Origin: Chloroflexota bacterium
GTDB lineage: Bacteria > Chloroflexota > Anaerolineae > J102
Assembly (NCBI GenBank): GCA_013151415.1
Contig: JAADII010000169.1
Coordinates: forward strand, 2,545 to 66,544
DNA: 64,000 nucleotides
Reading direction: 5' to 3'
Positions 1 to 64,000 of the stretch are shown piece after piece. Every line of letters starts with the position of its first letter. Within the stretch, counting starts at the first letter, position 1. The position numbers and the translations under genes were made by a program. The notes beneath the pieces are model-generated. The model worked only from the letters and a program-made list of their open reading frames with translations. It made no database searches and was not told where the DNA came from.

Positions 1-1
1 C

Positions 2-262
2 GAAGGCTTCACCAAATGGGCGCCTATGCTCGTAGTGGCCGTTGGTTACAGTCTTTCCTTTTACCTGCTCTCCTTGCTTCTCAAATATGGCGTTCCCATC
101 GGCATTGTCTACGCTATCTGGTCGGGATTGGGTACGGTGGGCGCGGTCGCGGCCGGCGTCATTCTGTGGCAAGAACGGCTCAACTTTTGGGCCATTATGG
201 GCATTGTCTTCGTTATCGGAGGCGTGGTCATGATCAATCTAACGACAAATCCGAGCCATTGA
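2..262 (+). CDS. SMR-family small multidrug efflux protein (EmrE/QacE-like), 5-prime truncated at window edge
   Basis: The ORF runs to the window start. The translation ...VYAIWSGLGTVGAVAAGVILWQERLNFWAIMGIVFVIGGVVMINL matches the C-terminal TM helices of EmrE-type SMR proteins. Confidence 0.7.
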   Translation, partial: EGFTKWAPMLVVAVGYSLSFYLLSLLLKYGVPIGIVYAIWSGLGTVGAVAAGVILWQERLNFWAIMGIVFVIGGVVMINLTTNPSH

Positions 263-310
263 CCGAATAAGGGTTCAGCGCTGAAATGAGCTTAATGAAC
301 ACCCTACCCA

Positions 311-1126
311 TCACAACGCCCTGGCATAGGCCACGCCGTTCTCGAACAGCTTCAAGCCCATTTGGCCGCTCTGGCCGCGATGATGGTTGGGATGTTGATA
401 GGGGAGAATATGGTTTTCGGGATGGGGCATAAGACCGAGAATATTGCCCGCAAGGTTGGTGACGCCGGCAATGTGCGCGTCCGAGCCGTTGGGATTGATG
501 GGATAAGGGCCGGGCCGCCCCGCTTCATCGACATAGGTGAAAGCCACGAGCTGATGAGCCAAAATCGCCTCGAGCGCGTCCGCGTCGCGCGCCATAAAAC
601 GGCCTTCGCCATGCGCGACCGGGCAGAAGATGCGCTCGAGATCATGCAACCACGGCGAGGGGTTGGCGCGATTCGGCTCGAGATGCACCCACCGACATTC
701 AAAATGCGCGGATTCGTTGCGGGTGAGGGTGACGAGTCGCCCGCCATCCTCACCCGCATCTAAATTGGGGATGGCTCCGGGAAGCAAGCCGGTCTTCACC
801 AGCACCTGAAACCCATTGCAAATGCCTAGGATGGGCTTGCCCGCGTTCGCGAACGCGTGAAGCTGGTCGCCCAAATCGTGCAGCAGACGCACGGCCCACA
901 ACTTGCCCGCGCCCAGATCGTCGCCATAGGAAAAGCCGCCGGGAATGACGAGCATGGCGTAATCGCTCAGCCTTCGCTCGCCCGCCAACAACTGGTTGAT
1001 GTGCACGATTTCCGGCGCGCCGCCCGCCCACTCGCAGGCGATGGCCGCGTCCATGTCGCGATTTGTGCCGGGAGCGTGGAGGATGGCGATGGGTGGAGAG
1101 AGCGCACTTTGCCGGAGTTGCGTCAT
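311..1126 (-). CDS. purQ: Phosphoribosylformylglycinamidine synthase, glutaminase subunit PurQ
   Basis: Class-I glutamine amidotransferase motifs are present (PIAILHAPGTNRD..., GICNGFQVL, HPE). It lies immediately downstream of purL on the same strand. The start was chosen at the internal Met (MTQLRQ); ORF-max start is 1174. Confidence 0.8.
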   Translation of the reverse strand: MTQLRQSALSPPIAILHAPGTNRDMDAAIACEWAGGAPEIVHINQLLAGERRLSDYAMLVIPGGFSYGDDLGAGKLWAVRLLHDLGDQLHAFANAGKPILGICNGFQVLVKTGLLPGAIPNLDAGEDGGRLVTLTRNESAHFECRWVHLEPNRANPSPWLHDLERIFCPVAHGEGRFMARDADALEAILAHQLVAFTYVDEAGRPGPYPINPNGSDAHIAGVTNLAGNILGLMPHPENHILPYQHPNHHRGQSGQMGLKLFENGVAYARAL

Positions 1127-1157
1127 GGCGAAACCTGCGGGAGAAACAGCGATAGGA

Positions 1158-4088
1158 TCATTCAAGCGCGCCAAATGCGAACGCCAACGCTTTCACCGAG
1201 GCATCGATGCAAGGACGCCCTTCTGCGGTGCGCACAATCAGGCGTTTTTCTGCGGTCACGCGACCGATAGAGGCCAGAGGCTGGCCGGCCAGGGCCTTTT
1301 CGAACGCGATTGCATGCTTAGCCGGGACCTCGATGAGAAAACGGCCCAAAGATTCGGAAAACAGGGCTTGAGCCGGGGTGAGCGGTTCGGATGTGGGAAT
1401 GGCGGCCAGCGATATTTCCGCGCCCAAATCGCCGCCAATGCACATCTCGGCCAGCGCCACGGCCAGCCCGCCCTCGCTCAGGTCGTGCACCGCGGCCGCC
1501 CAGCCCGCGACAATCGCGCGATGAAGGCCGCGCATCCTGTCAAGGGGCGCGTCGTAAGGTCGGGGAACGGAGGCGCCCAACTCGCCGAACAGGTCGTAAT
1601 AGACCGAGCCGCCCAGTTCGGGCCGAGTCTCGCCCAGCAGGTAGAGCGCGTGTCCGGCCTCTTTCAGGTCGGTGGTGGTTGTGCGTCGCATGTCGGGCGC
1701 GACGCCCACGGCCGAGATAAGCAACGAACCCGGGATGGCGTGTTTGCGTCCGTCCGCGCCCGTGTATTCGTTGTTCAGGCTGTCCTTGCCGGAAATGAAA
1801 GGCGTTTGGTGGGCCAGGGCCGCGTCATAACAACCGCGCGCGGCCCTCACCAACGAGCCGAGACGATCGGGCAAATTGGGATTTCCCCAGCAGAAATTAT
1901 CGAGAATGGCGATACGGTCCGGGTCCGCGCCCACGGCCACCGCGTTGCGCACGGCCTCATCCACACAGGCCCAGGCCATAAAATAGGGGTCGATGAGCCC
2001 ATAGCGAGGATTGATCCCCACAGAAAGCGTCGCGGCGGGCAAGCTCTCATGCTGGAGGGCGTCTGGCTCGCGGCCAACGAGCGTGGCTTGCGGCAAGATG
2101 ACGGCCGCGTCGCCAGGCCCGCGTTGGCCTGCTCCCACCAGCGGCTTGACCACCGTCCCGCCTTGGACTTCGTGGTCATAACGATGCAAAATCGCGGCGC
2201 GAGAGCGGACGTTGGCATGGGCCAGGGCCTGCAAGAGGAGGGGCGTCAGGTCGGAGGAAGGAGGGAGGTTGGGCTCACTCAGGCCAGGTCGGGTCCAGAC
2301 CGCGCGCAATCGCCGACGAGGGACGCCATCGTGCAAAAAGGCCATCTCGAGGTCGGCAACCAGGGTCTCGCCATAATAAACGCGCAAACGCTTCGAGCCG
2401 TCGAACTCGCCCAAGATGCTAGCCTCCACATCATGGGCGCGACAAATGGCCTGGAATGCGTCCCAGTTTTGGGATGGAATGGCCAGCACCATGCGTTCTT
2501 GCGCTTCGGATAGCCAGATTTCCCAAGGGCGCAGGCCCGGATACTTGAGGGGCGCGCCCTTCAACTGCACGCGCGCGCCCACATGTTCGCCCATTTCCCC
2601 CACCGCCGAGCTAAATCCCCCCGCGCCGCAATCGGTGATGGCGTGGTAAAGCCCCGCGTCCCGCGCCCGCAGCACAACTTCCATGACCTGCTTTTCCACA
2701 ATGGGATTGCCGATTTGTACGGCTGTTCCCGCGATCTCGGCCGTGGCGTGGTCCATCTCCATGCTGGAAAAGGTGGCCCCGCGCAGACCGTCGCGGCCGG
2801 TGCGACCGCCGATGGCCACAATAAGATCGCCCGCCTGCGCGTTGGTGAGGGGGCGATGACTGCCACGCGGAAGCGCGCCCAGGCAACCACAATAAACCAG
2901 CGGGTTCGCGGTGAAGTCGCGATGGTAATGCACCGCGCCGTTCACCGTGGGGATGCCCATCTTGTTGCCGTAGTCCTCGATGCCGTGGATGACGCCCTCG
3001 ACCACGCGGCGCGGATGAAGCGAACCGGCCGGAACCTGCTCTGCCGGCAAATTCTCGGGGCCAAAGCAGAGGACGTCGGTGTTGGCGATGGGCCGGGCGC
3101 TCACGCCGAGGATGTCGCGAATGACGCCGCCCACGCCGGTGTTCGCGCCGCCGAAAGGCTCCAGAGCCGACGGGTGATTGTGCGTTTCCACCTTGAAGGC
3201 CAGGTCGAGGGTCTCGTCGAAGGCAATGACGCCGGCGTTGTCCACAAACGCGGAGTGCACCCAGGGCTTGGCGATGGCCTCGGTGGCCGCGCGAATATAC
3301 GTGTCTAGCAAACCGTCGATGACCGCGTCCTCGCCGTCCGGCTCTTCGCGATAATGGATGATGGCCTTGAATGTCTTGTGCACGCAGTGTTCGGACCAGG
3401 TCTGGGCCAGGGTCTCCAGCTCCACGTCGGTGGGATCGCGGTTTTGTTGGCGATAATAGGCCTGGATGGCCAGCATTTCGTCGCGATCCAGGCTGAGACG
3501 ACGCTCCCGACTGAGCGCGAGAAGATGGTCGGGAGTGAGGTCGCGTAAGGGAATGGTCTCGACCAGAGGCCGGTCGGACTCGAATTCGCGGCTTTCGACA
3601 AAAGGCGGCGCGATAGGGCGATTGATGGCGAAACGCTGCACGGTGTCGTTGGCCAGCAGGTCGCGCGCCAGCCTCGCCAGGATTTCTTCATCCAACGCTT
3701 CGAGAAAGCGATAGCGCCAGCCCGAGGCCGCGACCCGAACGTTTTTATAGCCCAAACTGCGGGCGACCGAAAGCAGCGATTCGGCCACGCTATCGGTGAC
3801 GCCGGGCAGATAGGTGATCTCGATGGTCGATTCTCCGGCCCGAGGCCCGGCCGCGAGATCAAGAGGACGACAGTCCAGCGTATCCGCGACCGGGTCCAGC
3901 AATGCGGTTTGGGCCAGGGCTTGCGCTTGCTCGAGAGAGAGCTCTCCGCCTATGAAATATAGATTACTGACGATAATGGACCCTATCGTCAGGGGCAATG
4001 ACTGGGCCGAACGACGGATGGCTTTGGCCCGACCATCCTCTGAACCCAAACGAGGCGTGATTTCGATGCGATAGATGTTTTGCGGCAT
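1158..4088 (-). CDS. purL: Phosphoribosylformylglycinamidine synthase subunit PurL with fused N-terminal PurS-like domain(s)
   Basis: The maximal ORF is 984 aa. The AIR-synthase-related PurL core carries about 240 extra N-terminal residues resembling PurS (IYRIEITPRLG..., VTDSVAESLLSVARSLGYKNVRVAASGWRYRF...LLANDTVQRF). ATG at 4088 (MPQNIY) was chosen; ORF-max start is a TTG at 4112. Confidence 0.85.
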   Translation of the reverse strand: MPQNIYRIEITPRLGSEDGRAKAIRRSAQSLPLTIGSIIVSNLYFIGGELSLEQAQALAQTALLDPVADTLDCRPLDLAAGPRAGESTIEITYLPGVTDSVAESLLSVARSLGYKNVRVAASGWRYRFLEALDEEILARLARDLLANDTVQRFAINRPIAPPFVESREFESDRPLVETIPLRDLTPDHLLALSRERRLSLDRDEMLAIQAYYRQQNRDPTDVELETLAQTWSEHCVHKTFKAIIHYREEPDGEDAVIDGLLDTYIRAATEAIAKPWVHSAFVDNAGVIAFDETLDLAFKVETHNHPSALEPFGGANTGVGGVIRDILGVSARPIANTDVLCFGPENLPAEQVPAGSLHPRRVVEGVIHGIEDYGNKMGIPTVNGAVHYHRDFTANPLVYCGCLGALPRGSHRPLTNAQAGDLIVAIGGRTGRDGLRGATFSSMEMDHATAEIAGTAVQIGNPIVEKQVMEVVLRARDAGLYHAITDCGAGGFSSAVGEMGEHVGARVQLKGAPLKYPGLRPWEIWLSEAQERMVLAIPSQNWDAFQAICRAHDVEASILGEFDGSKRLRVYYGETLVADLEMAFLHDGVPRRRLRAVWTRPGLSEPNLPPSSDLTPLLLQALAHANVRSRAAILHRYDHEVQGGTVVKPLVGAGQRGPGDAAVILPQATLVGREPDALQHESLPAATLSVGINPRYGLIDPYFMAWACVDEAVRNAVAVGADPDRIAILDNFCWGNPNLPDRLGSLVRAARGCYDAALAHQTPFISGKDSLNNEYTGADGRKHAIPGSLLISAVGVAPDMRRTTTTDLKEAGHALYLLGETRPELGGSVYYDLFGELGASVPRPYDAPLDRMRGLHRAIVAGWAAAVHDLSEGGLAVALAEMCIGGDLGAEISLAAIPTSEPLTPAQALFSESLGRFLIEVPAKHAIAFEKALAGQPLASIGRVTAEKRLIVRTAEGRPCIDASVKALAFAFGALE

Positions 4089-4129
4089 GGCGGCTTCGAA
4101 AATAGCGTCCAATGTCCGAAGTCCGGGGC

Positions 4130-4195
4130 GGGGGGTTCAAGGTTTCTGGTTCAAAGTTCAAGGTTCAAGATTCAAGGTTTAAAGTTCAGGTTCGT
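4130..4195. repeat. Tandem microsatellite-like repeat, unit about GGTTCAAG (7-8 imperfect copies)
   Basis: Read directly: ggttcaaggtttctggttcaaagttcaaggttcaagattcaaggtttaaagttcaggttc. It lies in the intergenic region upstream of purL and of the TA promoter. Confidence 0.7.
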
Positions 4196-4321
4196 GTGAT
4201 GGCGCGCTTCCGCAAGCAACGATCCATCTCTTGAAGACAACGCGATATGAACCCTGAAAAAGCTCAACGCAGAGAGACACAGAGAGCGCAGAGGGAAAAA
4301 TAGCGTGCTCGGCGGACAGGG

Positions 4322-4350
4322 TTGAGAATGTAAGCAAAATCCGGTAAAAT
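4322..4350 (+). promoter_or_regulatory. Sigma70-like promoter TTGAGA-17-TAAAAT upstream of the MNT/HEPN pair
   Basis: TTGAGA at 4322-4327, a 17-nt spacer, and TAAAAT at 4345-4350. An AAGGA RBS sits 9 nt before the ATG at 4391. Confidence 0.5.
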
Positions 4351-4390
4351 AGTGGCAAGTCTTGACTCGGACGATCAAGGATAGTGGACT

Positions 4391-4795
4391 ATGCGAACTT
4401 CATACAAATATGAAGAAAAGTTGGCTCAACATCAAAAAATACATTCTGGAAAGTCCATATCAAAGCGGGACGTGAACGAAGGCCAGATTGAGCGGATCGC
4501 TCGATCCTGTCAGCGCGTTCTGGCCAAGCATTACGGCCATCGCTTGAAAGGAGTTGTTTTATATGGCTCGGCCGCTCAAAACAAAATGGACGAAGAAAGC
4601 GACATCGACTTACTCGTTCTTCTTCGCAAACCATTTGATTATTTTGCGGAATTGCGACGGATTATCGACCTACTCTATCCGGTTCAACTAGAATCTGACC
4701 GTCTGATATCCGCCAAACCGGCGGCCATTGACGAATTCGAAGCCGGCGCCATTCAACTCTATCGCAATGCCAAAATGGATGGCCACGTAATATGA
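4391..4795 (+). CDS. Minimal nucleotidyltransferase (MNT/MntA-like antitoxin component)
   Basis: NTase-fold motif LYGSAAQNKMDEESDIDLLVLL (GS...DxD). It overlaps the downstream HEPN gene by 4 nt (ATGA). Confidence 0.75.
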   Translation: MRTSYKYEEKLAQHQKIHSGKSISKRDVNEGQIERIARSCQRVLAKHYGHRLKGVVLYGSAAQNKMDEESDIDLLVLLRKPFDYFAELRRIIDLLYPVQLESDRLISAKPAAIDEFEAGAIQLYRNAKMDGHVI

Positions 4796-5187
4796 ACCAC
4801 CAGCATGAGCAGGAGATTCACGCGAGTTTGGAACGAGCGAATGCCTCGATTCAAGCAGCGAAAACACTCTTGGCCAACGCTTATCCCGATTTTGCGGCAT
4901 CCAGAGCTTATTACGCCGCCTTTTACGCCGCGACTGCTCTGCTGCTCAGCGAGGGCCTCAAGTATCGCAGGCACAGTGGAGTAATCGCTGCCATTCATCG
5001 TGAATTCGTAAAGACGGGCGAACTGAGCCAGGAGCAGGGCAAGCATTTGAACTGGCTATTCGAATTGCGCAATGTTGGGGATTATGGGATGACCCTCCAT
5101 GTAACATCAGAAACCGCGGAATCGGCCATTGCAGCCGCTCAAGACTTTCTCGACGCTGTTCAAACCTTATTGGAAAGTCGCCATTAG
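4792..5187 (+). CDS. HEPN-domain protein (HepT-like toxin component)
   Basis: The all-helical HEPN-like sequence (SRAYYAAFYAATALLLSEG..., ELRNVGDYG) is translationally coupled to the MNT gene. The region has lower GC than its flanks. Confidence 0.7.
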   Translation: MNHQHEQEIHASLERANASIQAAKTLLANAYPDFAASRAYYAAFYAATALLLSEGLKYRRHSGVIAAIHREFVKTGELSQEQGKHLNWLFELRNVGDYGMTLHVTSETAESAIAAAQDFLDAVQTLLESRH

Positions 5188-5206
5188 CCACTAATGACCG
5201 TCTGTC

Positions 5207-6748
<1,542 letters not shown>

Positions 6749-6798
6749 TCAGTAGATGAGACGCTTGGGAATCGAGCGGGATGAAGCCATGGCCGAGC

Positions 6799-7749
6799 TC
6801 ACGGAAGCAACGTCACTGGAATGCGGGTCTCGTCAATGCGACGGCCATCGCGAGGGCTTACGCCATAGACGCTGATAAGGGCCGGTGTGGGAGATGAGGG
6901 AGCGAACTCGAAATCGGCCGAAAACAAATCATACATGATCGCTCCGCCGATGCTTGTGGTTTGCTGCAACAAGGAGCCGTTGCGGTCTTGCAAGTCTATA
7001 ACCACACCCCCTTCGAATGTCCAGGAATAGCCGCTCACCTTGCCTGTGGGTCGCCACTTCTGGCCGACCCGAGGCGTAAACACATCCAACATGCGTTGTC
7101 CAGGAATGAGAACAATGGGAATGATCACTTTGTTGATTTCAGCGCCGCTGCGAGCATCTATTTCGAATAATTCCAAGACGGCCGACGACTCGCCCTCTTG
7201 CAAAGTCTCGAAACGAATGTAAGTATGAAAGAAATCATACTTCACGCCACCGCCCGCGGCAATGCGCTCAGCCAGAACTTCGCCGGTCTCCGCATCCTTC
7301 AAGCGAATGTTCACCGCGCCTTCAAATGTGCGGGAAAAGCCGATGATTTCGATAGGGCTATGGTATACGCCCTCCGCCACCGGCGAAAACACCTCAATGG
7401 CCGCAGCCGGAGGGGGCCAAGGCTTGGGAGTGGGGGTTGGTTTGGGTCTGGCTTTTTTCTTTCCCGGAATGCAAAGACGCTGGCCTACGTATATGCGATT
7501 GACGTTGCGAATGCTGTTCGCTCGCGCCAACGAACGCACCGATACGCGAAAACGCGCCGCGATTTGCGACAATACGTCCCCTTGTCTGACCACATAAACG
7601 CGGCGGCACTGGGCCGCAACCGAAGGAGCCTGGCCCAAATCGGCCTGCACTGCAACGGCACCCCCCAATGAGAAAAGCGCCGCCAACACCAACGCCAACC
7701 AGCGCAGGCGCGAACGCCTGACACGCGTTTCAACGTCCCATCGTCTCAT
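6799..7749 (-). CDS. Secreted/anchored LysM-domain protein with two Gmad2-like Ig-fold domains
   Basis: An N-terminal hydrophobic anchor is followed by a LysM motif (YVVRQGDVLSQIAARFRVSVRSLARANSI...YVGQRLCIP), a Pro/Thr linker, and two repeats of the EV(F/Y)SP...I.G..R.FEG.V..RL.D..G type. The ATG at 7749 has AGGAGG 12 nt upstream; ORF-max is a TTG at 7785. Confidence 0.6.
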   Translation of the reverse strand: MRRWDVETRVRRSRLRWLALVLAALFSLGGAVAVQADLGQAPSVAAQCRRVYVVRQGDVLSQIAARFRVSVRSLARANSIRNVNRIYVGQRLCIPGKKKARPKPTPTPKPWPPPAAAIEVFSPVAEGVYHSPIEIIGFSRTFEGAVNIRLKDAETGEVLAERIAAGGGVKYDFFHTYIRFETLQEGESSAVLELFEIDARSGAEINKVIIPIVLIPGQRMLDVFTPRVGQKWRPTGKVSGYSWTFEGGVVIDLQDRNGSLLQQTTSIGGAIMYDLFSADFEFAPSSPTPALISVYGVSPRDGRRIDETRIPVTLLP

Positions 7750-7812
7750 TGTCCTATCATCCCTCCTGATTTGAGCTGCACTCAAGTGAGGTGGAGAAAA
7801 CCGCCCTTACGA

Positions 7813-9366
7813 TTAATTTTGGGGCGTGGGCGTCGCGGCCGCGGTTTGGGACATGCCCGGAGGCAGTGCGCCCAGCCCTCGATGGGGCAGCTTTTCCAGG
7901 CGGGCCAGTTTACGGCGCGCCAATGGCAATGTCGTCCAATGATAGATCATGGCCGCGACCTGACGCAAGTGTCCTTTACGCCACCGCCTTGGGTGCAGCG
8001 CCACCCTGGCCAATCGCCGTGCATATTTCCGCGCCCGGTATTCTTTGTGCAGCGTCACATGCAACTGCCGATAAAACTCGGTTGCATATGGCCCATGGTA
8101 CAACATGGCCAGGTCCTCAGAATCTTGCCAATTTTGCTTCACCCCGAGCTGATCCTTCACTCGTTCATAAAACTTCGTGCCCGGCAAAGGATAAGACACC
8201 GACATGCCAATGTCATCGGGTTGGCAATCGCGCACCATTTGCAGCGTCTTTTCGATATCCTCTCGCGTCTCGCCGGGATAACCGAACTGCAAGAAAAACC
8301 CCACCCTGACGCCATGCCTGTGCAGCAACTCGGTCGCCTGATAAATCTGCTCCACGCGCGTGCCCTTCTCCATCGCGTCCAAAATTTTTTGTGAGCCCGA
8401 CTCAGCCCCCACCCAAACAATGTCGCAGCCGGCCCGCTTCATGGCTTCCACCTCGCCCTGGCGCAATAGCAAATCCACCCGGCTCAAACACTTGAAGGGA
8501 ACCAACGCGTCCTCTTGCGCCACCAACTCGGCGAAGCGCGTCCACCAACCTGGCTTCAGACCCACAATATCATCTGCAAACCAAATGTGATCGGGATGAT
8601 AGGTTTGCTTCAACCATTTCAATTCGGCCACCACGTTTTCGGGGCTGCGCGCATTATAACGCTGCCCCCAAATTGGCTTGGCGCACCAGTTGCAATGATA
8701 GGGACACCCTCGCGTGGTGACCATATTCATGGAATAATAGCCGTGCCGCTCCCGCCAAATGCCTCGATACCGCTCCACATCCACAAGATCCCAGGCCGGA
8801 AAAGGGAGGCTATCCACATCTTTGATGTCGGGACGGCGAGGCGTGATGATGAGGTCGGATGAAGAAGGCCGTTCGGGATGGCGCAAAAACGCCAGGCCCA
8901 GAATTTGGTCGAGGGGCATGTGAGAGCGGCCGGTGAGATGATCGAGCAGCTCGGCCAAAGTGCGCTCGCCTTCGCCAATAAGAACGAAATGCGCGCCGCT
9001 TGCCAGATAAAGGCGCGCGTGGTCAGAGGCGTCGGACCCCGCCACAATGACCGTGCACCCGCGAGCGCGGGCCATCTCGATCATGGTGAACGCGGCTTGC
9101 CTCATACGCAGCAGGCACATTTTAGAAAGATAGTTGAAGTTGTCTTCATAGATAACCGCATATTGAGGTTGCGTTTCATCCAAGGCGGCCGCCCATTCCT
9201 CCTCCGAGCTGGCCAACATGGCGTCGAAAAGAGCGACCTCATATCCACGCGCTCGCAAGAACGCGGCCGCATACATGGTCCCCAATGGCGGGTAGGGCTG
9301 CATCGCCTCCCAAAGCTTGGGATCGAAACGAAGATAGTAAGATTGGCCAAAGAGAATCTGCGCCAT
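7813..9366 (-). CDS. B12-binding-domain radical SAM protein
   Basis: An N-terminal cobalamin-binding-like region is followed by a CxxxCxxC motif (RGCPYHCNWC) and a radical SAM core. The start was set to the internal MAQILFG (ATG at 9364-9366), which overlaps the upstream gene stop by 4 nt. Confidence 0.75.
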   Translation of the reverse strand: MAQILFGQSYYLRFDPKLWEAMQPYPPLGTMYAAAFLRARGYEVALFDAMLASSEEEWAAALDETQPQYAVIYEDNFNYLSKMCLLRMRQAAFTMIEMARARGCTVIVAGSDASDHARLYLASGAHFVLIGEGERTLAELLDHLTGRSHMPLDQILGLAFLRHPERPSSSDLIITPRRPDIKDVDSLPFPAWDLVDVERYRGIWRERHGYYSMNMVTTRGCPYHCNWCAKPIWGQRYNARSPENVVAELKWLKQTYHPDHIWFADDIVGLKPGWWTRFAELVAQEDALVPFKCLSRVDLLLRQGEVEAMKRAGCDIVWVGAESGSQKILDAMEKGTRVEQIYQATELLHRHGVRVGFFLQFGYPGETREDIEKTLQMVRDCQPDDIGMSVSYPLPGTKFYERVKDQLGVKQNWQDSEDLAMLYHGPYATEFYRQLHVTLHKEYRARKYARRLARVALHPRRWRKGHLRQVAAMIYHWTTLPLARRKLARLEKLPHRGLGALPPGMSQTAAATPTPQN

Positions 9367-9368
9367 GT

Positions 9369-10292
9369 TTAGTCCTTGCTCCTTTTTTCTTCCACACCAT
9401 CGATGCGGCGAGCGTAGACGTCCAATATGCGGTGCGCGTGACCGTCGAAATGACCTTTGCACCAATCGGGCGAGAACGCGGCCTCGTCTTGATGTGGAAA
9501 CTGGTGACGGAACTTGTCGATCTTACGCGTCATTTCCCATTGTTCGGCCTTTGCGCCAAGCCGAGTGCCGAGAACCCTCTCGGCCGCGCCGCGCAAGGGA
9601 CGCCAGGCGCGAAATCGGCCGTTGAGCCGAAAGCGTCCATTCATCATGGGCGGCGGCCCCACAGCATTGGGGAGAAAATCGAACAACCAATCATTGACTC
9701 GTCGCATGCGCGTATAAACATCCATGCCAAACAAGGGGCGCATCTGCGCCAGCTCGCGAGCCGTGAAAAGATTGTGCGGCTCAACGGTCAAAGCGCGCTC
9801 GGAGAGAAAAAAATTCGGGCACAAGACCACGCCGCGACGCTCGGCCATCTTCACCAAACCCACCACCATGGCCCGGCACAACCACAAACGGCCCGGAGAG
9901 GTGACGATGAGATAATCAATATCGCCATCTTCATCCACGTTGTTGACGGCCAGTGAGCCGGTTACAGCCACCATGCGCACAAAAGGCAGCGCCTCCATGA
10001 GCGCAGCATAATGCAGCGCCTGCGGCCACAAGCGCTGAGCGACCTGCTCGCGATGCTCTCGGATCGCCACAATGCCCTCGCGCCCCGCCAATAAGATATA
10101 TCTTCCACGACGAACAAGACGCTCTCTCAGCCGCGGGCTTTGGGCGAGCGCCGCTCGCACCTCTGCAAGGGTGGCCGGCTTCCCCACCAGGTAGCGATGG
10201 ATTTCGCTCTCGGTAAGCGGATAATCGAAAACATCTGCGTAGACTACGGTCTGCAAAATGGCGGATTCCAAAGCGGAGATCATAATGGACAT
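9369..10292 (-). CDS. Hypothetical protein with a nucleotidyltransferase-fold-like motif
   Basis: 307 aa. The motif VAVTGSLAVNNVDEDGDIDYLIV resembles the GS...DxD of pol-beta-type NTases. It is translationally coupled to the downstream B12-rSAM gene. Confidence 0.45.
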   Translation of the reverse strand: MSIMISALESAILQTVVYADVFDYPLTESEIHRYLVGKPATLAEVRAALAQSPRLRERLVRRGRYILLAGREGIVAIREHREQVAQRLWPQALHYAALMEALPFVRMVAVTGSLAVNNVDEDGDIDYLIVTSPGRLWLCRAMVVGLVKMAERRGVVLCPNFFLSERALTVEPHNLFTARELAQMRPLFGMDVYTRMRRVNDWLFDFLPNAVGPPPMMNGRFRLNGRFRAWRPLRGAAERVLGTRLGAKAEQWEMTRKIDKFRHQFPHQDEAAFSPDWCKGHFDGHAHRILDVYARRIDGVEEKRSKD

Positions 10293-10611
10293 GATGAGTT
10301 GCGTAGAGCAAAAATGACCTTATGAGCGAGGCGGCTTGACGCATCAAGCATGGAAACGAGTTTCTCCGATAGGGCCAAACGCATGGGAGAATGGACCCGT
10401 TCCTGGCTTGCAAGCTTTGCAAGCCCCTACGCCTCGCGACTCAGGCGCTGTCGTAGAAAAAACGTCCGGATAAGCGCGGGCGAAATCGCGTATGCATCTA
10501 TTATTACGCCTGCACTGGTGGGATAGATGCCTGTCAAATGGGATGCACTATCGTATCGCGAAGCAAAGCTCAGGAGCAAACATGCGTTCGACAAGGCTTT
10601 CACCACCGACA

Positions 10612-10640
10612 TTGACAAAAAGCCTCCATCCCCTTACGAT
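10612..10640 (+). promoter_or_regulatory. Candidate sigma70 promoter TTGACA-17-TACGAT upstream of the TIR-STAND gene
   Basis: TTGACA at 10612-10617 and TACGAT at 10635-10640, about 100 nt upstream of the ATG at 10743. Confidence 0.3.
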
Positions 10641-10742
10641 AAATCAGCCAGAGAATTGCCTGCTCTCCCCGCGAGGACGCTCTCGGCCCCATCGAGAGAC
10701 GCGCCTCCTATCCCCGCGTCGTCAAGGGGGCGGGAAATAAAC

Positions 10743-13241
10743 ATGAACGGGTCACAAGAATCGCTCTACGATATATTCATCTCTTATGCGCAGGCCGATC
10801 GCGCCTGGGTGGAAGGGTACTTGATCGACGCGTTGGAATCGGCCGGCGCGCGCGTGCTTTCGGAAGAGACGTTTCGCTTGGGCGCGCCGCGTATTCTTGA
10901 ATTCGAGCGGGCCCTCCAGCAAAGCCATCGCGTGTTGCTTGTGCTATCACCCGCTTATTTCGCCGCGGATTTCCAACGCTTCTTTGATATTCTCGCCCAA
11001 AGCTATGGCGCAGAAACCGGCGCGTGGCCGGTCATTCCCCTCATTCTGCATCCGGTGGACTTGCCTCCGCGGCTGGCGCAGCTCGTGGCGTTGGACGCCA
11101 GCGAGCCGGAACGTTGGGAAGAGGTGGTGGCCGCTCTATTGCGCGACCTGAAACGCCCGCGGCCCGCGGCCCCAAAAATCCCGCCTTGCCCCTATCCTGG
11201 CATGGCTCCATTCACCGAAGCCGACAGCAAGCATTTTTTTGGCCGTGAGCGCGAAATCGAAGAATCGGTTCAGCGCCTACGCGTCCATCCTTTCCTGGCC
11301 ATCATCGGCCCTTCGGGCTGTGGAAAATCCTCTCTGGTCTTTGCAGGGTTGTTGCCTGCGTTGCGCCAAAGCTCTCTATTTGGCAAGGGCGAGTGGCTGG
11401 TGCGCACCCTTCGCCCGGGGGAAACGCCTCACAGCGCGTTGCAAGCCCTGCTCGCCGACATCCCGTCGCCTGGCGAGCGCGGCCCTTTTCTGCTGGTGGT
11501 GGATCAGTTCGAGGAAACCTTCACCCTGGCCGGAGATGAGCGGACGGCATTTCAGAATGCGCTTCTCGCTCTCATCGGCCAACCCAACGCCTACCTGACG
11601 ATCACCGTTCGGGCGGACTTCTATCCTGACCTGATGACTTCGCCGCTTTGGCGAGAGATTCAGGCCCATCGCCTGGAAGTGCCGCCTTTGGGCGAAGAGG
11701 GACTTCGAGAAGCCATTGTGCGGCCGGCCGAAAGCGTGGGCGTGTATGTCGAATCAGCCCTGGTGGAGCGGTTGGTGGCCGATGCGGCCGGCGAACCGGG
11801 CATCCTTCCCTTCGTTCAAGAGACGCTGGTCTTGCTATGGGACAAACTCGAGCGTCGATTTCTCCCCCTACGCGCGTATGAAGCTTTGGTTATGCCGCGT
11901 AAAGCTTATGGCCAGCCGCCTTTGATCGGTTTGCAAGCGGCCATGGCCCGCCGCGCTGAAGCGGCGTTCTCGACGCTCACGACCGAACAACAACGCATCG
12001 CGCGGCGCATGTTCCTACGCCTCATTCAGTTTGGCGAGGGTCGCTCGCATACGCGTCGTCGGCAGCCGGTCGCCGCGCTTCTGGCGGCAGAGGACGACCC
12101 ACTCCAGGTGGAAGCCACCCTCGCTCATTTGACGCAAGCCCGTCTCATCACCTTGAGCGGCGAAAGGGAGGGGCGGATGCGCATGGCGGACCTGGCGCAC
12201 GAGGCCCTGATCGAAGGCTGGCCCAGACTGGCTGCATGGGTGCAAGCGCACAAAATGGCCGAAATGGAGCGCCGACGACTGAGGGCCCTGGCCCAACGCT
12301 GGCTCGATCTCCATCGTCGGGGAGGATTGCTGGATGAGACCGAGCTTATCCTGGCCCAACGTTGGCTGACGAGTCAGGCCGCGAAAGATGTGGGCGTGGA
12401 TGCGGCCATCCTCGAATTTGTCCGGGCCAGCGAAGCCGAGCTGAAACGACGAAAACGAATGCGTTGGCTGCGACCGCTCGCGGCGGTCATGGCGGTCATG
12501 CTATTGGCGGCGTCGGGCTTTCTGGCCTATCGGGGCTTTCTGAAGGCGCAAACTCTGCGCGCCAGCCCAATGGTGCAGTTCGATGCTGGTGAAGCTATCA
12601 TCGGAACCGACGATCCCTTGGCCGAAGCGTGGGAGCGTCCCCAACGCAGCGTGCGTCTGGAGGGATTTGCTCTGGAGAAATATGAAGTCAGCAATCGTCT
12701 TTACCGCAATTGCGTGCGAGCCGGGGCGTGTGATGAACCCAAATCTGACCTGGAGCGTTACCAAAACGCTCAATATGCGCTTCACCCTGTTGTGGGCGTA
12801 ACGCCGCGACAGGCCCAGCAATATTGCCAATGGTTGGGGCGGCGCTTGCCCACATCGGTGGAATGGGAGCGGGCCGCCAGGGGCGCCAACGGTCGCGCCT
12901 GGCCATGGGGCGATGAAGCGCCTCGGCCAAATCAAGTGCGCATGCCTGTTCCCATAGACGCGCCGCCTTTGCCCGGGCCCATCGCGGTCACATCGGGCGA
13001 GCAGTCGGGCGTTTCACGCGAAGGCCTGCATCACCTCGCGGGCAATGTATGGGAGTTTGTGGTCCTGGTGGATGAAAACTGTCAGGGCCTTGAATGCCAT
13101 CAACCAAAGGCTTCGAACTGGCGGCCGGCCATCATGGGCGGAAGCTATGAATCCTCTATTATGCGCATCACCACTTTTTATACAATTGGCATCGAATCGA
13201 GCAGTCCGGAGTACGGTTTCCGCTGCGCTCAGCTCGAATGA
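10743..13241 (+). CDS. TIR domain - STAND/NACHT-like NTPase - transmembrane helix - FGE/sulfatase-modifying-factor-like domain protein
   Basis: Start is the ATG at 10743 with AAGGGGG 15 nt upstream; ORF-max is 10527. TIR: YDIFISYAQADRAWVEGYL. NTPase: FFGREREIEE..IIGPSGCGKSS (Walker A) and LLVVDQFEE (Walker B). TM: KRRKRMRWLRPLAAVMAVMLLAASGFLAYRGF. C-terminal FGE fold: GFALEKYEVSN..YR.., PVVGVTPRQAQQYCQWLGRRLPTSVEWERAARG, MGGSYESS...EYGFRCAQ. Confidence 0.8.
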   Translation: MNGSQESLYDIFISYAQADRAWVEGYLIDALESAGARVLSEETFRLGAPRILEFERALQQSHRVLLVLSPAYFAADFQRFFDILAQSYGAETGAWPVIPLILHPVDLPPRLAQLVALDASEPERWEEVVAALLRDLKRPRPAAPKIPPCPYPGMAPFTEADSKHFFGREREIEESVQRLRVHPFLAIIGPSGCGKSSLVFAGLLPALRQSSLFGKGEWLVRTLRPGETPHSALQALLADIPSPGERGPFLLVVDQFEETFTLAGDERTAFQNALLALIGQPNAYLTITVRADFYPDLMTSPLWREIQAHRLEVPPLGEEGLREAIVRPAESVGVYVESALVERLVADAAGEPGILPFVQETLVLLWDKLERRFLPLRAYEALVMPRKAYGQPPLIGLQAAMARRAEAAFSTLTTEQQRIARRMFLRLIQFGEGRSHTRRRQPVAALLAAEDDPLQVEATLAHLTQARLITLSGEREGRMRMADLAHEALIEGWPRLAAWVQAHKMAEMERRRLRALAQRWLDLHRRGGLLDETELILAQRWLTSQAAKDVGVDAAILEFVRASEAELKRRKRMRWLRPLAAVMAVMLLAASGFLAYRGFLKAQTLRASPMVQFDAGEAIIGTDDPLAEAWERPQRSVRLEGFALEKYEVSNRLYRNCVRAGACDEPKSDLERYQNAQYALHPVVGVTPRQAQQYCQWLGRRLPTSVEWERAARGANGRAWPWGDEAPRPNQVRMPVPIDAPPLPGPIAVTSGEQSGVSREGLHHLAGNVWEFVVLVDENCQGLECHQPKASNWRPAIMGGSYESSIMRITTFYTIGIESSSPEYGFRCAQLE

Positions 13242-13414
13242 CTATTTGAGCTCGGTGAAAATCATTTTGCCCGCCTTTTTTACGCCATTTTTGCATACGA
13301 ATTGAGTGGATTTGGCGCATGTCTCCCTTTTTCTGTGCGACAAATCGCCACCGCGACCTCTGTGGTCGAAGCCGGTGACGTTCTTTTACATTATGAAAAG
13401 AAGGAGGTGGAATC

Positions 13415-14506
13415 ATGAAACGCCCTTTAGTTGTCGCGGTGATCATCGTGACGGCGCTCCTCGTGGCATTGTTTTTCTGCGGTCTTTTTTCATCGCGGCC
13501 GCCCACGAAACAGCCTTCAAAGGTTTCTCTATCTTCTCTCGACCAAAACGCGCCCCCGGACAAGCCTTCGCCCACGCCCTGCAACGAACCATTGCCTGAA
13601 CTCTGCCCTGATTGGACGCCCGATCCCCAAGTGGCGGAAAGCATCGGCTCTTTTCCCGAAATCACGCACGAACTTTGTCCTCCGGACGCCGAGGCGACTC
13701 AAAAACCGATCTTTACAAACGAGGTGGTCTTTCGAGAAGGCAAATTCGTGCGACCGGGCAATTTCATCAACGAACAAGGAGAGCTTTTCAGCATTATCGT
13801 CAGTGGTGCAGATGAAATGAGCGTGCGTCAATACACCGACAACATGCTTATGTGCGCTGACGCATTTTTCGCAGACCAGGCGTCGCCAGCCAAACCAGAC
13901 GAGTTGGACGAGTTCGCCGCGAATTCGTTGGATGCCTTGCTCGCCATGCCCGAATCGCTGCTTATCGAGATCGATTACATTGCGCAGAGCGGCGTGACAA
14001 CGCCAGACGCGGAGAAGCTGCTCTATGCAATGGCCGCGCAAAATGTTTCCGTCCCTCCCTTGCCTTTGGCGGATTTCCAGAATCAACCCGACCCACTAAT
14101 CGTGCAATTGGAGCTTACTCTAGCCGATGAGGTGTTCTTGGAATTCCAAACCGATCGAATCGTCGATTTCATCATCGATCCCGCTATCAACCGCGCCGTG
14201 TATCATAATTATCGCTCAAAATGCCAGATGAGGGCTCGGGTGACCGTGCGCATGGCCGAATCGCAGGGCGCGGGCAGTGTGTCGGCCCTTCTCTACCGAA
14301 ATGGATTTCCCGTACAGAGTCGCATATTGAACAAAGACGAAGGGATCGTCAAGGCGACCTTGCGTCATTCCAGTGCGCCCCAGCACACCACCTACGATTT
14401 TGGCGTTTACGGGCGTCGAAACCAAAGCCGTTATCGCATTAGCGGATCGTGGGTCAAATCCTACAATGCCTCGGTGCCCTCGGGCGGCGGCTCGGTGTGC
14501 CCCTAG
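13415..14506 (+). CDS. Hypothetical secreted/membrane-anchored protein
   Basis: A strong RBS (GAAGGAGGTGG) precedes it. An N-terminal TM/signal segment (VVAVIIVTALLVALFFCGLF) is followed by a Pro-rich linker. No recognisable catalytic motif. Confidence 0.5.
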   Translation: MKRPLVVAVIIVTALLVALFFCGLFSSRPPTKQPSKVSLSSLDQNAPPDKPSPTPCNEPLPELCPDWTPDPQVAESIGSFPEITHELCPPDAEATQKPIFTNEVVFREGKFVRPGNFINEQGELFSIIVSGADEMSVRQYTDNMLMCADAFFADQASPAKPDELDEFAANSLDALLAMPESLLIEIDYIAQSGVTTPDAEKLLYAMAAQNVSVPPLPLADFQNQPDPLIVQLELTLADEVFLEFQTDRIVDFIIDPAINRAVYHNYRSKCQMRARVTVRMAESQGAGSVSALLYRNGFPVQSRILNKDEGIVKATLRHSSAPQHTTYDFGVYGRRNQSRYRISGSWVKSYNASVPSGGGSVCP

Positions 14507-14612
14507 GCAAGAATGTGATTTTCTTTCCCCTTTGCGCTTTGGCGAGAGCTCTCTGTTTTTCGACACCGAAATCAATCTGTAAAACCCGTGGTCTATTCTT
14601 AAAAACAACGGC

Positions 14613-15371
14613 ATGGTCATGAACGAATCGACAGCTTTACGAACCGAACTGAATGAGCAAAAAGCGTTCAAGCAAAAGCTGGAGCGCGAGAAGCTGACCG
14701 CGGGCGCGGTGGAACGCGCGCGCATCGAGATCGAGATCGAACGCGCCGACAAGCGCATTCGCGAGCTCGAGTGGGCTCTGGACGCGCTGGCCGAGGAACG
14801 AGAACGGATGCAGCAAAAGGACAAGGACAAAGAGAAAACCCCGGGCGGGGAAATCACGCGGAAGCGCGAAAAAGCTGCTCGAAGCAATGCTCATGTCTAT
14901 GACGTTTATATCAGCTTCGCGGAAACCGAACCGGATGCGCGTTGGGTGTGGGAGACCCTCATTCCGCGGCTGGAAGCAGAAGGTTTGCAAGTGGCTGTGG
15001 CCGAGGACGTGGTGAGGCCGGGCGTGGCCAGGGTGACCGGGGTCGAACAGGGCGTGCGCGAGGCGCGGCGCACGCTCATTGTGCTGACGCGACATTATAT
15101 CGACAATCGCTGGGCGCAGTTCGATAGTATCCTGGCCCAAACCCTTGGCTGGCAAGAAGGCGCGGCCCGCGTGATCCCCGTTCTGTTGGAAAGCATCGAT
15201 CTCGACCATCCTCCAGCCTGGATCCCCCATCGCCTCGGCCCCAATTTCGTTCGCCCCATCGATCTGAGTCCGCAGGCAATCGCCAGGGGACGATCCAATC
15301 CTCGCCGCGACCCCTGGCGCCGTCTTGTGGAAACGCTGAAATCGCCTTTACAGCCGCTTTTCAAGCCTTGA
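14613..15371 (+). CDS. Coiled-coil - TIR domain protein
   Basis: An N-terminal charged coiled coil (about 90 aa, EREKL...EIEIERADKRIRELEWALDALAEERERMQQ) is followed by a TIR_2-like domain (YDVYISFAETEPDARWVWETL...RTLIVLTRHYIDNRWAQFDSILAQ). Confidence 0.6.
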   Translation: MVMNESTALRTELNEQKAFKQKLEREKLTAGAVERARIEIEIERADKRIRELEWALDALAEERERMQQKDKDKEKTPGGEITRKREKAARSNAHVYDVYISFAETEPDARWVWETLIPRLEAEGLQVAVAEDVVRPGVARVTGVEQGVREARRTLIVLTRHYIDNRWAQFDSILAQTLGWQEGAARVIPVLLESIDLDHPPAWIPHRLGPNFVRPIDLSPQAIARGRSNPRRDPWRRLVETLKSPLQPLFKP

Positions 15372-15385
15372 ATCATTCATTTATC

Positions 15386-16042
15386 ATGGGCGCTCGATCT
15401 CTCAGGACATATGTGCTTTTGAAAAACGCCGCGAATGTGGGATTGTGTTTCGAGCATCCCCCTTGGTGGGATGTGAGTCGGTTGGTCGCGCCGCTTCCCC
15501 ACCGTCGCGTAACGTTGTCGCCCGATGACCGAAGCGCATGGCTCCTTTCTTGGGCGCATCTTCTCACCTGGAGCAAACAACAAGGCCAGTGGGTTGAGAA
15601 TGTCCCTTATATGAAAGCGCCATGCGAAGCGAGCTCGCAGGAGCGACGCGGCGTGCTGCGCGCCTTGCGGCAGGCCGAGTGGCTCGTCATCGATCAGGAG
15701 CGGGTCTGGGTTATCCCAAAGGAGCCGGGCGAGGCTTGCCGCATATTCGAAGGTCCGTCCTGGTGGAGCGCGCTCGCGGCCGAACACCTGGACCTACTCT
15801 CGCAGCGTCGCATCGATGTGAACAACCCGCTCTGGGTGGATTATGTGTATCTGTTCACGCCTGAAGAGGCCCTGACCATCGACGCCGCGGCCCGGGAGCG
15901 CTGGAAAGCTTATTGTCGCGAGGTCTATTCTCGGAAGCTGACCCGGCATGAGATCAGCGAAATGGCCCGATTCAAACAGGCGCTGCAACAGGCGGTCTGG
16001 GTGACGCTTTATGACTACGAATGGGAATCCGGGCTGGCGTGA
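15386..16042 (+). CDS. Hypothetical protein, Trp-rich, no recognisable domain
   Basis: It begins 14 nt after the TIR gene stop (or overlaps it from a TTG at 15368). Codon usage looks coding. Start and authenticity are uncertain. Confidence 0.4.
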   Translation: MGARSLRTYVLLKNAANVGLCFEHPPWWDVSRLVAPLPHRRVTLSPDDRSAWLLSWAHLLTWSKQQGQWVENVPYMKAPCEASSQERRGVLRALRQAEWLVIDQERVWVIPKEPGEACRIFEGPSWWSALAAEHLDLLSQRRIDVNNPLWVDYVYLFTPEEALTIDAAARERWKAYCREVYSRKLTRHEISEMARFKQALQQAVWVTLYDYEWESGLA

Positions 16043-16149
16043 ACCTGTTGTTTGTGTGGCCAGCGCATGACGGAGATGAACGAAGCGACCATCGTCGAGT
16101 TAGAGGCAATCCCGCCCGAAACCAAGCAAAAGTCGGAGAGCACGCAACC

Positions 16150-16821
16150 ATGACCACAGTACGCGAACAAGCGCTCACCTGTGCGGTGTGCGGACACACC
16201 GAGAAGCACACCGTGCTTGTTTCCTCGAGCGCATTTGGCGCGTCCGATCTGGACACGCGGCCGCCGCCATTGATGCGATTTACATTGCCCTTTCAGATTC
16301 AATGTTGCCCCGCATGCGGGTATTGTGCGCCCAATATATCCCATGCGCCGGATCGCGATATCGCGGCCTCGATTGTGCTGAGCAAGGACTACCAGGCTCA
16401 GCTAAGGGACGCGGAGCTTCCCTATCTGGCGAGCATGTTTCTATGCGCGAGCGACATCCAGAAAGCATTGGGAAACGATGCGGATGCAGGATGGTTCGCG
16501 CTTCGCGCCGCGTGGGTCTGCGATGATGAGGAGCGCGATCAGGGGGCGAGGCAATGCCGGCTGCGAGCCGTGGAGCGATTCACCCAAGCGCGCGAGCGCG
16601 GCCAGCCATTCGCGGACCAACCAGGCGCAGAAGAAGCTATTCTCACCGACCTGTTGCGTCGTAGCGGTCGTTTCGACGAAGCCACGGCCATGATCCGGCG
16701 CGGCCTGGCGCGAACGCCCGAGGACGTGATTCGCGAGGCGCTTCTGTTCCAACGCGCGTTGTGTGAACAAAGGGATGTGGCGCGCCATACTTTGGACGAA
16801 GTGTTGAAGGGTGATGCGTGA
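16150..16821 (+). CDS. Hypothetical zinc-ribbon protein (CxxC...CPxC) with helical C-terminal region
   Basis: The ATG at 16150 has a GGAGAG RBS. It carries CAVCGH...CCPACGYC. Its stop overlaps the prmC start region. Confidence 0.45.
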   Translation: MTTVREQALTCAVCGHTEKHTVLVSSSAFGASDLDTRPPPLMRFTLPFQIQCCPACGYCAPNISHAPDRDIAASIVLSKDYQAQLRDAELPYLASMFLCASDIQKALGNDADAGWFALRAAWVCDDEERDQGARQCRLRAVERFTQARERGQPFADQPGAEEAILTDLLRRSGRFDEATAMIRRGLARTPEDVIREALLFQRALCEQRDVARHTLDEVLKGDA

Positions 16822-16823
16822 CC

Positions 16824-17682
16824 ATGTCATTCACCATTGAACGGATGATCCGCAAAGCCGCGGTCCGGCTGCGCGACGCGGGCGTGGATTCCCCGCGGCT
16901 GGATGCAGAGCTGCTCATGGCTCATGTGTTGGGCCGCGACCGGGCATACCTGCTGGCCCATCCCGAGGAGCCTCTCTCGCCCGAACAACTGGCCCGCTTC
17001 GAGGAGTTGCTCGCGCGACGCGCGGCCCGCGAACCCCTGGCCTACATCATCGGCAAACGCTGGTTTTATGGGCTCGAGTTCATGGTCGAACCGGGCGCGC
17101 TCATTCCCCGGCCCGAAACCGAGCTGTTGGTGGAGCTGGCGCTGGCATGGCTGGCGAAGCGTCGCGAGCGCGAAATCCTGCGAGTGGCCGATGTGGGAAC
17201 CGGAAGCGGGGCCATCGCGGTGAGCCTGGCCGTGCACGCGGCCGCGCATGTGCAGATCGCGGCGCTGGACGCGTCGCCTGAGGCCTTGCGCCTGGCCCGC
17301 GTCAACGCGCAACGACATCGCGGCGGCGCGCATCCGTTTTGTGCAGAGCGATTTGCTGCAGGCCGTGGACGGGCGATTCGACCTCATCGCGGCCAATCTG
17401 CCTTACATCCCCACGGCCGACCTGGCCGGCCTGATGCCCGAGGTGCGGGACTATGAGCCGCGCGCGGCCTTGGACGGCGGGCCGGACGGGCTGCGCGTCA
17501 TCGAGCGGCTTTTGGCCCAGGCGCCTGCGCACATGCAACCGGAAGCCGCGCTCTTGCTGGAAATCGGGCATGGTCAGGGCGAGGCCGCGGCCGCACTCGC
17601 GCGGCGCTATTTCCCCCGCGCGCATATCGCCATCCACCCCGACCTGGCCGGCCGCGAGCGGGTGCTGGGGATTATGTCCTAA
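16824..17682 (+). pseudogene. prmC: Release-factor glutamine methyltransferase PrmC/HemK, apparently frameshifted
   Basis: The N-terminal part (VADVGTGSGAIAVSLA SAM motif) is in frame 0 up to about 17320. The C-terminal part (RIRFVQSDLL...NLPYIP NPPY-type motif) continues in the +1 frame as ORF 17248..17682. The junction lies in the GC run cgcggcggcgcgc near 17315-17330. Confidence 0.65.
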
Positions 17683-17737
17683 CGCGGTTTTAGGTCTCCA
17701 ACTTCTGGCCCTCCCGGCCGTTGTTCTTGATCCGACC

Positions 17738-17777
17738 GGACGACGGGACGATGGACGATGGGACGATGGTTGGTCTT
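17738..17777. repeat. REP-like repeat cluster (GGACGATGG x3)
   Basis: cggacgacgggacgatggacgatgggacgatgg. The same core recurs at 21328, 23337, 35526, 42868, 45040 and 47441. Confidence 0.6.
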
Positions 17778-17798
17778 CTGTAACGATGGCCAGCTGGG

Positions 17799-17995
17799 AT
17801 AATGACAGCGAATGGGAAATGACAACGAATTGAGGGGCGCCAGGCGTCAGGGGGGATGGAATGCATGTGGTGGCGAGGGTCTTGTTGGGGCAGGATTTGC
17901 GCGGGGTGGAAATGACAACGAATGAGAAATGACAGCGAATTGGGGCTCGCGGGGGGTGAGGTTTGGGGGGATGGAATGCGCGTGATGACGGTGGC
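17799..17995. repeat. Imperfect tandem duplication (about 100-bp unit) containing the AATGACA(A/G)CGAAT motif x4
   Basis: Each unit is [AATGACAGCGAAT..GAAATGACAACGAAT..G-rich..GGGGGGATGGAATGC(A/G)]. The exact 15-mer GAAATGACAACGAAT also occurs at about 44497 and 44737. Confidence 0.6.
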
Positions 17996-18252
17996 CTGAA
18001 TGAAGAATGGGAGATGAACCAATGGCTTGAGTTACTTTTTTGGCCCGCAATTCTGATGGTCTCGATTTGCACACGCGGGGCGTGAAAGTTGGCGATCATC
18101 CCCAATGGATCATCGAAAGATCCGGAGGAGCCTGTCTTGATGGTGAGATCGGTTCGTCCGTATGCTCACCGGCGTAGTTGGGAATGCGTTTGTATTTCAA
18201 CCTCGATCCGCCAAAGTTGACCAAAATGCCCAATTTGCTGTCCTCCCTCCCG

Positions 18253-18281
18253 CTTGCCTCCTCCCCCATCACCCCTTACAA
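18253..18281 (+). promoter_or_regulatory. Candidate promoter TTGCCT-17-TACAAT upstream of the HAD/sugar-dehydrogenase operon
   Basis: Read directly. It would give an unusually long (150-nt) leader, which contains a (GCAAGT)x3 run. Confidence 0.25.
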
Positions 18282-18436
18282 TAACCGGACACCAACAACC
18301 AACGGTAAACGATGAATCGCAAGTGGCAAGTCGCAAGTTCTCTTCATCACCCCCCAACCTGCGACTGATTACCGAAAACTGCTCACTGACTACTAAATCT
18401 TGGTTGCGGCCAGGCCGCCATACGCCCTAACCACCT

Positions 18437-19243
18437 ATGTTCATCCGACTCATTGCCTGTGATCTCGACGGAACGCTCGCAACCCGCGACGGGTTCATCC
18501 ATCCCGAATCCATCGCCGCGTTGCAACAAGCGCGCGAACAAGGCATTCTCGTGGTGCTGGCCACGGGTCGCCTTCCCCTAACGCTAGGCCATTATCTCGA
18601 TCAGCTTGGCGTCACCAACGAACCCATCATCGCCGCGCAAGGCGCGCTCATCGCCTATCGCGACGGTCGCGTATTGCGCCGTCTGACCTTGCCGGCCGAG
18701 GTCGCGCGCGAGGCCGCGCGGCTGGCCAAACCGCTGGGCGCGGGCATGGCCTATTTCACCGAAAACCACATCCTGGTGGATAGCTACGTATTCTCGCCCG
18801 ACCAATATACGCTCTGGTTTGGCGCCTGGGCCGAACTGCAACCCAACGCGCTCACGCAGCTCAACGACCGTCTCATCAAATTCATGGCCATCCATGCGGA
18901 TGAAACCGCCGTTCCCCGACTTTTGGAAACGCTTCGGGAGGGGCTTCGCGACCGCGCTCACGTCACGCGCTCGTGGCATCACTTTGTCGAAGGCGCCGCG
19001 CCGGGCGCGGACAAAGGCTCGGCCCTCGCCTGGCTATGCGAACAACTGAACATCCGCCGCGAAGAGGTGCTGGCCATTGGCGACGGCGGCAACGATGTGA
19101 CCATGCTGCAATGGGCCGGATTCAGCGCCGCGCCGGCCGATGGCGACCCTTCGGCCCTGGCTGTGGCGCAATGGATCGCGCCGCCCATCGACAAGCGCCC
19201 CCTGGCCAAAGCCCTGGCCCATTTTCTGCATTGGGAATCGTGA
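18437..19243 (+). CDS. Cof-type HAD-IIB family hydrolase
   Basis: DLDGTL motif I, GDGGNDV motif. 268 aa. Confidence 0.75.
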   Translation: MFIRLIACDLDGTLATRDGFIHPESIAALQQAREQGILVVLATGRLPLTLGHYLDQLGVTNEPIIAAQGALIAYRDGRVLRRLTLPAEVAREAARLAKPLGAGMAYFTENHILVDSYVFSPDQYTLWFGAWAELQPNALTQLNDRLIKFMAIHADETAVPRLLETLREGLRDRAHVTRSWHHFVEGAAPGADKGSALAWLCEQLNIRREEVLAIGDGGNDVTMLQWAGFSAAPADGDPSALAVAQWIAPPIDKRPLAKALAHFLHWES

Positions 19244-19255
19244 ACATGAAAATCG

Positions 19256-20484
19256 TCCTGCACGAACGCGGCCGCGGTCGCATCGCGGCCGTCGTTTTGC
19301 TAACCATAGCCACACTTCTTGGCCTAAGCGCCCTCCAGACGCGGCCGCGCGCACAGGCCCAACCGCAAGCGTCAGACACAACCTGGCCCACGCTAGAAAC
19401 CGCACTTTTCGCCCCGAACTTCGACCGGCCCGTTCACCTCACCCATGCCAATGACGGCAGTGGGCGGGTGTTCATCGTCGAACAAAGAGGCCAAATTCGT
19501 ATAGTCGAGAATGGCGTTACTCTCTCCACACCCTTTCTAGATATCACCGATCGCGTCGATTGTTGCAGCGAGCGCGGTCTATTGAGCGTCGCTTTTCCGC
19601 CTGACTACGCGCAAAAACAGTATTTTTATGTCTACTACATCGACCTGAACAAAGACACCGTGGTCGCCCGTTTTCACACTTCGCCCCAAGACTCTGATCA
19701 AGCCGACCCCAGCAGTGAAGAGATCATTCTCACGGTGGATCAGCCCTTCATCAACCATAACGGCGGCCAACTGGCCTTTGGGCCGGACGGTTATCTTTAC
19801 ATTGGTCTGGGCGACGGTGGATCGAGCGGTGATCCCTATAACAACGGCCAGAAGACAAACACTTTGCTGGGCAAAATCCTGCGCATCGACGTGGAATCGG
19901 GCCAAACGCCTTACGCCATCCCGGATGACAATCCTTATGTCAACACACCCGGCTATCGCGGCGAGATATGGGCCTTGGGCCTGCGCAATCCCTGGCGCTT
20001 TTCCTTCGATCGCGACACCGGCGACCTCTATATCGCCGACGTGGGCCAAGACTTATATGAGGAGGTGAACTATCAACCCGGCCAAAGCGCGGGCGGCGAA
20101 AACTACGGTTGGCGCATCATGGAGGGCTTTCACTGTTTCGAGTCGCCCAACTGCGACACGAGCGGACTGGTCTTGCCGGTGGTGGAATATGATCATGATC
20201 TGGGATGCTCCATCACAGGCGGATTCGTCTATCGCGGGCCGTCCTATCCCGATATGGAAGGCGTCTATCTCTATGGGGACTATTGCAGCGGCCGCATATG
20301 GGGCTTGCGCAAAAACGCGGAGGGCTGGGAAAACGAATTATTGCTCGACACCTCGTTCTTCATCACCTCCTTCGGTGAAGACGAAGCCGGCGAGATCTAT
20401 GTGTTGGACCTCAAGAACGGAGGCGTTCATCGTCTCCTCTCGGCTTCTCCGTTCCGTACATTCGCGCCGCTAATTCGGAAATAA
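19256..20484 (+). CDS. PQQ-dependent soluble sugar (glucose/sorbosone) dehydrogenase family beta-propeller protein, secreted
   Basis: The start was set to MKIVL (ATG at 19256) before the signal peptide. It has the family motifs HNGGQLAFGPDGYLYIGLGDGG, GLRNPWRFSFD and ENYGWR. Confidence 0.8.
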
Positions 20485-20493
20485 CCAGCCTCC

Positions 20494-21261
20494 ATGCCCC
20501 ATCTCTATCTCAGTCCTCATTTCGATGACGCCGCGCTTTCCTGCGGCGGGCTCATCGCCAAACAAGCGGCCGCGGGCGAACAGGTGATCATCGCCACCAT
20601 TTACGCGGCCGCGCCCAATTTTACAGAGATTTCCGAATTCGCGGCCAAACAACATCGGCGCTGGCTCGCGCGACATCCTGGCCTCCATCCCATCGCGTTG
20701 CGCCGCCGCGAAGACGAAGCCGCCGCGGCGCAGTTGCGGGCCAGCGTGCGCCATCTCAATCAATTGGACGCCATCTACCGCCGCGGGCCTGCCGGTCAGT
20801 GGCTATATGATTCAGAAGAAGCCATTTTCGGGGCGGTGCATCGAGCGGATGATGACGCATGGCTCCGCGCAGAGATGGAACAATTGCTGCGCGATGTTCG
20901 TCCTACAACCATCTACGCGCCCCTGGCCGCTGGCGGGCATGTGGACCATCGCCGCGTGCGAGCCATCGCCGAAACCTGGGTTGCCCAAGAGCGTCCGGTT
21001 CTCTTTTACGAGGATTACCCTTATATTGAGGACCCTCGTCACCTGTGGCTGGCCCTGAATGCGCCCATAACCGGCGCTTGGGAGCGTTTACCGCAATTCT
21101 TGACAAAAGAGCATGCCCATGCCAAAATCAGGGCCGTGAAATGCTACGAAAGCCAACTCGACGTTCTTTTCGACAACGATATCGAGGAGCGCATCCTTGC
21201 CCAGTTGCATCTAAGTGGGGCGCCGGGGCTGGCTGAAGTGCTGTGGCGTTTACGAAGATAG
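20494..21261 (+). CDS. PIG-L/LmbE family N-acetylglucosaminyl deacetylase
   Basis: N-terminal SPHFDDAALSCGG motif and HVDH. Confidence 0.75.
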   Translation: MPHLYLSPHFDDAALSCGGLIAKQAAAGEQVIIATIYAAAPNFTEISEFAAKQHRRWLARHPGLHPIALRRREDEAAAAQLRASVRHLNQLDAIYRRGPAGQWLYDSEEAIFGAVHRADDDAWLRAEMEQLLRDVRPTTIYAPLAAGGHVDHRRVRAIAETWVAQERPVLFYEDYPYIEDPRHLWLALNAPITGAWERLPQFLTKEHAHAKIRAVKCYESQLDVLFDNDIEERILAQLHLSGAPGLAEVLWRLRR

Positions 21262-21350
21262 CTAACACTTCGGCGTTATCCAGATTTCAACCTTACACAC
21301 GCGCGCGTTTGAAGTAGGCGTCGGACGATGGGCCGTGGGGCGATGGAGTA

Positions 21351-21374
21351 ACGGAGACGCATTGTCTCCTTTTC
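21351..21374 (+). terminator. Hairpin GGAGAC-gcatt-GTCTCC followed by TTTTCC
   Basis: A perfect 6-bp stem plus a T-tract 90 nt after the deacetylase stop, adjacent to a REP-like motif at 21328. Confidence 0.4.
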
Positions 21375-21456
21375 CACTCGCCTGGGCTCCCACAACACCC
21401 AACCGGTCCTTCCGATGCAAAACGCGCACGCAAATCTCTCAATCAAGGAGTCACCA

Positions 21457-22683
21457 ATGAAGTTTCGCAACATGTTCATCCTCTTTTCCGCACTCGCGCT
21501 GGTGGTCGCGCTTGCCGCGTGCGGGGGGAAACAGGAGGAGCCGACGGTCGCGCCGGCGGCAAGCTCGCAGAAAGAAGACGCAAGCCAAGCTCAACCAGGG
21601 GCCACCAACACTCCCATCGCGCCCCAACCCACCAATACGCCCCTCCCCCAACCCACCAACACCCCAGCGCCCACGCCCACCAAGGCCTCTGTCGCCAGCG
21701 AGACCGCCGAAGCGAGCGATGAGGCAGGCTTTGTCTCCATGAGCAAATTGGAGGATATCCTCGATTCTTATCGTTCGCGAGGCATGATGCGCTTGACCAT
21801 CACCTTCCCCGACGATAGAACCGAAGAACAGGAAGTGCTCATCGAAAGCGCCTGGACCAAGGCCGATCATGAATATGGATTCGACATGAGCATGACCATG
21901 AGCAGCTCAGGCATGGACGAGGAAGGCCCGCAAGAGATCAGCATTTACATGGTCGGCGACACCACGTCCATCAACTTTGGCGGTGAATGGTTGACGCAAA
22001 GTCGTCAAGGCGAGGGGCTATTCGACATGCCCACCTTTTTACTCGACCCCGACGCTTTCTTCGCCGATATCGAAAACATGAAAGAAGTGGGCCAGGAAAC
22101 CGTCAACGGCGTCAAGACCATTCACTATGCTTTCGACGACATCGGTGATTTGACCGACATATTCGGAGCAGCCGCGGCCGAGCAAAGTCAGCTCAAGAGC
22201 CTGCAAGGCGATGTGTGGGTGGCCAAAGACGGCTCATATGTGGTCAAATCGAACTTCGAGGCCACGGTCGAAAACGCGGCCATGCCAGGTGAAACAGGCG
22301 AAGTCTTGACCGAGCAAACCATGCTCTGGCAACTCGAAGTGTATGAGGTGAACGGCGACATCACCATCGAAGCGCCCGAAGGCGCGGCCAAGGCGGGTGA
22401 AATCAGTGCGCCCGGCTTCGATGCTGGCGAGTTCCCGCTTCCTCCCGAAACCACGGTTCTCGTGAGCATGGGTGATATCACCATGCTCGAATCCACCCTT
22501 GGCGAGGCCGAACTCACCGCGTTCTTCGAAGAGGCGCTGACCAACCTCGGTTGGAGCAAACAGGGCGATGGGCCCTTTGCTTCCTGGTCAAAGGATGGCT
22601 ACACCCTGAGCGTTATTATCACGCCTGGCGACAAGGAAGGCGTGACCAATATCATGATTCAGGGGGCCGCGGACGGTTCATAA
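21457..22683 (+). CDS. Lipoprotein with Pro/Thr-rich linker, unknown function
   Basis: AAGGAG RBS. Signal peptide plus lipobox (LAACGG). A PT-rich low-complexity segment precedes a globular C-terminal domain. Confidence 0.55.
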   Translation: MKFRNMFILFSALALVVALAACGGKQEEPTVAPAASSQKEDASQAQPGATNTPIAPQPTNTPLPQPTNTPAPTPTKASVASETAEASDEAGFVSMSKLEDILDSYRSRGMMRLTITFPDDRTEEQEVLIESAWTKADHEYGFDMSMTMSSSGMDEEGPQEISIYMVGDTTSINFGGEWLTQSRQGEGLFDMPTFLLDPDAFFADIENMKEVGQETVNGVKTIHYAFDDIGDLTDIFGAAAAEQSQLKSLQGDVWVAKDGSYVVKSNFEATVENAAMPGETGEVLTEQTMLWQLEVYEVNGDITIEAPEGAAKAGEISAPGFDAGEFPLPPETTVLVSMGDITMLESTLGEAELTAFFEEALTNLGWSKQGDGPFASWSKDGYTLSVIITPGDKEGVTNIMIQGAADGS

Positions 22684-22916
22684 GCCCTCGCCTTGGCGTC
22701 GATGCATCAACCATATGGCATCGACGCTTGAACGTTCGCCCTGACGCGGACTAAACCGAGACTCGGATAGAGAACGCGCGGACTTCTTCAGCAGGCTCCC
22801 ATCCGCGCACCTTCTATCCGAGTCTTTTTCCTTTCGTCAACCGGCTGAAACCGACTCCCGCACCCCACCCCGGCAACCGCATTGGCGGCAGTTATCGATT
22901 GCTCCGCACATCATGC

Positions 22917-23297
22917 TTACAAAGGTTGTCGTCCGGCAAAACCCCCATCCAATTCGTGCCAATACTGCACCCGCTCCTCTCCATATCGCCAACAAAGATA
23001 CACCACCCGACCATCGCGAATGGCTGGAAAATCGATCAAACCGTAATCCATATCCTTGATCTCACACCCCAGCTGATTAATGGCGAGAAAAGCCTCCTCC
23101 ATTTGTCGAAAATAAGGCAACAAATCACCCGCCTTTTGGCTGCCGCCGTTGCCGATGGCCGCCTCGAGAACAGGCAATAAATCCGCGCGGGCCGCGATGA
23201 TGGCCTTGCGCGCGGCTCGCAGCTGATCGATGAGCGCGCGCAAGCGCGGCAGCAGCGCGTTCGCTTCCTCGACCGTGAAATAGCGACGCTGAGACAC
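22917..23297 (-). CDS. Hypothetical protein (DUF2203-like, assigned from memory)
   Basis: 126 aa, MSQRRYFTVEEANALLPRL... No motif I can assign a function to. Confidence 0.45.
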   Translation of the reverse strand: MSQRRYFTVEEANALLPRLRALIDQLRAARKAIIAARADLLPVLEAAIGNGGSQKAGDLLPYFRQMEEAFLAINQLGCEIKDMDYGLIDFPAIRDGRVVYLCWRYGEERVQYWHELDGGFAGRQPL

Positions 23298-23329
23298 AGG
23301 CGGTCGCAGTTCATAAAACGATAGGACGA

Positions 23330-23375
23330 CGAGACCATAGGACAGCGACGTCCTATCGTCTCATCGTCCCGCCGT
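23330..23375. repeat. REP-like hairpin ATAGGAC-agcgac-GTCCTAT with flanking CATCGTCC
   Basis: A perfect 7-bp stem, carrying the same GGACGA/TCGTCC core as the other REP-like loci. Confidence 0.5.
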
Positions 23376-23437
23376 CCTTCCCCTCATGGAGATATTCGAC
23401 GTCGGGATGAGGTCGAAAAGCTCCATGAAGAAGAAAA

Positions 23438-23833
23438 TCAATGACAACTTTCGGGCATGGGCTGGCCAGTGTGGCTCTTAGCCGTGCGGAAAGAGCTTCC
23501 GCAACCGCAACTGCTAACCGCATTGGGGTTCTCGATATTGAAACCGCCGCCCATCAGGCTGTCCACCCAATCGATGCGGCAGCCGTTGATGTAGAAAAGG
23601 CTCACCGGGTCTACAAACACTTTCAAGCCATGTTGTTCATAGACCTCGTCTTCCGCGCGAGGGCTGTTGTCGAAGGTCATGCCATATTGCATGCCCCCGC
23701 ATCCCCCTCCCTGAACAAAGACGCGCAGGCCGTAATCTTCACTCAGGCCTTTCTGATTCATAATATCGCGCAATTTGTTAGCCGCGGCCGGAGTGAGATT
23801 GACGCCGGTCTGGGTTTCGGTCATGGTGCTCAT
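23438..23833 (-). CDS. HesB/IscA/ErpA-family iron-sulfur cluster insertion protein
   Basis: The C-terminal CGCGSSF signature plus upstream Cys. It has an unusual roughly 15-aa C-terminal extension. Confidence 0.8.
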   Translation of the reverse strand: MSTMTETQTGVNLTPAAANKLRDIMNQKGLSEDYGLRVFVQGGGCGGMQYGMTFDNSPRAEDEVYEQHGLKVFVDPVSLFYINGCRIDWVDSLMGGGFNIENPNAVSSCGCGSSFRTAKSHTGQPMPESCH

Positions 23834-23979
23834 TCAGTCATACCTCCGAATGGTGTGGATAGGATGGACAAAGGAAGAATAGTGGCAAGAATTTGACATG
23901 ATTCAACGGATGGAAAAATCGATCGGAATATGATAATAAGACGCTCTATGGGCAAATCAACCGCGTTCAAGAGCGCGAA

Positions 23980-25014
23980 TCATCCGCCAATTTGCGACAT
24001 AAGACGAAGCCGGGGAACCTCGCCTTCAGGCAGGCCGTGCCCCCAAGGTTTGGCGTAAACCGCGTTCAAGATGCGTGCACGAAGCTCTTCTTCATTCGCG
24101 CCTCGACGCAAAGGCGTCAGCACATCGAGCTCGCCATCTCGCAACAGACAAAGCCGCAATGTGCCATCCGCGGTGAGACGCAAACGGTTGCATCCGGCGC
24201 AAAAAGGCTCAGAGACGGTGCTAATGAAACCAATAGAGCCACGCGCGCCGGCCAGCCGATAAGGCCGCGCCGGATCGTTGGGAGAATGACCAGGAATTTC
24301 ATACAACGGCCCAAGCGCCTCTTCAATGCGCCGTCGCGTCTCTTGCGAAGTCACAACCACGCTCTGCGCGAAATCGGCTTCGCTGCCAAAGGGCATCACT
24401 TCAATAAAGCGGACTTCCCACTCTCGTTCGAGGGTCAGGCGAGCTAAGTCCACGACTTCGTCCTCATTGAAACCGCGAGTGACCACGGCATTGATTTTGA
24501 TGGGCCGCAGCCCCGCCGCCTCGGCGGCTTCGATGCCGGCCCAAACCGCGTGAAGATCGCCCCAACGCGTGATGCGCCGGAATTTTTCCGGATCCAACGT
24601 GTCGAGCGAAATATTCACCCGATTCAGGCCCGCTCGGGCCAGCGGTTCGGCAATTTGGGGCAAAAGAAGACCATTGGTCGTGATGGCCAAATCGCGCAGA
24701 CCAGGGAAACGAGCTATGGTGCGCACAATGCCCACCAGATTTGGCCTCACGGTCGGCTCGCCGCCGGTCAGACGAATCTTTTCCACCCCCAACGAGACCA
24801 TCATACGGGTGATGAAGAACAACTCGTCGTCGTTCATCAACTCGCGCCGCGGGCGAAATTGCATCTTTTCGGGCATGCAGTAGACGCATCGCAAATTGCA
24901 CACATCGGTGAGCGAAATGCGCAAATAGTTCAATCGGCGTCCAAAACGGTCATACAAGCCCGAGCGCGTTGATGATGGACGTTCGAGAGGCTCACCCGAG
25001 CGGGAATCAGGCAT
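23980..25014 (-). CDS. moaA: GTP 3-prime,8-cyclase (molybdenum cofactor biosynthesis protein A)
   Basis: YLRISLTDVCNLRCVYCMP radical-SAM motif and a C-terminal CxxC...C. The start at MPDSRS has an AAGGAG RBS 9 nt upstream. Confidence 0.85.
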   Translation of the reverse strand: MPDSRSGEPLERPSSTRSGLYDRFGRRLNYLRISLTDVCNLRCVYCMPEKMQFRPRRELMNDDELFFITRMMVSLGVEKIRLTGGEPTVRPNLVGIVRTIARFPGLRDLAITTNGLLLPQIAEPLARAGLNRVNISLDTLDPEKFRRITRWGDLHAVWAGIEAAEAAGLRPIKINAVVTRGFNEDEVVDLARLTLEREWEVRFIEVMPFGSEADFAQSVVVTSQETRRRIEEALGPLYEIPGHSPNDPARPYRLAGARGSIGFISTVSEPFCAGCNRLRLTADGTLRLCLLRDGELDVLTPLRRGANEEELRARILNAVYAKPWGHGLPEGEVPRLRLMSQIGG

Positions 25015-25684
25015 GAACCAGATCTCCTTGAGTCTCGAAAGAGGCGTCATGAGCATCGGCCGAGATGCTGTTCAAGGGGATGAGATAGGAGCAACGGATG
25101 TCGCCCTCGGCAATATGAGCAATGCGCTGAGGCTCCAATCCGGTGAGCAAACTCACCAGGATAAGATCCATATGGCAAAGTTCAGGGTGGGGCTGCGTGA
25201 GATGATTGTACGGACAATGACATGTGTGTAAAATGGCTTCACGCTCACCCAATTCGCATCCGGCCATATAGCCTTGCTCGGTGAGAAAATCGGCCACAAC
25301 CCGAACGCGTTCTCTGGGCGGCAAATCCTGAAGGTCTTGAGGCGCTTTGGCCGCAACTTCAGCCGCCATCTGCGCCATTACAGCCAGAAACTGATCGTCC
25401 GACAAGGCGTTTTTGAGGGCGTCCAGGCTATGATGGGCCAATTCGCGATAATTATTGGGAAAATAAGCGTTGGCTTCTGGAGTCAGGGCATAAACCTGCT
25501 GGGGCCGCCCAGCGCCCGAGCGTCGACGCACTCGAGGAGTATAAACGAGACCATCGCCGATGAGAAGATCAAGGTGATGGCGCACAGAGACCGGCGCCAT
25601 TTCCAGGCGGTTGGCCAATTCGCCGACTGTGGCGTGGCCTTCTCGCTTCAATATTTCAAGGATAACCTTCCGAACAGGATGCAC
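25007..25684 (-). CDS. Winged-helix (ArsR-like) transcriptional regulator with C-terminal Cys/His cluster
   Basis: HTH VRKVILEILKREGHATVGELANRLEMAPVSVRHHLDLLIGDGLV. The start was reassigned to the GTG at 25684, because the ORF-max N-terminus overlaps a consensus promoter. It overlaps the moaA start by 8 nt. Confidence 0.5.
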   Translation of the reverse strand: MHPVRKVILEILKREGHATVGELANRLEMAPVSVRHHLDLLIGDGLVYTPRVRRRSGAGRPQQVYALTPEANAYFPNNYRELAHHSLDALKNALSDDQFLAVMAQMAAEVAAKAPQDLQDLPPRERVRVVADFLTEQGYMAGCELGEREAILHTCHCPYNHLTQPHPELCHMDLILVSLLTGLEPQRIAHIAEGDIRCSYLIPLNSISADAHDASFETQGDLVHA

Positions 25685-25751
25685 GCTAATAGGTCTCGAG
25701 AGTGAATGGAGCGCAGAAATGATGGCCGCGGCCGCGAATACAGCGCACCGT

Positions 25752-25780
25752 ATTCTATCACGCTTCAGAGACGCTGTCAA
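25752..25780 (-). promoter_or_regulatory. Consensus sigma70 promoter TTGACA-17-TAGAAT (minus strand) for the regulator-moaA operon
   Basis: On the minus strand: TTGACAgcgtctctgaagcgtgaTAGAAT. It lies inside the N-terminal extension of the maximal ORF. Confidence 0.5.
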
Positions 25781-25824
25781 TTTTTATCAATTTCTTCATA
25801 GAAATTCAGGGACAGATCACGGTT

Positions 25825-26676
25825 CTATTGCTCTTCCAGGGCGCGGGCGATGCGCGCCGCGATGCGAGCGTTGTTTTCCAGCAGAGCCAGGTTTGCGCGC
25901 AGCGCGGCCTCGCCCGTGCTTTGTGCAATGTGAGCCAGCAAGAAGGGCGTGAGTTCCTTGCCGCGAACCCCCCGCGCGGCGGCCTCGTTCAATGCGGCGT
26001 CGATGGCTTCGCGCGCGACGGCCTCGTCCAGTGCTGCGCCTTCGGGCGGGGGCGCGGTCACCAACATGCCCGTGGAAAGGCCCAACGCGCGGTGGGCGCG
26101 CCAAATGGCGGCCACTTCTTCGGCCGTATCGCAACGCGCATCCACGGGCAAGCCGGATGTACGGGTGTAAAACGCGGGCATTTCATCGCAACCATAACCA
26201 ATGACCGGCACGCCTAACGTTTCGAGTCGCTCGCGGGTGCGGGGCAAGTCAAGGATCGCTTTGGCCCCTGCGCACACCACCAAAACAGGAATCGTGGCCA
26301 GGGCCGTGAGATCGGCCGATTCATCGTAATCTTGCCCGCGATGCACGCCGCCCAAACCGCCGGTCGCGAACACCTGGATGCCGGCTCGATGCGCCACCCA
26401 CATGGTCGTGGCCACGGTGGTGGCCGCATCCAAACGCCGGGCGTGCACGATGGCCAGATCGCGCAACGAAGCCTTGATCACATCCTGACCGCGTGCAAAA
26501 TATTTGATCTGTTCGGGAGCAAGCCCCGCCACCGGTTGGCCGCGCACAAAACCGCATGTGCGCGGCTCAGCGCCCTGGTCGCGGACAATAGCCTCCAATC
26601 GCAAGGCGGTGCGGTAGTTTTGCGGATAAGGCAATCCGTGTGCAATGACGGTGCTTTCAAGCGCGACTTGAGTCAT
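25825..26676 (-). CDS. psuG: Pseudouridine-5-prime-phosphate glycosidase
   Basis: VALESTVIAHGLPYP, and the whole length is consistent with the indigoidine-synthase-A-like family. Confidence 0.8.
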   Translation of the reverse strand: MTQVALESTVIAHGLPYPQNYRTALRLEAIVRDQGAEPRTCGFVRGQPVAGLAPEQIKYFARGQDVIKASLRDLAIVHARRLDAATTVATTMWVAHRAGIQVFATGGLGGVHRGQDYDESADLTALATIPVLVVCAGAKAILDLPRTRERLETLGVPVIGYGCDEMPAFYTRTSGLPVDARCDTAEEVAAIWRAHRALGLSTGMLVTAPPPEGAALDEAVAREAIDAALNEAAARGVRGKELTPFLLAHIAQSTGEAALRANLALLENNARIAARIARALEEQ

Positions 26677-26713
26677 GAGAGGGGTTTATGCGTCTTCTGC
26701 ATGGTGCGACGGA

Positions 26714-28072
26714 TTACAAGACCACGTCTGTAGGATCATTGCCCGCGTCGAGCATGGCCTTACGGACGTTGACGGGAATGAGCAAGATCAGACCCAGCAC
26801 AAAGAACAGGATGACGGAAAGGATGGCCACGCGGGTGCCGCCGGTGATCTGCACGGCCGCGGCAAAGACCAGCGGACCGATCCAGGAAGTGCCGCGCTCG
26901 CTGATCTCGTAAAAACCGAAATACTCCGATTCGCTTTCCCGCGGGATCATCTGTGAAAAGAGTGAGCGACTCAGGGCCTGCGAACCGCCCAACACCAACG
27001 CCAGCAACACGCCCATCAAAAACAGTTGCCAAATTTCATACATGAACGCGTAAGCGTAGACCACAATGACAATCCAGATGATGAGACTAACGATGATGGA
27101 TTTCTTTGCTCCGATGCGACCGGCCAAAAAGCCAAAAAGCAATGCGCCGCCGAAAGCGACAAACTGAATAAGCAACACGAGAATGATAAGAATATCGGCC
27201 GATGCGCCCAGTTCGGAAGCCGCGAAAAGGGTCGAGACCACGATCACGGTCTGAATGCCATCATTATAGATGAGGTAAGCAATGAGATAACGAAGCGTCT
27301 CGGGGTGCTTGCGATAGATGCTCTTGAGCGTGCGGATGATTTGCTTGACGCCCTGCGAAAGATATGTCTCGCCAGGGGGCAACTGCTTTAGAGCAGGGCG
27401 TTGGCGCAATATGCGAGCCGGAAACAAATAGGTGAACCCAAGCCACCACAGGCCCGCGCTGGCCAAACTCAGCCGCACGGCCAAACCCGTATCCTCCATC
27501 AGCGTAATCATGGCCAGGTTGATGGCCAACAGCAACCCGCCGCCCAGATAACCCAAAGCCCAACCCAAAGAACTCACCCGATCGCGTTCTTTGGGCGGCG
27601 CAATGTCGGGCAAAAATGCATTATAAAGCACAATGGCTGCACCAAACGAGAGATTGGCGATGATAAAAAGGAACCCGCCCAAAAGCACCGCGCCGTTGGT
27701 TCCCACCAGCGGCAAATCCGGTTGCACGAAGAAAAGGAGAATGGTGGCCGATGCGCCTATCGTGGCGAATGTCAGGAGCAAACGTTTTTTCAGCGTCGAG
27801 TAGTCGGTGACCGCGCCCAACAAAGGCAAAAATAAAACCTGTAGAATCACCGAAATCGAAACACAGGTGGGAAAAAAGGCGTCTGGCTCGAAGGAAAACC
27901 CCAAAAACTGAACCCTTCCCGCGGTCTCTGCCAAACTGGAAAGATAAGGGCCCAACAACGTTGTAACGACCGTCGTGCTGAAGGCGGAGTTGGCCCAATC
28001 GTACATGCTCCAGCCCAGCACCTCGCGACGATCCAATTCCGCCGGCGGTGCGTGTGTGATAGCTTCTGCCAT
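26714..28072 (-). CDS. MFS transporter (UMF1/Atg22-like subfamily)
   Basis: 12 predicted TM segments. The start was set to MAEAITHAPP (ATG at 28070-28072); ORF-max is 28216. Confidence 0.7.
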   Translation of the reverse strand: MAEAITHAPPAELDRREVLGWSMYDWANSAFSTTVVTTLLGPYLSSLAETAGRVQFLGFSFEPDAFFPTCVSISVILQVLFLPLLGAVTDYSTLKKRLLLTFATIGASATILLFFVQPDLPLVGTNGAVLLGGFLFIIANLSFGAAIVLYNAFLPDIAPPKERDRVSSLGWALGYLGGGLLLAINLAMITLMEDTGLAVRLSLASAGLWWLGFTYLFPARILRQRPALKQLPPGETYLSQGVKQIIRTLKSIYRKHPETLRYLIAYLIYNDGIQTVIVVSTLFAASELGASADILIILVLLIQFVAFGGALLFGFLAGRIGAKKSIIVSLIIWIVIVVYAYAFMYEIWQLFLMGVLLALVLGGSQALSRSLFSQMIPRESESEYFGFYEISERGTSWIGPLVFAAAVQITGGTRVAILSVILFFVLGLILLIPVNVRKAMLDAGNDPTDVVL

Positions 28073-28426
28073 GATGTCAGCTCCAAATGAAAAAAATGAT
28101 GAGGAAGGATCGGACAGGAAATCACGGTGAAAAAGCTGAGACCTATGGTAAAGGCATTGCCGGGAAGACACAAATATGACGCTCTGGCATATGACCTGGT
28201 CATCTGGCCAGGTCATATACCACCCGTATTGTGAGGCGACAATCTAACCCCGCGCCCGTTGTTTGCATGCGAATGATCGGTCATACTGAAATATACGGTC
28301 CATGTCCCGTTGAGGCGTAACTTTCAGGCTGTAAATCCGTCAGGACAGCTAGAATTAAGCGTCTCCTAACCTGCCAAAACGGCGGTGAACGCCCCACATA
28401 TTGCCATCTCATGTTCCACCTGGCCG

Positions 28427-28451
28427 CGTCTATATAGCCCATATAGACGAC
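28427..28451. promoter_or_regulatory. Perfect 9-bp inverted repeat CGTCTATAT-agccc-ATATAGACG upstream of the giant surface-protein gene
   Basis: Read directly. It is an AT-rich palindrome in a GC-rich intergenic region, about 85 nt upstream of the ATG at 28537. Confidence 0.4.
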
Positions 28452-28536
28452 CGGAGTGCGTAACATGAGTGGTTGCATTTCTTACCCATCTCGTCTCACA
28501 TAAACGAGGTGACTCTTCGCAAGGAGTGATTTAATT

Positions 28537-31500
28537 ATGATAGGTGCCCGAGGACGATATATTTCGTTGATGGTGTTGGTGATGGGCGTATTGTTCATGT
28601 TGTTGGCGCCGGCCCTTGCCACGCCGGCCTACGCCCAAGGCGGTCCTCCGGTGGTGTTCACCGGTAATGTCCCTATGGATTTTCCCGCGGGTTCGGCCTT
28701 TCTATACGATCCGGGCCTCTCGCCTCCCGCCAATCCTCCCGAATGGGATGTTTCCATGCCCAACACCTGGCCTCTGGAGCAACAAGTGAGCGGTTGGGAC
28801 ATGGAGTATCTCGCCTTCTTTTATGATGGCCCTTCTGATGTCATGTATGTGGGAATTCAGTACTTCGATGCAGGCACGGTGTTCGAGTTTTTGGGCGGCG
28901 CGGTGACTCATACATTGATTTCCGATGTCATCGCCGGCGATGCAGACCATGATGGGGATCCGGGAGGCGCAAGCACCTATTTGCAGGCGTCGGGCGGCGT
29001 GGATATGCCGGATATTGGCAATGGGGAAGCCATTGTGTTGATCATCGACACCAACCTGGACGGCGCGGGCGACGCGATTGTAGGCGTGCCTCAGACGGGT
29101 GACGTCACCAACTTCCATATCGCGCAATTCAGCCCGCCTGATCCTGCGAATCCACTGGCCGATCCGGCCAATTCGTTTGGCGCGCCCCTCACCGGCTCGA
29201 CGGCCACGCTGTATGCCAACCCCACCATCACCCAACCCGATCTGGAATTCAGCATCAGCAATTTTTCCAATCTGCCCAATCTCAATTTCGACCCCGCGGT
29301 GGATTGCGTTTTCGAGGCCAACTTTCTTGCTTTTAGCGGCAGCATTGTGGATGTAGCGCCGGGCGAAGACTATCTCCCCGTGCCCGAACAGCTTGCCAAC
29401 TTCAGCTTCGACGTGGTGCGACCCGAGGCCGAGGTGACGAAAAGCCTGGTCAACACGACGCCTATCGAGAACGGCGATACGGTTACTTATGAAATCGTCA
29501 TCAACAATCCGGGCTGCTCCACCATGAGCGCGATTCCGCTCACCGACACCTTCGATGCAAACATTTTGCAATACGCAAACGCGACCGTCGCCCCCGATCT
29601 TGTAGACAACCTGAACGGATTGCTGGTCTGGAACGATGTCACCACGACATTGGGCGATGTGCTCACAGGGAACGCAATCACCATCACCGTCGAATTCACG
29701 GCCACACAAGCCACGCCCGTGGGCTCGCCTACGGTCAACCAGGCCAGCGTGGCCGGCGCCACCGACACCAACGGTTATGAAGCGCCCGCCTCTTCCTCGA
29801 GCACAGGTGTGGATGTATATGAGGCCGGCCTGAGTCTGGTGAAGACGGCCGGGACAGTGGGCGATGGGGAAATCTGGTATGTGGACGCCAGCACCGCGCC
29901 CACTAATGTGACTTTCACCTATGTTCTAACCAACACCGGCAACACCTATCTCACCGATCTCACCATCACCGATGACCACGGCACGCCGAGCAATTCGGGC
30001 GATGATGTCACCATAACCTCAGTCGAGTGCCCCGCCCTGGCCGGGCCCCTTGCACCGAATGGGTCGGTCACCTGTACGGCCGACATTTCTGTCAGCGGAC
30101 CATTCCCGGTGACCAACACGGCCACGGTTACAGGAACGCCAAGCAACGAGGTCGGCTCGCCTCTCGCCGGCATCACCCCGCCCAGCGCGGGCGACGATGC
30201 CGTGGTGGACGCATTCACGCCCAATCTCGCATTCACCAAGCTGGCCGGTAATGCGCCCGATGGCGGCGTTTACGAGATCACCAGCCCCGAGATCGTCACT
30301 TACACCTACATCATCACCAACACCGGCGATAGCTACCTGAGCAGCATGGTCATCACCGATGACCTGGGCACGCCGACCGACCCTGTCGATGACCTGGTCA
30401 TTGATTCAGGCTCATGCGCCGGTTTGGCTGGGCCGCTCGCGCCCTTGGGCTCCGTAATCTGTACGGCTTTCATCTCGGTGAACGCCGACGTCACCAATGT
30501 GGCCGCGATCTCGGCCAACCCCACCGATAACTTGGGCGCGGACCTGCCCGGCCTGGACGATCAAACCGCGCAGGACGACGCCATTGTCAACCTCATCGCG
30601 CCGGATTTGAGCTTGCAAAAGACGGTCTATCTCGGCGACGACAACGGCGTTTCTTGCCCGGGCGGCGAACTTGTCTTCGCTCCTTCCGGCTACGTGGTCA
30701 CTTATTGCTTCGAAGTCAGCAACATTGGCGACACTTATCTGGATAGCATTGTCATCACCGATACTGCGCTCAGCATCCCCACCTCGACCACACCCATCCT
30801 GCTTTCCGGGACAACCCCGCTCGCGCCCGGCAACACAGCTGTTTATTACATCACCGACACCATCGCCAGCGACCTGATAAACACGGCCCTGGTGAGCGCC
30901 AATCCCACCGATAACCTCGGCGCCGACCTGCCCCAATATCCCGACAATCCCACCGACTCGGACACAGCCGAGGTGCAGGTCGCGCCCGATCCCACCGTTT
31001 CTGTGAGCAAAACCCTCCTCCCTCCCCTGGTGACGCCCATCGCCGTAACCGACACCATCACCTTCGAGGTGGTCATCACCAACACTGGCCAAACCACCCT
31101 GACCACCTGGTCGGTGGTGGATGACGGCTTCACCACCGGCATGAGCCTGGTCGCGGCCACTCCCACACCCGATAGCGCGGGCCCGCCCATTGCATGGAAT
31201 GCATCATTGCCCGCGCTCGCGGCCGGAGATTCCTTCACCATCACAGTGCAGTTTTTGGTTACGGCTTCGGGAACGCATACAAACACGGTCACGGTGAACG
31301 GCCAAGACGAATTCGGTCGATCCATAACCGAGACCGTCGCCTCTTCAACGGTGGACTTTGTCGATCTCGATTACGGCGATGCGCCCGATCCCACCTATCC
31401 CACCCTTTTGGTCAACGACGGCGCCGCGCATGCGTTGGTGAGCAACGGGCCTTTCATGGGCGCGTGCATCGATCCTGAAACCAACGGCCAGCCCTCCGCC

Positions 31501-34500
31501 AACGCGGACGGCGACGATGTGAACGACACCGCCATAGGGTGCGCCGATGACGAAAATGGCGTCACGCTGCCCACGCAGCTGCTCCCCGGCGACAACCAGG
31601 CGCAGGTGACGGTCGATCTGAGCAATTCACCGCAGGCGTGTTTGCTCAACGCCTGGGTCGATTTCAACGGCGACGGCGTTTGGAGCGCGGGAGAGCAAAT
31701 CTTCACCGACGAACCACTCTCGTTGGGCGTGAACAATCTCACCTTTGCGGTTCCCGGCGACGCGGCGAGCGGAACCACCTACGCCCGCTTCCGATGCAGC
31801 ACTCAAAGCGCGCTGGGCGTCACCGGTCGGGCGAATGATGGCGAGGTGGAAGATTACGCGGTGGAGATAGCCGCCGGCGTAGACTATGGCGACGCTCCCG
31901 ATCAACCGCCCGTGCTCAATTATCCCACTCAGCTCAGCAGCAATGGCGCCGGTCACACCCAGGTCGCGAACGGGCCCTTCATGGGCGCGTGCGTCGACGC
32001 GGAGCCGGATGGCCAGGCGGGATTGAACGCGGATGGCGACGATGCCAACAACACCATCCCCGGTTGCTCCAATGATGAAGATGGCGTCACGCTGCCCACG
32101 CAGCTGCTCCCCGGCGACAACCAGGCGCAGGTGACGGTCGATCTGAGCAATTCGCCGCAGGCGTGTTTGCTCAACGCCTGGATCGATTTCGACGGCAGCG
32201 GCTCGTGGGAGAACGACGAACAGATATTCGTTGATCAGACCCTTTCCGTGGGCGTCAATAATCTCACCTTTGCGGTTCCCGGCGATGCGGCGAGCGGAAC
32301 CACCTACGCCCGCTTCCGATGCAGCACTCAGAGCGGCTTGGCCGTGGACGGCATCGCGCCCGATGGCGAGGTGGAGGATTATGTGGTGGAGATCGCCCAA
32401 CCCGTGGACTATGGCGACGCGCCGTCGAGCTATCCCACCCTTCTCGCCAATAACGGCGCGCGGCATACGCAGACGGCGAACAGCCCCTTCATGGGCGCGT
32501 GCGTCGACGCGGAGCCGGACGGTCAACCGAACGCTCTCGCGGATGGCGACAACGCCAATGACACCATCGTCGGCTGCACCAACGATGAAGATGGCGTCAC
32601 GCTGCCCACGCAGCTGCTCCCCGGCGACAACCAGACGCAGGTGACGGTCGATCTGAGCAATTCGCCACAGACGTGTTTGCTCAACGCCTGGGTCGATTTC
32701 AACAGCGATGGCGTTTGGGGCGCGGGAGAGCAAATCTTCACCGACGAACCGCTTTCGGTGGGCGTGAACAATCTCACCTTTGCGGTTCCCGGCGACGCGG
32801 TGGGCGGCGCCACCTACGCCCGCTTCCGATGCAGCACCCAAAGCGCTCTTGGCCCAGATGGGCCGGCTTCGGATGGCGAGGTCGAGGACTATCTTGTGGA
32901 AATCGCCACGCCCGTAGACTATGGCGACGCGCCGGATACAGGACAGGGATACAACTATGCCACGTTGCTCAGCAACGGCGGCGCCGCCCATTTGCTGGTG
33001 AACAACAACCCCTTCATGGGCGCATGCGTGGATGCCGAGCCGGACGGTCAGCCCAGTGTTGGCGCCACCGATGATGACAATGCGAACACGATTTCCGGTT
33101 GCACCGACGATGAAGACGGCGTCACGTTGCCCTCATCGCTCATCCCCGGCCAATTATTGACTCCGGTCACGATTGATTTGAGCAATTCGCCGCAGACATG
33201 TTTGCTCAACGCCTGGATCGATTTCAACCGCAACACGCGCTGGGATGCAGACGAACAGATATTCAGCGACCAGGCGCTCAGCGTGGGCGTGAACAACCTC
33301 ACCTTCGCCGTGCCCGCTGACGCGGCAGCCGGAACGACCTACGCCCGCTTCCGGTGCAGCACGTCGGGCGGCATTGGCCCTGATTCTCTGGCCGCGGATG
33401 GCGAAGTGGAAGATTACGCCGTCGTGATCGAGCCGACGGGAAGCATTGGCGACTATGTCTGGTACGACGCCAATAGCAATGGCGTGCAAGATGTGAGCGA
33501 ATCCGGCATCGCCAATGTGAGAGTGCGGCTCTATGCTGATGATGGAGATGGGAATTTCGAGCCGGGCGGAGATGACGCTTTGCTCGATGAAACCTACACC
33601 GACGCGGATGGCGGTTACCTTTTCCGCTATCTCGTTGCCGGCGATTACTTCGTGCATGTGGATGAGACTTCGCCTGCGCTGAGCGGCCTCTCCTTTGTTT
33701 CGGGACCGCAAAGCCCAGGCAACCCGCACCCGCTCATTTCCTTGGGCTCGGGGCAAGACTATCGCGACGCCGACTTTGGTTATGTTGCGGAGCCCCTGCC
33801 GGGCAATGCAATGGTCGGCGACACCGTTTTCTATGATGGGAATGGCAACGGTCTGCAAGACGCGGGCGAGCCGGGCATTGCGGGCGTCACGGTCGTTGTG
33901 CAAGATAGCGGCGCCAACCCCATCGGCTCGGCGGTCACCGATGACAACGGCCATTATCTCATCGAGGTTCCGGCCGGATCGGGATATTCGGTCGCGCCCG
34001 TGAATCCATCGGGGTTGACCCCCACCACGCCCCAGCCGATCTTATTGCCCACCTTAAACGACGGCGACCAATATCTCGATGCGGATTTCGGCTTCGATAG
34101 CCCCGACCTGGGCCAAATCGATGGCGTGGTGTTCGACGACAAAGACAACGACGGCGTCTATAGCCCCATCACCGACACGATCATTCCCGGCGTCAGCGTG
34201 CAACTGATTCGCGATGACGACGGCGATGGCGTGTGGGATGCCGGAGAACCGGTCCTTGCCTCTGTATTAACGAATGGCTCGGTCGATGGAAACAACAACA
34301 CCTACAGTTTCAGCGGTCTGCCGGCCGATGACTATCTGGTGCGCGTTTCGGATACGCACAATGTATTGAGCAGTTATGTCGTGGGCGTGTTGGGCGCGCC
34401 CGACACCGACCATAACAGCCAGGCCCAACCCTATTCCGTGGCTCTACCTGTGGCCGGCATCGCGCTTACAGCGGATTTCGGATACTTCCAGGCGGGCGGA

Positions 34501-35499
34501 GGCGTTGCCGGCGATGCAACGGGCGTCATCGGCAATCAGGTGTGGCATGATGTGAACGGCAACGGTCTCTACGAGCCGGGCAACGGCGAAAGCGGCATTG
34601 CCGGCGTCACAGTCGAGTTGCGCGTGGGCGCGTCGGTGGTCGCGACGACCACGACCGGCGCCTCGGGCGGGTACGTATTTACGAACCTGGCGGCCAATAC
34701 ATACAACGTGCGCGTGACCGATGACGCGGGCGTGCTGACGGGCTATCTGGTTTCGCTACTCGGCCCCAACCCCGGCCAGGATAACAACAACCAAAGCCAG
34801 CCTTACACCATCACTTTGGCGTCTGGGGCGTTCAACTTCACGGCCGATTTCGCCTACGCGCGACCGGTCACCATCACCGGCTTCACCTACTTCGATGTCA
34901 ACGGAGATGGCGCCCGCCAGGGCGGCGAACCGGGCGTCAGCGGCATTCCCATTACACTGACCAATGTTTCCACCGGTCAGGTCGTGAGCACCACGCTTTC
35001 ATACAATGGGCCTTACACATTCGCGAACCAACCTCCCGGAACCTATCGTCTTGACGCGCCTTCCACAGCGCCGGGCCTGTTGCGCACATCGTTATCGCCA
35101 TTGCAGATCACGGTCCTAAGCGGCGGGATCAGCCCAGACAACGACTTCGGATACATTGCGCCCACCAATGTCACATTGGTCGATTTTACAGCCTTGGCCG
35201 GAACAGAGGGCAATGTATTGCGCTGGCAGACCTCCTACGAGAACGAGGTGCAAGGCTTTGTGGTCTTCCGTTCACCCACGCCCAATGATGGTTTTCAGGC
35301 CATATCCGAGCTCATTTCTGCAAGTGGAAATCCGGCTGGTTCCACATATGAATGGGTGGATACGACCGCGAAGCCCGGCGTAAACTATTGGTATAAGCTG
35401 CAAAGTTGGCCCGACGGCGAGTTCTTCGGTCCTGTGCCTTTGCGCGACGACCCCGGCGAAGCCGCTCCCCAGTTATACCTGCCCTTTGTCACGCGGTAG
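28537..35499 (+). CDS. Giant (2320 aa) secreted surface/adhesin-like protein: signal peptide, DUF11-type repeats, 5 GEVED-like modules, SdrD-B/Cna-B-like repeats
   Basis: AAGGAG RBS and a signal peptide (MLLAPALATPAYAQG). It has repeated DUF11-like segments and 5 modules of the form DYGDAPD..YPT..GA.H...FMGACVD.E.DGQ...GDD.N...GC.DDEDGVTLP..LNAW.DF..DG.W...EQIF.D..LSVGVNNLTFAVP.DA..G.TYARFRCST...DGEVEDY. Beyond these lie DYVWYDANSNGVQD-type SdrD-B-like repeats. Confidence 0.8.
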   Translation: MIGARGRYISLMVLVMGVLFMLLAPALATPAYAQGGPPVVFTGNVPMDFPAGSAFLYDPGLSPPANPPEWDVSMPNTWPLEQQVSGWDMEYLAFFYDGPSDVMYVGIQYFDAGTVFEFLGGAVTHTLISDVIAGDADHDGDPGGASTYLQASGGVDMPDIGNGEAIVLIIDTNLDGAGDAIVGVPQTGDVTNFHIAQFSPPDPANPLADPANSFGAPLTGSTATLYANPTITQPDLEFSISNFSNLPNLNFDPAVDCVFEANFLAFSGSIVDVAPGEDYLPVPEQLANFSFDVVRPEAEVTKSLVNTTPIENGDTVTYEIVINNPGCSTMSAIPLTDTFDANILQYANATVAPDLVDNLNGLLVWNDVTTTLGDVLTGNAITITVEFTATQATPVGSPTVNQASVAGATDTNGYEAPASSSSTGVDVYEAGLSLVKTAGTVGDGEIWYVDASTAPTNVTFTYVLTNTGNTYLTDLTITDDHGTPSNSGDDVTITSVECPALAGPLAPNGSVTCTADISVSGPFPVTNTATVTGTPSNEVGSPLAGITPPSAGDDAVVDAFTPNLAFTKLAGNAPDGGVYEITSPEIVTYTYIITNTGDSYLSSMVITDDLGTPTDPVDDLVIDSGSCAGLAGPLAPLGSVICTAFISVNADVTNVAAISANPTDNLGADLPGLDDQTAQDDAIVNLIAPDLSLQKTVYLGDDNGVSCPGGELVFAPSGYVVTYCFEVSNIGDTYLDSIVITDTALSIPTSTTPILLSGTTPLAPGNTAVYYITDTIASDLINTALVSANPTDNLGADLPQYPDNPTDSDTAEVQVAPDPTVSVSKTLLPPLVTPIAVTDTITFEVVITNTGQTTLTTWSVVDDGFTTGMSLVAATPTPDSAGPPIAWNASLPALAAGDSFTITVQFLVTASGTHTNTVTVNGQDEFGRSITETVASSTVDFVDLDYGDAPDPTYPTLLVNDGAAHALVSNGPFMGACIDPETNGQPSANADGDDVNDTAIGCADDENGVTLPTQLLPGDNQAQVTVDLSNSPQACLLNAWVDFNGDGVWSAGEQIFTDEPLSLGVNNLTFAVPGDAASGTTYARFRCSTQSALGVTGRANDGEVEDYAVEIAAGVDYGDAPDQPPVLNYPTQLSSNGAGHTQVANGPFMGACVDAEPDGQAGLNADGDDANNTIPGCSNDEDGVTLPTQLLPGDNQAQVTVDLSNSPQACLLNAWIDFDGSGSWENDEQIFVDQTLSVGVNNLTFAVPGDAASGTTYARFRCSTQSGLAVDGIAPDGEVEDYVVEIAQPVDYGDAPSSYPTLLANNGARHTQTANSPFMGACVDAEPDGQPNALADGDNANDTIVGCTNDEDGVTLPTQLLPGDNQTQVTVDLSNSPQTCLLNAWVDFNSDGVWGAGEQIFTDEPLSVGVNNLTFAVPGDAVGGATYARFRCSTQSALGPDGPASDGEVEDYLVEIATPVDYGDAPDTGQGYNYATLLSNGGAAHLLVNNNPFMGACVDAEPDGQPSVGATDDDNANTISGCTDDEDGVTLPSSLIPGQLLTPVTIDLSNSPQTCLLNAWIDFNRNTRWDADEQIFSDQALSVGVNNLTFAVPADAAAGTTYARFRCSTSGGIGPDSLAADGEVEDYAVVIEPTGSIGDYVWYDANSNGVQDVSESGIANVRVRLYADDGDGNFEPGGDDALLDETYTDADGGYLFRYLVAGDYFVHVDETSPALSGLSFVSGPQSPGNPHPLISLGSGQDYRDADFGYVAEPLPGNAMVGDTVFYDGNGNGLQDAGEPGIAGVTVVVQDSGANPIGSAVTDDNGHYLIEVPAGSGYSVAPVNPSGLTPTTPQPILLPTLNDGDQYLDADFGFDSPDLGQIDGVVFDDKDNDGVYSPITDTIIPGVSVQLIRDDDGDGVWDAGEPVLASVLTNGSVDGNNNTYSFSGLPADDYLVRVSDTHNVLSSYVVGVLGAPDTDHNSQAQPYSVALPVAGIALTADFGYFQAGGGVAGDATGVIGNQVWHDVNGNGLYEPGNGESGIAGVTVELRVGASVVATTTTGASGGYVFTNLAANTYNVRVTDDAGVLTGYLVSLLGPNPGQDNNNQSQPYTITLASGAFNFTADFAYARPVTITGFTYFDVNGDGARQGGEPGVSGIPITLTNVSTGQVVSTTLSYNGPYTFANQPPGTYRLDAPSTAPGLLRTSLSPLQITVLSGGISPDNDFGYIAPTNVTLVDFTALAGTEGNVLRWQTSYENEVQGFVVFRSPTPNDGFQAISELISASGNPAGSTYEWVDTTAKPGVNYWYKLQSWPDGEFFGPVPLRDDPGEAAPQLYLPFVTR
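31365..33415 (+). repeat. Four tandem 506-528-bp coding repeats (GEVED modules) with near-identical 100-bp cores
   Basis: DYGDAP-encoding starts at 31373, 31879, 32407 and 32917. The core ggcgtcacgctgcccacgcagctgctccccggcgacaaccag(g/a)cgcaggtgacggtcgatctgagcaattc... is almost identical at 31559, 32083 and 32590. Confidence 0.8.
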
Positions 35500-35525
35500 C
35501 CGCGCAGCACCCCCTGACCATGCGA

Positions 35526-35562
35526 CGAGAGGACGATGCATTCTTCATCGTCCTCTCGTCTT
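35526..35562. terminator. Perfect 15-bp inverted repeat GACGAGAGGACGATG-cattctt-CATCGTCCTCTCGTC between convergent genes
   Basis: Read directly. It sits 27 nt after the giant gene stop and 9 nt before the convergent coxG-like gene stop, and contains the REP core GGACGATG. Confidence 0.55.
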
Positions 35563-35570
35563 TCATGGCC

Positions 35571-36218
35571 TTAATCGCGACAGAGCAGCGAACGTAGAAT
35601 CCATAGGAAGGCCAAAACAACCGCGGCCACGACCCCCGCGCGAACATAGGGATCGTATTCTTCGGGAACATACTCGCGATACATGTCGCGGGCCACGCCT
35701 AGGGCCAGGTCCATTTCGGTGGGGGGGGTGAAATCGGGCGGGGCGGGCGCTTCGCTCTCGGCCGCCTCGACCGGATGCAAACGATGTTGTATGAGTTTAT
35801 CGAGACTTTCAAGGCTTTGCCGAGTGAGCGAACGGGCCGTTGTATCGAGCATGCGCTGTCCCACGCCGGCAATGCGGCCGCCCACCTGCGCCTCGCCACT
35901 GTAGGTGAGCACGGTCGCGCCATCCTTTTCTTCCAGACGAGCTTCGCCCTGACCGCGCACAAAGCCCGCCGCGCCGCGACCATCCAACACCATGTGAAAA
36001 CTCTCCGGCTCGTTCAATTCAGACAACGTAACTTTGCCCATGAACCGGCCCTGCACCGGCCCAACGCGCACATTGAGCGCGCCCTTAAACTCATTTTCGG
36101 CCACCCTCTCCAAACTTTCGCAGCCTGGCAGTATCTGGGAAAGCGCATCGGGGTCCATGATCGCGTCCCACACAGCCTGTCGTGGCGCCTGAAAAGTGTA
36201 GGTTCCGGAAATTTCCAT
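35571..36218 (-). CDS. SRPBCC/CoxG-like (carbon monoxide dehydrogenase subunit G family) protein with C-terminal TM segment
   Basis: Start at MEISGTYTF with an AAGGAGG RBS. CoxG-like sequence (YTFQAPRQAVWDAIMDPDAL...). Confidence 0.65.
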   Translation of the reverse strand: MEISGTYTFQAPRQAVWDAIMDPDALSQILPGCESLERVAENEFKGALNVRVGPVQGRFMGKVTLSELNEPESFHMVLDGRGAAGFVRGQGEARLEEKDGATVLTYSGEAQVGGRIAGVGQRMLDTTARSLTRQSLESLDKLIQHRLHPVEAAESEAPAPPDFTPPTEMDLALGVARDMYREYVPEEYDPYVRAGVVAAVVLAFLWILRSLLCRD

Positions 36219-36283
36219 GAATCCGCCTCCTTGGGGATATTGGGGGGATGGATGACGAAACTTGAACAAATGTAAGTCTGGAT

Positions 36284-37108
36284 TCAATTCTTGATCTTGG
36301 TCAGCAGTGCATCGGTTAGCCAGGGAGCAAAGCGGTTAAGTCGCCATGCCAAACGACCAAAGGGACTAAGCACCACCAAACGAGGCCGCTCGTAGGCGGC
36401 TCGTAAAATCGCTTCGGCCACTTGCTCGGTGGTTTGCGTTCCGGGCGCGCGCTGGCGACGACGCGAACGATGTAAGCCACCCTCGCGCAATATGCCCTTT
36501 TCGGCCAGTTTGGCGCCACTGGTGAAATAAGGGCAAACCGTAACCACGCCAATGCCATATGGCTTCAATTCCACATACAATGTCTGACCCAGGCTAATGA
36601 GAGCGGCTTTGGATGCGCTGTACGCGCCGCTGGTGGGAAGGCCAAAAAAACCCGCCACTGAAGCGATATTTACGATCGCGCCTCGACTTTGCTTGAGATG
36701 CGGCAGCGCGGCCCGCGTGCAATAGACCACGCCAAAATAGTTGACCGCGAACTGCCGCTCCATATCTCCGGGTTGCAAGTGCTCAAACTTGCCCGAAACC
36801 AACATGCCCGCGTTGTTGATCAACACATCCAAACTCCCAAATTCTGCGATCGTTTGCTCAACCATACGCTGGCATTGTTGGGGATCGCTCACATCCACGG
36901 TGAGGGGCGACGCCGCCTTCGGGCCGCCCAAGCGCCTGGCCAATGTCTCCAGCGCCTCGGTGGAGCGGGCCGCCAAAGCCACGCGCGCGCCGGCCTCGCG
37001 AAAAGCTATGGCAGTGGCCCTGCCAATGCCTGTGGAAGCCCCTGTGATAAGAACGACTTTATCTGTGAAATCAGGCCTTTGTCGTCCGGCCGCCCGAAAG
37101 CGAATCAT
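36284..37108 (-). CDS. SDR-family short-chain dehydrogenase/reductase
   Basis: VVLITGASTGIGRATA (TGxxxGxG) and the YSASK catalytic motif. Confidence 0.8.
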   Translation of the reverse strand: MIRFRAAGRQRPDFTDKVVLITGASTGIGRATAIAFREAGARVALAARSTEALETLARRLGGPKAASPLTVDVSDPQQCQRMVEQTIAEFGSLDVLINNAGMLVSGKFEHLQPGDMERQFAVNYFGVVYCTRAALPHLKQSRGAIVNIASVAGFFGLPTSGAYSASKAALISLGQTLYVELKPYGIGVVTVCPYFTSGAKLAEKGILREGGLHRSRRRQRAPGTQTTEQVAEAILRAAYERPRLVVLSPFGRLAWRLNRFAPWLTDALLTKIKN

Positions 37109-37172
37109 GATTGCGGTCTGTGGGCCAGCGAGCCGACAACACGCGGCGCGGGCTCATGAGTCCTTATCCGCG

Positions 37173-37490
37173 TCAATGAATGAGAGAGGGATCAAACCCC
37201 ATCACAGGACGATCGGGCAAATCAGGACGTTGCGTCTTGATTTCGCCAAAACGCTTTTCATATTTTGCCAGGTTCTGACCCAACGCCTGCAGCAGCAACT
37301 TGGCATGATAAGGCGTGAGCACCAATCTCGTATGGACGCGCGTTTTGGGCGCGCCGGGCGCAACGTGAGCGAAATCGATGAGGATTTCATTGTAGCCGTG
37401 ATTGACAATGGCAAAATTGGTGTAGGCTGGCGTCAGATCGGCGGGAATTTCTATCTGAAGTTGGTTGGGCTTCTGAGGTTTGGATGTCAT
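37173..37490 (-). CDS. DUF3467-like small protein (assigned from memory)
   Basis: 105 aa, QIEIPADLTPAYTNFAIVNHGYNEILIDFAHV... Confidence 0.5.
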   Translation of the reverse strand: MTSKPQKPNQLQIEIPADLTPAYTNFAIVNHGYNEILIDFAHVAPGAPKTRVHTRLVLTPYHAKLLLQALGQNLAKYEKRFGEIKTQRPDLPDRPVMGFDPSLIH

Positions 37491-37599
37491 GAGGGGGCTC
37501 CTGAGAACGTCGTTGGATGCCCTCCATTGTGCCTTGACGCGGCGCGGATGTCAAGCGCTCAGCAAGCCTTGGGCCGGTGGGGCGCGTTGCGCGAAACGC

Positions 37600-37870
37600 C
37601 CATATATGCTAAGATGAAGCTGCCAGACGCCATCATTGTCTTTCATTTCACACATTATCTCTTTCATTTTTTATTGTTCCCGAAAGCGTGCAAGCGTAAC
37701 GCATCCTGTCGCCCCTCCACCACTCACGTTTCATTGGTTTTTTCGCTTATGCTCTTCAATTATTAATCTTCATCCTGCTTGAGACGCTTTCATTTTCATC
37801 TCTTTATTTCTTTATCTTTCATTCCTTCGTCATTTGGGCTCTCTCTATCTTTGGGTCTGGCATCATCGAG
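37600..37870. promoter_or_regulatory. AT-rich divergent intergenic region with about 6 copies of a (C)TTTCATT motif
   Basis: gtctttcatttcac, ctctttcatttttt, acgtttcattgg, cgctttcattttcatc, tctttcattcc, cgtcatttgg. GC here is far below the window average. Confidence 0.4.
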
Positions 37871-37875
37871 AGGGC

Positions 37876-37898
37876 TTGACAAGTGAATAGTCATTCAC
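37876..37898 (+). promoter_or_regulatory. TTGACA -35-like hexamer followed by the inverted repeat GTGAAT-agtc-ATTCAC, just upstream of the PIN/TRAM gene RBS
   Basis: Read directly. No convincing -10 at the canonical spacing, so this is a possible operator. Confidence 0.3.
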
Positions 37899-37918
37899 AT
37901 AGGAGGTTGCTTCCTCTC

Positions 37919-38980
37919 GTGAACATTGATCGGATTTTTCGCATTCTAGGACTCATTCTTTTTGCAATCATCGGGTGGCAGGCGGGCGTTATCTTCACCC
38001 AAACCAGCGAACCCTTCACCGATCTCGAAGCGCTCAAATATATCATCCCACTAACTCTGCTTGGCGGCGCGCTGGGGTGGGTCATCGCTCCCTGGATTTC
38101 GACGCGACCGGCCAAACTGGCGGTTCGCAGCTTTCGCAACATCCCCATTGAAGACATCATCGCCGGAGCCATTGGCTTGGCCCTGGGCTTGGTGGTGGCC
38201 GCGCTTCTGGCAATACCGCTTTCGCAGTTGCCCTCGCCTTTTGGCTCCATCTTACCTTTCGTGGCCAGCATTGTGTTTGGTTATATGGGCGCCATGGTGA
38301 CGGTTTTACGCCGCGAAGACCTGACCCGTTTGCTATCTCGCACCAGACGCACCCCCGAACCGAGCATCGAAAAAACCATCACTGGCCCTCGACCCGTCTT
38401 GCTGGACACCAGCGTGATCATCGATGGCCGCATCGCCGACGTGGCTCGCACCGGTTTCCTGGCCGGGCCGCTACTGGTCCCGCGCTTTGTGTTGGCCGAA
38501 CTGCAATACATAGCAGATTCGGCCGACCCTTTGCGCCGCGCGCGCGGGCGCCGCGGCCTGGAGGTGTTGGACGAACTCCAGAACATGGATGAGCCAAAGC
38601 TGGAAATCACCGACCTCGACGCGCCCGGCGTACGCGAAGTGGACGAAAAATTGATGACTTTGGCCCGACAATATGATCTGGCCATTGTAACCAATGATTA
38701 CAATCTCAATCGCGTGGCCATGCTTCAGGGCATCACGGTGCTCAATCTCAACGATCTGGCCAACGCAATGAAAGCCATCTATCTGCCTGGCGAGCGTCTT
38801 CGTCTCAGGGTCATCCAGGAGGGCAAGGAATATGGCCAGGGCGTGGGTTATCTCGATGATGGCACCATGGTGGTGGTGGAAAACGGCAACCGTTATATTG
38901 GCCAGGAAATCGACCTGGTGGTGACCAAAGTGCTGCAAACCAGTGCTGGCCGCATGATCTTCGCCGCGCCGGCAAAGTAA
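37919..38980 (+). CDS. Membrane-anchored PIN/TRAM-domain protein (YacL-like)
   Basis: N-terminal TM helices, then a PIN domain ([13 protein letters not shown]...) and a C-terminal TRAM-like beta domain. The GTG start at 37919 is 12 nt after AGGAGG; ORF-max is 37883. Confidence 0.65.
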
Positions 38981-38991
38981 AGGGAGATATT

Positions 38992-40401
38992 ATGTCTTTA
39001 CGAGTTTACAACACCCTCAGCCGAAAGAAAGAAGAATTCAAAACGCTGGAGCCGGGCGTGGTGCGCATGTATGTGTGCGGTCCCACGGTGTACGATGACG
39101 CGCACATCGGCCACGCCATGTCGGCCATTGTGTTCGATGTGATCCGACGCTATCTAGAATACAAGGGGTATGAAGTCATCCATGTCATGAATTTTACAGA
39201 CGTGGATGACAAAATCATCAACCGGGCGCGTGAAACAGGCCAAGAACCATTGAAGTTGGCGCAATATTACATCGATCGCTTCATGGAGCACATGGCCCAA
39301 TTGCACATCAAGCCGCCCACAATCATGCCGCGCGTGTCCACCACCATCGATGAAATCATCGACATGGTGCAGACGCTGATCGAGCGCGGCTATGCGTATG
39401 AGTCGGAGGGCGACGTCTATTTTCGGGTGCGGATGGACGATGATTACGGCAAGCTCAGTCGCCGTAAACTGGAGCACGCGGTGAGCAGCGAACGCCAACG
39501 CTTTGGCGACGAACTGAAAGAGGACCCGGCCGATTTCGCCTTGTGGAAGGCGCAAAAAAGCCCAGACGAACCGGCCTGGCCTAGCCCCTGGGGCATGGGC
39601 CGTCCGGGCTGGCATATCGAGTGCTCGGCCATGGCGCGGCGCTATCTGGGCCCCACCATCGATATTCATGGCGGCGGGACAGACCTCATCTTTCCCCACC
39701 ACGAAAATGAGATCGCGCAAAGTGAAAGCTGCAACGCCGCGCCCCTGGCCACTTATTGGCTGCACAACGGCATGTTGCAACTACGCGGGGAAAAGATGTC
39801 CAAGTCGCTGGGCAACATCATCTCCATCGATGAATTGCTTTCACAATATGAAGCCGATGTCTTCCGCATCCTGGTGCTGGGCTCGCATTATCGCAAGCCT
39901 TTGGCTTATGACGACGAGGTGATGGAGCAGGCGCGTCGAGGATTGGAGCGGCTACGCGGTGCGTTGCGCCCTCCAACCGGCGAGAAAACCGAAGGGCCGG
40001 AAGTTGAGGCGTTGCAAGAGGCTGTACAGCTGGCTCGCGAACGTTTCGAGGCCGCGATGGACGATGATTTCAACACGGCCGGCGCGCTGGGCCATCTCTA
40101 TGACCTGGTGAAAGCCATCAACACCGCGCGCGCCGCGGGCATAGGCGGCGAACCTTTCGAGAAAGCGCAGAGCGAGCTCAAGACCCTGGCCAGCGTGCTT
40201 GGCTTGCAATTGGAAACGCAAGCTCGAGCCGCGTCGGACGCCGCGCCATTCATCGAATTGTTGCTCGAGGTGCGTTCGACACTGCGCAAACAAAAGCAAT
40301 GGGACCTGGCCGATTATATTCGCGATGGCCTGGCCAAGCTCGGCGTGCAGGTGGAGGATACTCGCGATGGCTCCACCTGGCGTTGGGAAAAGCGCGAGTA
40401 A
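38992..40401 (+). CDS. cysS: Cysteine--tRNA ligase
   Basis: [14 protein letters not shown] (HIGH) and KMSKSLGN (KMSKS). 469 aa. Confidence 0.9.
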
Positions 40402-40453
40402 AAGAAACCGCGAGCAAGGATGCAGATGGAAAGAACGCGGGCAGGAAAGAAAG

Positions 40454-41257
40454 ATGAGTCGAAAGCGGCGACAAACCAGAAACGCATCCCATTCTTGGGA
40501 CGACGGCCGCGGTCGAAAGCTGCTTTATGGTCGTCAGGCTGTGCGCGAAGCGCTACGCGCGGGACGCCGTTCGTTGCATGCGCTTTACCTGGCCCAAGGG
40601 ATCAAGTCCAGCCCCGTGCTAGACGACATCCACCGGCTGGCCGAAGCGCGCGGGGTTCTGGTCGAGCAGGTGGAGCGCCGGGTCCTGGATGAATGGTTGG
40701 GCCATACGCATCATCAGGGCGTCGCTTTGGCCGCGGGGCCTTATCCTTACGCCACCCCATTTCAGGCCCTGACCCTGGCCCGCGAGCGCGGCGAAGACCC
40801 TTTCTTACTTCTATTGGATCGCGTGCAAGATCCTCAAAATCTTGGCTCTTTATTGCGCACAGCCGAGGCATGCGGAGTGCATGGCGTCATTTTTCCACGC
40901 CATCGAGCGGCCGAAGTCACGCCGGCTGTGGTCAATGCTTCGTCTGGCGCCGTCGAGCATTTATTGGTGTGCCAAGAGACAAATCTTGTGCGCACCATGA
41001 ACGAGTTGAAGAAAGAAGGCTTGTGGTTGGCTGGGTTGGAGCGCCGCGACGACGCCATCCCTTTTGACAAAGCTGACTTGAGCGGTCCGTTGGGGGTGGT
41101 GGTTGGGTCCGAAGGATTCGGCTTAAGCCGCCTGGTGGCCGAGACCTGTGATTGGTTGCTCGCCCTGCCCATGAAGGGCCGCATCAACTCACTCAACGCC
41201 GCGGTGGCCGGATCGATTCTGATTTTTCATGTTATGCAACAAAGACTGAACAGATGA
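40454..41257 (+). CDS. rlmB: 23S rRNA (guanosine-2-prime-O)-methyltransferase RlmB (SpoU/TrmH family)
   Basis: Start at MSRKRRQ (ATG at 40454). SpoU motifs (DRVQDPQNLGSLLRTAEACG, VVVGSEGFGLS) are present. The upstream part of the maximal ORF overlaps the cysS 3-prime end. Confidence 0.8.
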   Translation: MSRKRRQTRNASHSWDDGRGRKLLYGRQAVREALRAGRRSLHALYLAQGIKSSPVLDDIHRLAEARGVLVEQVERRVLDEWLGHTHHQGVALAAGPYPYATPFQALTLARERGEDPFLLLLDRVQDPQNLGSLLRTAEACGVHGVIFPRHRAAEVTPAVVNASSGAVEHLLVCQETNLVRTMNELKKEGLWLAGLERRDDAIPFDKADLSGPLGVVVGSEGFGLSRLVAETCDWLLALPMKGRINSLNAAVAGSILIFHVMQQRLNR

Positions 41258-41280
41258 CGAAACCATAACGCCCTCTCGCC

Positions 41281-41892
41281 ATGACTTTTCTCGCCCTCGC
41301 CTTTTCCCTGGGACTCAGCGCCGGCCTCGCGCCCGGCCCGCTATTCGCGTTGGTCATTCAACGCAGTTTGCAATTTGGGCTGAAAAGCGGCATACGGGTG
41401 GCTTTGGCGCCCCTGCTTTCCGATTTGCCCATCGTTGTCATCTCACTTTGGCTGGTGGGTCGCTTGCCCCAACGCGCGCTCGACGCCATGCTTGTGATCG
41501 GAGGATTGTTCGTCATCTGGCTAGGCGTGGATAGCCTGCGTCATGGCGTGAATGCAGCCGAGACCGAAGCGCACGCCAGCGTGAGCAAAGACCTGTGGCA
41601 AGCCGTGCTGGCCAATGTGCTCAATCCGCACCCCTATCTTTTTTGGGCTTTGGTGGGCGCGCCCATCGTCATTCGCGCCTGGCGCGTCTCGCCTGCCCAT
41701 GCGGCCATTTTTATCATCGTATTTTATACTTTGTTGGTGGGCAGCAAGATCGCCCTGGCCTTTTTCTTTAGCCGGGCGCGAGGGTTGCCCGAGCGCCACC
41801 AACGCTGGCTTATCCATGCTTCCTCCTGGCTTCTTCTGGGTGTGGGCGCGTATATGCTTTATTCCGCTGCAATCAATTTTGGGCTGTTTTGA
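41281..41892 (+). CDS. LysE/RhtB-family amino-acid exporter
   Basis: 203 aa with 6 TM segments, typical LysE-type N-terminus. Confidence 0.75.
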   Translation: MTFLALAFSLGLSAGLAPGPLFALVIQRSLQFGLKSGIRVALAPLLSDLPIVVISLWLVGRLPQRALDAMLVIGGLFVIWLGVDSLRHGVNAAETEAHASVSKDLWQAVLANVLNPHPYLFWALVGAPIVIRAWRVSPAHAAIFIIVFYTLLVGSKIALAFFFSRARGLPERHQRWLIHASSWLLLGVGAYMLYSAAINFGLF

Positions 41893-41910
41893 ACGCCTTT
41901 TCATCGTGAA

Positions 41911-42834
41911 TTGCGCCCACCGGTTTTGTCTATGATCATGATCTCTCCCTTGCATTATCGCGAACTGTCCGCTGTGGTCGCGTTGGTCGACGAGGCGAAC
42001 GCGGCCTTGCCTTATCACTGGCCGCTCACGCCCAACGGCTTTCGCGAGATGGTTTTGTTGCACGATGGCGCGCCCCACGCGATTCTTGAGATCAACCCCG
42101 ATGGATGGTTGGTGGCCTCGGAAAAGGGACGGGTGGTGGGTTTCATACACTGTGCGGTGGGACGGTTGCGCGACGATGAACCCGACAAACGCCGGGGATT
42201 TGTACGCCATCTCGCCATACATCAAGACGCGCCGGATGAAACAGCCGCCGCCCTGTTGCAAGAGGCCGAACGCTTCTTCCGCGCGCGGGGGGTGTCGCAT
42301 ATCGATGTCCATCACATGCGCACGGGATATCCCTGTCGATTGGCTGGCCGGGGAGCGCTCACCACGCATGACTTTCGCCTGATGGTGGCGTTGGGCGAGG
42401 CCGGCTACGACATTCGCGATCGTTGGCTGATGTATGAGCGTCGCTTCCACGAACACCTCATCGAATTTCCACCGCCCATCGAACGTCTTAGATTGCAAAT
42501 CGAGGATCAGGTGGATGCCGGCTTTTCGTTTTATGCGGCGCAGCACACCGATCCCATCGCTCATCTGCGTATTGGTTATTTGCCAGAACTTTCGGTTCAT
42601 GGCCAAACGCCTACGGCATCGTTGGAGCATCTCTATGTCGAGCAAGGCTTTCGTCGTCGGGGCGTAGGTCGCTGGCTGCTGCAACGCGCGGGAAACGAAC
42701 TCCTCGCGCGCGGATATCCTCGATTGGTGGCCGACATCAACCATCGCGACGAAGCCGCTCAGGCATTGCTCATCCATATGGGTTTCGACGAGCTTCCGCT
42801 AAGCGGCTATTCTTATGGAAAACATTTGGTATGA
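41911..42834 (+). CDS. GNAT-family N-acetyltransferase (tandem GNAT folds)
   Basis: The acetyl-CoA-binding motif QGFRRRGVGRWLL is in the second half. The first half is also GNAT-like. Confidence 0.6.
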   Translation: MRPPVLSMIMISPLHYRELSAVVALVDEANAALPYHWPLTPNGFREMVLLHDGAPHAILEINPDGWLVASEKGRVVGFIHCAVGRLRDDEPDKRRGFVRHLAIHQDAPDETAAALLQEAERFFRARGVSHIDVHHMRTGYPCRLAGRGALTTHDFRLMVALGEAGYDIRDRWLMYERRFHEHLIEFPPPIERLRLQIEDQVDAGFSFYAAQHTDPIAHLRIGYLPELSVHGQTPTASLEHLYVEQGFRRRGVGRWLLQRAGNELLARGYPRLVADINHRDEAAQALLIHMGFDELPLSGYSYGKHLV

Positions 42835-42867
42835 ACTACTGCTTTGAAAATAGACGATAAGACCATA

Positions 42868-42935
42868 AGACGATAGGACGATGGGGTTAGGTTCGGCCAT
42901 GGTCTCATCGTCCTATGGCCCCATCGTCTACCTTG
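42868..42935. repeat. REP-like repeat (GACGATAGGACGATGGGG ... CTCATCGTCCTATGGCCCCATCGTC)
   Basis: Read directly. It overlaps the 5-prime end of the maximal ORF at 42915, which argues for a later start. Confidence 0.5.
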
Positions 42936-43022
42936 GTCTACGTTGGTCGGCGCAAGCGATTTTCATCCGTATCGGAGCGGGCAAGCCCGCGGTTCGATTG
43001 CATCGGAACCAGGAGTTGCGCT

Positions 43023-43463
43023 TTGCATAACACATCTCGAACCTATAAACCCACCCCCACCTATGCCATAGGCGCGCTCATTCTCACCGCGGCCGCGGTG
43101 TGGCTGGGCGTGCAGTTTTGGCGCGAGCCGGAAATCTTGCTGGGCATCTTCTTCGCGGGCGTGGCCATCGTGGCCTTGAGCATGCTCACCGGCCTTTTCG
43201 CGCGCGTCGAGTTTGATGGCCAAACCCTAACCTATCGTTCCATCCTAAGGTCAGGACACCGGATCGACCTGACGCAAATCGATTCGGTGAGCCTGGAAGG
43301 CCGACGCACACGCGCGCTGGTGATCATGTATCATCCGCTCGATAAGGAGAAGCGTATCGATGTTGAGCGCCTAAAGTTTATCAATATGCCGCCTTTGCAA
43401 AATCAGGAAGATCTGTACGAACGCCTAATGGAGGCGCTGGGGCATGACGACGCGCGCGCCTGA
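43023..43463 (+). CDS. Hypothetical small membrane protein (2 TM), start uncertain
   Basis: The TTG at 43023 is 7 nt after AGGAG. The TM helices AIGALILTAAAVWLGVQFW and ILLGIFFAGVAIVALSMLTGLF are followed by a soluble C-terminal domain. Confidence 0.35.
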   Translation: MHNTSRTYKPTPTYAIGALILTAAAVWLGVQFWREPEILLGIFFAGVAIVALSMLTGLFARVEFDGQTLTYRSILRSGHRIDLTQIDSVSLEGRRTRALVIMYHPLDKEKRIDVERLKFINMPPLQNQEDLYERLMEALGHDDARA

Positions 43464-44484
43464 AGCCCTGGTGTGGGGCGTGCGGCGCTATTTGGCCGCG
43501 CGAGGGGCTGAAATTCGGGCCGTGCATCGCCAACCGTTTCAGGGGGGATTATCGGGCAGCGCGCTGGAATACTGGCATTTGAGCTTGCGTCGAGCAGGCA
43601 TGCAGACCAACATGACGGTGGTTTACAAACGGGGAAAAACGGTGGAGGGCGCGTTCATGCGCGGCGCGGCCCGTCGCGAGGTCATGGCCTATGCGCATCT
43701 GCCCGAGCGCATCCCTCTGGGCATGCCCACGGTCGTGGCCTTCGATGCGGTCACGGGCGACCTGTGGCTGTTGCCTTTTCCCCCGGTCAAGCACACAAAT
43801 CACTGGCTGGCCGACTGGGATGAGGCTGATGTGCGACGCACCCTGGACGATCTGGCCAAATTGCACGCCGCGTTTTGGGATGCGCGCGACGCGCTGGCCC
43901 AATGGCCCTGGTTGCGCGATCCCCTGGGCCGCGAGGCGGAAGCGCTGCTTGCGGAGGGACGCGCGAGTCTCGAATGCATTCAGACGGCCAAAGCCTTTGA
44001 CCAACATCTCACCCCCGACCGGGTGGCGCGACTGATGGCCCTGGCCAAACAACCCAACCCCCTTTTTCAGGCCCTGACCGCCTTGCCCCCCACCTTGCTC
44101 CACGGGGACGCAGGTTTTCAGAACGTGGCCATCACGCAAGATGGCCGACGTCGGCTGTGGTACGATTGGCAACTGGTGGGCTTTGGCCCCGCCACCCTCG
44201 ACCTGGTCACCTATCTCCACCCTTGGGCCTATCCCGACGCGAACCCACCCCTTTCTCTGGAAACGATGACCGAAGTCTACCTCGAGCGGCTCGCTCAACG
44301 GGGACATGTCGTCCGCCGCGACGCCTTTACCCGAGCGCTCGATGCGGCCTTGCTCTGGCGATGGCTGGTGCAGTGGGCGCCCTTATTGGGGCAATATCGC
44401 GAGCGCCTGCGACCAACCGTGCTCGAACGCCTTTACGCCGCGTTCGAGCGTCTCCACTGGCCCGCGCTGATCCGCGGCGTCTGA
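43444..44484 (+). CDS. Aminoglycoside-phosphotransferase (APH)/choline-kinase-like family phosphotransferase
   Basis: LLHGDAGFQNV (catalytic HGD) and the downstream D motif. Substrate unknown. Confidence 0.6.
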   Translation: MTTRAPEALVWGVRRYLAARGAEIRAVHRQPFQGGLSGSALEYWHLSLRRAGMQTNMTVVYKRGKTVEGAFMRGAARREVMAYAHLPERIPLGMPTVVAFDAVTGDLWLLPFPPVKHTNHWLADWDEADVRRTLDDLAKLHAAFWDARDALAQWPWLRDPLGREAEALLAEGRASLECIQTAKAFDQHLTPDRVARLMALAKQPNPLFQALTALPPTLLHGDAGFQNVAITQDGRRRLWYDWQLVGFGPATLDLVTYLHPWAYPDANPPLSLETMTEVYLERLAQRGHVVRRDAFTRALDAALLWRWLVQWAPLLGQYRERLRPTVLERLYAAFERLHWPALIRGV

Positions 44485-44489
44485 ATGAG

Positions 44490-44780
44490 CGGGAAATGAC
44501 AACGAATTCCGGGATGAAACGAATGGCGCTCGCCGGAACGATTGGCTCGGGCGGGGATGATGGGGAGGGTGGGTGAGTTGCACCTCGCAGGTGCGACTCA
44601 CCTGTGCCCGCGAGGCCGCCGGGGGCTGGAAACCGCCCCGCTACCAAATGGAAGCCCTGCGGGCTGTTCGCCCGCACCGCGCGCGAGGGCCGAAAGGCCC
44701 TTCCACCCAACTAGCCTGCGGCGTTCCAGGCCTGGGCGGGAAATGACAACGAATTCCAGGATGAAACGCAATGATGGCCG
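44490..44780. mobile_element. Repeat-bounded non-coding element: two direct 36-bp copies of GGGAAATGACAACGAATTCC(G/A)GGATGAAACG flanking a 205-bp segment with an internal 13-bp-stem hairpin
   Basis: Copies at 44494-44530 and 44734-44772. The hairpin GGTGAGTTGCACCT-cgc-AGGTGCGACTCACC lies at about 44573. It abuts the IS3-like fragment. The copies begin TGACAACG..., an IS3-type terminal TG. Confidence 0.4.
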
Positions 44781-44784
44781 TCCG

Positions 44785-44976
44785 TTATTTTACCTCGATG
44801 CCATAGTCCTTCTCCACGACTTCAATGATGCTCTCGAGCATGGCTTTATCCAGACTCAGTTCGGCCACCAGCTTCTTCTTCAGCCGCTCGTTCTCCGCCT
44901 CCAAGGCCTTCAGATCCTCAATTTGGTCTCGGGAGTGTAAACTTATATCAGGATGGGTCAGTTTTGTTTTGAGCAA
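44785..44976 (-). pseudogene. IS3-family transposase OrfA fragment (leucine-zipper region only)
   Basis: The 63-aa ORF ...DLKALEAENERLKKKLVAELSLDKAMLESI... resembles the IS3-family OrfA leucine zipper. No HTH or OrfB is present. Confidence 0.35.
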
Positions 44977-45158
44977 CGCAGCCCTCGCGAAGGGAATCCA
45001 ATCTTATGGTTCCCCCTATTTTGTAGTAAACTATCCTATCGCCCATCGTTTGTCGCCCCATCGTCCGGCCTTTTCCGGCCCTTATAAAAGGGAAACGATG
45101 ACATCTCAAATCACCATTACCTTGTACAAGCAATCCTTCTCCAAATGGAGCAAACATC

Positions 45159-47411
<2,253 letters not shown>

Positions 47412-47440
47412 TTCCAAACATCGTGCCGTCAATCCTTTGG

Positions 47441-47476
47441 GACGATGGGTTTTTCAACCCATCGTCCCTTCGTCTT
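47441..47476 (+). terminator. REP-type hairpin GGGACGATGGGT-ttttcaa-ACCCATCGTCCC downstream of maeB
   Basis: A perfect 12-bp stem 30 nt after the maeB stop. Confidence 0.5.
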
Positions 47477-47539
47477 ATCGCCTGTGCGGTCTCGCGCGGC
47501 TCTTGGCGTCAAAAGCGGTTTTGGTTTAGGATTTTCTTC

Positions 47540-48652
47540 ATGCGCATCGAACGGATCAGTCTTTACAAAATCGCGCTCCCGTTGCTCTTCCCTCTCGAGG
47601 TCAGTTTTGGCCGCTGGACGCATCGCCATTCGGTGTTGGTGCGGGTGGAGGGAGAGGGGCTTGAGGGTTGGGGCGAGTGCCCGGCCGGCGCGTTTCCCGA
47701 TTACAATGCCGAAACCTGGGTCACCGTCCTCTATGTTCTGAAAACGTTTCTCATCCCGCCGCTATTCGATCTGGATGTTCGCGGCCTGGCCGATGTGACC
47801 CAAAGCATGAGTAGGGTGCGAGGTCACGCTTTCGCCAAGACGGGGTTGGAATGGGCCGTGCTCGATTGGCTGGCGCGGGCCGAAGGGATCAGCCTGGCGC
47901 AGAAGTTGGGCGGGACGAGGTCGCGCGCGCCTGTGGGCGTCAGTTTGGGCATCGAGCCGGATATCGAAGAGCTGATGGCGCGGGTCGAGGAGTTTTTGGC
48001 GCGGGGTTACGCGCGCATCAAATTGAAAATCAAGCCGGGTTGGGACATCCATGTGGTGGAGACTTTTCGCAGCCGCCACCCCAACGTCTCTCTCATGGTG
48101 GACGCAAACAACGCCTACCGGTTGCACCATCTTCCTGTTTTTCAGGCTCTGGATGAGATGGAGTTGCTCATGATCGAGCAGCCCCTTGAGCATGATGACA
48201 TCTATTTTCACAGCCTTTTGCAAAAGGAGCTTCGCACGCCCATCACTCTGGATGAATCCATCCAAAGCCCATTGCACGCCCGCGCGGCCATTGCTTTGCA
48301 AGCGTGCCGCGCCATCAACATCAAGCCGGCTCGCATGAGCGGGCCTTCGGCAGCCGTTGCCGTACATGATATTTGCCAAAATGCAGGAATGCCGGTTTGG
48401 CATGGCGGCATGTTGGAGACGGGCGTGGGTCGCGTGGCCAACATTGCCATGGCCGCGCTGCCGAATTTTCGTTTTCCGGCCGACATCTCGGCCTCGGACC
48501 GCTATTTCGCCGAAGACATCATCGACCCGCCCGTGGTTCTCAATTCCGACAGCACAGTCAGCGTTCCTCGCGGGCCGGGCCTGGGCGTGGATGTGAAGCT
48601 CGATCTCGTCGAGAGCCTGGCGCAAATCAAAGAAGTGATAGAGCGCAAATGA
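47540..48652 (+). CDS. Enolase-superfamily enzyme (o-succinylbenzoate synthase / N-acylamino-acid racemase-like)
   Basis: MR/MLE-family signature KIKPGWD and metal-ligand Asp/Glu positions. The start is set after the REP hairpin. Confidence 0.7.
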   Translation: MRIERISLYKIALPLLFPLEVSFGRWTHRHSVLVRVEGEGLEGWGECPAGAFPDYNAETWVTVLYVLKTFLIPPLFDLDVRGLADVTQSMSRVRGHAFAKTGLEWAVLDWLARAEGISLAQKLGGTRSRAPVGVSLGIEPDIEELMARVEEFLARGYARIKLKIKPGWDIHVVETFRSRHPNVSLMVDANNAYRLHHLPVFQALDEMELLMIEQPLEHDDIYFHSLLQKELRTPITLDESIQSPLHARAAIALQACRAINIKPARMSGPSAAVAVHDICQNAGMPVWHGGMLETGVGRVANIAMAALPNFRFPADISASDRYFAEDIIDPPVVLNSDSTVSVPRGPGLGVDVKLDLVESLAQIKEVIERK

Positions 48653-48748
48653 TGTACTGGACAGTGGCGTTTTTTGATCTTGCGCGAATGAACGCGCATT
48701 TTACGAATAAAGCAAGGAAAAAATTCGTCAAACACGCAATTCAAACCC

Positions 48749-49303
48749 ATGCTCCCCAATAGTCATATCGCCTACACCCTGGCCGCGTATCAAGTGGCCA
48801 AAGACAAGCTAAAAAACGTTCCCGATGTCGATTTGCGCGTTCTGGCCCTGGCCGCGATGGGGCCAGACCTCATCGACAAGCCCTTGGCCGCGGTCTATTT
48901 TTATCGTCGTTTCAAATCGGCGGTGCTTTTCGCGCACACGCTCATCGTTCACCTGGCGCTTCTTTTCGTCACCGCGCGCAGGCTCCCGCGACTGTGGCCC
49001 TACACCCTGGCTTTTCTGGGCCATGCGATTCTCGATCGGCTGTGGTTCTTCCCCGACACTTTCTACTGGCCCCTTCGCGGCTGGCGTTTCCATGTCTGGA
49101 CAAAGCAGGGCAGCGAACAAAGCGACATCAAGCTGGCCTATTTATATGCATTCACCCGTCGGCCCGAATTGTGGGGTTGGGAGCTGGGCGGCCTGCTGGC
49201 GGGGATATGGTTCATCTATCGCAACCAGCTTTATCGCCCCTCGCAATTATGGCGTTTGCTCCGCACGGGGCGGATACAAAGCTATGATAACTATGGCGGC
49301 TAA
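48749..49303 (+). CDS. Membrane-bound metal-dependent hydrolase-like protein (YdjM/DUF457-like)
   Basis: Hydrophobic, His-rich (HTLIVH, GHAILD). 184 aa. Confidence 0.45.
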   Translation: MLPNSHIAYTLAAYQVAKDKLKNVPDVDLRVLALAAMGPDLIDKPLAAVYFYRRFKSAVLFAHTLIVHLALLFVTARRLPRLWPYTLAFLGHAILDRLWFFPDTFYWPLRGWRFHVWTKQGSEQSDIKLAYLYAFTRRPELWGWELGGLLAGIWFIYRNQLYRPSQLWRLLRTGRIQSYDNYGG

Positions 49304-49369
49304 ATCCCTCCTCGGCTCGTCCTTGGGAAGAAGTGAAAGCTGAACTTATAAACGAAGGGTGGTTATCAT

Positions 49370-49777
49370 CTAGTCCCTCATCAGAGCCTCAAAGCCAGCC
49401 TGAACAAAGTGGTGATCGAACGTAAGCGCACGACGAATCCCCGCATCGCGCATGACTACAAAGGATACACAGTCTATCAATCCCCAGGTTTTGTCCTCAT
49501 ACCGTCGATAGAGCGCGTAGGCTTGCGCAAAGATATCGGGTGTGAGCCTTACGATGTCCACTTCGTCAGAAGACAGGAAGCTGTCAATGACTTCGACAGC
49601 CTGCTGTTTGAAATTGCGCGCCAGAGCATTTCCAATTTCTAACAACACAGCATCTGTGGTAAGAAACCCAGCCCTCTCATACTTATCTGCCGCCTCAAGG
49701 GCCCTCTCATGGTAGGCATCGCGCTGATTGATCAACGCGATTACAAATAAAGTGTCGATGAAAATCCTATTCGACAT
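49370..49777 (-). CDS. vapC: PIN-domain toxin VapC
   Basis: IFIDTLFVIAL...D...D PIN acidic residues. It overlaps the antitoxin gene 3-prime end. Lower GC than the flanks. Confidence 0.7.
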   Translation of the reverse strand: MSNRIFIDTLFVIALINQRDAYHERALEAADKYERAGFLTTDAVLLEIGNALARNFKQQAVEVIDSFLSSDEVDIVRLTPDIFAQAYALYRRYEDKTWGLIDCVSFVVMRDAGIRRALTFDHHFVQAGFEALMRD

Positions 49778-49982
49778 GCTTTTCTCCACTTAAGTAGAGA
49801 TGGAGGTTGGCGGCAAAGTCTGGCGGCGCGTCGATTTTGACGCGTTTCAGCCGAGTCATCAATGAAGGCGTGGGAGTGGCATATTTCTGGGCTTCCAAGT
49901 CTTTGATGATTCGGTATAGTTTATCCAGATCGTCCTCTTCCAAGACATCCAATTCTTCGATGATCATTTGCTTCGTGATCAT
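49767..49982 (-). CDS. Putative VapB-type antitoxin
   Basis: A 71-aa acidic protein. The ATG at 49982 has AAGGAGG 5 nt upstream. It lies immediately upstream of vapC and overlaps it. Confidence 0.5.
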   Translation of the reverse strand: MITKQMIIEELDVLEEDDLDKLYRIIKDLEAQKYATPTPSLMTRLKRVKIDAPPDFAANLHLYLSGEKHVE

Positions 49983-50065
49983 TTGCACCTCCTTGGGACA
50001 TCGGTTGGCATCCGACGCGAGTCAATTATAATGTTTTGTTCCTGAAAAAACCAATTCGATCATTA

Positions 50066-50911
50066 TCATGAAAACAGGAAGATAAGACTACCGAAGATTA
50101 AGGCGTCGGCCACCGCAGCCAGCAGAACTTGGGAAGACGAGCGCGCATCCACCAACACTGGCGTCAGTCCCCGCCATTCAAGGCGCAGCACCGGCCCTGC
50201 AAACCAGGCGAACACAAGCCCGCCCAGCAGTCCGCCCATGTGGCCCCAATTGTCGATGCCGGGCGAGAGGCCAATGAGAAAATTGATCCCGGCCACAACC
50301 GCGATATTGATGATGGCGCGCTGAGTTCGCTCTCCACCGAAAAAATCGCGATTATGATAGAGCAGCGCGCCCTGCGCGGCGAGAAGGCCAAAAACGGCCG
50401 TGGACGCGCCAAGCGATGGTTGAGGAGTGAAGATCATGGAAAAGACATTGCCCGCGAACCCGCCCAACAGGTACAACAGCAAAAAACGCCAGGGCCCATA
50501 GAAGCGCTCTAAACCCGGGCCCAGAATGTATAGCGCGTACATGTTGAAGCCAATGTGCATGAGCGAACCGTGCAGCAGGATGGGCGTGATGAGCCGCCAA
50601 TATTGACCCGCGGCAATAAGTTCGTTGGATTTGATCCCCAATCCGGCGGGAAGGTCGAACCCATAGACGTTTTCGCTCAGCCATTGCAACAGATAAACCA
50701 CAACCGTGACGCCCATGATCGCATAGGTCATCCTGGGCGAACGGCCAGATGCGCCCAGCGTCATATGAATGGGAGATTCCGCGGCGACGGACTCGTCGGG
50801 CGGTTCAGGAGGCGTTGTTTGATACATGAGAAAAAGGGGAGAAGGAGCGGCGCATAAAGCCGACGTCAGGGAAAAGAATGATTGAACGCATGCCAATAGA
50901 CTCTGCGCCAT
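50066..50911 (-). CDS. Rhomboid-family intramembrane serine protease
   Basis: Ser motif GASTAVFGLL, His motif WGHMGGLLGG, and 6-7 TM segments. The start is ambiguous (50911 or the internal Met at 50827). Confidence 0.65.
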   Translation of the reverse strand: MAQSLLACVQSFFSLTSALCAAPSPLFLMYQTTPPEPPDESVAAESPIHMTLGASGRSPRMTYAIMGVTVVVYLLQWLSENVYGFDLPAGLGIKSNELIAAGQYWRLITPILLHGSLMHIGFNMYALYILGPGLERFYGPWRFLLLYLLGGFAGNVFSMIFTPQPSLGASTAVFGLLAAQGALLYHNRDFFGGERTQRAIINIAVVAGINFLIGLSPGIDNWGHMGGLLGGLVFAWFAGPVLRLEWRGLTPVLVDARSSSQVLLAAVADALIFGSLIFLFS

Positions 50912-51099
50912 TGTACCAGGAAAGCCCGCTTGCGCCCAACAAGCGTTGAATCAATGGCAAAACTTCCCCGCGAGCGACAAATTGCTTATACTTGCAGAGT
51001 CACTCTCAAACAACAGAGAGTCATCCATCGTTGACAATGATTTTTCAATGCGCATTGCCGGCCCCTGATCAATGAATCGCGCCGGCCAATGGAGGCCTT

Positions 51100-52407
51100 A
51101 TGCGGGCGGTAGATATCATCCAACGAAAACGAGACGGCGAGGAACTCAGCGCCGATGAGATCGATTTCTTCATTCAGGGTTATACGCGCGGCGATATCCC
51201 CGATTATCAGGCCGCGGCCTGGTGCATGGCGGTCTATTTTCAGGGTATGACCCATCGCGAGACCACCGACCTCACCCTGAGCATGGCGCGTTCGGGTCGT
51301 CAATTGGACCTGAGCGATGTGGCCGACGTGGTGGCCGACAAGCATTCAACCGGCGGCGTGGGAGATAAAGTGACGCTGATATTAGGGCCGATGGTGGCCG
51401 CGGCTGGGCAACCGGTGGGCAAAATGTCGGGACGAGGATTGGGCTTTTCGGGCGGCACTCTTGATAAGCTTGAATCCATTCCCGGTTGGTCGCCCGAGCT
51501 AAGCACCCAGGCGTTCAAAGAGCAGCTTCGACGTGTTGGGCTGGTGGTCGCGGGCCAAACCGAAGACCTGGCCCCGGCCGATAAGAAGCTTTACGCTCTA
51601 CGCGACGTGACGGCCACGGTCCCCAGCCTGCCCCTCATCGCCTCATCCGTCATGTCGAAAAAGCTTGCGGCCGGCGCTCATGTGATATTGCTAGATGTCA
51701 AAGTGGGCGAAGGCGCATTTATGCGCACCCTTGAGCGGGCGGTCGAATTGGCCGAAATCATGGTGGCCATTGGCAAACTCGCCGGACGAAAAGTGGCCGC
51801 GCGGGTCACCGATATGAACCAGCCCTTGGGCAGGGCCGTGGGCAACGCGTTGGAAGTGAAAGAAGCGATAGCCACGCTGCGCGGCCAAGGCCCCGACGAC
51901 CTAACCAGGCTGCTGGTGGCCGAGGCGGGGCATCTTCTACATATGTGCGGCAAAGTCGCGAGCGAGGAGGAGGGTGAGGCCAGAGCCCGCCGCACACTGG
52001 AAGATGGGCGCGCTCTGGCCAAATTTCGCGCGTTCGTCGAAGCTCAGGGCGGCGACCCAACCGTGGTGGAGAAGCCCGACCGCCTGCTGCCCAAAGCGGA
52101 TGTCGTCCGTCCTCTCCTTTCCCCGCGCGACGGATGGCTGAGTCGGGTCAACGCGCGCACGTTTGGCGAGGTGACCGTGCACCTGGGCGGAGGACGCGAA
52201 CGCAAGGGAGACCCCATTGACCACTCGGTTGGCATTGTGCTTGCGGCCAAAATTGGCGACCGCATCGAACAGGGCCAACCGCTCTGCTATATTCACGCCC
52301 GCACCGAAACCGAAGCGCAAACGGCCGCCGAAGCCCTGCTTGAAGCTTACGATTGGTCCGAAACGCCTGTCGCGCCGCCGCGGCTGATTAAGCGCACAAT
52401 CCGATGA
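51100..52407 (+). CDS. Thymidine/pyrimidine-nucleoside phosphorylase
   Basis: [19 protein letters not shown] phosphate-binding motif. 435 aa. Confidence 0.85.
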
Positions 52408-52526
52408 AACGCTCATATCGCGCACCGGCTTCGCGCGCATGGACGAAAAAAACTTCACGCTTCTTAAAACAACTCAAACAAACACCTATCAGCCGTCTCA
52501 AGACTCAAAAAAGAGGAGAGTTCTCC

Positions 52527-53714
52527 ATGATGGAGACACACAGTGCAGTCATCATTTCTGGCGCTCGAACGCCCATCGGCAAATTCAACGGCAGCTTCAA
52601 GGATGTTCCAGCCCCTGTATTGGGGGGCTACGCGATTCGGGCGGCCATCGAACGCGCCGGCATCGACGCCAATGAGATCGACGAGATATTCATGGGGCAC
52701 GTCATCCAAGCGGGAGCGGGCATGGCCCCGGCGCGACAAGCGGCGCTCCATGCAGGCGCGCCAACCAGCGTGGGGGCGGTCACCATTAACAAAGTGTGCG
52801 GCTCGGGACTGCGCGCGGTGATGATGGCCGCCAGCGCAATTCGCGGAGGTGAAGGTCGACTCTATGTGGCCGGCGGCATGGAGAATATGAACCTGGGGCC
52901 TTATTTGATCCCCCGCGCGCGATTTGGCTATCGTCTCGGCAACGCGGAAATCATCGACGCCACCGTATACGACGGACTGACCGATCCCATTCATCACCAT
53001 CATATGGGCGCGTCGGCCGAATGGCTGGCCGAAACTTTTGGGGTGAGTCGACAGGCGCAAGACCAGTTCGCCTTACAAAGTCATCGACGCGCGGCCGCAG
53101 CCATCGATGCTGGTCGTCTGTCCGCGGAAATTACGCCAGTGGTCGTGCCCAGCGGCAAAGGGGAGACATATGTTCGCGAGGATGAACCTGTGCGTCGCGA
53201 CACCAGTCTGGAAAAGCTGGCGCGGTTGCGGCCCGTGTTCAAGGAAAATGGCACAGTCACTGCGGGCAACGCGCCGCCCATCACCGACGGAGCGGCCGCT
53301 CTGGTAATCATGGAAGAAATCGCGGCTCGCGCCGAAGGGCTGAATCCAATGGCTCGCATCGTCGCCTATGGTTATCACGCCGTCGAGCCCTTGAAGCTTT
53401 TCACCGCGCCGCCATACGCGGTGCGCAAAGTGTTGGAAAAGGCGGGATGGCGCATCGAAGATGTGGATCTGTTCGAGATCAATGAAGCCTTCGCCGCGCA
53501 AATGGTGCACAACATTCGCGACTTGGGCGTGGATCCGGCCAAAGTCAATGTAAATGGAGGAGCCATTGCTTTAGGACATCCACTGGGCGCAAGCGGCGCG
53601 CGCGTGTTGGTCACATTGCTCTACGCATTGCAAGACCGAGGACTTCGTCGCGGCGTGGCTGCGCTTTGCCTGGGCGGCGGCGAGGCCGTCGCCATGGCCA
53701 TTGAAATGATCTGA
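52527..53714 (+). CDS. Acetyl-CoA C-acetyltransferase (thiolase II)
   Basis: Start MMETHSAVIISGARTPIG with a GAGGAG RBS. Active-site Cys in NKVCGSGLRAV, and the C-terminal NVNGGAIALGHPLGASGAR plus CLGGGEAVAM. Confidence 0.85.
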   Translation: MMETHSAVIISGARTPIGKFNGSFKDVPAPVLGGYAIRAAIERAGIDANEIDEIFMGHVIQAGAGMAPARQAALHAGAPTSVGAVTINKVCGSGLRAVMMAASAIRGGEGRLYVAGGMENMNLGPYLIPRARFGYRLGNAEIIDATVYDGLTDPIHHHHMGASAEWLAETFGVSRQAQDQFALQSHRRAAAAIDAGRLSAEITPVVVPSGKGETYVREDEPVRRDTSLEKLARLRPVFKENGTVTAGNAPPITDGAAALVIMEEIAARAEGLNPMARIVAYGYHAVEPLKLFTAPPYAVRKVLEKAGWRIEDVDLFEINEAFAAQMVHNIRDLGVDPAKVNVNGGAIALGHPLGASGARVLVTLLYALQDRGLRRGVAALCLGGGEAVAMAIEMI

Positions 53715-53772
53715 CGAACCGTGCATCACGACCTATCCGGCCAACTTCACACGCTATCTGCAAAAGCCGCGT

Positions 53773-54594
53773 ATGCATGAAACATTGCCCATCGCCATCG
53801 TCTTGCCCCATGCCGGCCAACGCATCCCGCAAGAGGTCGAAAACCGACTGGCATTGAGCGAAGTCGATATTTTCAATGAAGCCGACATTTACACCGAGAT
53901 GCTGTTCGATTTTCGAGAGCGCGTGCGTCATTGGCTATACTTTCCTTATGCGCGGGCCGTCATCGATGTAAACCGACCCGACAACAAGGCCCTAACGCGA
54001 CCGGGCGATGGCATTGTCAAGCGCATCACCAGTTATAGAAAGCCGGTCTACCGTTGCGGCAAGGAGCCCGACGCCGAATTGGAAAAGGCGCTGATCGAAC
54101 GCTACTGGCGACCCTGGCATCAACGGTTGGCCGAGCTGGCGCGCGACTCGAATATCAAGTTGGTGCTCGATTGCCACAGCATGGCCGCAGTTGGTCCCAA
54201 ACACTATGATGACCCGAACGCATTGCGGCCGCGCGCCTGCGTAAGCAACCTGGGAGACGCCAACGGCGAAATGGAGGAACAACGGGCCCGGTTATCGTCG
54301 CGGCCCGATGCCGCGCGCACCCTGGCGGCAGCACTGGCCGCGGTTCTGGCCGACGCGCCCGCGCTCGCCCGCACCGGCGAACCGGTTCGCATCAATTCCC
54401 CTTTTCGGGGCGGTTGGGATATCTGGGCGCATGGCGGCCGACATCAGGCCTGGTTCATGTTGGAGATCAGCCGAGCGCTATATGTGGGCGAGCAAAACGC
54501 CCACACCCCGGTGCGGCCGCCAAACCTGGAGCGCCTTGCCGACCTGCGCGAGCGAATTTGGAAAGCCATTGTAACCGCATACGAGCGCTTGTAA
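53773..54594 (+). CDS. N-formylglutamate amidohydrolase-family protein
   Basis: HAGQRIP and LDCHSM motifs typical of the FGase family. Confidence 0.6.
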   Translation: MHETLPIAIVLPHAGQRIPQEVENRLALSEVDIFNEADIYTEMLFDFRERVRHWLYFPYARAVIDVNRPDNKALTRPGDGIVKRITSYRKPVYRCGKEPDAELEKALIERYWRPWHQRLAELARDSNIKLVLDCHSMAAVGPKHYDDPNALRPRACVSNLGDANGEMEEQRARLSSRPDAARTLAAALAAVLADAPALARTGEPVRINSPFRGGWDIWAHGGRHQAWFMLEISRALYVGEQNAHTPVRPPNLERLADLRERIWKAIVTAYERL

Positions 54595-54614
54595 AGCTCT
54601 CCCGTCCATTCCTG

Positions 54615-55364
54615 ATGCCTCACCTCACCCTCACCACACACAGCGTCTATTTTGAAAGCCGGGGCGAAGGCCCGCCCGTTGTCTTGCTCCATCATGCCAC
54701 GGCGTCTTCGAGCAATTGGCGCAAACAAATTCCGGCGCTGGTGCAAGCCGGTTTCCGGGCCATTGTCTACGACCGCCGCGGTTTTGGACGATCCGACCCG
54801 TGGCCGCGCTGGCCGCTGGATTATCATCAACACGGCGTGAAGGAGTTGGTCGCGCTGATGGACGCACTGGCCATTGATCGCGCGCATCTGGTGGGGCACA
54901 GCGACGGCGCCACCATCAGCCTGATGACGGCCGCGCAGCATGCCCATCGCGTGGCCGCGGTTGTGGCCGAAGCCCCGCATATGTGGATCGAACCAGACTG
55001 GCTGGATAGCGGATTCGAGACCTTCCGACAAACCGTGGGCCGTTCAGAACGCTTTTGGGCTGCATTGCGCCGCGACCACGGCGATCGGGCGGAAGAAGTG
55101 GTCGAACGTTGGCGCGGCCGTTGGCTAGACCCGGCCTTCCGCTCGTGGGATGTAAGCGAGTATCTGCCGCGCATCGCTTGCCCGGTGCTGGTGATTCATG
55201 GCGCGCAAGATGTTTTTTTCCCCATATCTCATAGCCAAACCATCGCCGAAGCCATCCCCCAAAGCGAATTTTGGCTCTTGGAGGACGCCGGACACACGCC
55301 GCATCTCGAAAAGACCGAATTATTCACTCAACGGCTAATCGCCTTCTTGCGCCATGTTTCATAG
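54615..55364 (+). CDS. Alpha/beta-fold hydrolase
   Basis: Start MPHLTL. HGxxxSxxxW-type N-terminus. Nucleophile elbow GHSDG. Confidence 0.7.
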   Translation: MPHLTLTTHSVYFESRGEGPPVVLLHHATASSSNWRKQIPALVQAGFRAIVYDRRGFGRSDPWPRWPLDYHQHGVKELVALMDALAIDRAHLVGHSDGATISLMTAAQHAHRVAAVVAEAPHMWIEPDWLDSGFETFRQTVGRSERFWAALRRDHGDRAEEVVERWRGRWLDPAFRSWDVSEYLPRIACPVLVIHGAQDVFFPISHSQTIAEAIPQSEFWLLEDAGHTPHLEKTELFTQRLIAFLRHVS

Positions 55365-55461
55365 CGGTTTTGGCCGCGCATGCGTTTCGAGACCGAAACA
55401 ACATGCCACAGAGCCTGATCGATAGCGCACAGGTTGCGCGCGTGTTTGCTGAAACATAACC

Positions 55462-56280
55462 ATGCCTTTTATTGATACAACACGAGGACGGTTTTTCTAC
55501 CGGCTCGCTACGGGAACGGACCCAACGCTCATTTTCCTACACGGAAACCTGGGAAACTCGCTTTGGTGGCGGCCTGTGCTTGATTTGCTGCCCGAGGGTT
55601 GGCGCGGCATTGCTTACGACGCCATCGGTTTCGGACATTCCGAACGCACAAACCTCTGGGATCGCTATACGATTCCGGCCCTGGCGGCGGATTTGGCGGC
55701 CCTGCTCGAAGCGCTGGTCGCGACGCGCGTGCATTTGGTGGCGCACAGCACATCCGCGCCCGTGGCTTTGGAATTCGCGTGGACTCATCCCACGCGCGTG
55801 GCCACCCTAACGCTGGTGGGGCCTCCGCCCGCAAGCGGGAGCCAAACTCCGGCTGAAGCTTTTCCCTTGCTCGAACGCCTGCCTCGCGATGCTCAAATGC
55901 TCAAACGAGCGTTGGCTGCATCTGCGCCCAGTCTCGATCCCGAATCCCCTCGATTCGCCCAATTGATGGAGGAGGCCGCGAAGATCGACGGCATGGCTCT
56001 GGTGGCCATTGCTCGCGGGCTCGACGCCTGGGAGCCGGGCGAGCGTCTGCGCGAGCTAACCCTGCCCGTGTTGCTGGTGCGCGGGGAAAAGGATATTATG
56101 CTCGACGAGGAGGAGGCTCACCACACCCTGCTTAGCATTCCCGGAGCCAATCATTTGGAAGTCTTTCGCTCGGTGGGCCATAGCCCAATGCTCGAGACTC
56201 CAAACGCGTTCACCGAGGCCTTGGTTGCGTTCATCGCCGAAGATTGGGAATATTACGAGGCTGCGAAATCCGCGCTCTGA
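55462..56280 (+). CDS. Alpha/beta-fold hydrolase (second paralog-like copy)
   Basis: LIFLHGNLGNSLWW and the nucleophile elbow AHSTS. Confidence 0.7.
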   Translation: MPFIDTTRGRFFYRLATGTDPTLIFLHGNLGNSLWWRPVLDLLPEGWRGIAYDAIGFGHSERTNLWDRYTIPALAADLAALLEALVATRVHLVAHSTSAPVALEFAWTHPTRVATLTLVGPPPASGSQTPAEAFPLLERLPRDAQMLKRALAASAPSLDPESPRFAQLMEEAAKIDGMALVAIARGLDAWEPGERLRELTLPVLLVRGEKDIMLDEEEAHHTLLSIPGANHLEVFRSVGHSPMLETPNAFTEALVAFIAEDWEYYEAAKSAL

Positions 56281-56398
56281 GCGATTGCCACCCGTTTCTA
56301 TTCACGACGCGCCTCACACCTGGGGAGAAGAGGGGAAGATAAAAAGGCCCCTTACTACATATTCACACCGAACCGAGAGCAACGCGCGTCGCGGGCCG

Positions 56399-57400
56399 CT
56401 ATCCATAACGCGCAAAGTCGAGCAATTCGTTTAGATCGCAAGTGGCCAGACCAATGACATGATCGCCGCCCCCATAAAATACGTAAACCCGACCATCGAC
56501 CACGGGATTGGCGCAAGAGAAGACAACATTGGGCACATCGCCGCGCAATTCCCACAATTCTTCCGGTTCGAAAATGGGCTCGCGCGGTCGATTGATAACC
56601 TGTGTGGGGTCCTCTAAATCGACCAGACAGACGCCAAATTTATAGATTCGGTCTTCGTTGTATCCATGATTGATGAGCAGCCACCCATGTTCGGTTTCGA
56701 TGGGGACGCCATTGCCACCCACGCTCTTGCTGTCCCAAGCCATTGGATCGTCGGAGCGAGGTCCGTAGACCATGGCCATGTCCTCCTCGCGCCAGGTCAA
56801 CAGATCATCCGAATAGGCGATCCAGACATTGGGCCAGCGACGATGCAATGCGGCGAAACGTCCATTGATCTTACGAGGGAAGAGCGCGTGATCTTTGTTG
56901 TTTTCTCCGCGCACAATGGGGCCGATGGGCTCCCAAACAATAAGATTGCGACTACGCGCGATCATGGGCAGAATGCCGCCGCCTAGATGCGTGGGTTCGC
57001 CCTTGCCGGTGAAAGTGCGGCCATAGGCCGTGTAACACATATAAAAAACGCCGTCGATTTCCGTCACGCGCGGGTCCTCAATCCCGCGCGAGTCGGTCCC
57101 GTCATCGTCAAAAGGCGCCAACACCGGCTCGCGCATGCGATTCCAACGCACCCCATCCTCGCTCACCGCGTAGCCTATTCGGCTGATCCAATCCAAGCCT
57201 TGGGCGCGATAGTGCATATGAAAGAGACCGTTATGATAAATGACCGCAGGGTTGAAGACGTTGTAGCATTCCCAATCAGAGGTGGGATCGGGGAGAAAGA
57301 TAGGTTGGGAGGAATAGCGTTTCAGTTTCATGACCGGGAACAATGCGATAGGAAAGCTGGGGCGCGAGCGTCCGACTTGATTCGTCTTATCGGGCAGCAC
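56399..57400 (-). CDS. GH130/DUF377-like glycosidase (beta-propeller, phosphorylase-like)
   Basis: [21 protein letters not shown] and multiple [10 protein letters not shown] repeats. The start (GTG at 57400 or the internal MKLKRY) is uncertain. Confidence 0.6.
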
Positions 57401-57457
57401 AAAAGAAAAGCGTTCTCGTGCATCTCGAAGCGTCGCTTCTCAAGATGCATGACGCGC

Positions 57458-59383
57458 TTAGAAAAACGGGCCGAAGAAACGGTATGTCACCAAACTAAAG
57501 GCTGCGAGATAGGCAACAGGGTAGAGCCAAATGGTGTAGTTATCGACAGTTTGAACAAAACCGGTTTTTTCGGCCTGCTCCAAACGCTTGAGCGCCACAT
57601 TGAATAGCACCACAAAAACGCTGATGGCGAAGGTTGTCGTGAGCAGCGTGTCCAGGTAGGTGAGATAGCCAAGCCGCGGGAGATCATCAGAAATGGTGAA
57701 ATTGAAGGCGATAAATAGCAGGAGATTGGCGCTGGTCACATCCACCCGCTTGTTGTAATCCTTGAGAAAGAAAGTGATCCATGACACAAGAATAATCAAT
57801 AAAAGAGGAATGAAAATGCGAAAAATATAGAAATTCAAGTGGCGTCGCATGTTGAAATCGAAGGAGTAGCGCGAGCTCAACGCCTGAGTGGTGGCAATGG
57901 TGGTGGTCACGCTGGCGCTGCTTTCAACAATATACCACTCTTCCTCTCCAAGCTGATCGCCAATCTGGGTGAATTCTGCATCATTTTCAAAGACATAGAA
58001 TTCGGCTGGAAATAAGGAGTCGACGCGAATGAAGAAATGTTGAATATCAAAGGGAAATTGCTTGAAGTTGAAATCAGGAGCCTGGAAAGTGGTGGTGAAA
58101 CGCTCGATGTAAATCGCCCGACCTGTTGGATAAACCACCACGGCTCGATTTTGCACCCAACGATTGCCCTGCTGATTGAACAACGTGAATTCCGGCCACT
58201 TTCCCTCGGCCTCTTGAATGAATTGATTGAACGAGTTGGCGGTGAAAAGCTTGAACTGACAATCGCATGTATCGGGGCTGAAGGCGAGCGCGGGATCGAT
58301 CCATTCCATGCGTAAAGTGGCGACGGCGTCGAAATTTTCGGCCTTCTGGTCTACATTGGTGATCTGCTGTAAACGAATGCCGATTTTGACGGGAATGGGC
58401 GTGTTGAGCACAGGTGAACCCTGGGTTTGAGCCTGGCCATTCAGCACATCAGGCGCGTTCACCCCCACCAACAACCGATATTCTACGGGCGCATCGTCGC
58501 TCTCGCGACAGCAGGCTGTCACGGTCAACTGATAGCCCCGTCCACCCTCATCGAAGACGTATTCCAAAACGGCCGTCTGGGTCGCTCCGCCAAAATTGCC
58601 GCTGGCCACTGGTTTGCCGCCAAAATCGGAGAGCACCAAAGTGGGCCGAAAATCGCCGGAAAGCGGCTCCGCAAAAACATAGAGCGCGTCGCCGGCTTCG
58701 AGAGGGCGCACATCAAAAAAGGTGGAGAAGGAAGGCGGCGAAAGCCTTCCTCGCAGTTCTTGCACGCGCGAGCGGCCGGATGCGTCCGCCAATTGAAGCG
58801 CAATGATTTCATCGCCGGTCGCTTGCGCCTCTCCCGTGAGAACGGCGGGCTCATTGATCCCCACCGTCAGCCGGAAACGGCCAAAGCTTTCATGGAAAGG
58901 CGATCCTGTGACGAGCAGCCAATAGTCACCAGATTCAGAAAAAGTATGGCTTAACGACGCCGCGTATCCCGGCCCACCGTCATCGTCCCAGGCGATAAAA
59001 TTGTCGGAGGCGAAAGAATCGAGCATGGCGATGGGGTCTTGACCCTCGGCCAGGGCCCGCCTCACCAATTGCTCGAACTCTTCGCCCAGTTGTCCTTGCA
59101 AATTGCGCTCGACCAAGCCAACAAAGGGATCAAAATTGCCATCGAGGGTCTCCACCCTCACATACAAAGTCTCGCCCGCTTGAATATCGGACAACCGATA
59201 CCACGCGGCTTCATGCGCGGCCAGCTCATGGGTGATGATCTGCACACGCGGCGCGGACTGAGCCCCGGCCCGCAGGGAAAAGCCAAGGCCCGCTATCAGA
59301 GCGAAGACGAGGGAAAGCAGCAAAGAAGAACGGCGCGAAATCACTTGCGATTTCGCCTGGGACAAGCATGAAACGACGTACAC
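57458..59383 (-). CDS. Prokaryotic pentameric ligand-gated ion channel (Cys-loop receptor homolog) with about 300-aa N-terminal tandem-domain extension
   Basis: Ligand-binding-domain beta1-beta2 (VKIGIRLQQITNVDQKAENFDAVATLRMEWIDPAL), Cys-loop-equivalent FPFD motif (FKQFPFDIQHFFIRVDS), and four TM helices M1-M4. The GTG start at 59383 follows AGGAGG. The N-terminal region has two similar about 150-aa beta-rich domains. Confidence 0.75.
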   Translation of the reverse strand: MYVVSCLSQAKSQVISRRSSLLLSLVFALIAGLGFSLRAGAQSAPRVQIITHELAAHEAAWYRLSDIQAGETLYVRVETLDGNFDPFVGLVERNLQGQLGEEFEQLVRRALAEGQDPIAMLDSFASDNFIAWDDDGGPGYAASLSHTFSESGDYWLLVTGSPFHESFGRFRLTVGINEPAVLTGEAQATGDEIIALQLADASGRSRVQELRGRLSPPSFSTFFDVRPLEAGDALYVFAEPLSGDFRPTLVLSDFGGKPVASGNFGGATQTAVLEYVFDEGGRGYQLTVTACCRESDDAPVEYRLLVGVNAPDVLNGQAQTQGSPVLNTPIPVKIGIRLQQITNVDQKAENFDAVATLRMEWIDPALAFSPDTCDCQFKLFTANSFNQFIQEAEGKWPEFTLFNQQGNRWVQNRAVVVYPTGRAIYIERFTTTFQAPDFNFKQFPFDIQHFFIRVDSLFPAEFYVFENDAEFTQIGDQLGEEEWYIVESSASVTTTIATTQALSSRYSFDFNMRRHLNFYIFRIFIPLLLIILVSWITFFLKDYNKRVDVTSANLLLFIAFNFTISDDLPRLGYLTYLDTLLTTTFAISVFVVLFNVALKRLEQAEKTGFVQTVDNYTIWLYPVAYLAAFSLVTYRFFGPFF

Positions 59384-59614
59384 GAGAGCCTCCTGCTGAG
59401 GGATGAAGGGGAGCCTGATTGTACTATGAGTGCGGATTTTTTGCGATCTTAATAGCACATAAGGATTGAAGCGTATGGACAACGCACCATCTCTTATTCT
59501 TCACCCACGGTTCTCTTACATTATGCAAACTTTTCTATGGTAGGGTGGTAGTGTTAAAGTAAACGAGAATAGGCAAACAAGCATAACGATCATCCCCCCA
59601 CTTCTGAGGAAATC

Positions 59615-60397
59615 ATGAATGGATACTTCGATCCTTTGGGCCGACCAACGCGGCCGCCCACCATCGGCGAATTCAACCAGCTGCTACGCGCTTATCGAAA
59701 ACTGAAGGAACAAAACGAAAAGCTGGTCGCGCTTATCAAGGAATATGAGAAAGAGCTGCCTAAAATGCGCGCCGAGGTGGATCAGGCCAAGGCCGAAACC
59801 GATAAACTCCGGTCGCAACTTCGCCAGACCAACGCCGACCTGGCCGAAGCGCGACGCGAGATGACGGAATGGCGTAGACAATTGGAAGAATACAAACGAG
59901 AATTAGAGCAGTATAAAACGCAACTCCGCGAGGCTGCGCCGCCTGAAAACGAGACCGACTGGCGCGAAGGTTATCTGCGACTGCGCGCGGACATGGAAAA
60001 CTACCGACGCCGACAAGCGCAGCGTTTTGAACAGGTTGCACAAGAACACCAGCAACGCATATTGCTCGACATGCTGCCCCTGGCCGATCATTTGGAAATG
60101 GGTTTGCAACATTTGCAAGAGGATGAGGCCGACGACGCCGCAACGCTTCTAAACAATTATCAGGCCAATATTCAAGCCACTTTGCAAGCATTTTTGGATG
60201 CCCTAAAGCGCTACGGCGTTGAACCCATTGCGGCCCAAGGCGAACCCTTTGATCCAGAATTTCATGAGGCCGTGGGGCAAATTTCCAGCGACGACATTCC
60301 CGAAGGCCATGTCGCCCAAGTGCTTCAAACAGGCTACACCATGAATGGGCGGCTCTTGCGGCCTGCGCGGGTGTTGGTCAGTCGCGGGAAAGAGTGA
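59615..60397 (+). CDS. grpE: Nucleotide exchange factor GrpE with long N-terminal coiled coil
   Basis: The GrpE core ([12 protein letters not shown]...PEFHEAV...G) is preceded by about 110 aa of charged coiled coil. Confidence 0.8.
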
Positions 60398-60405
60398 GGA
60401 GGCCA

Positions 60406-61380
60406 ATGGAATACAAGGATTACTATAAAATTCTAGGCGTACCCAAAAACGCGGACGAAAAAACCATCAAACAAGCATATCGTAAACTCGCTCGCACCCT
60501 TCATCCCGACGTGAACCCCGGCGACCCGGAGGCCGAACGCAAGTTCAAAGAGGTCAATGAAGCCTACACCGTGCTCTCGGATCCGGAAAAACGCAAGATG
60601 TACGATCGTTTCGGCGCGCAATGGGAGCAGTATCAGCGCGCGGGCATGAGCCCGGATGCTGCGGGCGCAGGCGCAGGGCCTTCGGGCGCGTACACGCGCA
60701 CCATTACGCCGGAAGAGTTCGAAGAAATCTTTGGCCGAGGCTTCGGCGGATTTTACACCTCGCCCGATATGGGCGGCGTCGGCGGTGATTTCTCCGAGTT
60801 TTTCGATGCGCTCTTCGGCGGCGGCTTTGGCGCGCGCAGAGCCCAACGCGCGCGGCAACCGCGACGCGGTCGCAATATCGAGGCCAATGTCGAGATATCG
60901 CTGGAAGAGGCTTTTCGCGGCGCGACGCGTCTTTTCCAAAAGGACGATGGTCAACGCATCGAGGTGAAAATCCCGCGCGGCGCCGACACCGGCTCACGCG
61001 TGCGCGTCAGCGGCCAGGGCGCGCCCGGCGTCAACGGCGGCCCGCCCGGCGACTTATACCTAAACATTACAGTGCGCCCACACCCCATCTTTCGTCGCGA
61101 GGGCGACAACTTGCGCGTGAAGATTCCGGTGGACCTCTACACGGCCATCCTCGGCGGCGAGGTGCAGGTTCCCACGCTCGAACGACCCGTCATGCTCAAA
61201 ATTCCCGCGGGCACGCAAAACGGCCGCGTGTTCCGGTTGCGCGGGCTGGGCATGCCCAACTTGCGCAATCCCGATAAACGCGGGGATCTCTTGGCCGAAG
61301 TGGAGGTGAAGTTGCCCACAAAACTCACGCCTGAACAACGCCGACTATTCGAACAATTACGCGACATGGCCGCCGGATGA
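60406..61380 (+). CDS. DnaJ-like J-domain co-chaperone lacking the zinc-finger domain (CbpA/class-B-like)
   Basis: J domain DYYKILGV...HPDVNP (HPD), a G/F-rich linker and C-terminal substrate-binding domains. No CxxCxGxG repeats. Confidence 0.8.
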
Positions 61381-61401
61381 TGAAACCATTTTTAAGGAGT
61401 C

Positions 61402-61779
61402 ATGGAGATGGATAAAATGGTCAGCTCACTGCGAGACCACGTGATCCAAGCGCCCCCCAATGAGCCCATCTATCATCCCTCGGTCGCGGCTACATTGGCG
61501 GGATTGAGCCTCGAAGAGTTGGAGCGAGCCTGCGAAGAGGGCTTGATCACGCCCAAAGTGCGCGCGGACGGTTCGGTGGGATATACGCGTAAGGATATTT
61601 ACCAGCTCACCCGCATTCGGCGCCTGCGCGAAGATTTAGGGCTAGATTGGGATGCACTGGCCACGGTGTTGCATTTGCGCGCGCAGGTGCTGCGAATGCG
61701 ACGCGAGATTTATTTGTTGCAACGCCTCCTCGCGCTCCAGGAAGAGGAGTTCTTGAAAGCGCTGCAAACATGGATATGA
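61402..61779 (+). CDS. MerR-family heat-shock regulator / chaperone modulator (HspR/CbpM-like)
   Basis: MerR-type HTH YHPSVAATLAGLSLEELERACEEGLI. It lies immediately downstream of the J-domain gene. Confidence 0.65.
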   Translation: MEMDKMVSSLRDHVIQAPPNEPIYHPSVAATLAGLSLEELERACEEGLITPKVRADGSVGYTRKDIYQLTRIRRLREDLGLDWDALATVLHLRAQVLRMRREIYLLQRLLALQEEEFLKALQTWI

Positions 61780-61996
61780 AGCATGGGGAGAGGAAAACGG
61801 GAAGTTGACAGGGGGAGGGGCTCACTTTACAATTATGCCGCTGGGCCGATGGCCTCAGCGGCCGCGCCTGGTCTATAAGAACTTTGCCAAGTTGCTTGAC
61901 AAATCGTCGCGTATGACGTATTGCGCCCTCTGTGTCGCGCATGCATGAGGGCTTTCTTCCGCCGCAATTTGATCCAGTGCGCATTACGTCATGTGA

Positions 61997-64000
<2,004 letters not shown>

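Follow-up and report, generated by a model that had tools for sequence, protein, structure and literature searches.

Can a bacterial STAND NTPase span the cytoplasmic membrane, read a cue on the outer side and signal through TIR domains on the inner side? The question is raised by one gene in the 64,000-nucleotide stretch of Chloroflexota DNA analysed here, the whole of which is called the window and to which all coordinates refer. A preliminary description, made from the letters alone, had proposed that the encoded protein combines a TIR domain, a STAND NTPase, a transmembrane (TM) helix and an FGE-sulfatase-type sensor outside the membrane. The gene and a candidate promoter lie as follows.

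10743..13241, + strand: TIR-nSTAND1-TM-FGE-like gene, 832 amino acids (NOX63579.1), stop codon included
10612..10640, + strand: promoter-like TTGACA-17-TACGAT, 10 of 12 matches, a consensus match only

The plus-strand ORF runs from 10527 to 13241 and would encode an extended form of 904 amino acids. Four lines of evidence support ATG 10743 as the likely start: an identical 832-residue database protein (P0001, NOX63579.1, from a Chloroflexota MAG), homologs whose N-termini begin at the same place, an SD-like G-rich stretch (AAGGGGG, read from the sequence) about 13-19 nt 5′ of this ATG, and the promoter-like site, which falls inside the extended ORF and so speaks for 10743. The AlphaFold2 model of the 832-residue protein has a mean pLDDT of 90.7. 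The proposed four-part architecture is borne out. The TIR, NTPase and FGE assignments all exceed the curated Pfam cut-offs and follow one another in effector-NTPase-sensor order, the quoted motifs (FFGREREIEE, GPSGCGKSS, DQFEE and GGSY...EYGFRC) are all present, with the Walker motifs invariant among homologs, and the model contains a continuous helix (residues 554-607) followed by an FGE fold (residues 610-832). These domain, motif and TM features are far beyond chance.

11190..12320, + strand: nSTAND1 STAND NTPase module, residues 150-526, full-length match to Pfam PF20703

The PF20703 match covers profile positions 1-377 of 379 and scores 324.9 bits against a cut-off of 27.1. FFGREREIEE lies at residues 165-174, Walker A (GPSGCGKSS) at residues 189-197 (nt 11307-11333) and Walker B (VVDQFEE) at residues 252-258 (nt 11496-11516). 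Among 120 homologs, G189, S191, G192, G194, K195, S196 and S197 of Walker A and Q255 and E257 of Walker B are invariant, and D254 is invariant in a 52-sequence alignment (A1).

12402..12563, + strand: continuous helix, residues 554-607 (AlphaFold2 model and hydropathy)

Topology was tested by hydropathy and charge statistics. The protein has exactly one TM-grade segment, with a Kyte-Doolittle (KD) 19-residue maximum of 1.94 at residues 578-596, in a TM core of about residues 576-598 (nt 12468-12536) that is preceded by a K/R cluster (KRRKRMR, residues 568-574). No N-terminal signal peptide was found ahead of the 575-residue NTP-dependent module. The TM segment of NOX63579.1 is the least hydrophobic of the family, the homologous segments reaching KD 2.5-3.3. 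A single TM segment occurs at the equivalent place in about 115 of 120 homologs, whatever their C-terminal domain, and follows nSTAND1 in 132 of 141 non-redundant representatives, with further hydrophobic segments in only 7. In the locus survey, it is found in all 16 complete FGE-type genes and in 27 of 31 other genes. It is evident that the helix noticed in the preliminary description is present but not special to the FGE version, being general in the TIR-nSTAND1 clade with WD40, TPR and other C-termini. The segment is fixed in position, not in sequence (entropy 2.39 bits). The number of K and R per 15 residues on each side is 5.0 inside versus 2.7 outside (N > C in 40 of 52 homologs; p = 3e-8, Wilcoxon test), and in the larger set of 141 representatives it is 4.8 versus 2.3 (N > C in 114, N < C in 8). 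The Cys content is 0.67% inside versus 2.29% outside, and four Cys are kept in 51-52 of the 52 homologs; among more distant nSTAND1-FGE proteins a clean correlation between TM and Cys was not found. The FGE fold is also found in the periplasmic lipoprotein PorK (Foldseek match). Conserved TM segment and positive-inside bias together make the predicted N-in/C-out topology well supported in silico, and the placement of the sensor outside, which had been argued from the positive-inside rule in this one protein, is upheld family-wide.

12567..13238, + strand: predicted extracytoplasmic FGE/pFGE-like (C-type-lectin-fold) domain, residues 609-832 (Pfam, PDB and Cys statistics)
13137..13214, + strand: most variable stretch, residues 799-824, equivalent to the ligand-binding variable region (VR) of DGR-type CLec proteins

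Pfam places FGE-sulfatase at residues 609-829 with 115.6 bits, above the curated cut-off, and Foldseek matches the AlphaFold2 fold at residues 610-832 to human FGE/pFGE with E = 1e-15, the target-normalised TM-score to human FGE being 0.68. Among PDB sequences, the inactive paralog pFGE/SUMF2 matches best. C657, C663, C695 and C828 are conserved, and GGSY...EYGFRC spans residues 799-828. The catalytic Cys pair, which we take to be C336/C341 in human FGE, is absent from the corresponding loop in 52 of 52 homologs. Judged by these residues, the FGE-like domain is non-catalytic and disulfide-capable. Residues 799-824 differ among homologs in both sequence and length, and their entropy is 2.75-2.96 bits versus 1.1-1.3 bits in the TIR and NTPase. 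The ectodomain has about twice the evolutionary rate of the cytoplasmic modules, with a peak in this VR-equivalent loop, which is probably the ligand-binding surface.

10767..11147, + strand: TIR domain, residues 9-135 (Pfam TIR_2, TLR TIR alignment and column statistics)
14613..15371, + strand: partner TIR gene, 252 amino acids, an N-terminal coiled coil of about 95 residues followed by a TIR

We then come to the N-terminal TIR and its neighbor. Pfam TIR_2 matches residues 11-132 with 63 bits against a cut-off of 28, and the flavodoxin-like TIR fold is present, with PDB matches to TLR, TcpB and AbTIR TIRs, beta/alpha alternation and a pLDDT of about 90 in the AlphaFold2 model. In NOX63579.1, the canonical catalytic-Glu position in helix alphaC (W-x-x-x-E) is occupied by F81, next to a conserved D82. 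According to the alignment columns, the canonical Glu is absent from 66 of 66 STAND-borne TIRs, with T, I, A, V or G at the position. An Asp or Glu one residue further is found in 56 of these 66 (49 Asp and 7 Glu) and might itself be catalytic; the E91 column is 100% acidic among the STAND TIR homologs. The canonical position is Glu in 40 of 41 partner TIRs versus 0 of 66 STAND TIRs. The sole non-Glu case among the 41 is the partner in the window, which has Asp there and no caspase; its TIR domain (residues 96-246, nt 14898-15350) is homologous to the TIR half of caspase-TIR partners. Both the STAND TIR and the partner TIR have TLR TIRs as their best PDB sequence matches. Among loci with at least 1.5 kb of flank, 23 of 30 have a partner TIR within 2 kb (9 of 13 FGE-type and 14 of 17 other). 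The partner is usually a caspase-TIR, its N-terminus varying among Peptidase_C14, CHAT, AAA_35, a coiled coil or none, and in several loci a single caspase-TIR is flanked by two sensors. No partner TIR was found in L004/L005 and L036, whose flanks extend about 8 kb to either side. STAND genes of this family are usually paired with a separate TIR gene, the receptor TIRs lacking the canonical Glu and the partner TIRs, except that in the window, bearing it. The preliminary description had this STAND fire a cytoplasmic TIR; the cytoplasmic placement is retained, and firing by its own TIR is rendered doubtful by the missing Glu and its retention in the partners.

13415..14506, + strand: accessory gene "dnP", 363 amino acids (NOX63580.1), directly downstream of the STAND gene

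In the dnP protein, an N-terminal signal-anchor helix is followed by a disordered linker, then by an alpha/beta domain and by a beta-sandwich that weakly resembles carbohydrate-binding modules (CBM). It is encoded within 300 nt downstream in 10 of 16 FGE-type loci versus 0 of 23 other loci, and a signal anchor or lipobox was identified in 7 of 10 strict dnP family members. Since roughly half of the dnP-like genes found downstream are shortened, each having its own RBS but no export signal, dnP backs the outside topology only partly. The upstream neighbor (9369-10292, − strand) has a sub-threshold NTP_transf_2 match (E = 0.008, 16.9 bits against a cut-off of 21). Among the approximately 35 window ORFs for which a Pfam scan was made (some 20 more lay outside it), no defence-island signature was found, the Pfam-assigned neighbors being housekeeping genes except for one MNT/HEPN pair. 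PADLOC gave no system-level match, only weak TIR and P-loop matches (PDC-S66, mad3 and ThsB) and no Avs model. None of the findings that would have refuted the preliminary description was obtained. Conserved housekeeping surroundings of the orthologs would have been one of them; the flanking genes differ between homolog loci, and the genomic positions of these loci are not conserved.

The family comprises 12,227 cluster representatives at E <= 1e-30, and the named sources are mostly filamentous Chloroflexi and cyanobacteria. No close relatives were found on viral contigs. The TIR-NTPase part stays constant while the sensor type (FGE, WD40 or TPR) is swapped. For these proteins, the NCBI name "nonheme iron enzyme" is misleading.

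The reading that we favor, with slightly more confidence than doubt, is an outside-sensing, single-pass receptor of the STAND/NLR type whose own TIR brings in a catalytic TIR from a partner protein. Residues 1-575 (TIR, nSTAND1 and helical arm) would be cytoplasmic, and one helix would cross the cytoplasmic membrane, on the outer face of which the C-terminal FGE/C-type-lectin-like domain of 225 residues would be exposed. Signaling would begin with binding of an outside ligand: a molecule from an invader or a surface, or else the state of dnP, the exported protein encoded alongside. Binding would cluster or re-orient the receptors via the long juxtamembrane/TM helix and so lead to NTP-dependent oligomerisation of the nSTAND1 modules. 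The resulting array of Glu-less TIRs would serve as a scaffold that recruits and activates the separately encoded sister TIR with its catalytic acid, a coiled-coil-TIR in the window and a caspase-TIR or CHAT-TIR in most relatives. NAD+ cleavage and/or proteolysis by the partner would then cause growth arrest or cell suicide, in what may be an anti-phage or anti-invader role in filamentous bacteria. The sensor is cytoplasmic in characterised STANDs such as Avs, and we accordingly know of no experimental precedent for activation of a STAND across a membrane.

The same observations can be read in other ways. It is rather unlikely, in our estimate, that the protein is a self-contained, Avs-like abortive-infection protein with its own TIR as the NADase effector and the neighboring TIR independent or auxiliary. 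The effector-NTPase-sensor order fits Avs and bNACHT logic (PMC10907252), an acidic residue does lie next to the canonical position (D82) and at E91, and L004/L005 and L036 show no partner TIR in their flanks, which suggests that the STAND protein may work alone; against this, the canonical Glu is missing from every STAND TIR and kept in nearly all partners, the partner lies close by in most loci, some loci have two sensors per caspase-TIR, and PADLOC has no Avs match. It is also unlikely that the system is not primarily antiviral and that its lectin-like domain instead monitors self, namely wall or sheath glycans, exported dnP or the surface of a neighbor cell, thereby controlling, in multicellular bacteria that form filaments, either cell death (developmental or triggered by envelope damage) or the recognition of kin. 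The concentration of the family in Chloroflexi and cyanobacteria points that way, as do the report that multicellular bacteria are enriched in nSTAND1 and FGS systems (Kaur et al. 2021, PMC8195603), the housekeeping context in the window, the lack of close relatives on viral contigs, and the FGE-specific exported dnP, which could be a guarded self-ligand and has a weakly CBM-like beta-sandwich. The hypervariable putative binding loop, the swapping of sensors and the non-conserved positions are typical of arms-race genes, however, as TIR and caspase effectors are of immune systems. Self-surveillance and defence are compatible with each other.

Two further readings concern the ectodomain itself. 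That the hydrophobic stretch does not cross the membrane, so that the whole protein is cytoplasmic and the FGE-like domain an intracellular lectin-like sensor of invaders, appears very unlikely. The abstract of Kaur 2021 terms NPCBM and FGS sensors intracellular, 36 TIR+nSTAND1+FGS entries in its tables have no TM (PMC8195603), the segment in the window is of moderate hydrophobicity, and the short dnP forms lack export signals. These points are outweighed by the strongly hydrophobic homologous segments, conserved in position and not in sequence, by the strong positive-inside bias, and by the "TM" annotated at this place 412 times in the Kaur source data (PMC8195603). Still more improbable is that the protein belongs with the SUMF1/EgtB/PvdO enzymes, as its NCBI name and the Pfam FGE-sulfatase match would have it, or is a DGR-diversified target protein, as related nSTAND1-CLec proteins are DGR targets and the fold matches the DGR protein TvpA. 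The enzyme part is effectively refuted by the absence of the Cys pair from all 52 homologs and by NCBIfam scores far below the cut-offs of 350-420, the matches being partial (EgtB 50 bits against a cut-off of 360, SenA 48 and GldK 42 bits). As to a DGR, no template repeat of 12701-13300 was found in the 64-kb window and no 3′-end copy in 15 homolog loci, no reverse-transcriptase family was found among the scanned window ORFs, and the loop has indels and is not Asn-rich.

How far does the favored receptor resemble known systems? The architecture is already catalogued computationally and is not new as an entry. TIR+nSTAND1+FGS was described, and nSTAND1+TM+X is what the 412 source-data entries list, in Kaur 2021 (eLife, PMC8195603), where nSTAND1 was defined. 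The lectin-sensor systems of that paper (nSTAND1/NACHT-FGS) share the NTPase clade and the order N-terminal effector, NTPase and C-terminal FGS, with TIR as a listed N-terminal option and nSTAND1+TM+BetaPropeller/TPR/FGS annotated. They differ in that FGS is treated as intracellular and membrane topology is never discussed, and in that many are DGR-linked, unlike the TIR-nSTAND1-TM clade (15 loci and the window). The exact string TIR+nSTAND1+TM+FGS is absent, and so is a caspase+TIR neighbor of such genes, from the part of its source-data tables considered here. The DGR STAND-CLec antigen sensors (Dore, PNAS 2024, PMC10907252) also have nSTAND1/NACHT with a C-terminal CLec/FGE and sometimes a TIR, and periplasmic CLec domains were predicted for some of these DGR targets, among them one in a Thiohalocapsa locus; in contrast to them, the window gene has no template repeat in the window, no RT family among the Pfam-scanned ORFs, loop indels and other partner genes. 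Avs1-7, bNACHT and the STANDs of a 2026 Nature survey (PMC13581612) share the tripartite effector-STAND-sensor logic. That survey illustrates STANDs with FGE-sulfatase and WD40 sensors, and its text has no discussion of membranes or periplasm. Characterised antiviral STANDs sense phage proteins inside the cell, whereas here a membrane is predicted between sensor and NTPase.

Partner genes offer further comparisons. Type IV Thoeris (Rousset 2025, bioRxiv 10.1101/2024.10.24.620036) likewise combines a TIR and a caspase-like protease in one module, but these are separate, signal through diffusible N7-cADPR and have no STAND, whereas relatives here fuse caspase and TIR and carry a second TIR on a STAND receptor; the window lacks the caspase gene beside the module that Type IV Thoeris would require. 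In the EACC1 two-gene system (Kaur, eLife 2020, PMC7159879), caspase+nSTAND1+TM+beta-propeller proteins are among the partners and are said to act "in proximity to the membrane"; upstream of the window gene, nothing resembling an EACC1 gene is apparent, and the effector here is a TIR, not a fused caspase. TM Ser/Thr kinases (bioRxiv 10.1101/2025.01.12.632604) also have FGE-sulfatase after the TM region, with a kinase instead of a TIR. Like animal TLRs with their TIR adaptors (MyD88), the receptor would have an outside pattern-binding domain, a single TM and a cytoplasmic TIR that would recruit a TIR. TLRs differ in being type I, not N-in/C-out, in having LRRs in place of an FGE-like ectodomain, and in lacking a STAND NTPase between TIR and TM. 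Among plant TIR-NLRs (RPP1/ROQ1), the TNL RPP1 aligns structurally with the TIR-NBD part (Foldseek). Beyond the shared TIR and STAND domains, the relationship to TLRs and plant TIR-NLRs is analogy, not membership. No experimental study of the TIR-nSTAND1-TM-FGE architecture was found in the literature, in agreement with the preliminary description, to which the present analysis adds the family-wide TM, the partner TIR gene and the Glu split between partner and STAND TIRs.

To our knowledge, every bacterial STAND immune receptor studied by experiment (Avs, bNACHT and their relatives) detects phage proteins within the cell, and the 2026 survey takes the same view. If this clade reads an extracytoplasmic cue, bacteria would possess a second way of innate sensing, which would operate at the cell surface before genome entry and would need STAND activation across a membrane without direct autoinhibition between sensor and NTPase. 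A broader claim, possible though rather doubtful, is that thousands of STAND/NLR-like proteins are transmembrane pattern-recognition receptors, this one included, in which an outside sensor (FGE/lectin-like, WD40 or TPR) would drive oligomerisation of the NTPase at the cytoplasmic face and a catalytically silent TIR would then nucleate a caspase-fused catalytic TIR, with dnP as co-receptor or guarded bait. The Glu-less receptor TIRs and Glu-bearing, caspase-fused partner TIRs provide a concrete, testable bacterial example of TIR as adaptor, which bears on the origin of TLR/MyD88 and apoptosome designs. The 832-residue protein may therefore resemble a bacterial hybrid of Toll-like receptor and NLR, and, if the reading is true, the family would correspond, in prokaryotes and bound to a membrane, to the logic of TLR-MyD88 and the apoptosome, and could detect threats before they enter the cell.

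The STAND gene lies in a + strand ORF spanning 10527..13241 of the window. The start ATG at 10743, which gives a protein of 832 aa, matches the N-termini of homologs in the alignment and is also favoured by a promoter-like sequence (TTGACA-17-TACGAT at 10612-10640) located within the longer ORF. The preliminary description had read this gene as a TIR-STAND NTPase with a single TM helix and an FGE-type sensor domain, and this observation is confirmed. All of the assigned domains score above the Pfam curated cut-offs.

Domains of the STAND protein (Pfam)
aa 11-132, TIR_2, 63 bits
aa 150-526, nSTAND1 (PF20703), 324.9 bits, full profile
aa 609-829, FGE-sulfatase, 115.6 bits

Both Walker motifs (A and B) quoted at that stage are found and are nearly invariant among 120 homologs. 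Only one TM-grade segment is present (KD-19 maximum 1.94 at 578-596), with KRRKRMR on its N-terminal side, as had been described. In an AlphaFold2 model built from a 52-sequence alignment (mean pLDDT 90.7), an unbroken helix at 554-607 holds the hydrophobic stretch and is followed by an FGE-like fold. In Foldseek, human FGE and pFGE match the C-terminal domain (E = 1e-15), as do TvpA, a DGR protein, and PorK, a periplasmic lipoprotein of the T9SS; the plant TIR-NLR RPP1 matches the TIR-NTPase part. The PHROG profile phrog_923 (unknown function, 990 positions) matches aa 250-577, covering the second half of the NTPase and the helical arm (E = 2.6e-46), and therefore related STAND modules occur in annotated phage or prophage proteins. 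A viral origin of the STAND gene itself was rejected, as no close relative was found on a viral contig.

Of the 120 best homologs, about 115 have a single TM-grade segment just past nSTAND1, and this holds for FGE, WD40 propeller, TPR and BNR-like C-termini alike. When 117 fetched loci were surveyed and de-duplicated, all 16 complete FGE-type genes (classed by their C-terminal domain) had the segment, as did 27 of the 31 other genes. An exhaustive search yielded a non-redundant set of the top 150; of its 141 evaluable members, 132 have the segment, and just 7 of these 132 have extra hydrophobic segments. The position of the segment is conserved and its sequence is not (entropy 2.39 bits), which is what we would expect of a lipid-facing span. 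The 15 residues on its N side contain 5.0 K+R versus 2.7 on its C side, with N exceeding C in 40 of 52 homologs (Wilcoxon p = 3e-8); the non-redundant set gives 4.8 versus 2.3, with the N side richer in 114 members and poorer in 8. Because the 575-residue NTP-dependent N-terminal part has no signal peptide and must remain cytoplasmic, the C-terminal domain is predicted to lie outside. The Cys content (0.67% inside, 2.29% outside) is supportive of this placement and not decisive. In the ectodomain, 51-52 of the 52 homologs share four Cys, which all TM-bearing clade members keep; as a topology marker, conserved Cys pairs were nevertheless taken as supportive only, since no clean TM/Cys correlation is seen in distant nSTAND1-FGE proteins. 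TM conservation, charge bias and composition, as judged from hydropathy and charge statistics, agree with the N-in/C-out topology proposed in the preliminary description, and we consider that topology highly probable.

The gene is real, and it is part of a multi-gene module, with a downstream TIR partner and an accessory gene, dnP, that had been missed.

The module and the ORFs that follow it in the window
10743-13241 (+), STAND gene, NOX63579.1, 832 aa
13415-14506 (+), dnP, NOX63580.1, 363 aa
14613-15371 (+), partner TIR, a coiled-coil-TIR protein of 252 aa, two genes downstream of the STAND gene
15368-16821 (+), two same-strand ORFs of 224 aa and 266 aa

The partner TIR of the window matches the PADLOC candidate system PDC-S66 (E = 2e-12). 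Its equivalent in homolog loci is a Peptidase_C14 (caspase)+TIR protein of ~415 aa, whose gene adjoins the STAND gene or sits one gene off and whose TIR half is ~46% identical to the window partner. When only loci with at least 1.5 kb of flank on each side are counted, a partner TIR is found within 2 kb in 9 of 13 FGE-type and 14 of 17 other-type loci. The N-termini of the partners are diverse, being caspase, CHAT, AAA_35, unknown, coiled coil or none. In some homolog loci (L035 at 2610-10526, L043, L052, L058, L063 and L078), a single caspase-TIR lies between two TIR-nSTAND1-TM sensors, the C-terminal domains of which are different or duplicated (WD40 and FGE). This gene order suggests that several receptors may have one common effector. 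The metagenomic locus L054 (2399-5915 and 15044-20777) contains an FGE-type sensor, a WD40-type sensor and a caspase-TIR, together with two more TIR-containing ORFs with unknown extra domains, and has the look of a small TIR-centred island. In L038, the gene for the closest homolog, which is 75% identical, ends directly before a short tandem GCAGGTT(T) repeat run that is followed by an assembly gap (4236-4340). The 224-aa ORF of the window has no family match and the 266-aa ORF has weak DUF2225/TPR matches; both were placed outside the module because they do not recur in homolog loci.

The accessory gene dnP belongs to a fast-evolving family. It is found within 300 nt downstream of 10 of 16 FGE-type genes versus 0 of 23 other-type genes (one-sided hypergeometric p ~1.3e-5, our own arithmetic), and three more FGE-type loci have weaker dnP matches directly downstream. 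A signal anchor or lipobox opens 7 of the 10 strict members, including that of the window. Among the strict members, at least three are short forms, which lack an export signal and carry an RBS of their own.

Short-form dnP genes in homolog loci
L004, 10698-11414
L006, 10608-11240
L098, 13052-13810

Similar short downstream genes are present in the FGE-type loci L001, L085 and L036. Stop-codon readthrough as a way of joining FGE to dnP was rejected for the short-form loci, because each short form has a strong RBS and start of its own; in L006, two stops separate the FGE gene from the short dnP. Both the long (exported) and the short forms adjoin TM-bearing FGE-type sensors, a mismatch of compartments. 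As independent proof of an outside compartment, dnP was thus only partly successful, given the short forms without export signals. No Pfam, PHROG or PADLOC match was found for dnP. Its AlphaFold2 model is of moderate confidence (pLDDT 63) and consists of a TM helix, a disordered linker, an alpha/beta domain and a beta-sandwich, the last with weak CBM/jelly-roll-like matches in Foldseek.

The preliminary description had allowed that orthologs in conserved housekeeping contexts, with no defence-island signature and no phenotype, would speak against it. The flanking genes differ among homolog loci, and therefore the module is not part of a housekeeping operon; nor is it in a defence island in the window, the rest of which is ordinary chromosome (PurQ/PurL, IMPDH, MoaA, CysRS, malic enzyme, thiolase). 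Several other features were observed.

Other features of the window
4391-4795 (+) and 4792-5187 (+), overlapping MNT-type nucleotidyltransferase/HEPN pair, toxin-antitoxin-like
28537-35499 (+), 2320-aa ORF with repeated SdrD_B, GEVED, DUF7507, DUF11 and CarboxypepD_reg domains
57458-59482 (-), 674-aa protein with a Neur_chan_LBD match at aa 360-548 (E = 2e-13)

The MNT/HEPN pair, ~5.5 kb upstream, is the only defence-like element near the STAND gene and matches the PADLOC candidate systems PDC-S09 (E = 6e-25) and PDC-M05B. In its domains, the 2320-aa ORF resembles a giant surface protein or adhesin.

Annotation of the FGE-like domain as a SUMF1/EgtB/PvdO enzyme was rejected. NOX63579.1 is without the catalytic residues of FGE-type enzymes, a Cys pair in the equivalent of the FGE catalytic loop is found in 0 of 52 full-length homologs, the best PDB sequence match is SUMF2/pFGE, the inactive paralog, and the NCBIfam models EgtB, SenA and GldK reach 42-50 bits against cut-offs of 350-420. 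On this evidence the domain is non-enzymatic, so the NCBI product name of NOX63579.1 is misleading. The catalytic-loop equivalent, aa 799-824, varies more than any other part of the protein (entropy 2.75-2.96 bits versus 1.1-1.3 bits in the TIR and NTPase) and is the counterpart of the variable region with which DGR-type C-type-lectin-fold proteins bind their ligands. The literature on nSTAND1/CLec proteins prompted a reading as a DGR target, which was also rejected. Neither the 64-kb window nor any of 15 homolog loci yielded a template-repeat copy of the 3′ end of the STAND gene, no reverse-transcriptase family was found among the ~35 window ORFs covered by the Pfam scan (~20 ORFs lay outside it), and the loop differs in length among homologs and is not Asn-rich.

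The two kinds of TIR differ at the canonical catalytic position (W-x-x-x-E). Alignment with TLR TIRs puts F81 of the STAND protein at this position and an Asp at +1. Among 66 unique STAND-borne TIRs, the position is occupied by T, I, A, V or G, with Glu in 0 of 66, and 56 of the 66 have an acidic residue (Asp or Glu) at +1. In contrast, Glu is found in 40 of 41 unique partner TIRs, the lone exception being the window partner, which has Asp and keeps the Trp. The STAND-borne and partner TIRs are otherwise near sisters and have the LAQ(S/T)...E(G/T) signature in common. This split argues for a scaffolding or adaptor role of the receptor TIR, with the partner TIR as the catalytic or effector-bearing unit. 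Since the window partner has no protease and has Asp for Glu, the output of this module may be weaker or different.

Evidence supports three elements of a mechanism. The STAND protein is predicted to be single-pass, its TIR and NTPase cytoplasmic and its lectin-like domain exposed outside; that domain is a predicted binding module, not an enzyme, and its putative binding loop evolves fastest; and the STAND gene is genetically coupled to a sister-TIR gene, usually with a caspase-fold protease. The steps from ligand clustering through cell arrest are what we infer. An outside ligand would cluster or re-orient the receptors via the rigid juxtamembrane/TM helix, permitting NTP-dependent oligomerisation of nSTAND1. 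Direct sensor-NOD autoinhibition is assumed for soluble STANDs; here it would be excluded, because the membrane keeps the sensor from touching the NTPase. The receptor-TIR array would then template assembly of the partner TIRs, completing active sites in the manner of the asymmetric TIR-TIR interfaces of SARM1 and plant TNL resistosomes and/or bringing caspases together, and cleavage of NAD+ and/or proteolysis would arrest the cell.

This model of an outside-sensing receptor, TIR array and partner effector is, as a whole, held with moderate confidence. A self-contained NADase receptor is doubtful though far from negligible: the +1 acid of the STAND-borne TIRs may itself be catalytic, and the canonical Glu is confined to the partners. 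Surveillance of self, envelope or kin instead of antiviral sensing, which overlaps with the outside-sensing model, is slightly less probable again; no defence island surrounds the gene in the window. That the STAND protein is wholly cytoplasmic is improbable in view of the TM and charge data, even though the short dnP forms lack export signals, and an enzyme or DGR target is the least probable reading, for all the FGE fold and the Foldseek match to TvpA.

By membership, the STAND protein belongs to the nSTAND1 STAND NTPases; it is neither an FGE nor an EgtB enzyme, is not recognised by PADLOC as an Avs, to which it had been likened, is not detectably a DGR target, and is not a member of type IV Thoeris, in which a TIR is linked via N7-cADPR to a separate caspase-like effector (10.1101/2024.10.24.620036). 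Kaur et al. 2021 (PMC8195603) defined nSTAND1 and reported STAND-FGS proteins whose N-terminal effectors include TIR, terming these 'intracellular invader-sensing lectin-like' systems. Its source data list nSTAND1+TM 412 times (BetaPropeller 278, TPR 22 and FGS 4 among them) and TIR+nSTAND1+FGS 36 times; its text has no discussion of membrane topology, and neither TIR+nSTAND1+TM+FGS nor a caspase+TIR neighbour of such genes is in the accessible part of its tables. Caspase+STAND+TM proteins were placed within a 'membrane-associated' EACC1 system (Kaur et al. 2020, PMC7159879). Dore et al. 2024 (PMC10907252) reported nSTAND1/NACHT-CLec proteins as DGR targets, one CLec being predicted periplasmic, and described CLec-STANDs as experimentally uncharacterised. 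A 2026 Nature STAND survey (PMC13581612) depicts FGE-sulfatase and WD40 sensors, is framed on intracellular recognition and has no discussion of membranes. FGE-sulfatase also follows a TM region in bacterial Ser/Thr kinases (10.1101/2025.01.12.632604). Because the gene and architecture are already in databases and published tables, the protein is not categorically new.

The clade is large (12,227 representatives at E <= 1e-30 in the exhaustive search), and its explicit reading as a group of transmembrane receptors with outside sensors appears undescribed in the searchable literature, as do the conserved pairing with caspase/CHAT-TIR partners and the FGE-specific dnP gene. The nearest functional analogy of the STAND protein and its partner is a TLR plus a TIR adaptor. 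The division between a Glu-less receptor TIR and a Glu-bearing partner TIR, which likewise appears undescribed there, is the strongest new result.

Follow-up and report, generated by a model that had tools for sequence, protein, structure and literature searches.

What kind of protein is encoded by a gene of 2320 codons in a Chloroflexota bacterium, how would so long a product be kept on the cell, and how prone to recombination are its repeats? These questions were raised by a sequence-only reading of the window (the whole stretch of DNA analysed, 64,000 nucleotides in length), which described a surface protein with tandem repeats, a likely variable adhesin or S-layer-associated protein. Here we show that the gene is real and that its product is an exported repeat protein of 2320 residues with the build of a fibrillar adhesin. 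We further propose that it is probably a fibrillar-adhesin-like surface protein in which a C-terminal cassette ending in a YLP-box serves as an envelope tag, and in which part of the repeat array has a history of gene conversion.

The whole gene (28537..35499, plus strand; 2320 aa and a stop codon) is a single intact ORF, and its product is identical to NOX63596.1 (GXP42_16860), which was annotated in a Chloroflexota MAG as a "hypothetical protein". A Shine-Dalgarno-like AAGGAG (28521..28526, plus strand) can be read 10 nt before the start codon (ATG, 28537), and for this reason the 2320-aa start used by NCBI is favoured over the 2309-aa JGI call; the ORF as first described is thus upheld by one unbroken frame and a ribosome-binding site. 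Long antisense ORFs occur within the gene (e.g. 31627-32991, minus strand, 454 aa); none of them matched a family above cut-off, and they were treated as shadow ORFs. No Rfam family reached its gathering score within the 64-kb window, and no terminator-like site was found 3' of the gene. The databases searched contained no orthologue, the next best protein being 51% identical over 35% of the query, and a metagenome scan with aa 1-942 recovered no relative.

The N-terminus carries a predicted Sec-type signal peptide (aa 1-33; 28537..28635, plus strand), recognized from the sequence and a hydrophobicity scan: a basic n-region is followed by the hydrophobic core LMVLVMGVLFMLLAPALA and a cleavage-type site, AYA|Q, and the maximum 12-residue Kyte-Doolittle hydrophobicity of the segment is 2.99. 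The signal peptide reported from the sequence therefore stands. It is followed by an acidic 'head' domain of ~260 aa (aa 34-295; 28636..29421, plus strand) with the conserved motifs IAGDADxDGDPG and PDLEF, which matched no Pfam or NCBIfam family, adhesive families included, even at E<=10. Only six homologues of the head were found (234-461 aa), one of which has a T9SS tail. The AF2 model of the head was poor (pLDDT 62.7), and a PDB fold search with this low-confidence model gave no convincing match (best E = 0.01, TM 0.27). The head is presumed to be the ligand-binding end.

Beyond the head, repeated domains of three kinds follow one another. Six Ig-like stalk repeats of the DUF11/DUF7507 type (aa ~296-942; 29422..31362, plus strand; period about 387-402 bp) were assigned by Pfam as four DUF7507 and two DUF11 domains, with additional TIGR01451 matches, and were also found as a direct-repeat family. 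They are followed by tandem GEVED modules (31363..33435, plus strand), and then by five SdrD_B stalk repeats, which are Cna-B-like and of prealbumin fold (aa ~1634-2208; 33436..35160, plus strand; Pfam, 5 stretches, 214 bits, with overlapping CarboxypepD_reg and SpaA matches). Pfam annotation thus agrees with the DUF11-type and SdrD_B/Cna-B-like repeats recognized earlier. The count of five GEVED modules has to be corrected to four, as given by both the Pfam stretches (PF20009, 210.1 bits against a gathering cut-off of 24.4, 4 stretches) and the 4 DGEVEDY motifs. From motif positions and alignment, the modules (all on the plus strand) were delimited as M1 (31363-31875), M2 (31876-32400), M3 (32401-32910), and M4 (32911-33435), with lengths of 171, 175, 170, and 175 aa, respectively (~172 aa). 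Each consists of a DYGDAP...DEDGV half and the 78-aa Pfam GEVED half, and contains four conserved cysteines. Paired cysteines are conserved in the extracellular-type modules, in keeping with a surface location.

At the DNA level, the GEVED array had been described as near-identical repeats of 520 bp, within which stretches of roughly 100 bp in three modules were almost base-identical. Tandem Repeats Finder returned nothing, a result that is uninformative given that the ~520-bp period exceeds its 500-bp limit, and the repeats were instead analysed by direct-repeat search and codon alignment. Near-identity over 520 bp did not hold, whole modules being 67-80% identical in pairwise comparison; the shorter stretches were confirmed, as two homogenised cores in M1-M3. 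Core 1 (~105 bp, plus strand) lies at 31552..31656 in M1, 32077-32181 in M2, and 32587-32691 in M3, and its 60-nt windows are 98-100% identical, while core 2 (~81 bp, plus strand) lies at 31726..31806, 32251-32331, and 32761-32841, respectively. Both cores are 88-100% identical among M1-M3, and the longest exact runs are 73 nt between M1 and M2 (core 1), 51 nt between M2 and M3, and 44 nt between M1 and M3.

Identity of this kind could in principle reflect nothing more than constraint, whether from very strong conservation of the amino acids together with codon preference or at the nucleotide level, in which case the array would be stable rather than recombination-prone. At the protein level, too, the cores are indeed the best conserved segments (TLPTQLLPGDNQ..., NNLTFAVPGDA..TYARFRCS), M4 retains much of the core peptide, and a whole-module identity of 67-80% is low for an actively recombining array. 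However, at positions where M1-M3 agree in amino acid, codon identity reaches 88-93% within the cores versus 58-63% outside them (one-sided Fisher test, p = 2e-5, 5e-6, and 0.002), and since this excess falls at synonymous sites, core identity exceeds what amino-acid constraint would produce. Codon preference alone likewise fails to account for the M1-M3 cores, in that M4 encodes similar core peptides with different codons (67-72% codon identity in cores). Nor does constraint readily explain the mosaic of likenesses, M1 resembling M3 over alignment columns ~300-390 and M2 in the cores only. We therefore consider a constraint-based explanation to be decidedly improbable. The pattern fits local gene conversion after a two-module duplication. 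Module lengths and similarities alternate (M1/M3 vs M2/M4), as they would if a two-module unit had been duplicated so that M1 came to resemble M3 and M2 to resemble M4; later intragenic gene conversion would then have homogenised two short cores of M1-M3. Such conversion could also alter the number of modules, and the copy number of the array may accordingly be unstable. The protein database contained only the identical sequence as a full match, and no contig encoding it was recovered by exact look-up, so that there was no strain with which copy number could be compared.

The number or order of GEVED modules could also have been altered by short-read metagenome assembly, through collapse, expansion, or swapping of modules via shared k-mers. 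The sole source of the sequence is one short-read MAG contig of 71,314 bp, deposited in JGI and NCBI, and exact runs of 44-73 nt common to three modules can cause a de Bruijn graph to branch. These runs should, however, be shorter than typical reads and than the large k-mers of final assembly rounds, and the flanks of the cores are 20-40% divergent, such that each module is unique. Moreover, the reading frame is unbroken across all module junctions, and another YLP-box protein (P0180) likewise has four GEVED stretches. An assembly artefact thus appears very unlikely, the least probable of the alternatives weighed here. More generally, "near-identical repeats" seen by eye can be short homogenised cores in otherwise diverged modules, in which case instability is less to be expected and assembly error less of a risk.

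The C-terminal end of the protein begins with an FN3-like beta-sandwich domain (aa 2209-2299; 35161..35433, plus strand). This domain had no Pfam match and was recognized from its AF2 model (pLDDT 78.6, pTM 0.75), for which the top Foldseek matches in the PDB were FN3 domains (TMq about 0.5). It is followed by a predicted disordered linker (aa 2300-2312, the LRDDPGEAAPQ region; 35434..35472, plus strand; pLDDT below 50 at model residues 92-106) and by the octapeptide LYLPFVTR-COOH (35473..35496, plus strand), which directly precedes the stop codon (full tail PQLYLPFVTR). NCBIfam holds two models for such tails, NF053834 (ultrashort_CTERM), named "YLP-box putative sorting motif", and the stricter NF050076 (sort_motif_YLP). 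The former matched the last 9 residues (residues 152-160 of the last 160 aa) with 12.0 bits against a cut-off of 10 (E = 0.17). The latter, with a cut-off of 15, did not report the tail and among the relatives matched only P0164; membership of the YLP-box class consequently rests on the looser model. It is important to note that 'sorting' by the YLP-box is a hypothesis of the NCBIfam curators, and a literature search for the YLP-box found no paper or experiment on the motif.

Established anchors were also sought. The sequence contains no LPXTG motif and no C-terminal transmembrane segment, the last 160 aa gave no NCBIfam match to PEP-CTERM even at E<=10, and no SLH or other S-layer family was matched by Pfam or NCBIfam over the whole protein; SLH, T9SS, LPXTG, and PEP-CTERM anchors were rejected on the basis of these Pfam/NCBIfam searches. 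The lack of LPxTG and PEP-CTERM signals noted in the sequence-only reading is thus confirmed. Its verdict of an unresolved surface-anchoring mechanism is only partly retained, because the analysis of C-terminal sorting signals that it had proposed revealed a recognisable tag that had been missed, the curated though putative YLP-box LYLPFVTR. Similarly, of its two suggestions for the class of protein, the adhesin-like one is favoured by the signal peptide and stalk domains, and the S-layer-associated one receives no backing from any SLH or S-layer domain.

Dozens of other Chloroflexota proteins, with varied passenger domains, finish in the same way, with an FN3-like domain and the box at the extreme C-terminus. 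While only one match to the last 131 aa came from a word-indexed search, an exhaustive search with a profile of the FN3-like domain matched 57,272 proteins, and among the best 148 of these, 28 end in a YLP-box. The shortest of these 28 proteins has 157 aa and the longest 4653 aa, and for those listed the profile match extends as far as the C-terminus; among the proteins found here, the FN3-like neighbour of the box is obligatory. Large repeat-protein homologues (P0002, P0009, P0015, P0018, and P0027) share the terminal box. A genome scan using a subfamily alignment recovered 16 loci, to which single genomes contributed as many as four; all belong to MAGs of Caldilineales, Anaerolineae, or Chloroflexota. 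The 3' end is complete in 14 of the loci, and in each of these the stop codon comes where the box ends or no more than two residues away. Across 46 distinct tails the consensus is [RKT][LVI][FY][LIVM]P[LFIM][VI]xR-COOH, with exactly four residues after the Pro in 38. Passengers of the cassette include a peptidase C25, a GEVED array, DUF11 arrays, and SdrD_B arrays, and most apparently full-length relatives have N-terminal signal-like segments. The motif is strictly C-terminal and, among the named relatives, restricted to Chloroflexota.

The surroundings of the gene were inspected for a partner that might act on the tail. In the 64-kb window, which contains only one YLP-box ORF, the neighbours are housekeeping genes (an Atg22-like MFS transporter, an IndA-like enzyme, an ArsR-type regulator, MoaA, CoxG, an SDR, a PIN-TRAM protein, and CysRS), with no sortase-like or other candidate partner nearby. 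A rhomboid gene is present at 50066-50911, and nothing ties it to the 2320-aa protein. An all-against-all ORF comparison of the 16 related loci yielded no conserved neighbour, only repeat proteins and their own shadow ORFs recurring.

Taken together, these data suggest that the gene, from a Chloroflexota bacterium of Caldilineales type, specifies a single-chain surface protein that is exported by Sec and resembles fibrillar adhesins. After removal of the signal peptide, the acidic N-terminal domain would form the distal, presumably ligand-binding end, and six DUF11/DUF7507, four GEVED, and five SdrD_B domains would form a stalk of ~1900 residues. The proximal end would consist of the cassette of FN3-like domain, flexible linker, and terminal YLP-box, and we infer that this cassette is the tag by which the protein is retained at the cell envelope. 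As there is neither a transmembrane helix nor a basic tail, and as an invariant Pro stands four residues from a free C-terminal Arg, a partner most likely recognises the YLP-box as a free C-terminal peptide. Adhesion is suggested by the architecture alone, and surface location, as well as the anchoring role of the YLP-box and its mechanism, are likewise proposed from sequence features.

Alternatively, the protein might be exported and released, either to form part of an extracellular matrix or a filament sheath or to act as a free binding protein, with the FN3-like domain and YLP-box acting as a folding, processing, or secretion-quality signal. Such a role would accord with a tail devoid of a transmembrane helix, a lipobox, and known wall-binding domains, with a box of only about 8 residues, with the tagging of a peptidase C25, which is compatible with secreted enzymes, and with synteny that yields no partner gene. 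Nevertheless, a strictly C-terminal tag found on many unrelated passengers, several per genome, in one phylum is the pattern of known sorting signals, the NCBIfam curators name the box a putative sorting motif, and a stalk of ~2000 residues makes most sense with one end fixed. Release is therefore judged unlikely, and retention on the envelope through the cassette remains the preferred reading. More tentatively, and with the balance somewhat against it, the cassette may represent the substrate side of an envelope-attachment system specific to Chloroflexota, unlike all tripartite signals in having no membrane-spanning segment and in offering a free C-terminal peptide (invariant Pro, terminal Arg) to a transpeptidase or docking protein that is not encoded beside its substrates. 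If so, the 2320-aa protein would be one of the largest cargoes of that system.

By itself, the gene is of little consequence, other than that a "hypothetical protein" can now be annotated better. Giant repeat proteins form a well-populated class, of which its product is a further and unexceptional member, and it adds a member to the catalogued YLP-box proteins, the YLP-box itself being already in NCBIfam. The architecture of the Chloroflexota envelope is still debated. The features assembled here (strict C-terminal register, invariant Pro, terminal Arg, diverse passengers, several copies per genome, and no linked enzyme) make the tag testable. In surveys of fibrillar adhesins, about half of the candidates have no known anchor, and undiscovered anchors have been suggested (PMC8286594); in the present case the "missing anchor" would be a catalogued, little-studied, putative ultrashort tag confined to Chloroflexota.

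Comparison with known systems places the protein as follows. Fibrillar adhesins are ordered as head, stalk, and C-terminal tag (PMC8286594), an order that the 2320-aa protein matches; of the features by which Monzon et al. 2021 (PMC8286594) define them, repeated known stalk domains are present, GEVED being counted as a stalk domain (PMC10952558); the candidate for an adhesive domain at a terminus is the head, whose sequence matched no adhesive family and whose model matched no PDB fold convincingly; and of the anchors named in PMC8286594 none was found, the putative YLP-box being the only C-terminal tag. With Gram-positive fibrillar adhesins (the Staphylococcus MSCRAMMs SdrD and SdrC, and Streptococcus CshA) it shares the order of signal peptide, N-terminal non-repeat region, stalk, and C-terminal tag, as well as the B-type repeats of SdrD and the GEVED domain, which was defined on CshA. 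Unlike these proteins, it belongs to a different phylum and has no LPXTG, transmembrane helix, or basic tail, nor does it contain a known adhesive A-domain or the CshA NR2 domain. Scores for the MSCRAMM models are far below cut-off (SdrD NF012181, 128.7 bits vs 2500; SdrC NF000535, 111.9 vs 1700), and hence only the B repeats are common.

A second comparison is with the C-terminal signals of the LPXTG/sortase, PEP-CTERM/exosortase, GlyGly-CTERM/rhombosortase, and MYXO-CTERM/myxosortase systems, which resemble the YLP-box in being short regions of C-terminal homology on unrelated exported proteins, several per genome, within one lineage. The YLP-box differs from such tripartite signals in lacking a hydrophobic membrane-spanning segment and a basic cluster and in ending four residues after the Pro, and it is not known to have a cognate enzyme. 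The closest likeness is to other YLP-box proteins, among them MCO6450571.1 (P0188, Caldilineales), MEM7130359.1 (P0149), and HLE28333.1 (Anaerolineales), all of the same phylum. While the 2320-aa protein stands apart from these in having no orthologue, a rare head, and a tail score of only 12 bits, it shares with the YLP-box proteins of Chloroflexota the signal peptide, the stalk of DUF11, SdrD_B, and GEVED domains, the FN3-like last domain, the linker, and the Φ-Φ-P-Φ-Φ-x-R end.

The gene under study is a single uninterrupted open reading frame in the window (28537-35499, + strand; 2320 codons) whose product is 100% identical to NCBI NOX63596.1 (locus tag GXP42_16860), annotated as a hypothetical protein of a Chloroflexota metagenome-assembled genome (MAG). 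Start calls differ between JGI (28570; 2309 aa, 11 residues shorter) and NCBI (28537; 2320 aa), and we favour the longer NCBI start because AAGGAG is found at 28521-28526, 10 nt 5' of the ATG. Long opposite-strand ORFs within the gene yielded no family above cut-off and were rejected as shadow ORFs.

Residues 1-33 look like a Sec-type signal peptide (basic start, hydrophobic core, AYA/Q site). The head domain that follows (aa 34-295; 28636-29421, + strand) had no Pfam or NCBIfam match even at E<=10, and a word-indexed search recovered only six relatives (234-461 aa). Five of these cover the N-terminus and all five carry a signal peptide there, acidic motifs (e.g. IAGDADxDGDPG and PDLEF) are conserved across the group, and endings vary (one T9SS tail, two hydrophobic-plus-basic tails). 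The head defines a rare, unclassified family; its AlphaFold (AF2) model is poor (pLDDT 62.7) and gave no convincing fold match against the PDB. Pfam places two DUF11 and four DUF7507 domains after the head, then four GEVED and finally five SdrD_B domains, the SdrD_B region also carrying overlapping prealbumin-fold matches. The distribution of the 24 cysteines, 16 of which occupy four conserved positions per GEVED module and six of which lie as close pairs in DUF7507 repeats, fits an extracytoplasmic location.

The sequence-only reading had proposed five GEVED modules and near-identical 520-bp repeats. Four modules were found (M1-M4; 31363-33435, + strand; 171, 175, 170 and 175 aa), and with pairwise whole-module DNA identities of 67-80% the second description is an overstatement. 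Its narrower claim, that stretches of about 100 bp are almost base-identical in three modules, was borne out: M1, M2 and M3 share core 1 (~105 bp; 31552-31656, 32077-32181 and 32587-32691, respectively) and core 2 (~81 bp; 31726-31806, 32251-32331 and 32761-32841), all on the + strand, both 88-100% identical and containing exact runs of 73, 51 and 44 nt. Such identity might reflect constraint rather than conversion. Among codons specifying the same amino acid, codon identity within the cores is 92% (M1-M2), 93% (M1-M3) and 88% (M2-M3), against 59%, 58% and 63% outside them (Fisher p = 2e-5, 5e-6 and 0.002, respectively); M4 uses different codons for similar peptides. In the stretches between the cores, the pairs M1/M3 and M2/M4 are alike, and the same alternation is seen in the module lengths. 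The simplest array history is one in which a two-module unit would have been duplicated, with local gene conversion following. Unequal recombination might in principle occur between shared runs this long; the collections searched contained no relative close enough for a copy-number comparison. A misassembled array is another explanation to be weighed, and the JGI and NCBI records of the gene, which lie on contigs of equal length (71,314 bp), are taken to represent one assembly.

At the C-terminus, neither an LPxTG nor a PEP-CTERM signal was found, as the same reading had reported, and the protein has no terminal transmembrane helix. That description of the end, however, overlooks the terminal peptide LYLPFVTR, or YLP-box: NCBIfam NF053834 ("YLP-box putative sorting motif") matches the last nine residues with a score of 12 bits (curated cut-off, 10). 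A stricter second model, NF050076 (cut-off 15), did not report the protein and matches a relative with the tail QVYLPLVRR. The 112 residues before the stop form a predicted FN3-like sandwich (pLDDT 78.6; FN3 domains are the top PDB matches), followed by a disordered linker of ~15 residues and then the box.

Three lines of evidence indicate that the YLP-box is a real, positionally fixed feature: the same ending in five large repeat-protein homologues, an exhaustive profile search and a genome scan. The profile, built from seven endings of this type, found the generic FN3-like domain in 57,272 proteins; among the best 148 of these matches the box ends 28 proteins (157-4653 aa), and the match extends to the C-terminus in the box-ended cases listed. 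The scan, which used a subfamily alignment, identified 16 loci (up to four per genome), all in Caldilineales, Anaerolineae or Chloroflexota MAGs, and in 14/14 loci with a complete 3' end the stop codon falls directly after the box or within two residues. The 46 distinct tails give the consensus [RKT][LVI][FY][LIVM]P[LFIM][VI]xR-COOH, in which proline was a prerequisite of the pattern used to gather them; exactly four residues follow it in 38. Passengers on this FN3-plus-YLP-box cassette include DUF11 arrays, SdrD_B arrays, a four-GEVED protein and a C25 peptidase, most apparently full-length relatives have signal-like N-termini, and all named relatives are from Chloroflexota. Since the C25 peptidase, metagenomic protein P0079 (1651 aa; gingipain-like, with propeptide), carries the cassette and ends in TIFLPIALKQ, the box is not confined to stalk-repeat proteins. 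A sorting tag would be expected to show this distribution; that function stays hypothetical because no mention of the motif was found in the literature searched.

Other endings also follow the FN3-like domain among the best matches to the broad profile (e.g. P0054, P0078, P0084, P0090 and P0123): some end in KKMVLLK, which looks like a T9SS-type tail, others in a hydrophobic stretch and then basic residues. The domain may thus be a general-purpose module that comes last before an anchor.

The flanking genes encode an Atg22-like MFS transporter, an IndA-like enzyme, an ArsR-type regulator, MoaA, CoxG, an SDR, a PIN-TRAM protein (37883-38980, +; immediately 5' of cysS, 38992-40401) and CysRS, and those farther out are likewise metabolic or housekeeping. 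Elsewhere in the window, a TIR-domain gene (14613-15371, +; TIR_2, 58 bits) and three ORFs in the same orientation that lack a Pfam family (13415-14506, 15368-16042 and 16021-16821) may form a small defence-type cluster. A gene for a rhomboid-family intramembrane protease (50066-50911, -; Pfam Rhomboid, 127 bits) is located 14.5 kb downstream of the gene under study. C-terminal tags of a different class are processed by rhombosortases, but no link between this protease gene and the protein or its box was found in the window. The only recurrent neighbours in the 16 loci are further giant repeat-protein genes. Another giant of the same kind is the next gene after a YLP-box giant at loci L005, L008, L009, L013, L014 and L002/L003, and tandem arrays of such genes occur in several Caldilineales and Anaerolineae MAGs.

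Neither the window neighbours nor the 16 loci supplied a candidate sorting enzyme, and the protein might instead be a released matrix or sheath protein. Our reading is that it forms a surface fibril on a filamentous Chloroflexota bacterium and would be held at its C-terminal end via the cassette. Because the tag lacks a membrane-spanning segment and stands at a set distance from the free carboxyl terminus, we favour a separate partner, an enzyme or docking protein, that would read the box as a free C-terminal peptide. The protein is real but ordinary, of a known kind with a catalogued putative tag, and the remaining interest lies in the mechanism of that tag. Published fibrillar adhesins (PMC8286594, PMC10952558) are exported and combine a distal non-repeat domain, a stalk and a C-terminal tag, and the protein has the same layout, its long stalk being built from known stalk domains. 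The models of the MSCRAMMs SdrD and SdrC score far under their cut-offs, and it therefore has only the B repeats in common with them.

What the first reader, a model, noticed from the sequence alone, without database searches (positions are those of the whole stretch)
57458..59383. Pentameric ligand-gated ion channel homolog with a double N-terminal extra domain
The C-terminal 340 aa have a pLGIC ligand-binding domain (FPFD Cys-loop-equivalent motif) and M1-M4 helices, with no large M3-M4 loop. The N-terminal roughly 300 aa form two similar beta-rich domains (GETLYVRVETLDGNFDPFVGL... and GDALYVFAEPLSGDFRPTLVL...) resembling PPC-type periplasmic domains, an arrangement similar to DeCLIC-type channels. 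The region has lower GC and faces a GH130-like glycosidase on the same strand. The ligand is unknown.
Basis: partly seen in the sequence, partly recalled or inferred. Interest (0 to 1): 0.65.

Follow-up and report, generated by a model that had tools for sequence, protein, structure and literature searches.

The report
DeCLIC-type bacterial ligand-gated ion channel
This gene encodes an intact pentameric ligand-gated ion channel with two extra N-terminal jelly-roll domains; it is a full-length relative (39% identity) of the structurally solved, calcium-inhibited bacterial channel DeCLIC, so it is a correct but ordinary find.

Summary
Window 57458..59383 (- strand) is one intact 641-aa ORF. It starts at a GTG preceded by AGGAGG. 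It encodes a signal peptide, two homologous beta-rich lobes (NTD1, NTD2), a Pro-loop ligand-binding domain and four TM helices with a short M3-M4 loop.

It matches DeCLIC (PDB 6V4A/6V4S) over its whole length by sequence (E=1.3e-133, 39% identity). An AlphaFold model also matches DeCLIC (Foldseek E~1e-60, TM 0.75-0.82). All 14 published DeCLIC Ca2+-coordinating residues are identical. The pore residues are conserved: 2' acidic (Asp for Glu), 9' Leu and 16' Phe.

The NTD lobes are divergent PPC domains. Fold and profile searches support this, although Pfam's PPC model does not hit this protein.

The family is large and patchily spread: 236 species genomes, mostly Chloroflexota plus methanogens, Desulfobacterota and others. 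It has no co-conserved neighbour. The GH130 gene is an incidental downstream neighbour. The low GC reflects amino-acid composition (GC3 is normal).

The most likely function is a Ca2+-inhibited, pH-modulated cation channel. The direction of pH gating and any agonist are unknown.

Verdict: new member of a known kind, low interest.

The parts
57458..59383 (-). Complete gene for a 641-aa DeCLIC-type pLGIC subunit (GTG start, TAA stop at 57458-57460)
   Evidence: ORF and translation. Full-length hit to DeCLIC 6V4A, E=1.3e-133. 100% identical to NCBI MAG protein P0001.
59389..59394 (-). Shine-Dalgarno AGGAGG, 5 nt upstream of the GTG start
   Evidence: Sequence read.
59261..59383 (-). Signal peptide, aa 1-41 (n-region K11/R17/R18, hydrophobic core LLLSLVFALIAGLGF, A-G-A|Q cleavage motif)
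   Evidence: Hydropathy peak at aa 18-41. Helix 19-35 with low pLDDT in the model. A41 and Q42 nearly invariant in the family. The cleavage site is inferred.
58814..59248 (-). NTD1 lobe (aa 46-190): jelly-roll with two inserted helices (aa 98-112, 117-128)
   Evidence: AF2 models. 34% identical to DeCLIC NTD1. Foldseek hit to the isolated DeCLIC NTD1 6V4B, TMt 0.82.
59126..59131 (-). D85-P86, equivalent to DeCLIC Asp76/Pro77 of NTD1 Ca2+ Site 1
   Evidence: Residue mapping. Site definition from PMC12664993. D85 invariant in 47 family members.
58964..58990 (-). W132-DDDGGPG-Y140, equivalent to DeCLIC Asp123, Asp124, Gly126, Gly128 and Tyr129 of NTD1 Ca2+ Sites 1-2
   Evidence: W132, D134 and G139 invariant; D133, D135, G137 and Y140 at >=90%.
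58430..58774 (-). NTD2 lobe (aa 204-318): second jelly-roll, a paralogue of NTD1
   Evidence: BLASTP NTD1 vs NTD2 E=7e-10. AF2 strands 206-308. 31% identical to DeCLIC NTD2.
58508..58513 (-). Vicinal Cys291-Cys292 at the start of an NTD2 loop; absent from DeCLIC
   Evidence: Present in 27-29 of 47 family members. Function unknown.
57839..58411 (-). Extracellular ligand-binding domain (aa 325-515), PF02931
   Evidence: Pfam E=1.8e-13. 42.9% identical to DeCLIC ECD and 42.6% to sTeLIC ECD.
58337..58339 (-). E349 (beta1-beta2 loop), equivalent to DeCLIC Glu347, the side-chain ligand of the interfacial inhibitory Ca2+ site (Site 3)
   Evidence: Invariant in the family.
58259..58267 (-). C373-D-C375 motif in the ECD, equivalent to DeCLIC C371/C373
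   Evidence: Invariant in 47/47 members, present in DeCLIC, absent in the sTeLIC alignment. Role unknown.
58046..58078 (-). Pro-loop (beta6-beta7) PDFNFKQFPFD. It includes P436 and F438 (DeCLIC Pro434/Phe436 carbonyl ligands of Site 3) and the FPFD signature.
   Evidence: P436, D437, F438, F443, P444 and D446 invariant.
57938..57955 (-). Loop F QLGEEE (aa 477-482), equivalent to DeCLIC Gln476-Glu481 (Ca2+ Sites 3-4). E481 also equals the sTeLIC pH-sensor E160.
   Evidence: L478, G479, E480 and E481 invariant.
57461..57838 (-). Transmembrane domain M1-M4 (aa 516-641) with a very short M3-M4 turn
   Evidence: AF2 helices 516-537, 543-565, 576-603, 607-637. 50% identical to DeCLIC TMD and 56.8% to sTeLIC TMD.
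57689..57757 (-). Pore-lining M2 (aa 543-565): D548 (2'), L555 (9'), F562 (16')
   Evidence: Maps to DeCLIC E547, L554 and F561. L555 and F562 invariant.
57398..57459 (-). Imperfect hairpin followed by UUUUCUUUU, starting at the stop codon. A possible intrinsic terminator between the channel gene and GH130.
   Evidence: RNA fold -22.8 kcal/mol, but z-score only -1.09. Not found by the strict terminator scan. Weak evidence.

Best explanation
The gene encodes one subunit of a homopentameric, DeCLIC-type prokaryotic pentameric ligand-gated ion channel (Pro-loop receptor). After signal-peptide cleavage, about 475 residues lie outside the cytoplasmic membrane: two PPC-like jelly-roll lobes (NTD1, NTD2) followed by the canonical beta-sandwich ECD. 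Four helices (M1-M4) span the membrane, and M2 lines the pore.

By homology with DeCLIC, the channel most likely conducts cations. It has an acidic 2' ring, a 9' Leu hydrophobic gate and a 16' Phe. It is probably held closed by external Ca2+ bound at the ECD subunit interface (beta1-beta2 Glu, Pro-loop carbonyls, loop-F Glu triplet). Further Ca2+ ions bound in NTD1 probably rigidify the N-terminal collar. Ca2+ depletion and/or a pH change would then release the ECD and the NTD lobes and open the pore.

Shown here: domain architecture, fold, full-length homology, and conservation of every published Ca2+ ligand and of the pore residues. Inferred only: pentameric assembly, cation selectivity, Ca2+ inhibition, and the direction of pH sensitivity.
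For: - Full-length sequence match to DeCLIC: E=1.3e-133, 39% identity over 597 aligned pairs.
- AF2 model with pLDDT 84.3 and pTM 0.74. Foldseek top 20 hits are all DeCLIC, TM 0.75-0.82 for the best.
- All 14 DeCLIC Ca2+-coordinating residues defined at 1.9-2.3 A local resolution in PMC12664993 are identical in the query. They are invariant or >=90% conserved in 47 family members.
- Pore residues 2' D, 9' L and 16' F are conserved.
- DeCLIC function from the literature: cation currents on Ca2+ depletion, more opening at pH 5, and an NTD that accelerates gating and is stabilised by Ca2+.
- The ORF is intact, with a strong RBS and a signal peptide.
Against: - No functional data exist for this protein, and it is only 39% identical to DeCLIC.
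- Its ECD+TMD is equally close to sTeLIC (48% identity), which opens at alkaline rather than acidic pH.
- The sTeLIC pH-sensor residues E106 and E160 are also conserved here (E427, E481) and in DeCLIC. Sequence therefore cannot predict the polarity of pH gating.
- Even for DeCLIC, the physiological stimulus and role are unresolved.
- No multimer model was possible.
Confidence: 0.65

Rival explanations
1. Same protein family, but gated like sTeLIC: activated by alkaline pH (deprotonation of the vestibular and loop-F glutamates), with divalent cations as secondary modulators and the NTD as an accessory.
For: ECD+TMD is 48.0% identical to sTeLIC (TMD 56.8%), against 42.9%/50.0% to DeCLIC. The phmmer hit to sTeLIC has E=1.2e-92. 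The sTeLIC pH sensors E106 and E160 correspond to E427 and E481 here.
Against: sTeLIC has no NTD, whereas the query shares the whole two-lobe NTD and its Ca2+ sites with DeCLIC. The same two Glu residues are also present in acid-potentiated DeCLIC, so they do not discriminate.
Confidence: 0.2
2. The channel is opened by an unidentified chemical ligand. This could be a small molecule at the orthosteric or vestibular site, or a polymer, peptide or glycan captured by the PPC-like NTD lobes. It might be functionally linked to the downstream GH130 mannoside phosphorylase.
For: pLGICs are classically agonist-gated. PPC-type domains act as binding modules in collagenases, and the closest non-pLGIC fold match is the ColG tandem collagen-binding domain. 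GH130 lies 57 nt (up to about 127 nt if its start is the internal ATG) downstream on the same strand.
Against: No gene family is co-conserved next to the channel in 81 loci. The best non-self cluster is generic PAS sensor kinases in 11/81 loci, roughly what I estimate chance alone would give (not computed). GH130, GrpE and DnaJ occur only in this window, and three further contexts are unrelated. A terminator-like hairpin follows the stop codon (weak). No agonist is known for DeCLIC or sTeLIC.
Confidence: 0.12
3. The ORF is a decaying or non-functional remnant, or a recent horizontally acquired passenger, as might be suggested by the lower GC.
For: GC is 0.533 against a window mean of 0.584. 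The family has a patchy, cross-domain taxonomic distribution that suggests lateral transfer.
Against: The 641-aa ORF is uninterrupted and aligns end to end with DeCLIC. All functional residues are intact. GC3 is 0.625, within the neighbours' range of 0.58-0.70, and the GC drop is confined to the Phe/Ile/Asn/Tyr-rich ECD and TMD. The nearest relatives are also Chloroflexota.
Confidence: 0.03

Closest known systems
DeCLIC (Desulfofustis-related deltaproteobacterial pLGIC; PDB 6V4A, 6V4S, 7Q3G/H, 9EV1-9EVA, 9FTG-J)
   Same: Same four-module architecture: NTD1, NTD2, ECD, TMD. Nearly the same length (641 vs 642 aa). Full-length homology with E=1.3e-133. All Ca2+ ligands of Sites 1-4 are identical. 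The ECD CxC motif, the 9' Leu, the 16' Phe and an acidic 2' residue are shared.
   Different: Only 39% identical overall (NTD1 34%, NTD2 31%, ECD 43%, TMD 50%). The 2' residue is Asp rather than Glu. NTD2 carries a vicinal Cys-Cys, where DeCLIC has C275/C280. The host is a Chloroflexota MAG rather than a deltaproteobacterium. No experimental data exist.
sTeLIC (Tevnia endosymbiont pLGIC, alkaline-pH gated; PDB 6FL9, 9EX6, 9EWL)
   Same: ECD+TMD aligns without gaps at 48% identity, E=1.2e-92. The loop-F GEEE motif, the Pro-loop, M2 (NLLLFIAFNFTIS) and pH-sensor Glu residues are shared.
   Different: sTeLIC has no N-terminal lobes and lacks the CxC motif. Its gating polarity (alkaline) is opposite to that of DeCLIC.
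GLIC / ELIC (canonical prokaryotic pLGICs)
   Same: Same ECD beta-sandwich plus M1-M4 fold (GLIC E~1e-26, Foldseek TMt ~0.75).
   Different: About 24% identity, no NTD, and different gating ligands (protons; primary amines).
PPC domain (Pfam PF04151) / clostridial collagenase ColG collagen-binding domains (PDB 5IKU, 1NQD)
   Different: No Pfam PPC hit on this protein itself. No sequence-level hit to any PPC structure in the PDB. The lobes are fused N-terminally to a channel instead of C-terminally to a secreted peptidase.

Membership tests
pLGIC superfamily (Pro-loop receptors) | Extracellular beta-sandwich ligand-binding domain (PF02931) | tested here: met
   Pfam E=1.8e-13, 50.9 bits vs cutoff 26, aa 327-515. 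The fold matches GLIC, sTeLIC and DeCLIC.
pLGIC superfamily (Pro-loop receptors) | Conserved beta6-beta7 Pro-loop with the (F/Y)-P-x-D signature | tested here: met
   FPFD at aa 443-446. F443, P444 and D446 are invariant in 47 relatives.
pLGIC superfamily (Pro-loop receptors) | Four transmembrane helices M1-M4 directly after the ECD, with M2 lining the pore | tested here: met
   AF2 helices 516-537, 543-565, 576-603, 607-637. Ungapped alignment to the sTeLIC and DeCLIC TMDs. Pfam PF02932 alone is sub-threshold (14.5 bits vs 28.1). Hydropathy alone picks out only M1 and M3.
pLGIC superfamily (Pro-loop receptors) | Homopentameric assembly forming an ion-conducting pore | not testable with these tools
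   No multimer prediction or experiment was available. Inferred from homology to pentameric DeCLIC and sTeLIC structures.
DeCLIC-type multidomain pLGIC | Two tandem jelly-roll lobes (NTD1 with a helical insert, NTD2) N-terminal to the ECD | tested here: met
   AF2 models. Internal similarity E=7e-10. The NTD profile hits DeCLIC NTD at E=2e-58 and the isolated NTD1 6V4B at 5.5e-39.
DeCLIC-type multidomain pLGIC | Full-length sequence and structural homology to DeCLIC | tested here: met
   phmmer E=1.3e-133, query 26-638 vs chain 16-637. Foldseek E 5.5e-60, TMq 0.75 / TMt 0.80-0.82.
DeCLIC-type multidomain pLGIC | NTD1 Ca2+ Sites 1-2 ligands (Asp76, Pro77, Asp123, Asp124, Gly126, Gly128, Tyr129) | tested here: met
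   The query has D85, P86, D134, D135, G137, G139 and Y140, all identical. Sites as defined in PMC12664993.
DeCLIC-type multidomain pLGIC | Interfacial ECD Ca2+ Sites 3-4 ligands (Glu347, Pro434, Phe436, Gln476, Leu477, Gly478, Glu480) | tested here: met
   The query has E349, P436, F438, Q477, L478, G479 and E481, all identical.
DeCLIC-type multidomain pLGIC | Ca2+-inhibited, pH-modulated cation current | not testable with these tools
   Requires electrophysiology. Only the sequence determinants could be checked.
PPC domain (PF04151), for the NTD lobes | Significant match to the Pfam PPC model | tested here: not met
   No Pfam family at E<=10 for either lobe of this protein.
PPC domain (PF04151), for the NTD lobes | Fold and profile-level homology to bona fide PPC / collagen-binding domains | tested here: met

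The most novel reading that the evidence does not exclude
The PPC/collagen-binding-domain-like NTD lobes may be ligand-capturing modules rather than only Ca2+-stabilised kinetic modulators. They could bind an extracellular polymer, such as cell-envelope glycan, matrix protein or peptide, and couple its presence to channel opening. The vicinal Cys291-Cys292 pair, present in most family members but not in DeCLIC, could add a redox-sensitive switch. That would make this clade a polymer- or redox-gated channel family in Chloroflexota and methanogens. The 3- and 4-lobed variants would then extend the sensing collar.
Probability: 0.08. Interest if true: 0.6.

Novelty: new member of a known kind. Interest (0 to 1): 0.25.

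Why it matters
The physiological role of prokaryotic pLGICs, and of the DeCLIC N-terminal domain in particular, is still unknown. DeCLIC is the only NTD-bearing pLGIC with a partly characterised NTD.

This Chloroflexota homologue adds no new principle, but the work around it is useful in four ways.

- Every published Ca2+ ligand in both the NTD and the ECD is invariant or nearly so across a diverse family. This supports Ca2+ binding as an ancestral, selected property rather than a crystallisation curiosity.
- The architecture occurs in at least 236 species genomes, dominated by Chloroflexota and including methanogenic archaea. No conserved operon partner was found, so the channel seems to act alone.
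- The NTD lobes are linked at the sequence-profile level to PPC domains.
- Natural variants with three or four lobes exist.

A second, divergent orthologue could serve as a comparison system for DeCLIC structure-function studies.

Tried and rejected
- **Pfam on the isolated lobes at E<=10:** no hit. The PPC link had to come from fold and profile searches.
- **NTD profile against PDB sequences:** only DeCLIC was found.
- **Look-up of the exact protein P0001 in the contig index:** not on record.
- **Neighbourhood survey:** three individual contexts and clustering of flanking ORFs from 81 loci. Large apparent clusters were shadow ORFs inside the channel gene. After removing them, the best cluster was PAS sensor kinases in 11/81 loci, roughly my rough estimate of chance (not computed), so a two-component link was rejected. 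The GH130/GrpE/DnaJ link was also rejected (1/81 each).
- **Horizontal-transfer reading of the low GC:** rejected, because GC3 is normal.
- **Promoter scan:** no sigma-70-like site. The terminator scan found nothing between the genes. A hairpin plus U-tract exists but is not statistically distinguished.
- **CIRCE element upstream of grpE:** none.
- **Predicting acid vs alkaline gating from the sTeLIC sensor residues:** uninformative, because they are conserved in all three proteins.
- **Hu et al. 2020 (original DeCLIC paper):** not held in the library. Its results are cited only through later papers.
- **Second copy or partner subunit in the window:** none.
Full report
**Observation**

The window carries one uninterrupted ORF on the minus strand at 57458..59482. 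This gives a 641-aa product.

An identical protein is in NCBI as 'hypothetical protein GXP42_16975 [Chloroflexi bacterium]' (MAG). Its 628-aa length implies a start 13 codons further in, where a GTG lies at 59344. Either start yields a typical signal peptide, with a hydrophobic core at aa 18-41 and an A-G-A|Q motif.

**Identity**

- **Pfam.** The Neur_chan_LBD model matches at aa 327-515 (E=1.8e-13, 50.9 bits, cutoff 26). The TM model gives only a weak hit, and nothing matches the first ~320 residues.
- **PDB sequences.** Against all PDB sequences the protein matches DeCLIC (6V4A/6V4S and later entries) over its entire length: query 26-638 against chain 16-637, E=1.3e-133. The NTD-less channel sTeLIC follows at E=1.2e-92 over aa 328-633, and GLIC at about 1e-26.
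- **Identity to DeCLIC.** A BLOSUM62 alignment gives 39% overall: NTD1 34%, NTD2 31%, ECD 43%, TMD 50%.
- **Identity to sTeLIC.** The ECD+TMD aligns without gaps at 48% (ECD 42.6%, TMD 56.8%).

**Structure**

An AlphaFold2 model built from a 47-sequence family alignment has mean pLDDT 84.3 and pTM 0.74. It shows two beta-rich lobes, the first with two inserted helices. These are followed by a beta-sandwich and four helices at 516-537, 543-565, 576-603 and 607-637, with almost no M3-M4 loop.

Foldseek against the PDB returns only DeCLIC chains in the top 20 (E 5.5e-60 to 1e-40, TM 0.75-0.82 over ~604 columns). sTeLIC follows (TMt 0.86 on the channel part), then GLIC.

The two lobes are paralogous: BLASTP 30% identity, E=7e-10, with a 35-residue insert in lobe 1. 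This matches the published description of DeCLIC NTD1 and NTD2.

**Functional residues**

The 2025 nanodisc cryo-EM study of DeCLIC defined four Ca2+ sites:

- Sites 1-2 in NTD1: Asp76, Pro77, Asp123, Asp124, Gly126, Gly128, Tyr129.
- Sites 3-4 at the ECD interface: Glu347, Pro434, Phe436, Gln476, Leu477, Gly478, Glu480.

All 14 residues are identical in the query: D85, P86, D134, D135, G137, G139, Y140, E349, P436, F438, Q477, L478, G479 and E481. All are invariant or at least 90% conserved across the 47 aligned relatives.

The M2 pore residues are also conserved. The 2' position is Asp548 (Glu547 in DeCLIC), 9' is Leu555 and 16' is Phe562.

According to the literature, DeCLIC passes cation currents on Ca2+ depletion and opens more at pH 5. 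Its NTD accelerates gating and is rigidified by Ca2+. The most likely mechanism here is therefore a Ca2+-inhibited, pH-modulated cation channel.

There is one caveat. sTeLIC is equally close in the channel core and opens at alkaline pH. Its two proposed pH-sensing glutamates (E106, E160) are conserved in the query (E427, E481). Both also align with a Glu in DeCLIC. Sequence therefore cannot predict the polarity of pH gating.

**The 'PPC-type' claim**

Pfam finds no family on either lobe, even at E<=10. A profile of the NTD finds only DeCLIC among PDB sequences. Other evidence supports the claim:

- The NTD profile, searched against 1.84 billion representative proteins, gives 1913 hits at E<=1e-3. 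Among the best 150 are proteins made of bona fide PF04151 PPC repeats (P0223, P0253, P0256, P0266).
- Some lobes in close relatives pass Pfam's PPC gathering score (P0163, P0141, P0161).

The lobes are therefore best described as divergent PPC domains.

**Distribution and context**

- **Family size.** A word-indexed search found more than 725 homologues. The top 120 are nearly all 600-675 aa long and 46-55% identical.
- **Species genomes.** A scan of 185,579 species-representative genomes found 236 encoded relatives.
- **Taxonomy of the best 80.** My tally of the record titles gives 44 Chloroflexota, 15 methanogenic or related Euryarchaeota, 9 Desulfobacterota or 'delta' and 6 Gammaproteobacteria. 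There are also 2 Xenococcus cyanobacteria and single Zixibacteria, Nitrospiraceae and others. All match from about residue 40 to about 636, so they include both lobes.
- **Neighbours.** Clustering the flanking ORFs of 81 loci found no co-conserved neighbour. After shadow ORFs within the channel gene were removed, the largest cluster was generic PAS sensor kinases in 11/81 loci.
- **This window's neighbours.** Its GH130, GrpE, DnaJ and hydrolase genes occur beside no other homologue. Three individually inspected contexts are also unrelated.
- **GH130.** It lies downstream on the same strand, so it does not face the channel gene. An imperfect hairpin plus U-tract immediately follows the channel's stop codon, though it is not statistically distinguished.
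- **GC content.** The GC dip is confined to the ECD and TMD. GC3 (0.625) equals that of the neighbours, so amino-acid composition explains it.
- **Copy number.** There is only one copy in the window.

**Comparison and verdict**

The protein meets every testable defining feature of the pLGIC superfamily and of the DeCLIC-type multidomain subgroup. Pentamer formation and currents could not be tested. It is an uncharacterised, divergent member of a kind that has been known structurally since 2020 and studied through 2026.

A specialist would not be surprised, so interest is low (0.25).

What remains open for the whole family is the physiological stimulus and the role of the NTD. The most novel reading not excluded is that the PPC-like lobes bind an external polymer or act as a redox switch through the vicinal Cys pair (probability about 0.08).

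Noticed in passing
window 58508-58513 (- strand; aa C291-C292): A vicinal Cys-Cys pair sits at the start of the NTD2 loop. The corresponding DeCLIC loop (residues 291-296) could not be built in the best cryo-EM maps. The pair occurs in 27-29 of 47 family members but not in DeCLIC, which has C275/C280 instead. It may form a vicinal disulfide or act as a redox switch. I could not inspect model coordinates.
   Followed up: partly
window 58259-58267 (- strand; aa C373-D-C375): A CxC motif in the ECD is invariant in 47/47 relatives and present in DeCLIC (C371, C373), but absent from NTD-less sTeLIC. It is not mentioned in the two DeCLIC papers searched for it.
   Followed up: partly
P0163, P0164, P0178, P0184, P0243 (proteins; not in the window): Some relatives of the channel have expanded N-terminal collars. 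There are three lobes in a 712-aa protein (LBD from aa 407). The 871-927-aa proteins appear to have about four lobes (LBD from aa ~560-620). None of the pLGIC papers I read here mentions such multi-lobed variants.
   Followed up: partly
P0126, P0141, P0161, P0180, P0186, P0206, P0261, P0267: The same lobe type occurs outside channels. These proteins have 3-6 tandem copies at the N-terminus, and their C-terminal part matches Pfam DUF6055 (PF19527). Individual lobes match the channel NTD profile as strongly as 2.7e-34 (domain i-Evalue in a small local database). This suggests domain shuffling between the two families.
   Followed up: partly
loci L008, L027, L048, L053, L055, L058, L059, L061-L064, L067, L070, L072, L081: Fifteen of the 80 best genome hits are methanogen or Euryarchaeota MAGs (Methanoculleus, Methanofollis, Methanotrichaceae, Methanoregulaceae, Methanosarcinales). 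They encode full-length two-lobe channels at 43-47% identity to this Chloroflexota protein, which implies inter-domain transfer.
   Followed up: no
window 56399-57400 (- strand): This is the GH130 family gene (PF04041, E=1.7e-59). The listed GTG start at 57400 overlaps the hairpin and U-tract. The true start is probably the internal ATG at 57331 (MKLKRYSS...), since the Pfam match begins at ORF residue 46.
   Followed up: partly
window 59384-59614 and 59615-61380: A grpE-dnaJ pair (the two ORFs overlap by 4 nt) is transcribed divergently from the channel gene across a 231-bp intergenic region. No CIRCE (HrcA) operator was found anywhere in the window at up to 3 mismatches, and the scan found no sigma-70-like promoter.
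   Followed up: partly
window 28537-35499 (+ strand): There is a very long ORF of 2320 aa elsewhere in the window. I did not examine it.
   Followed up: no
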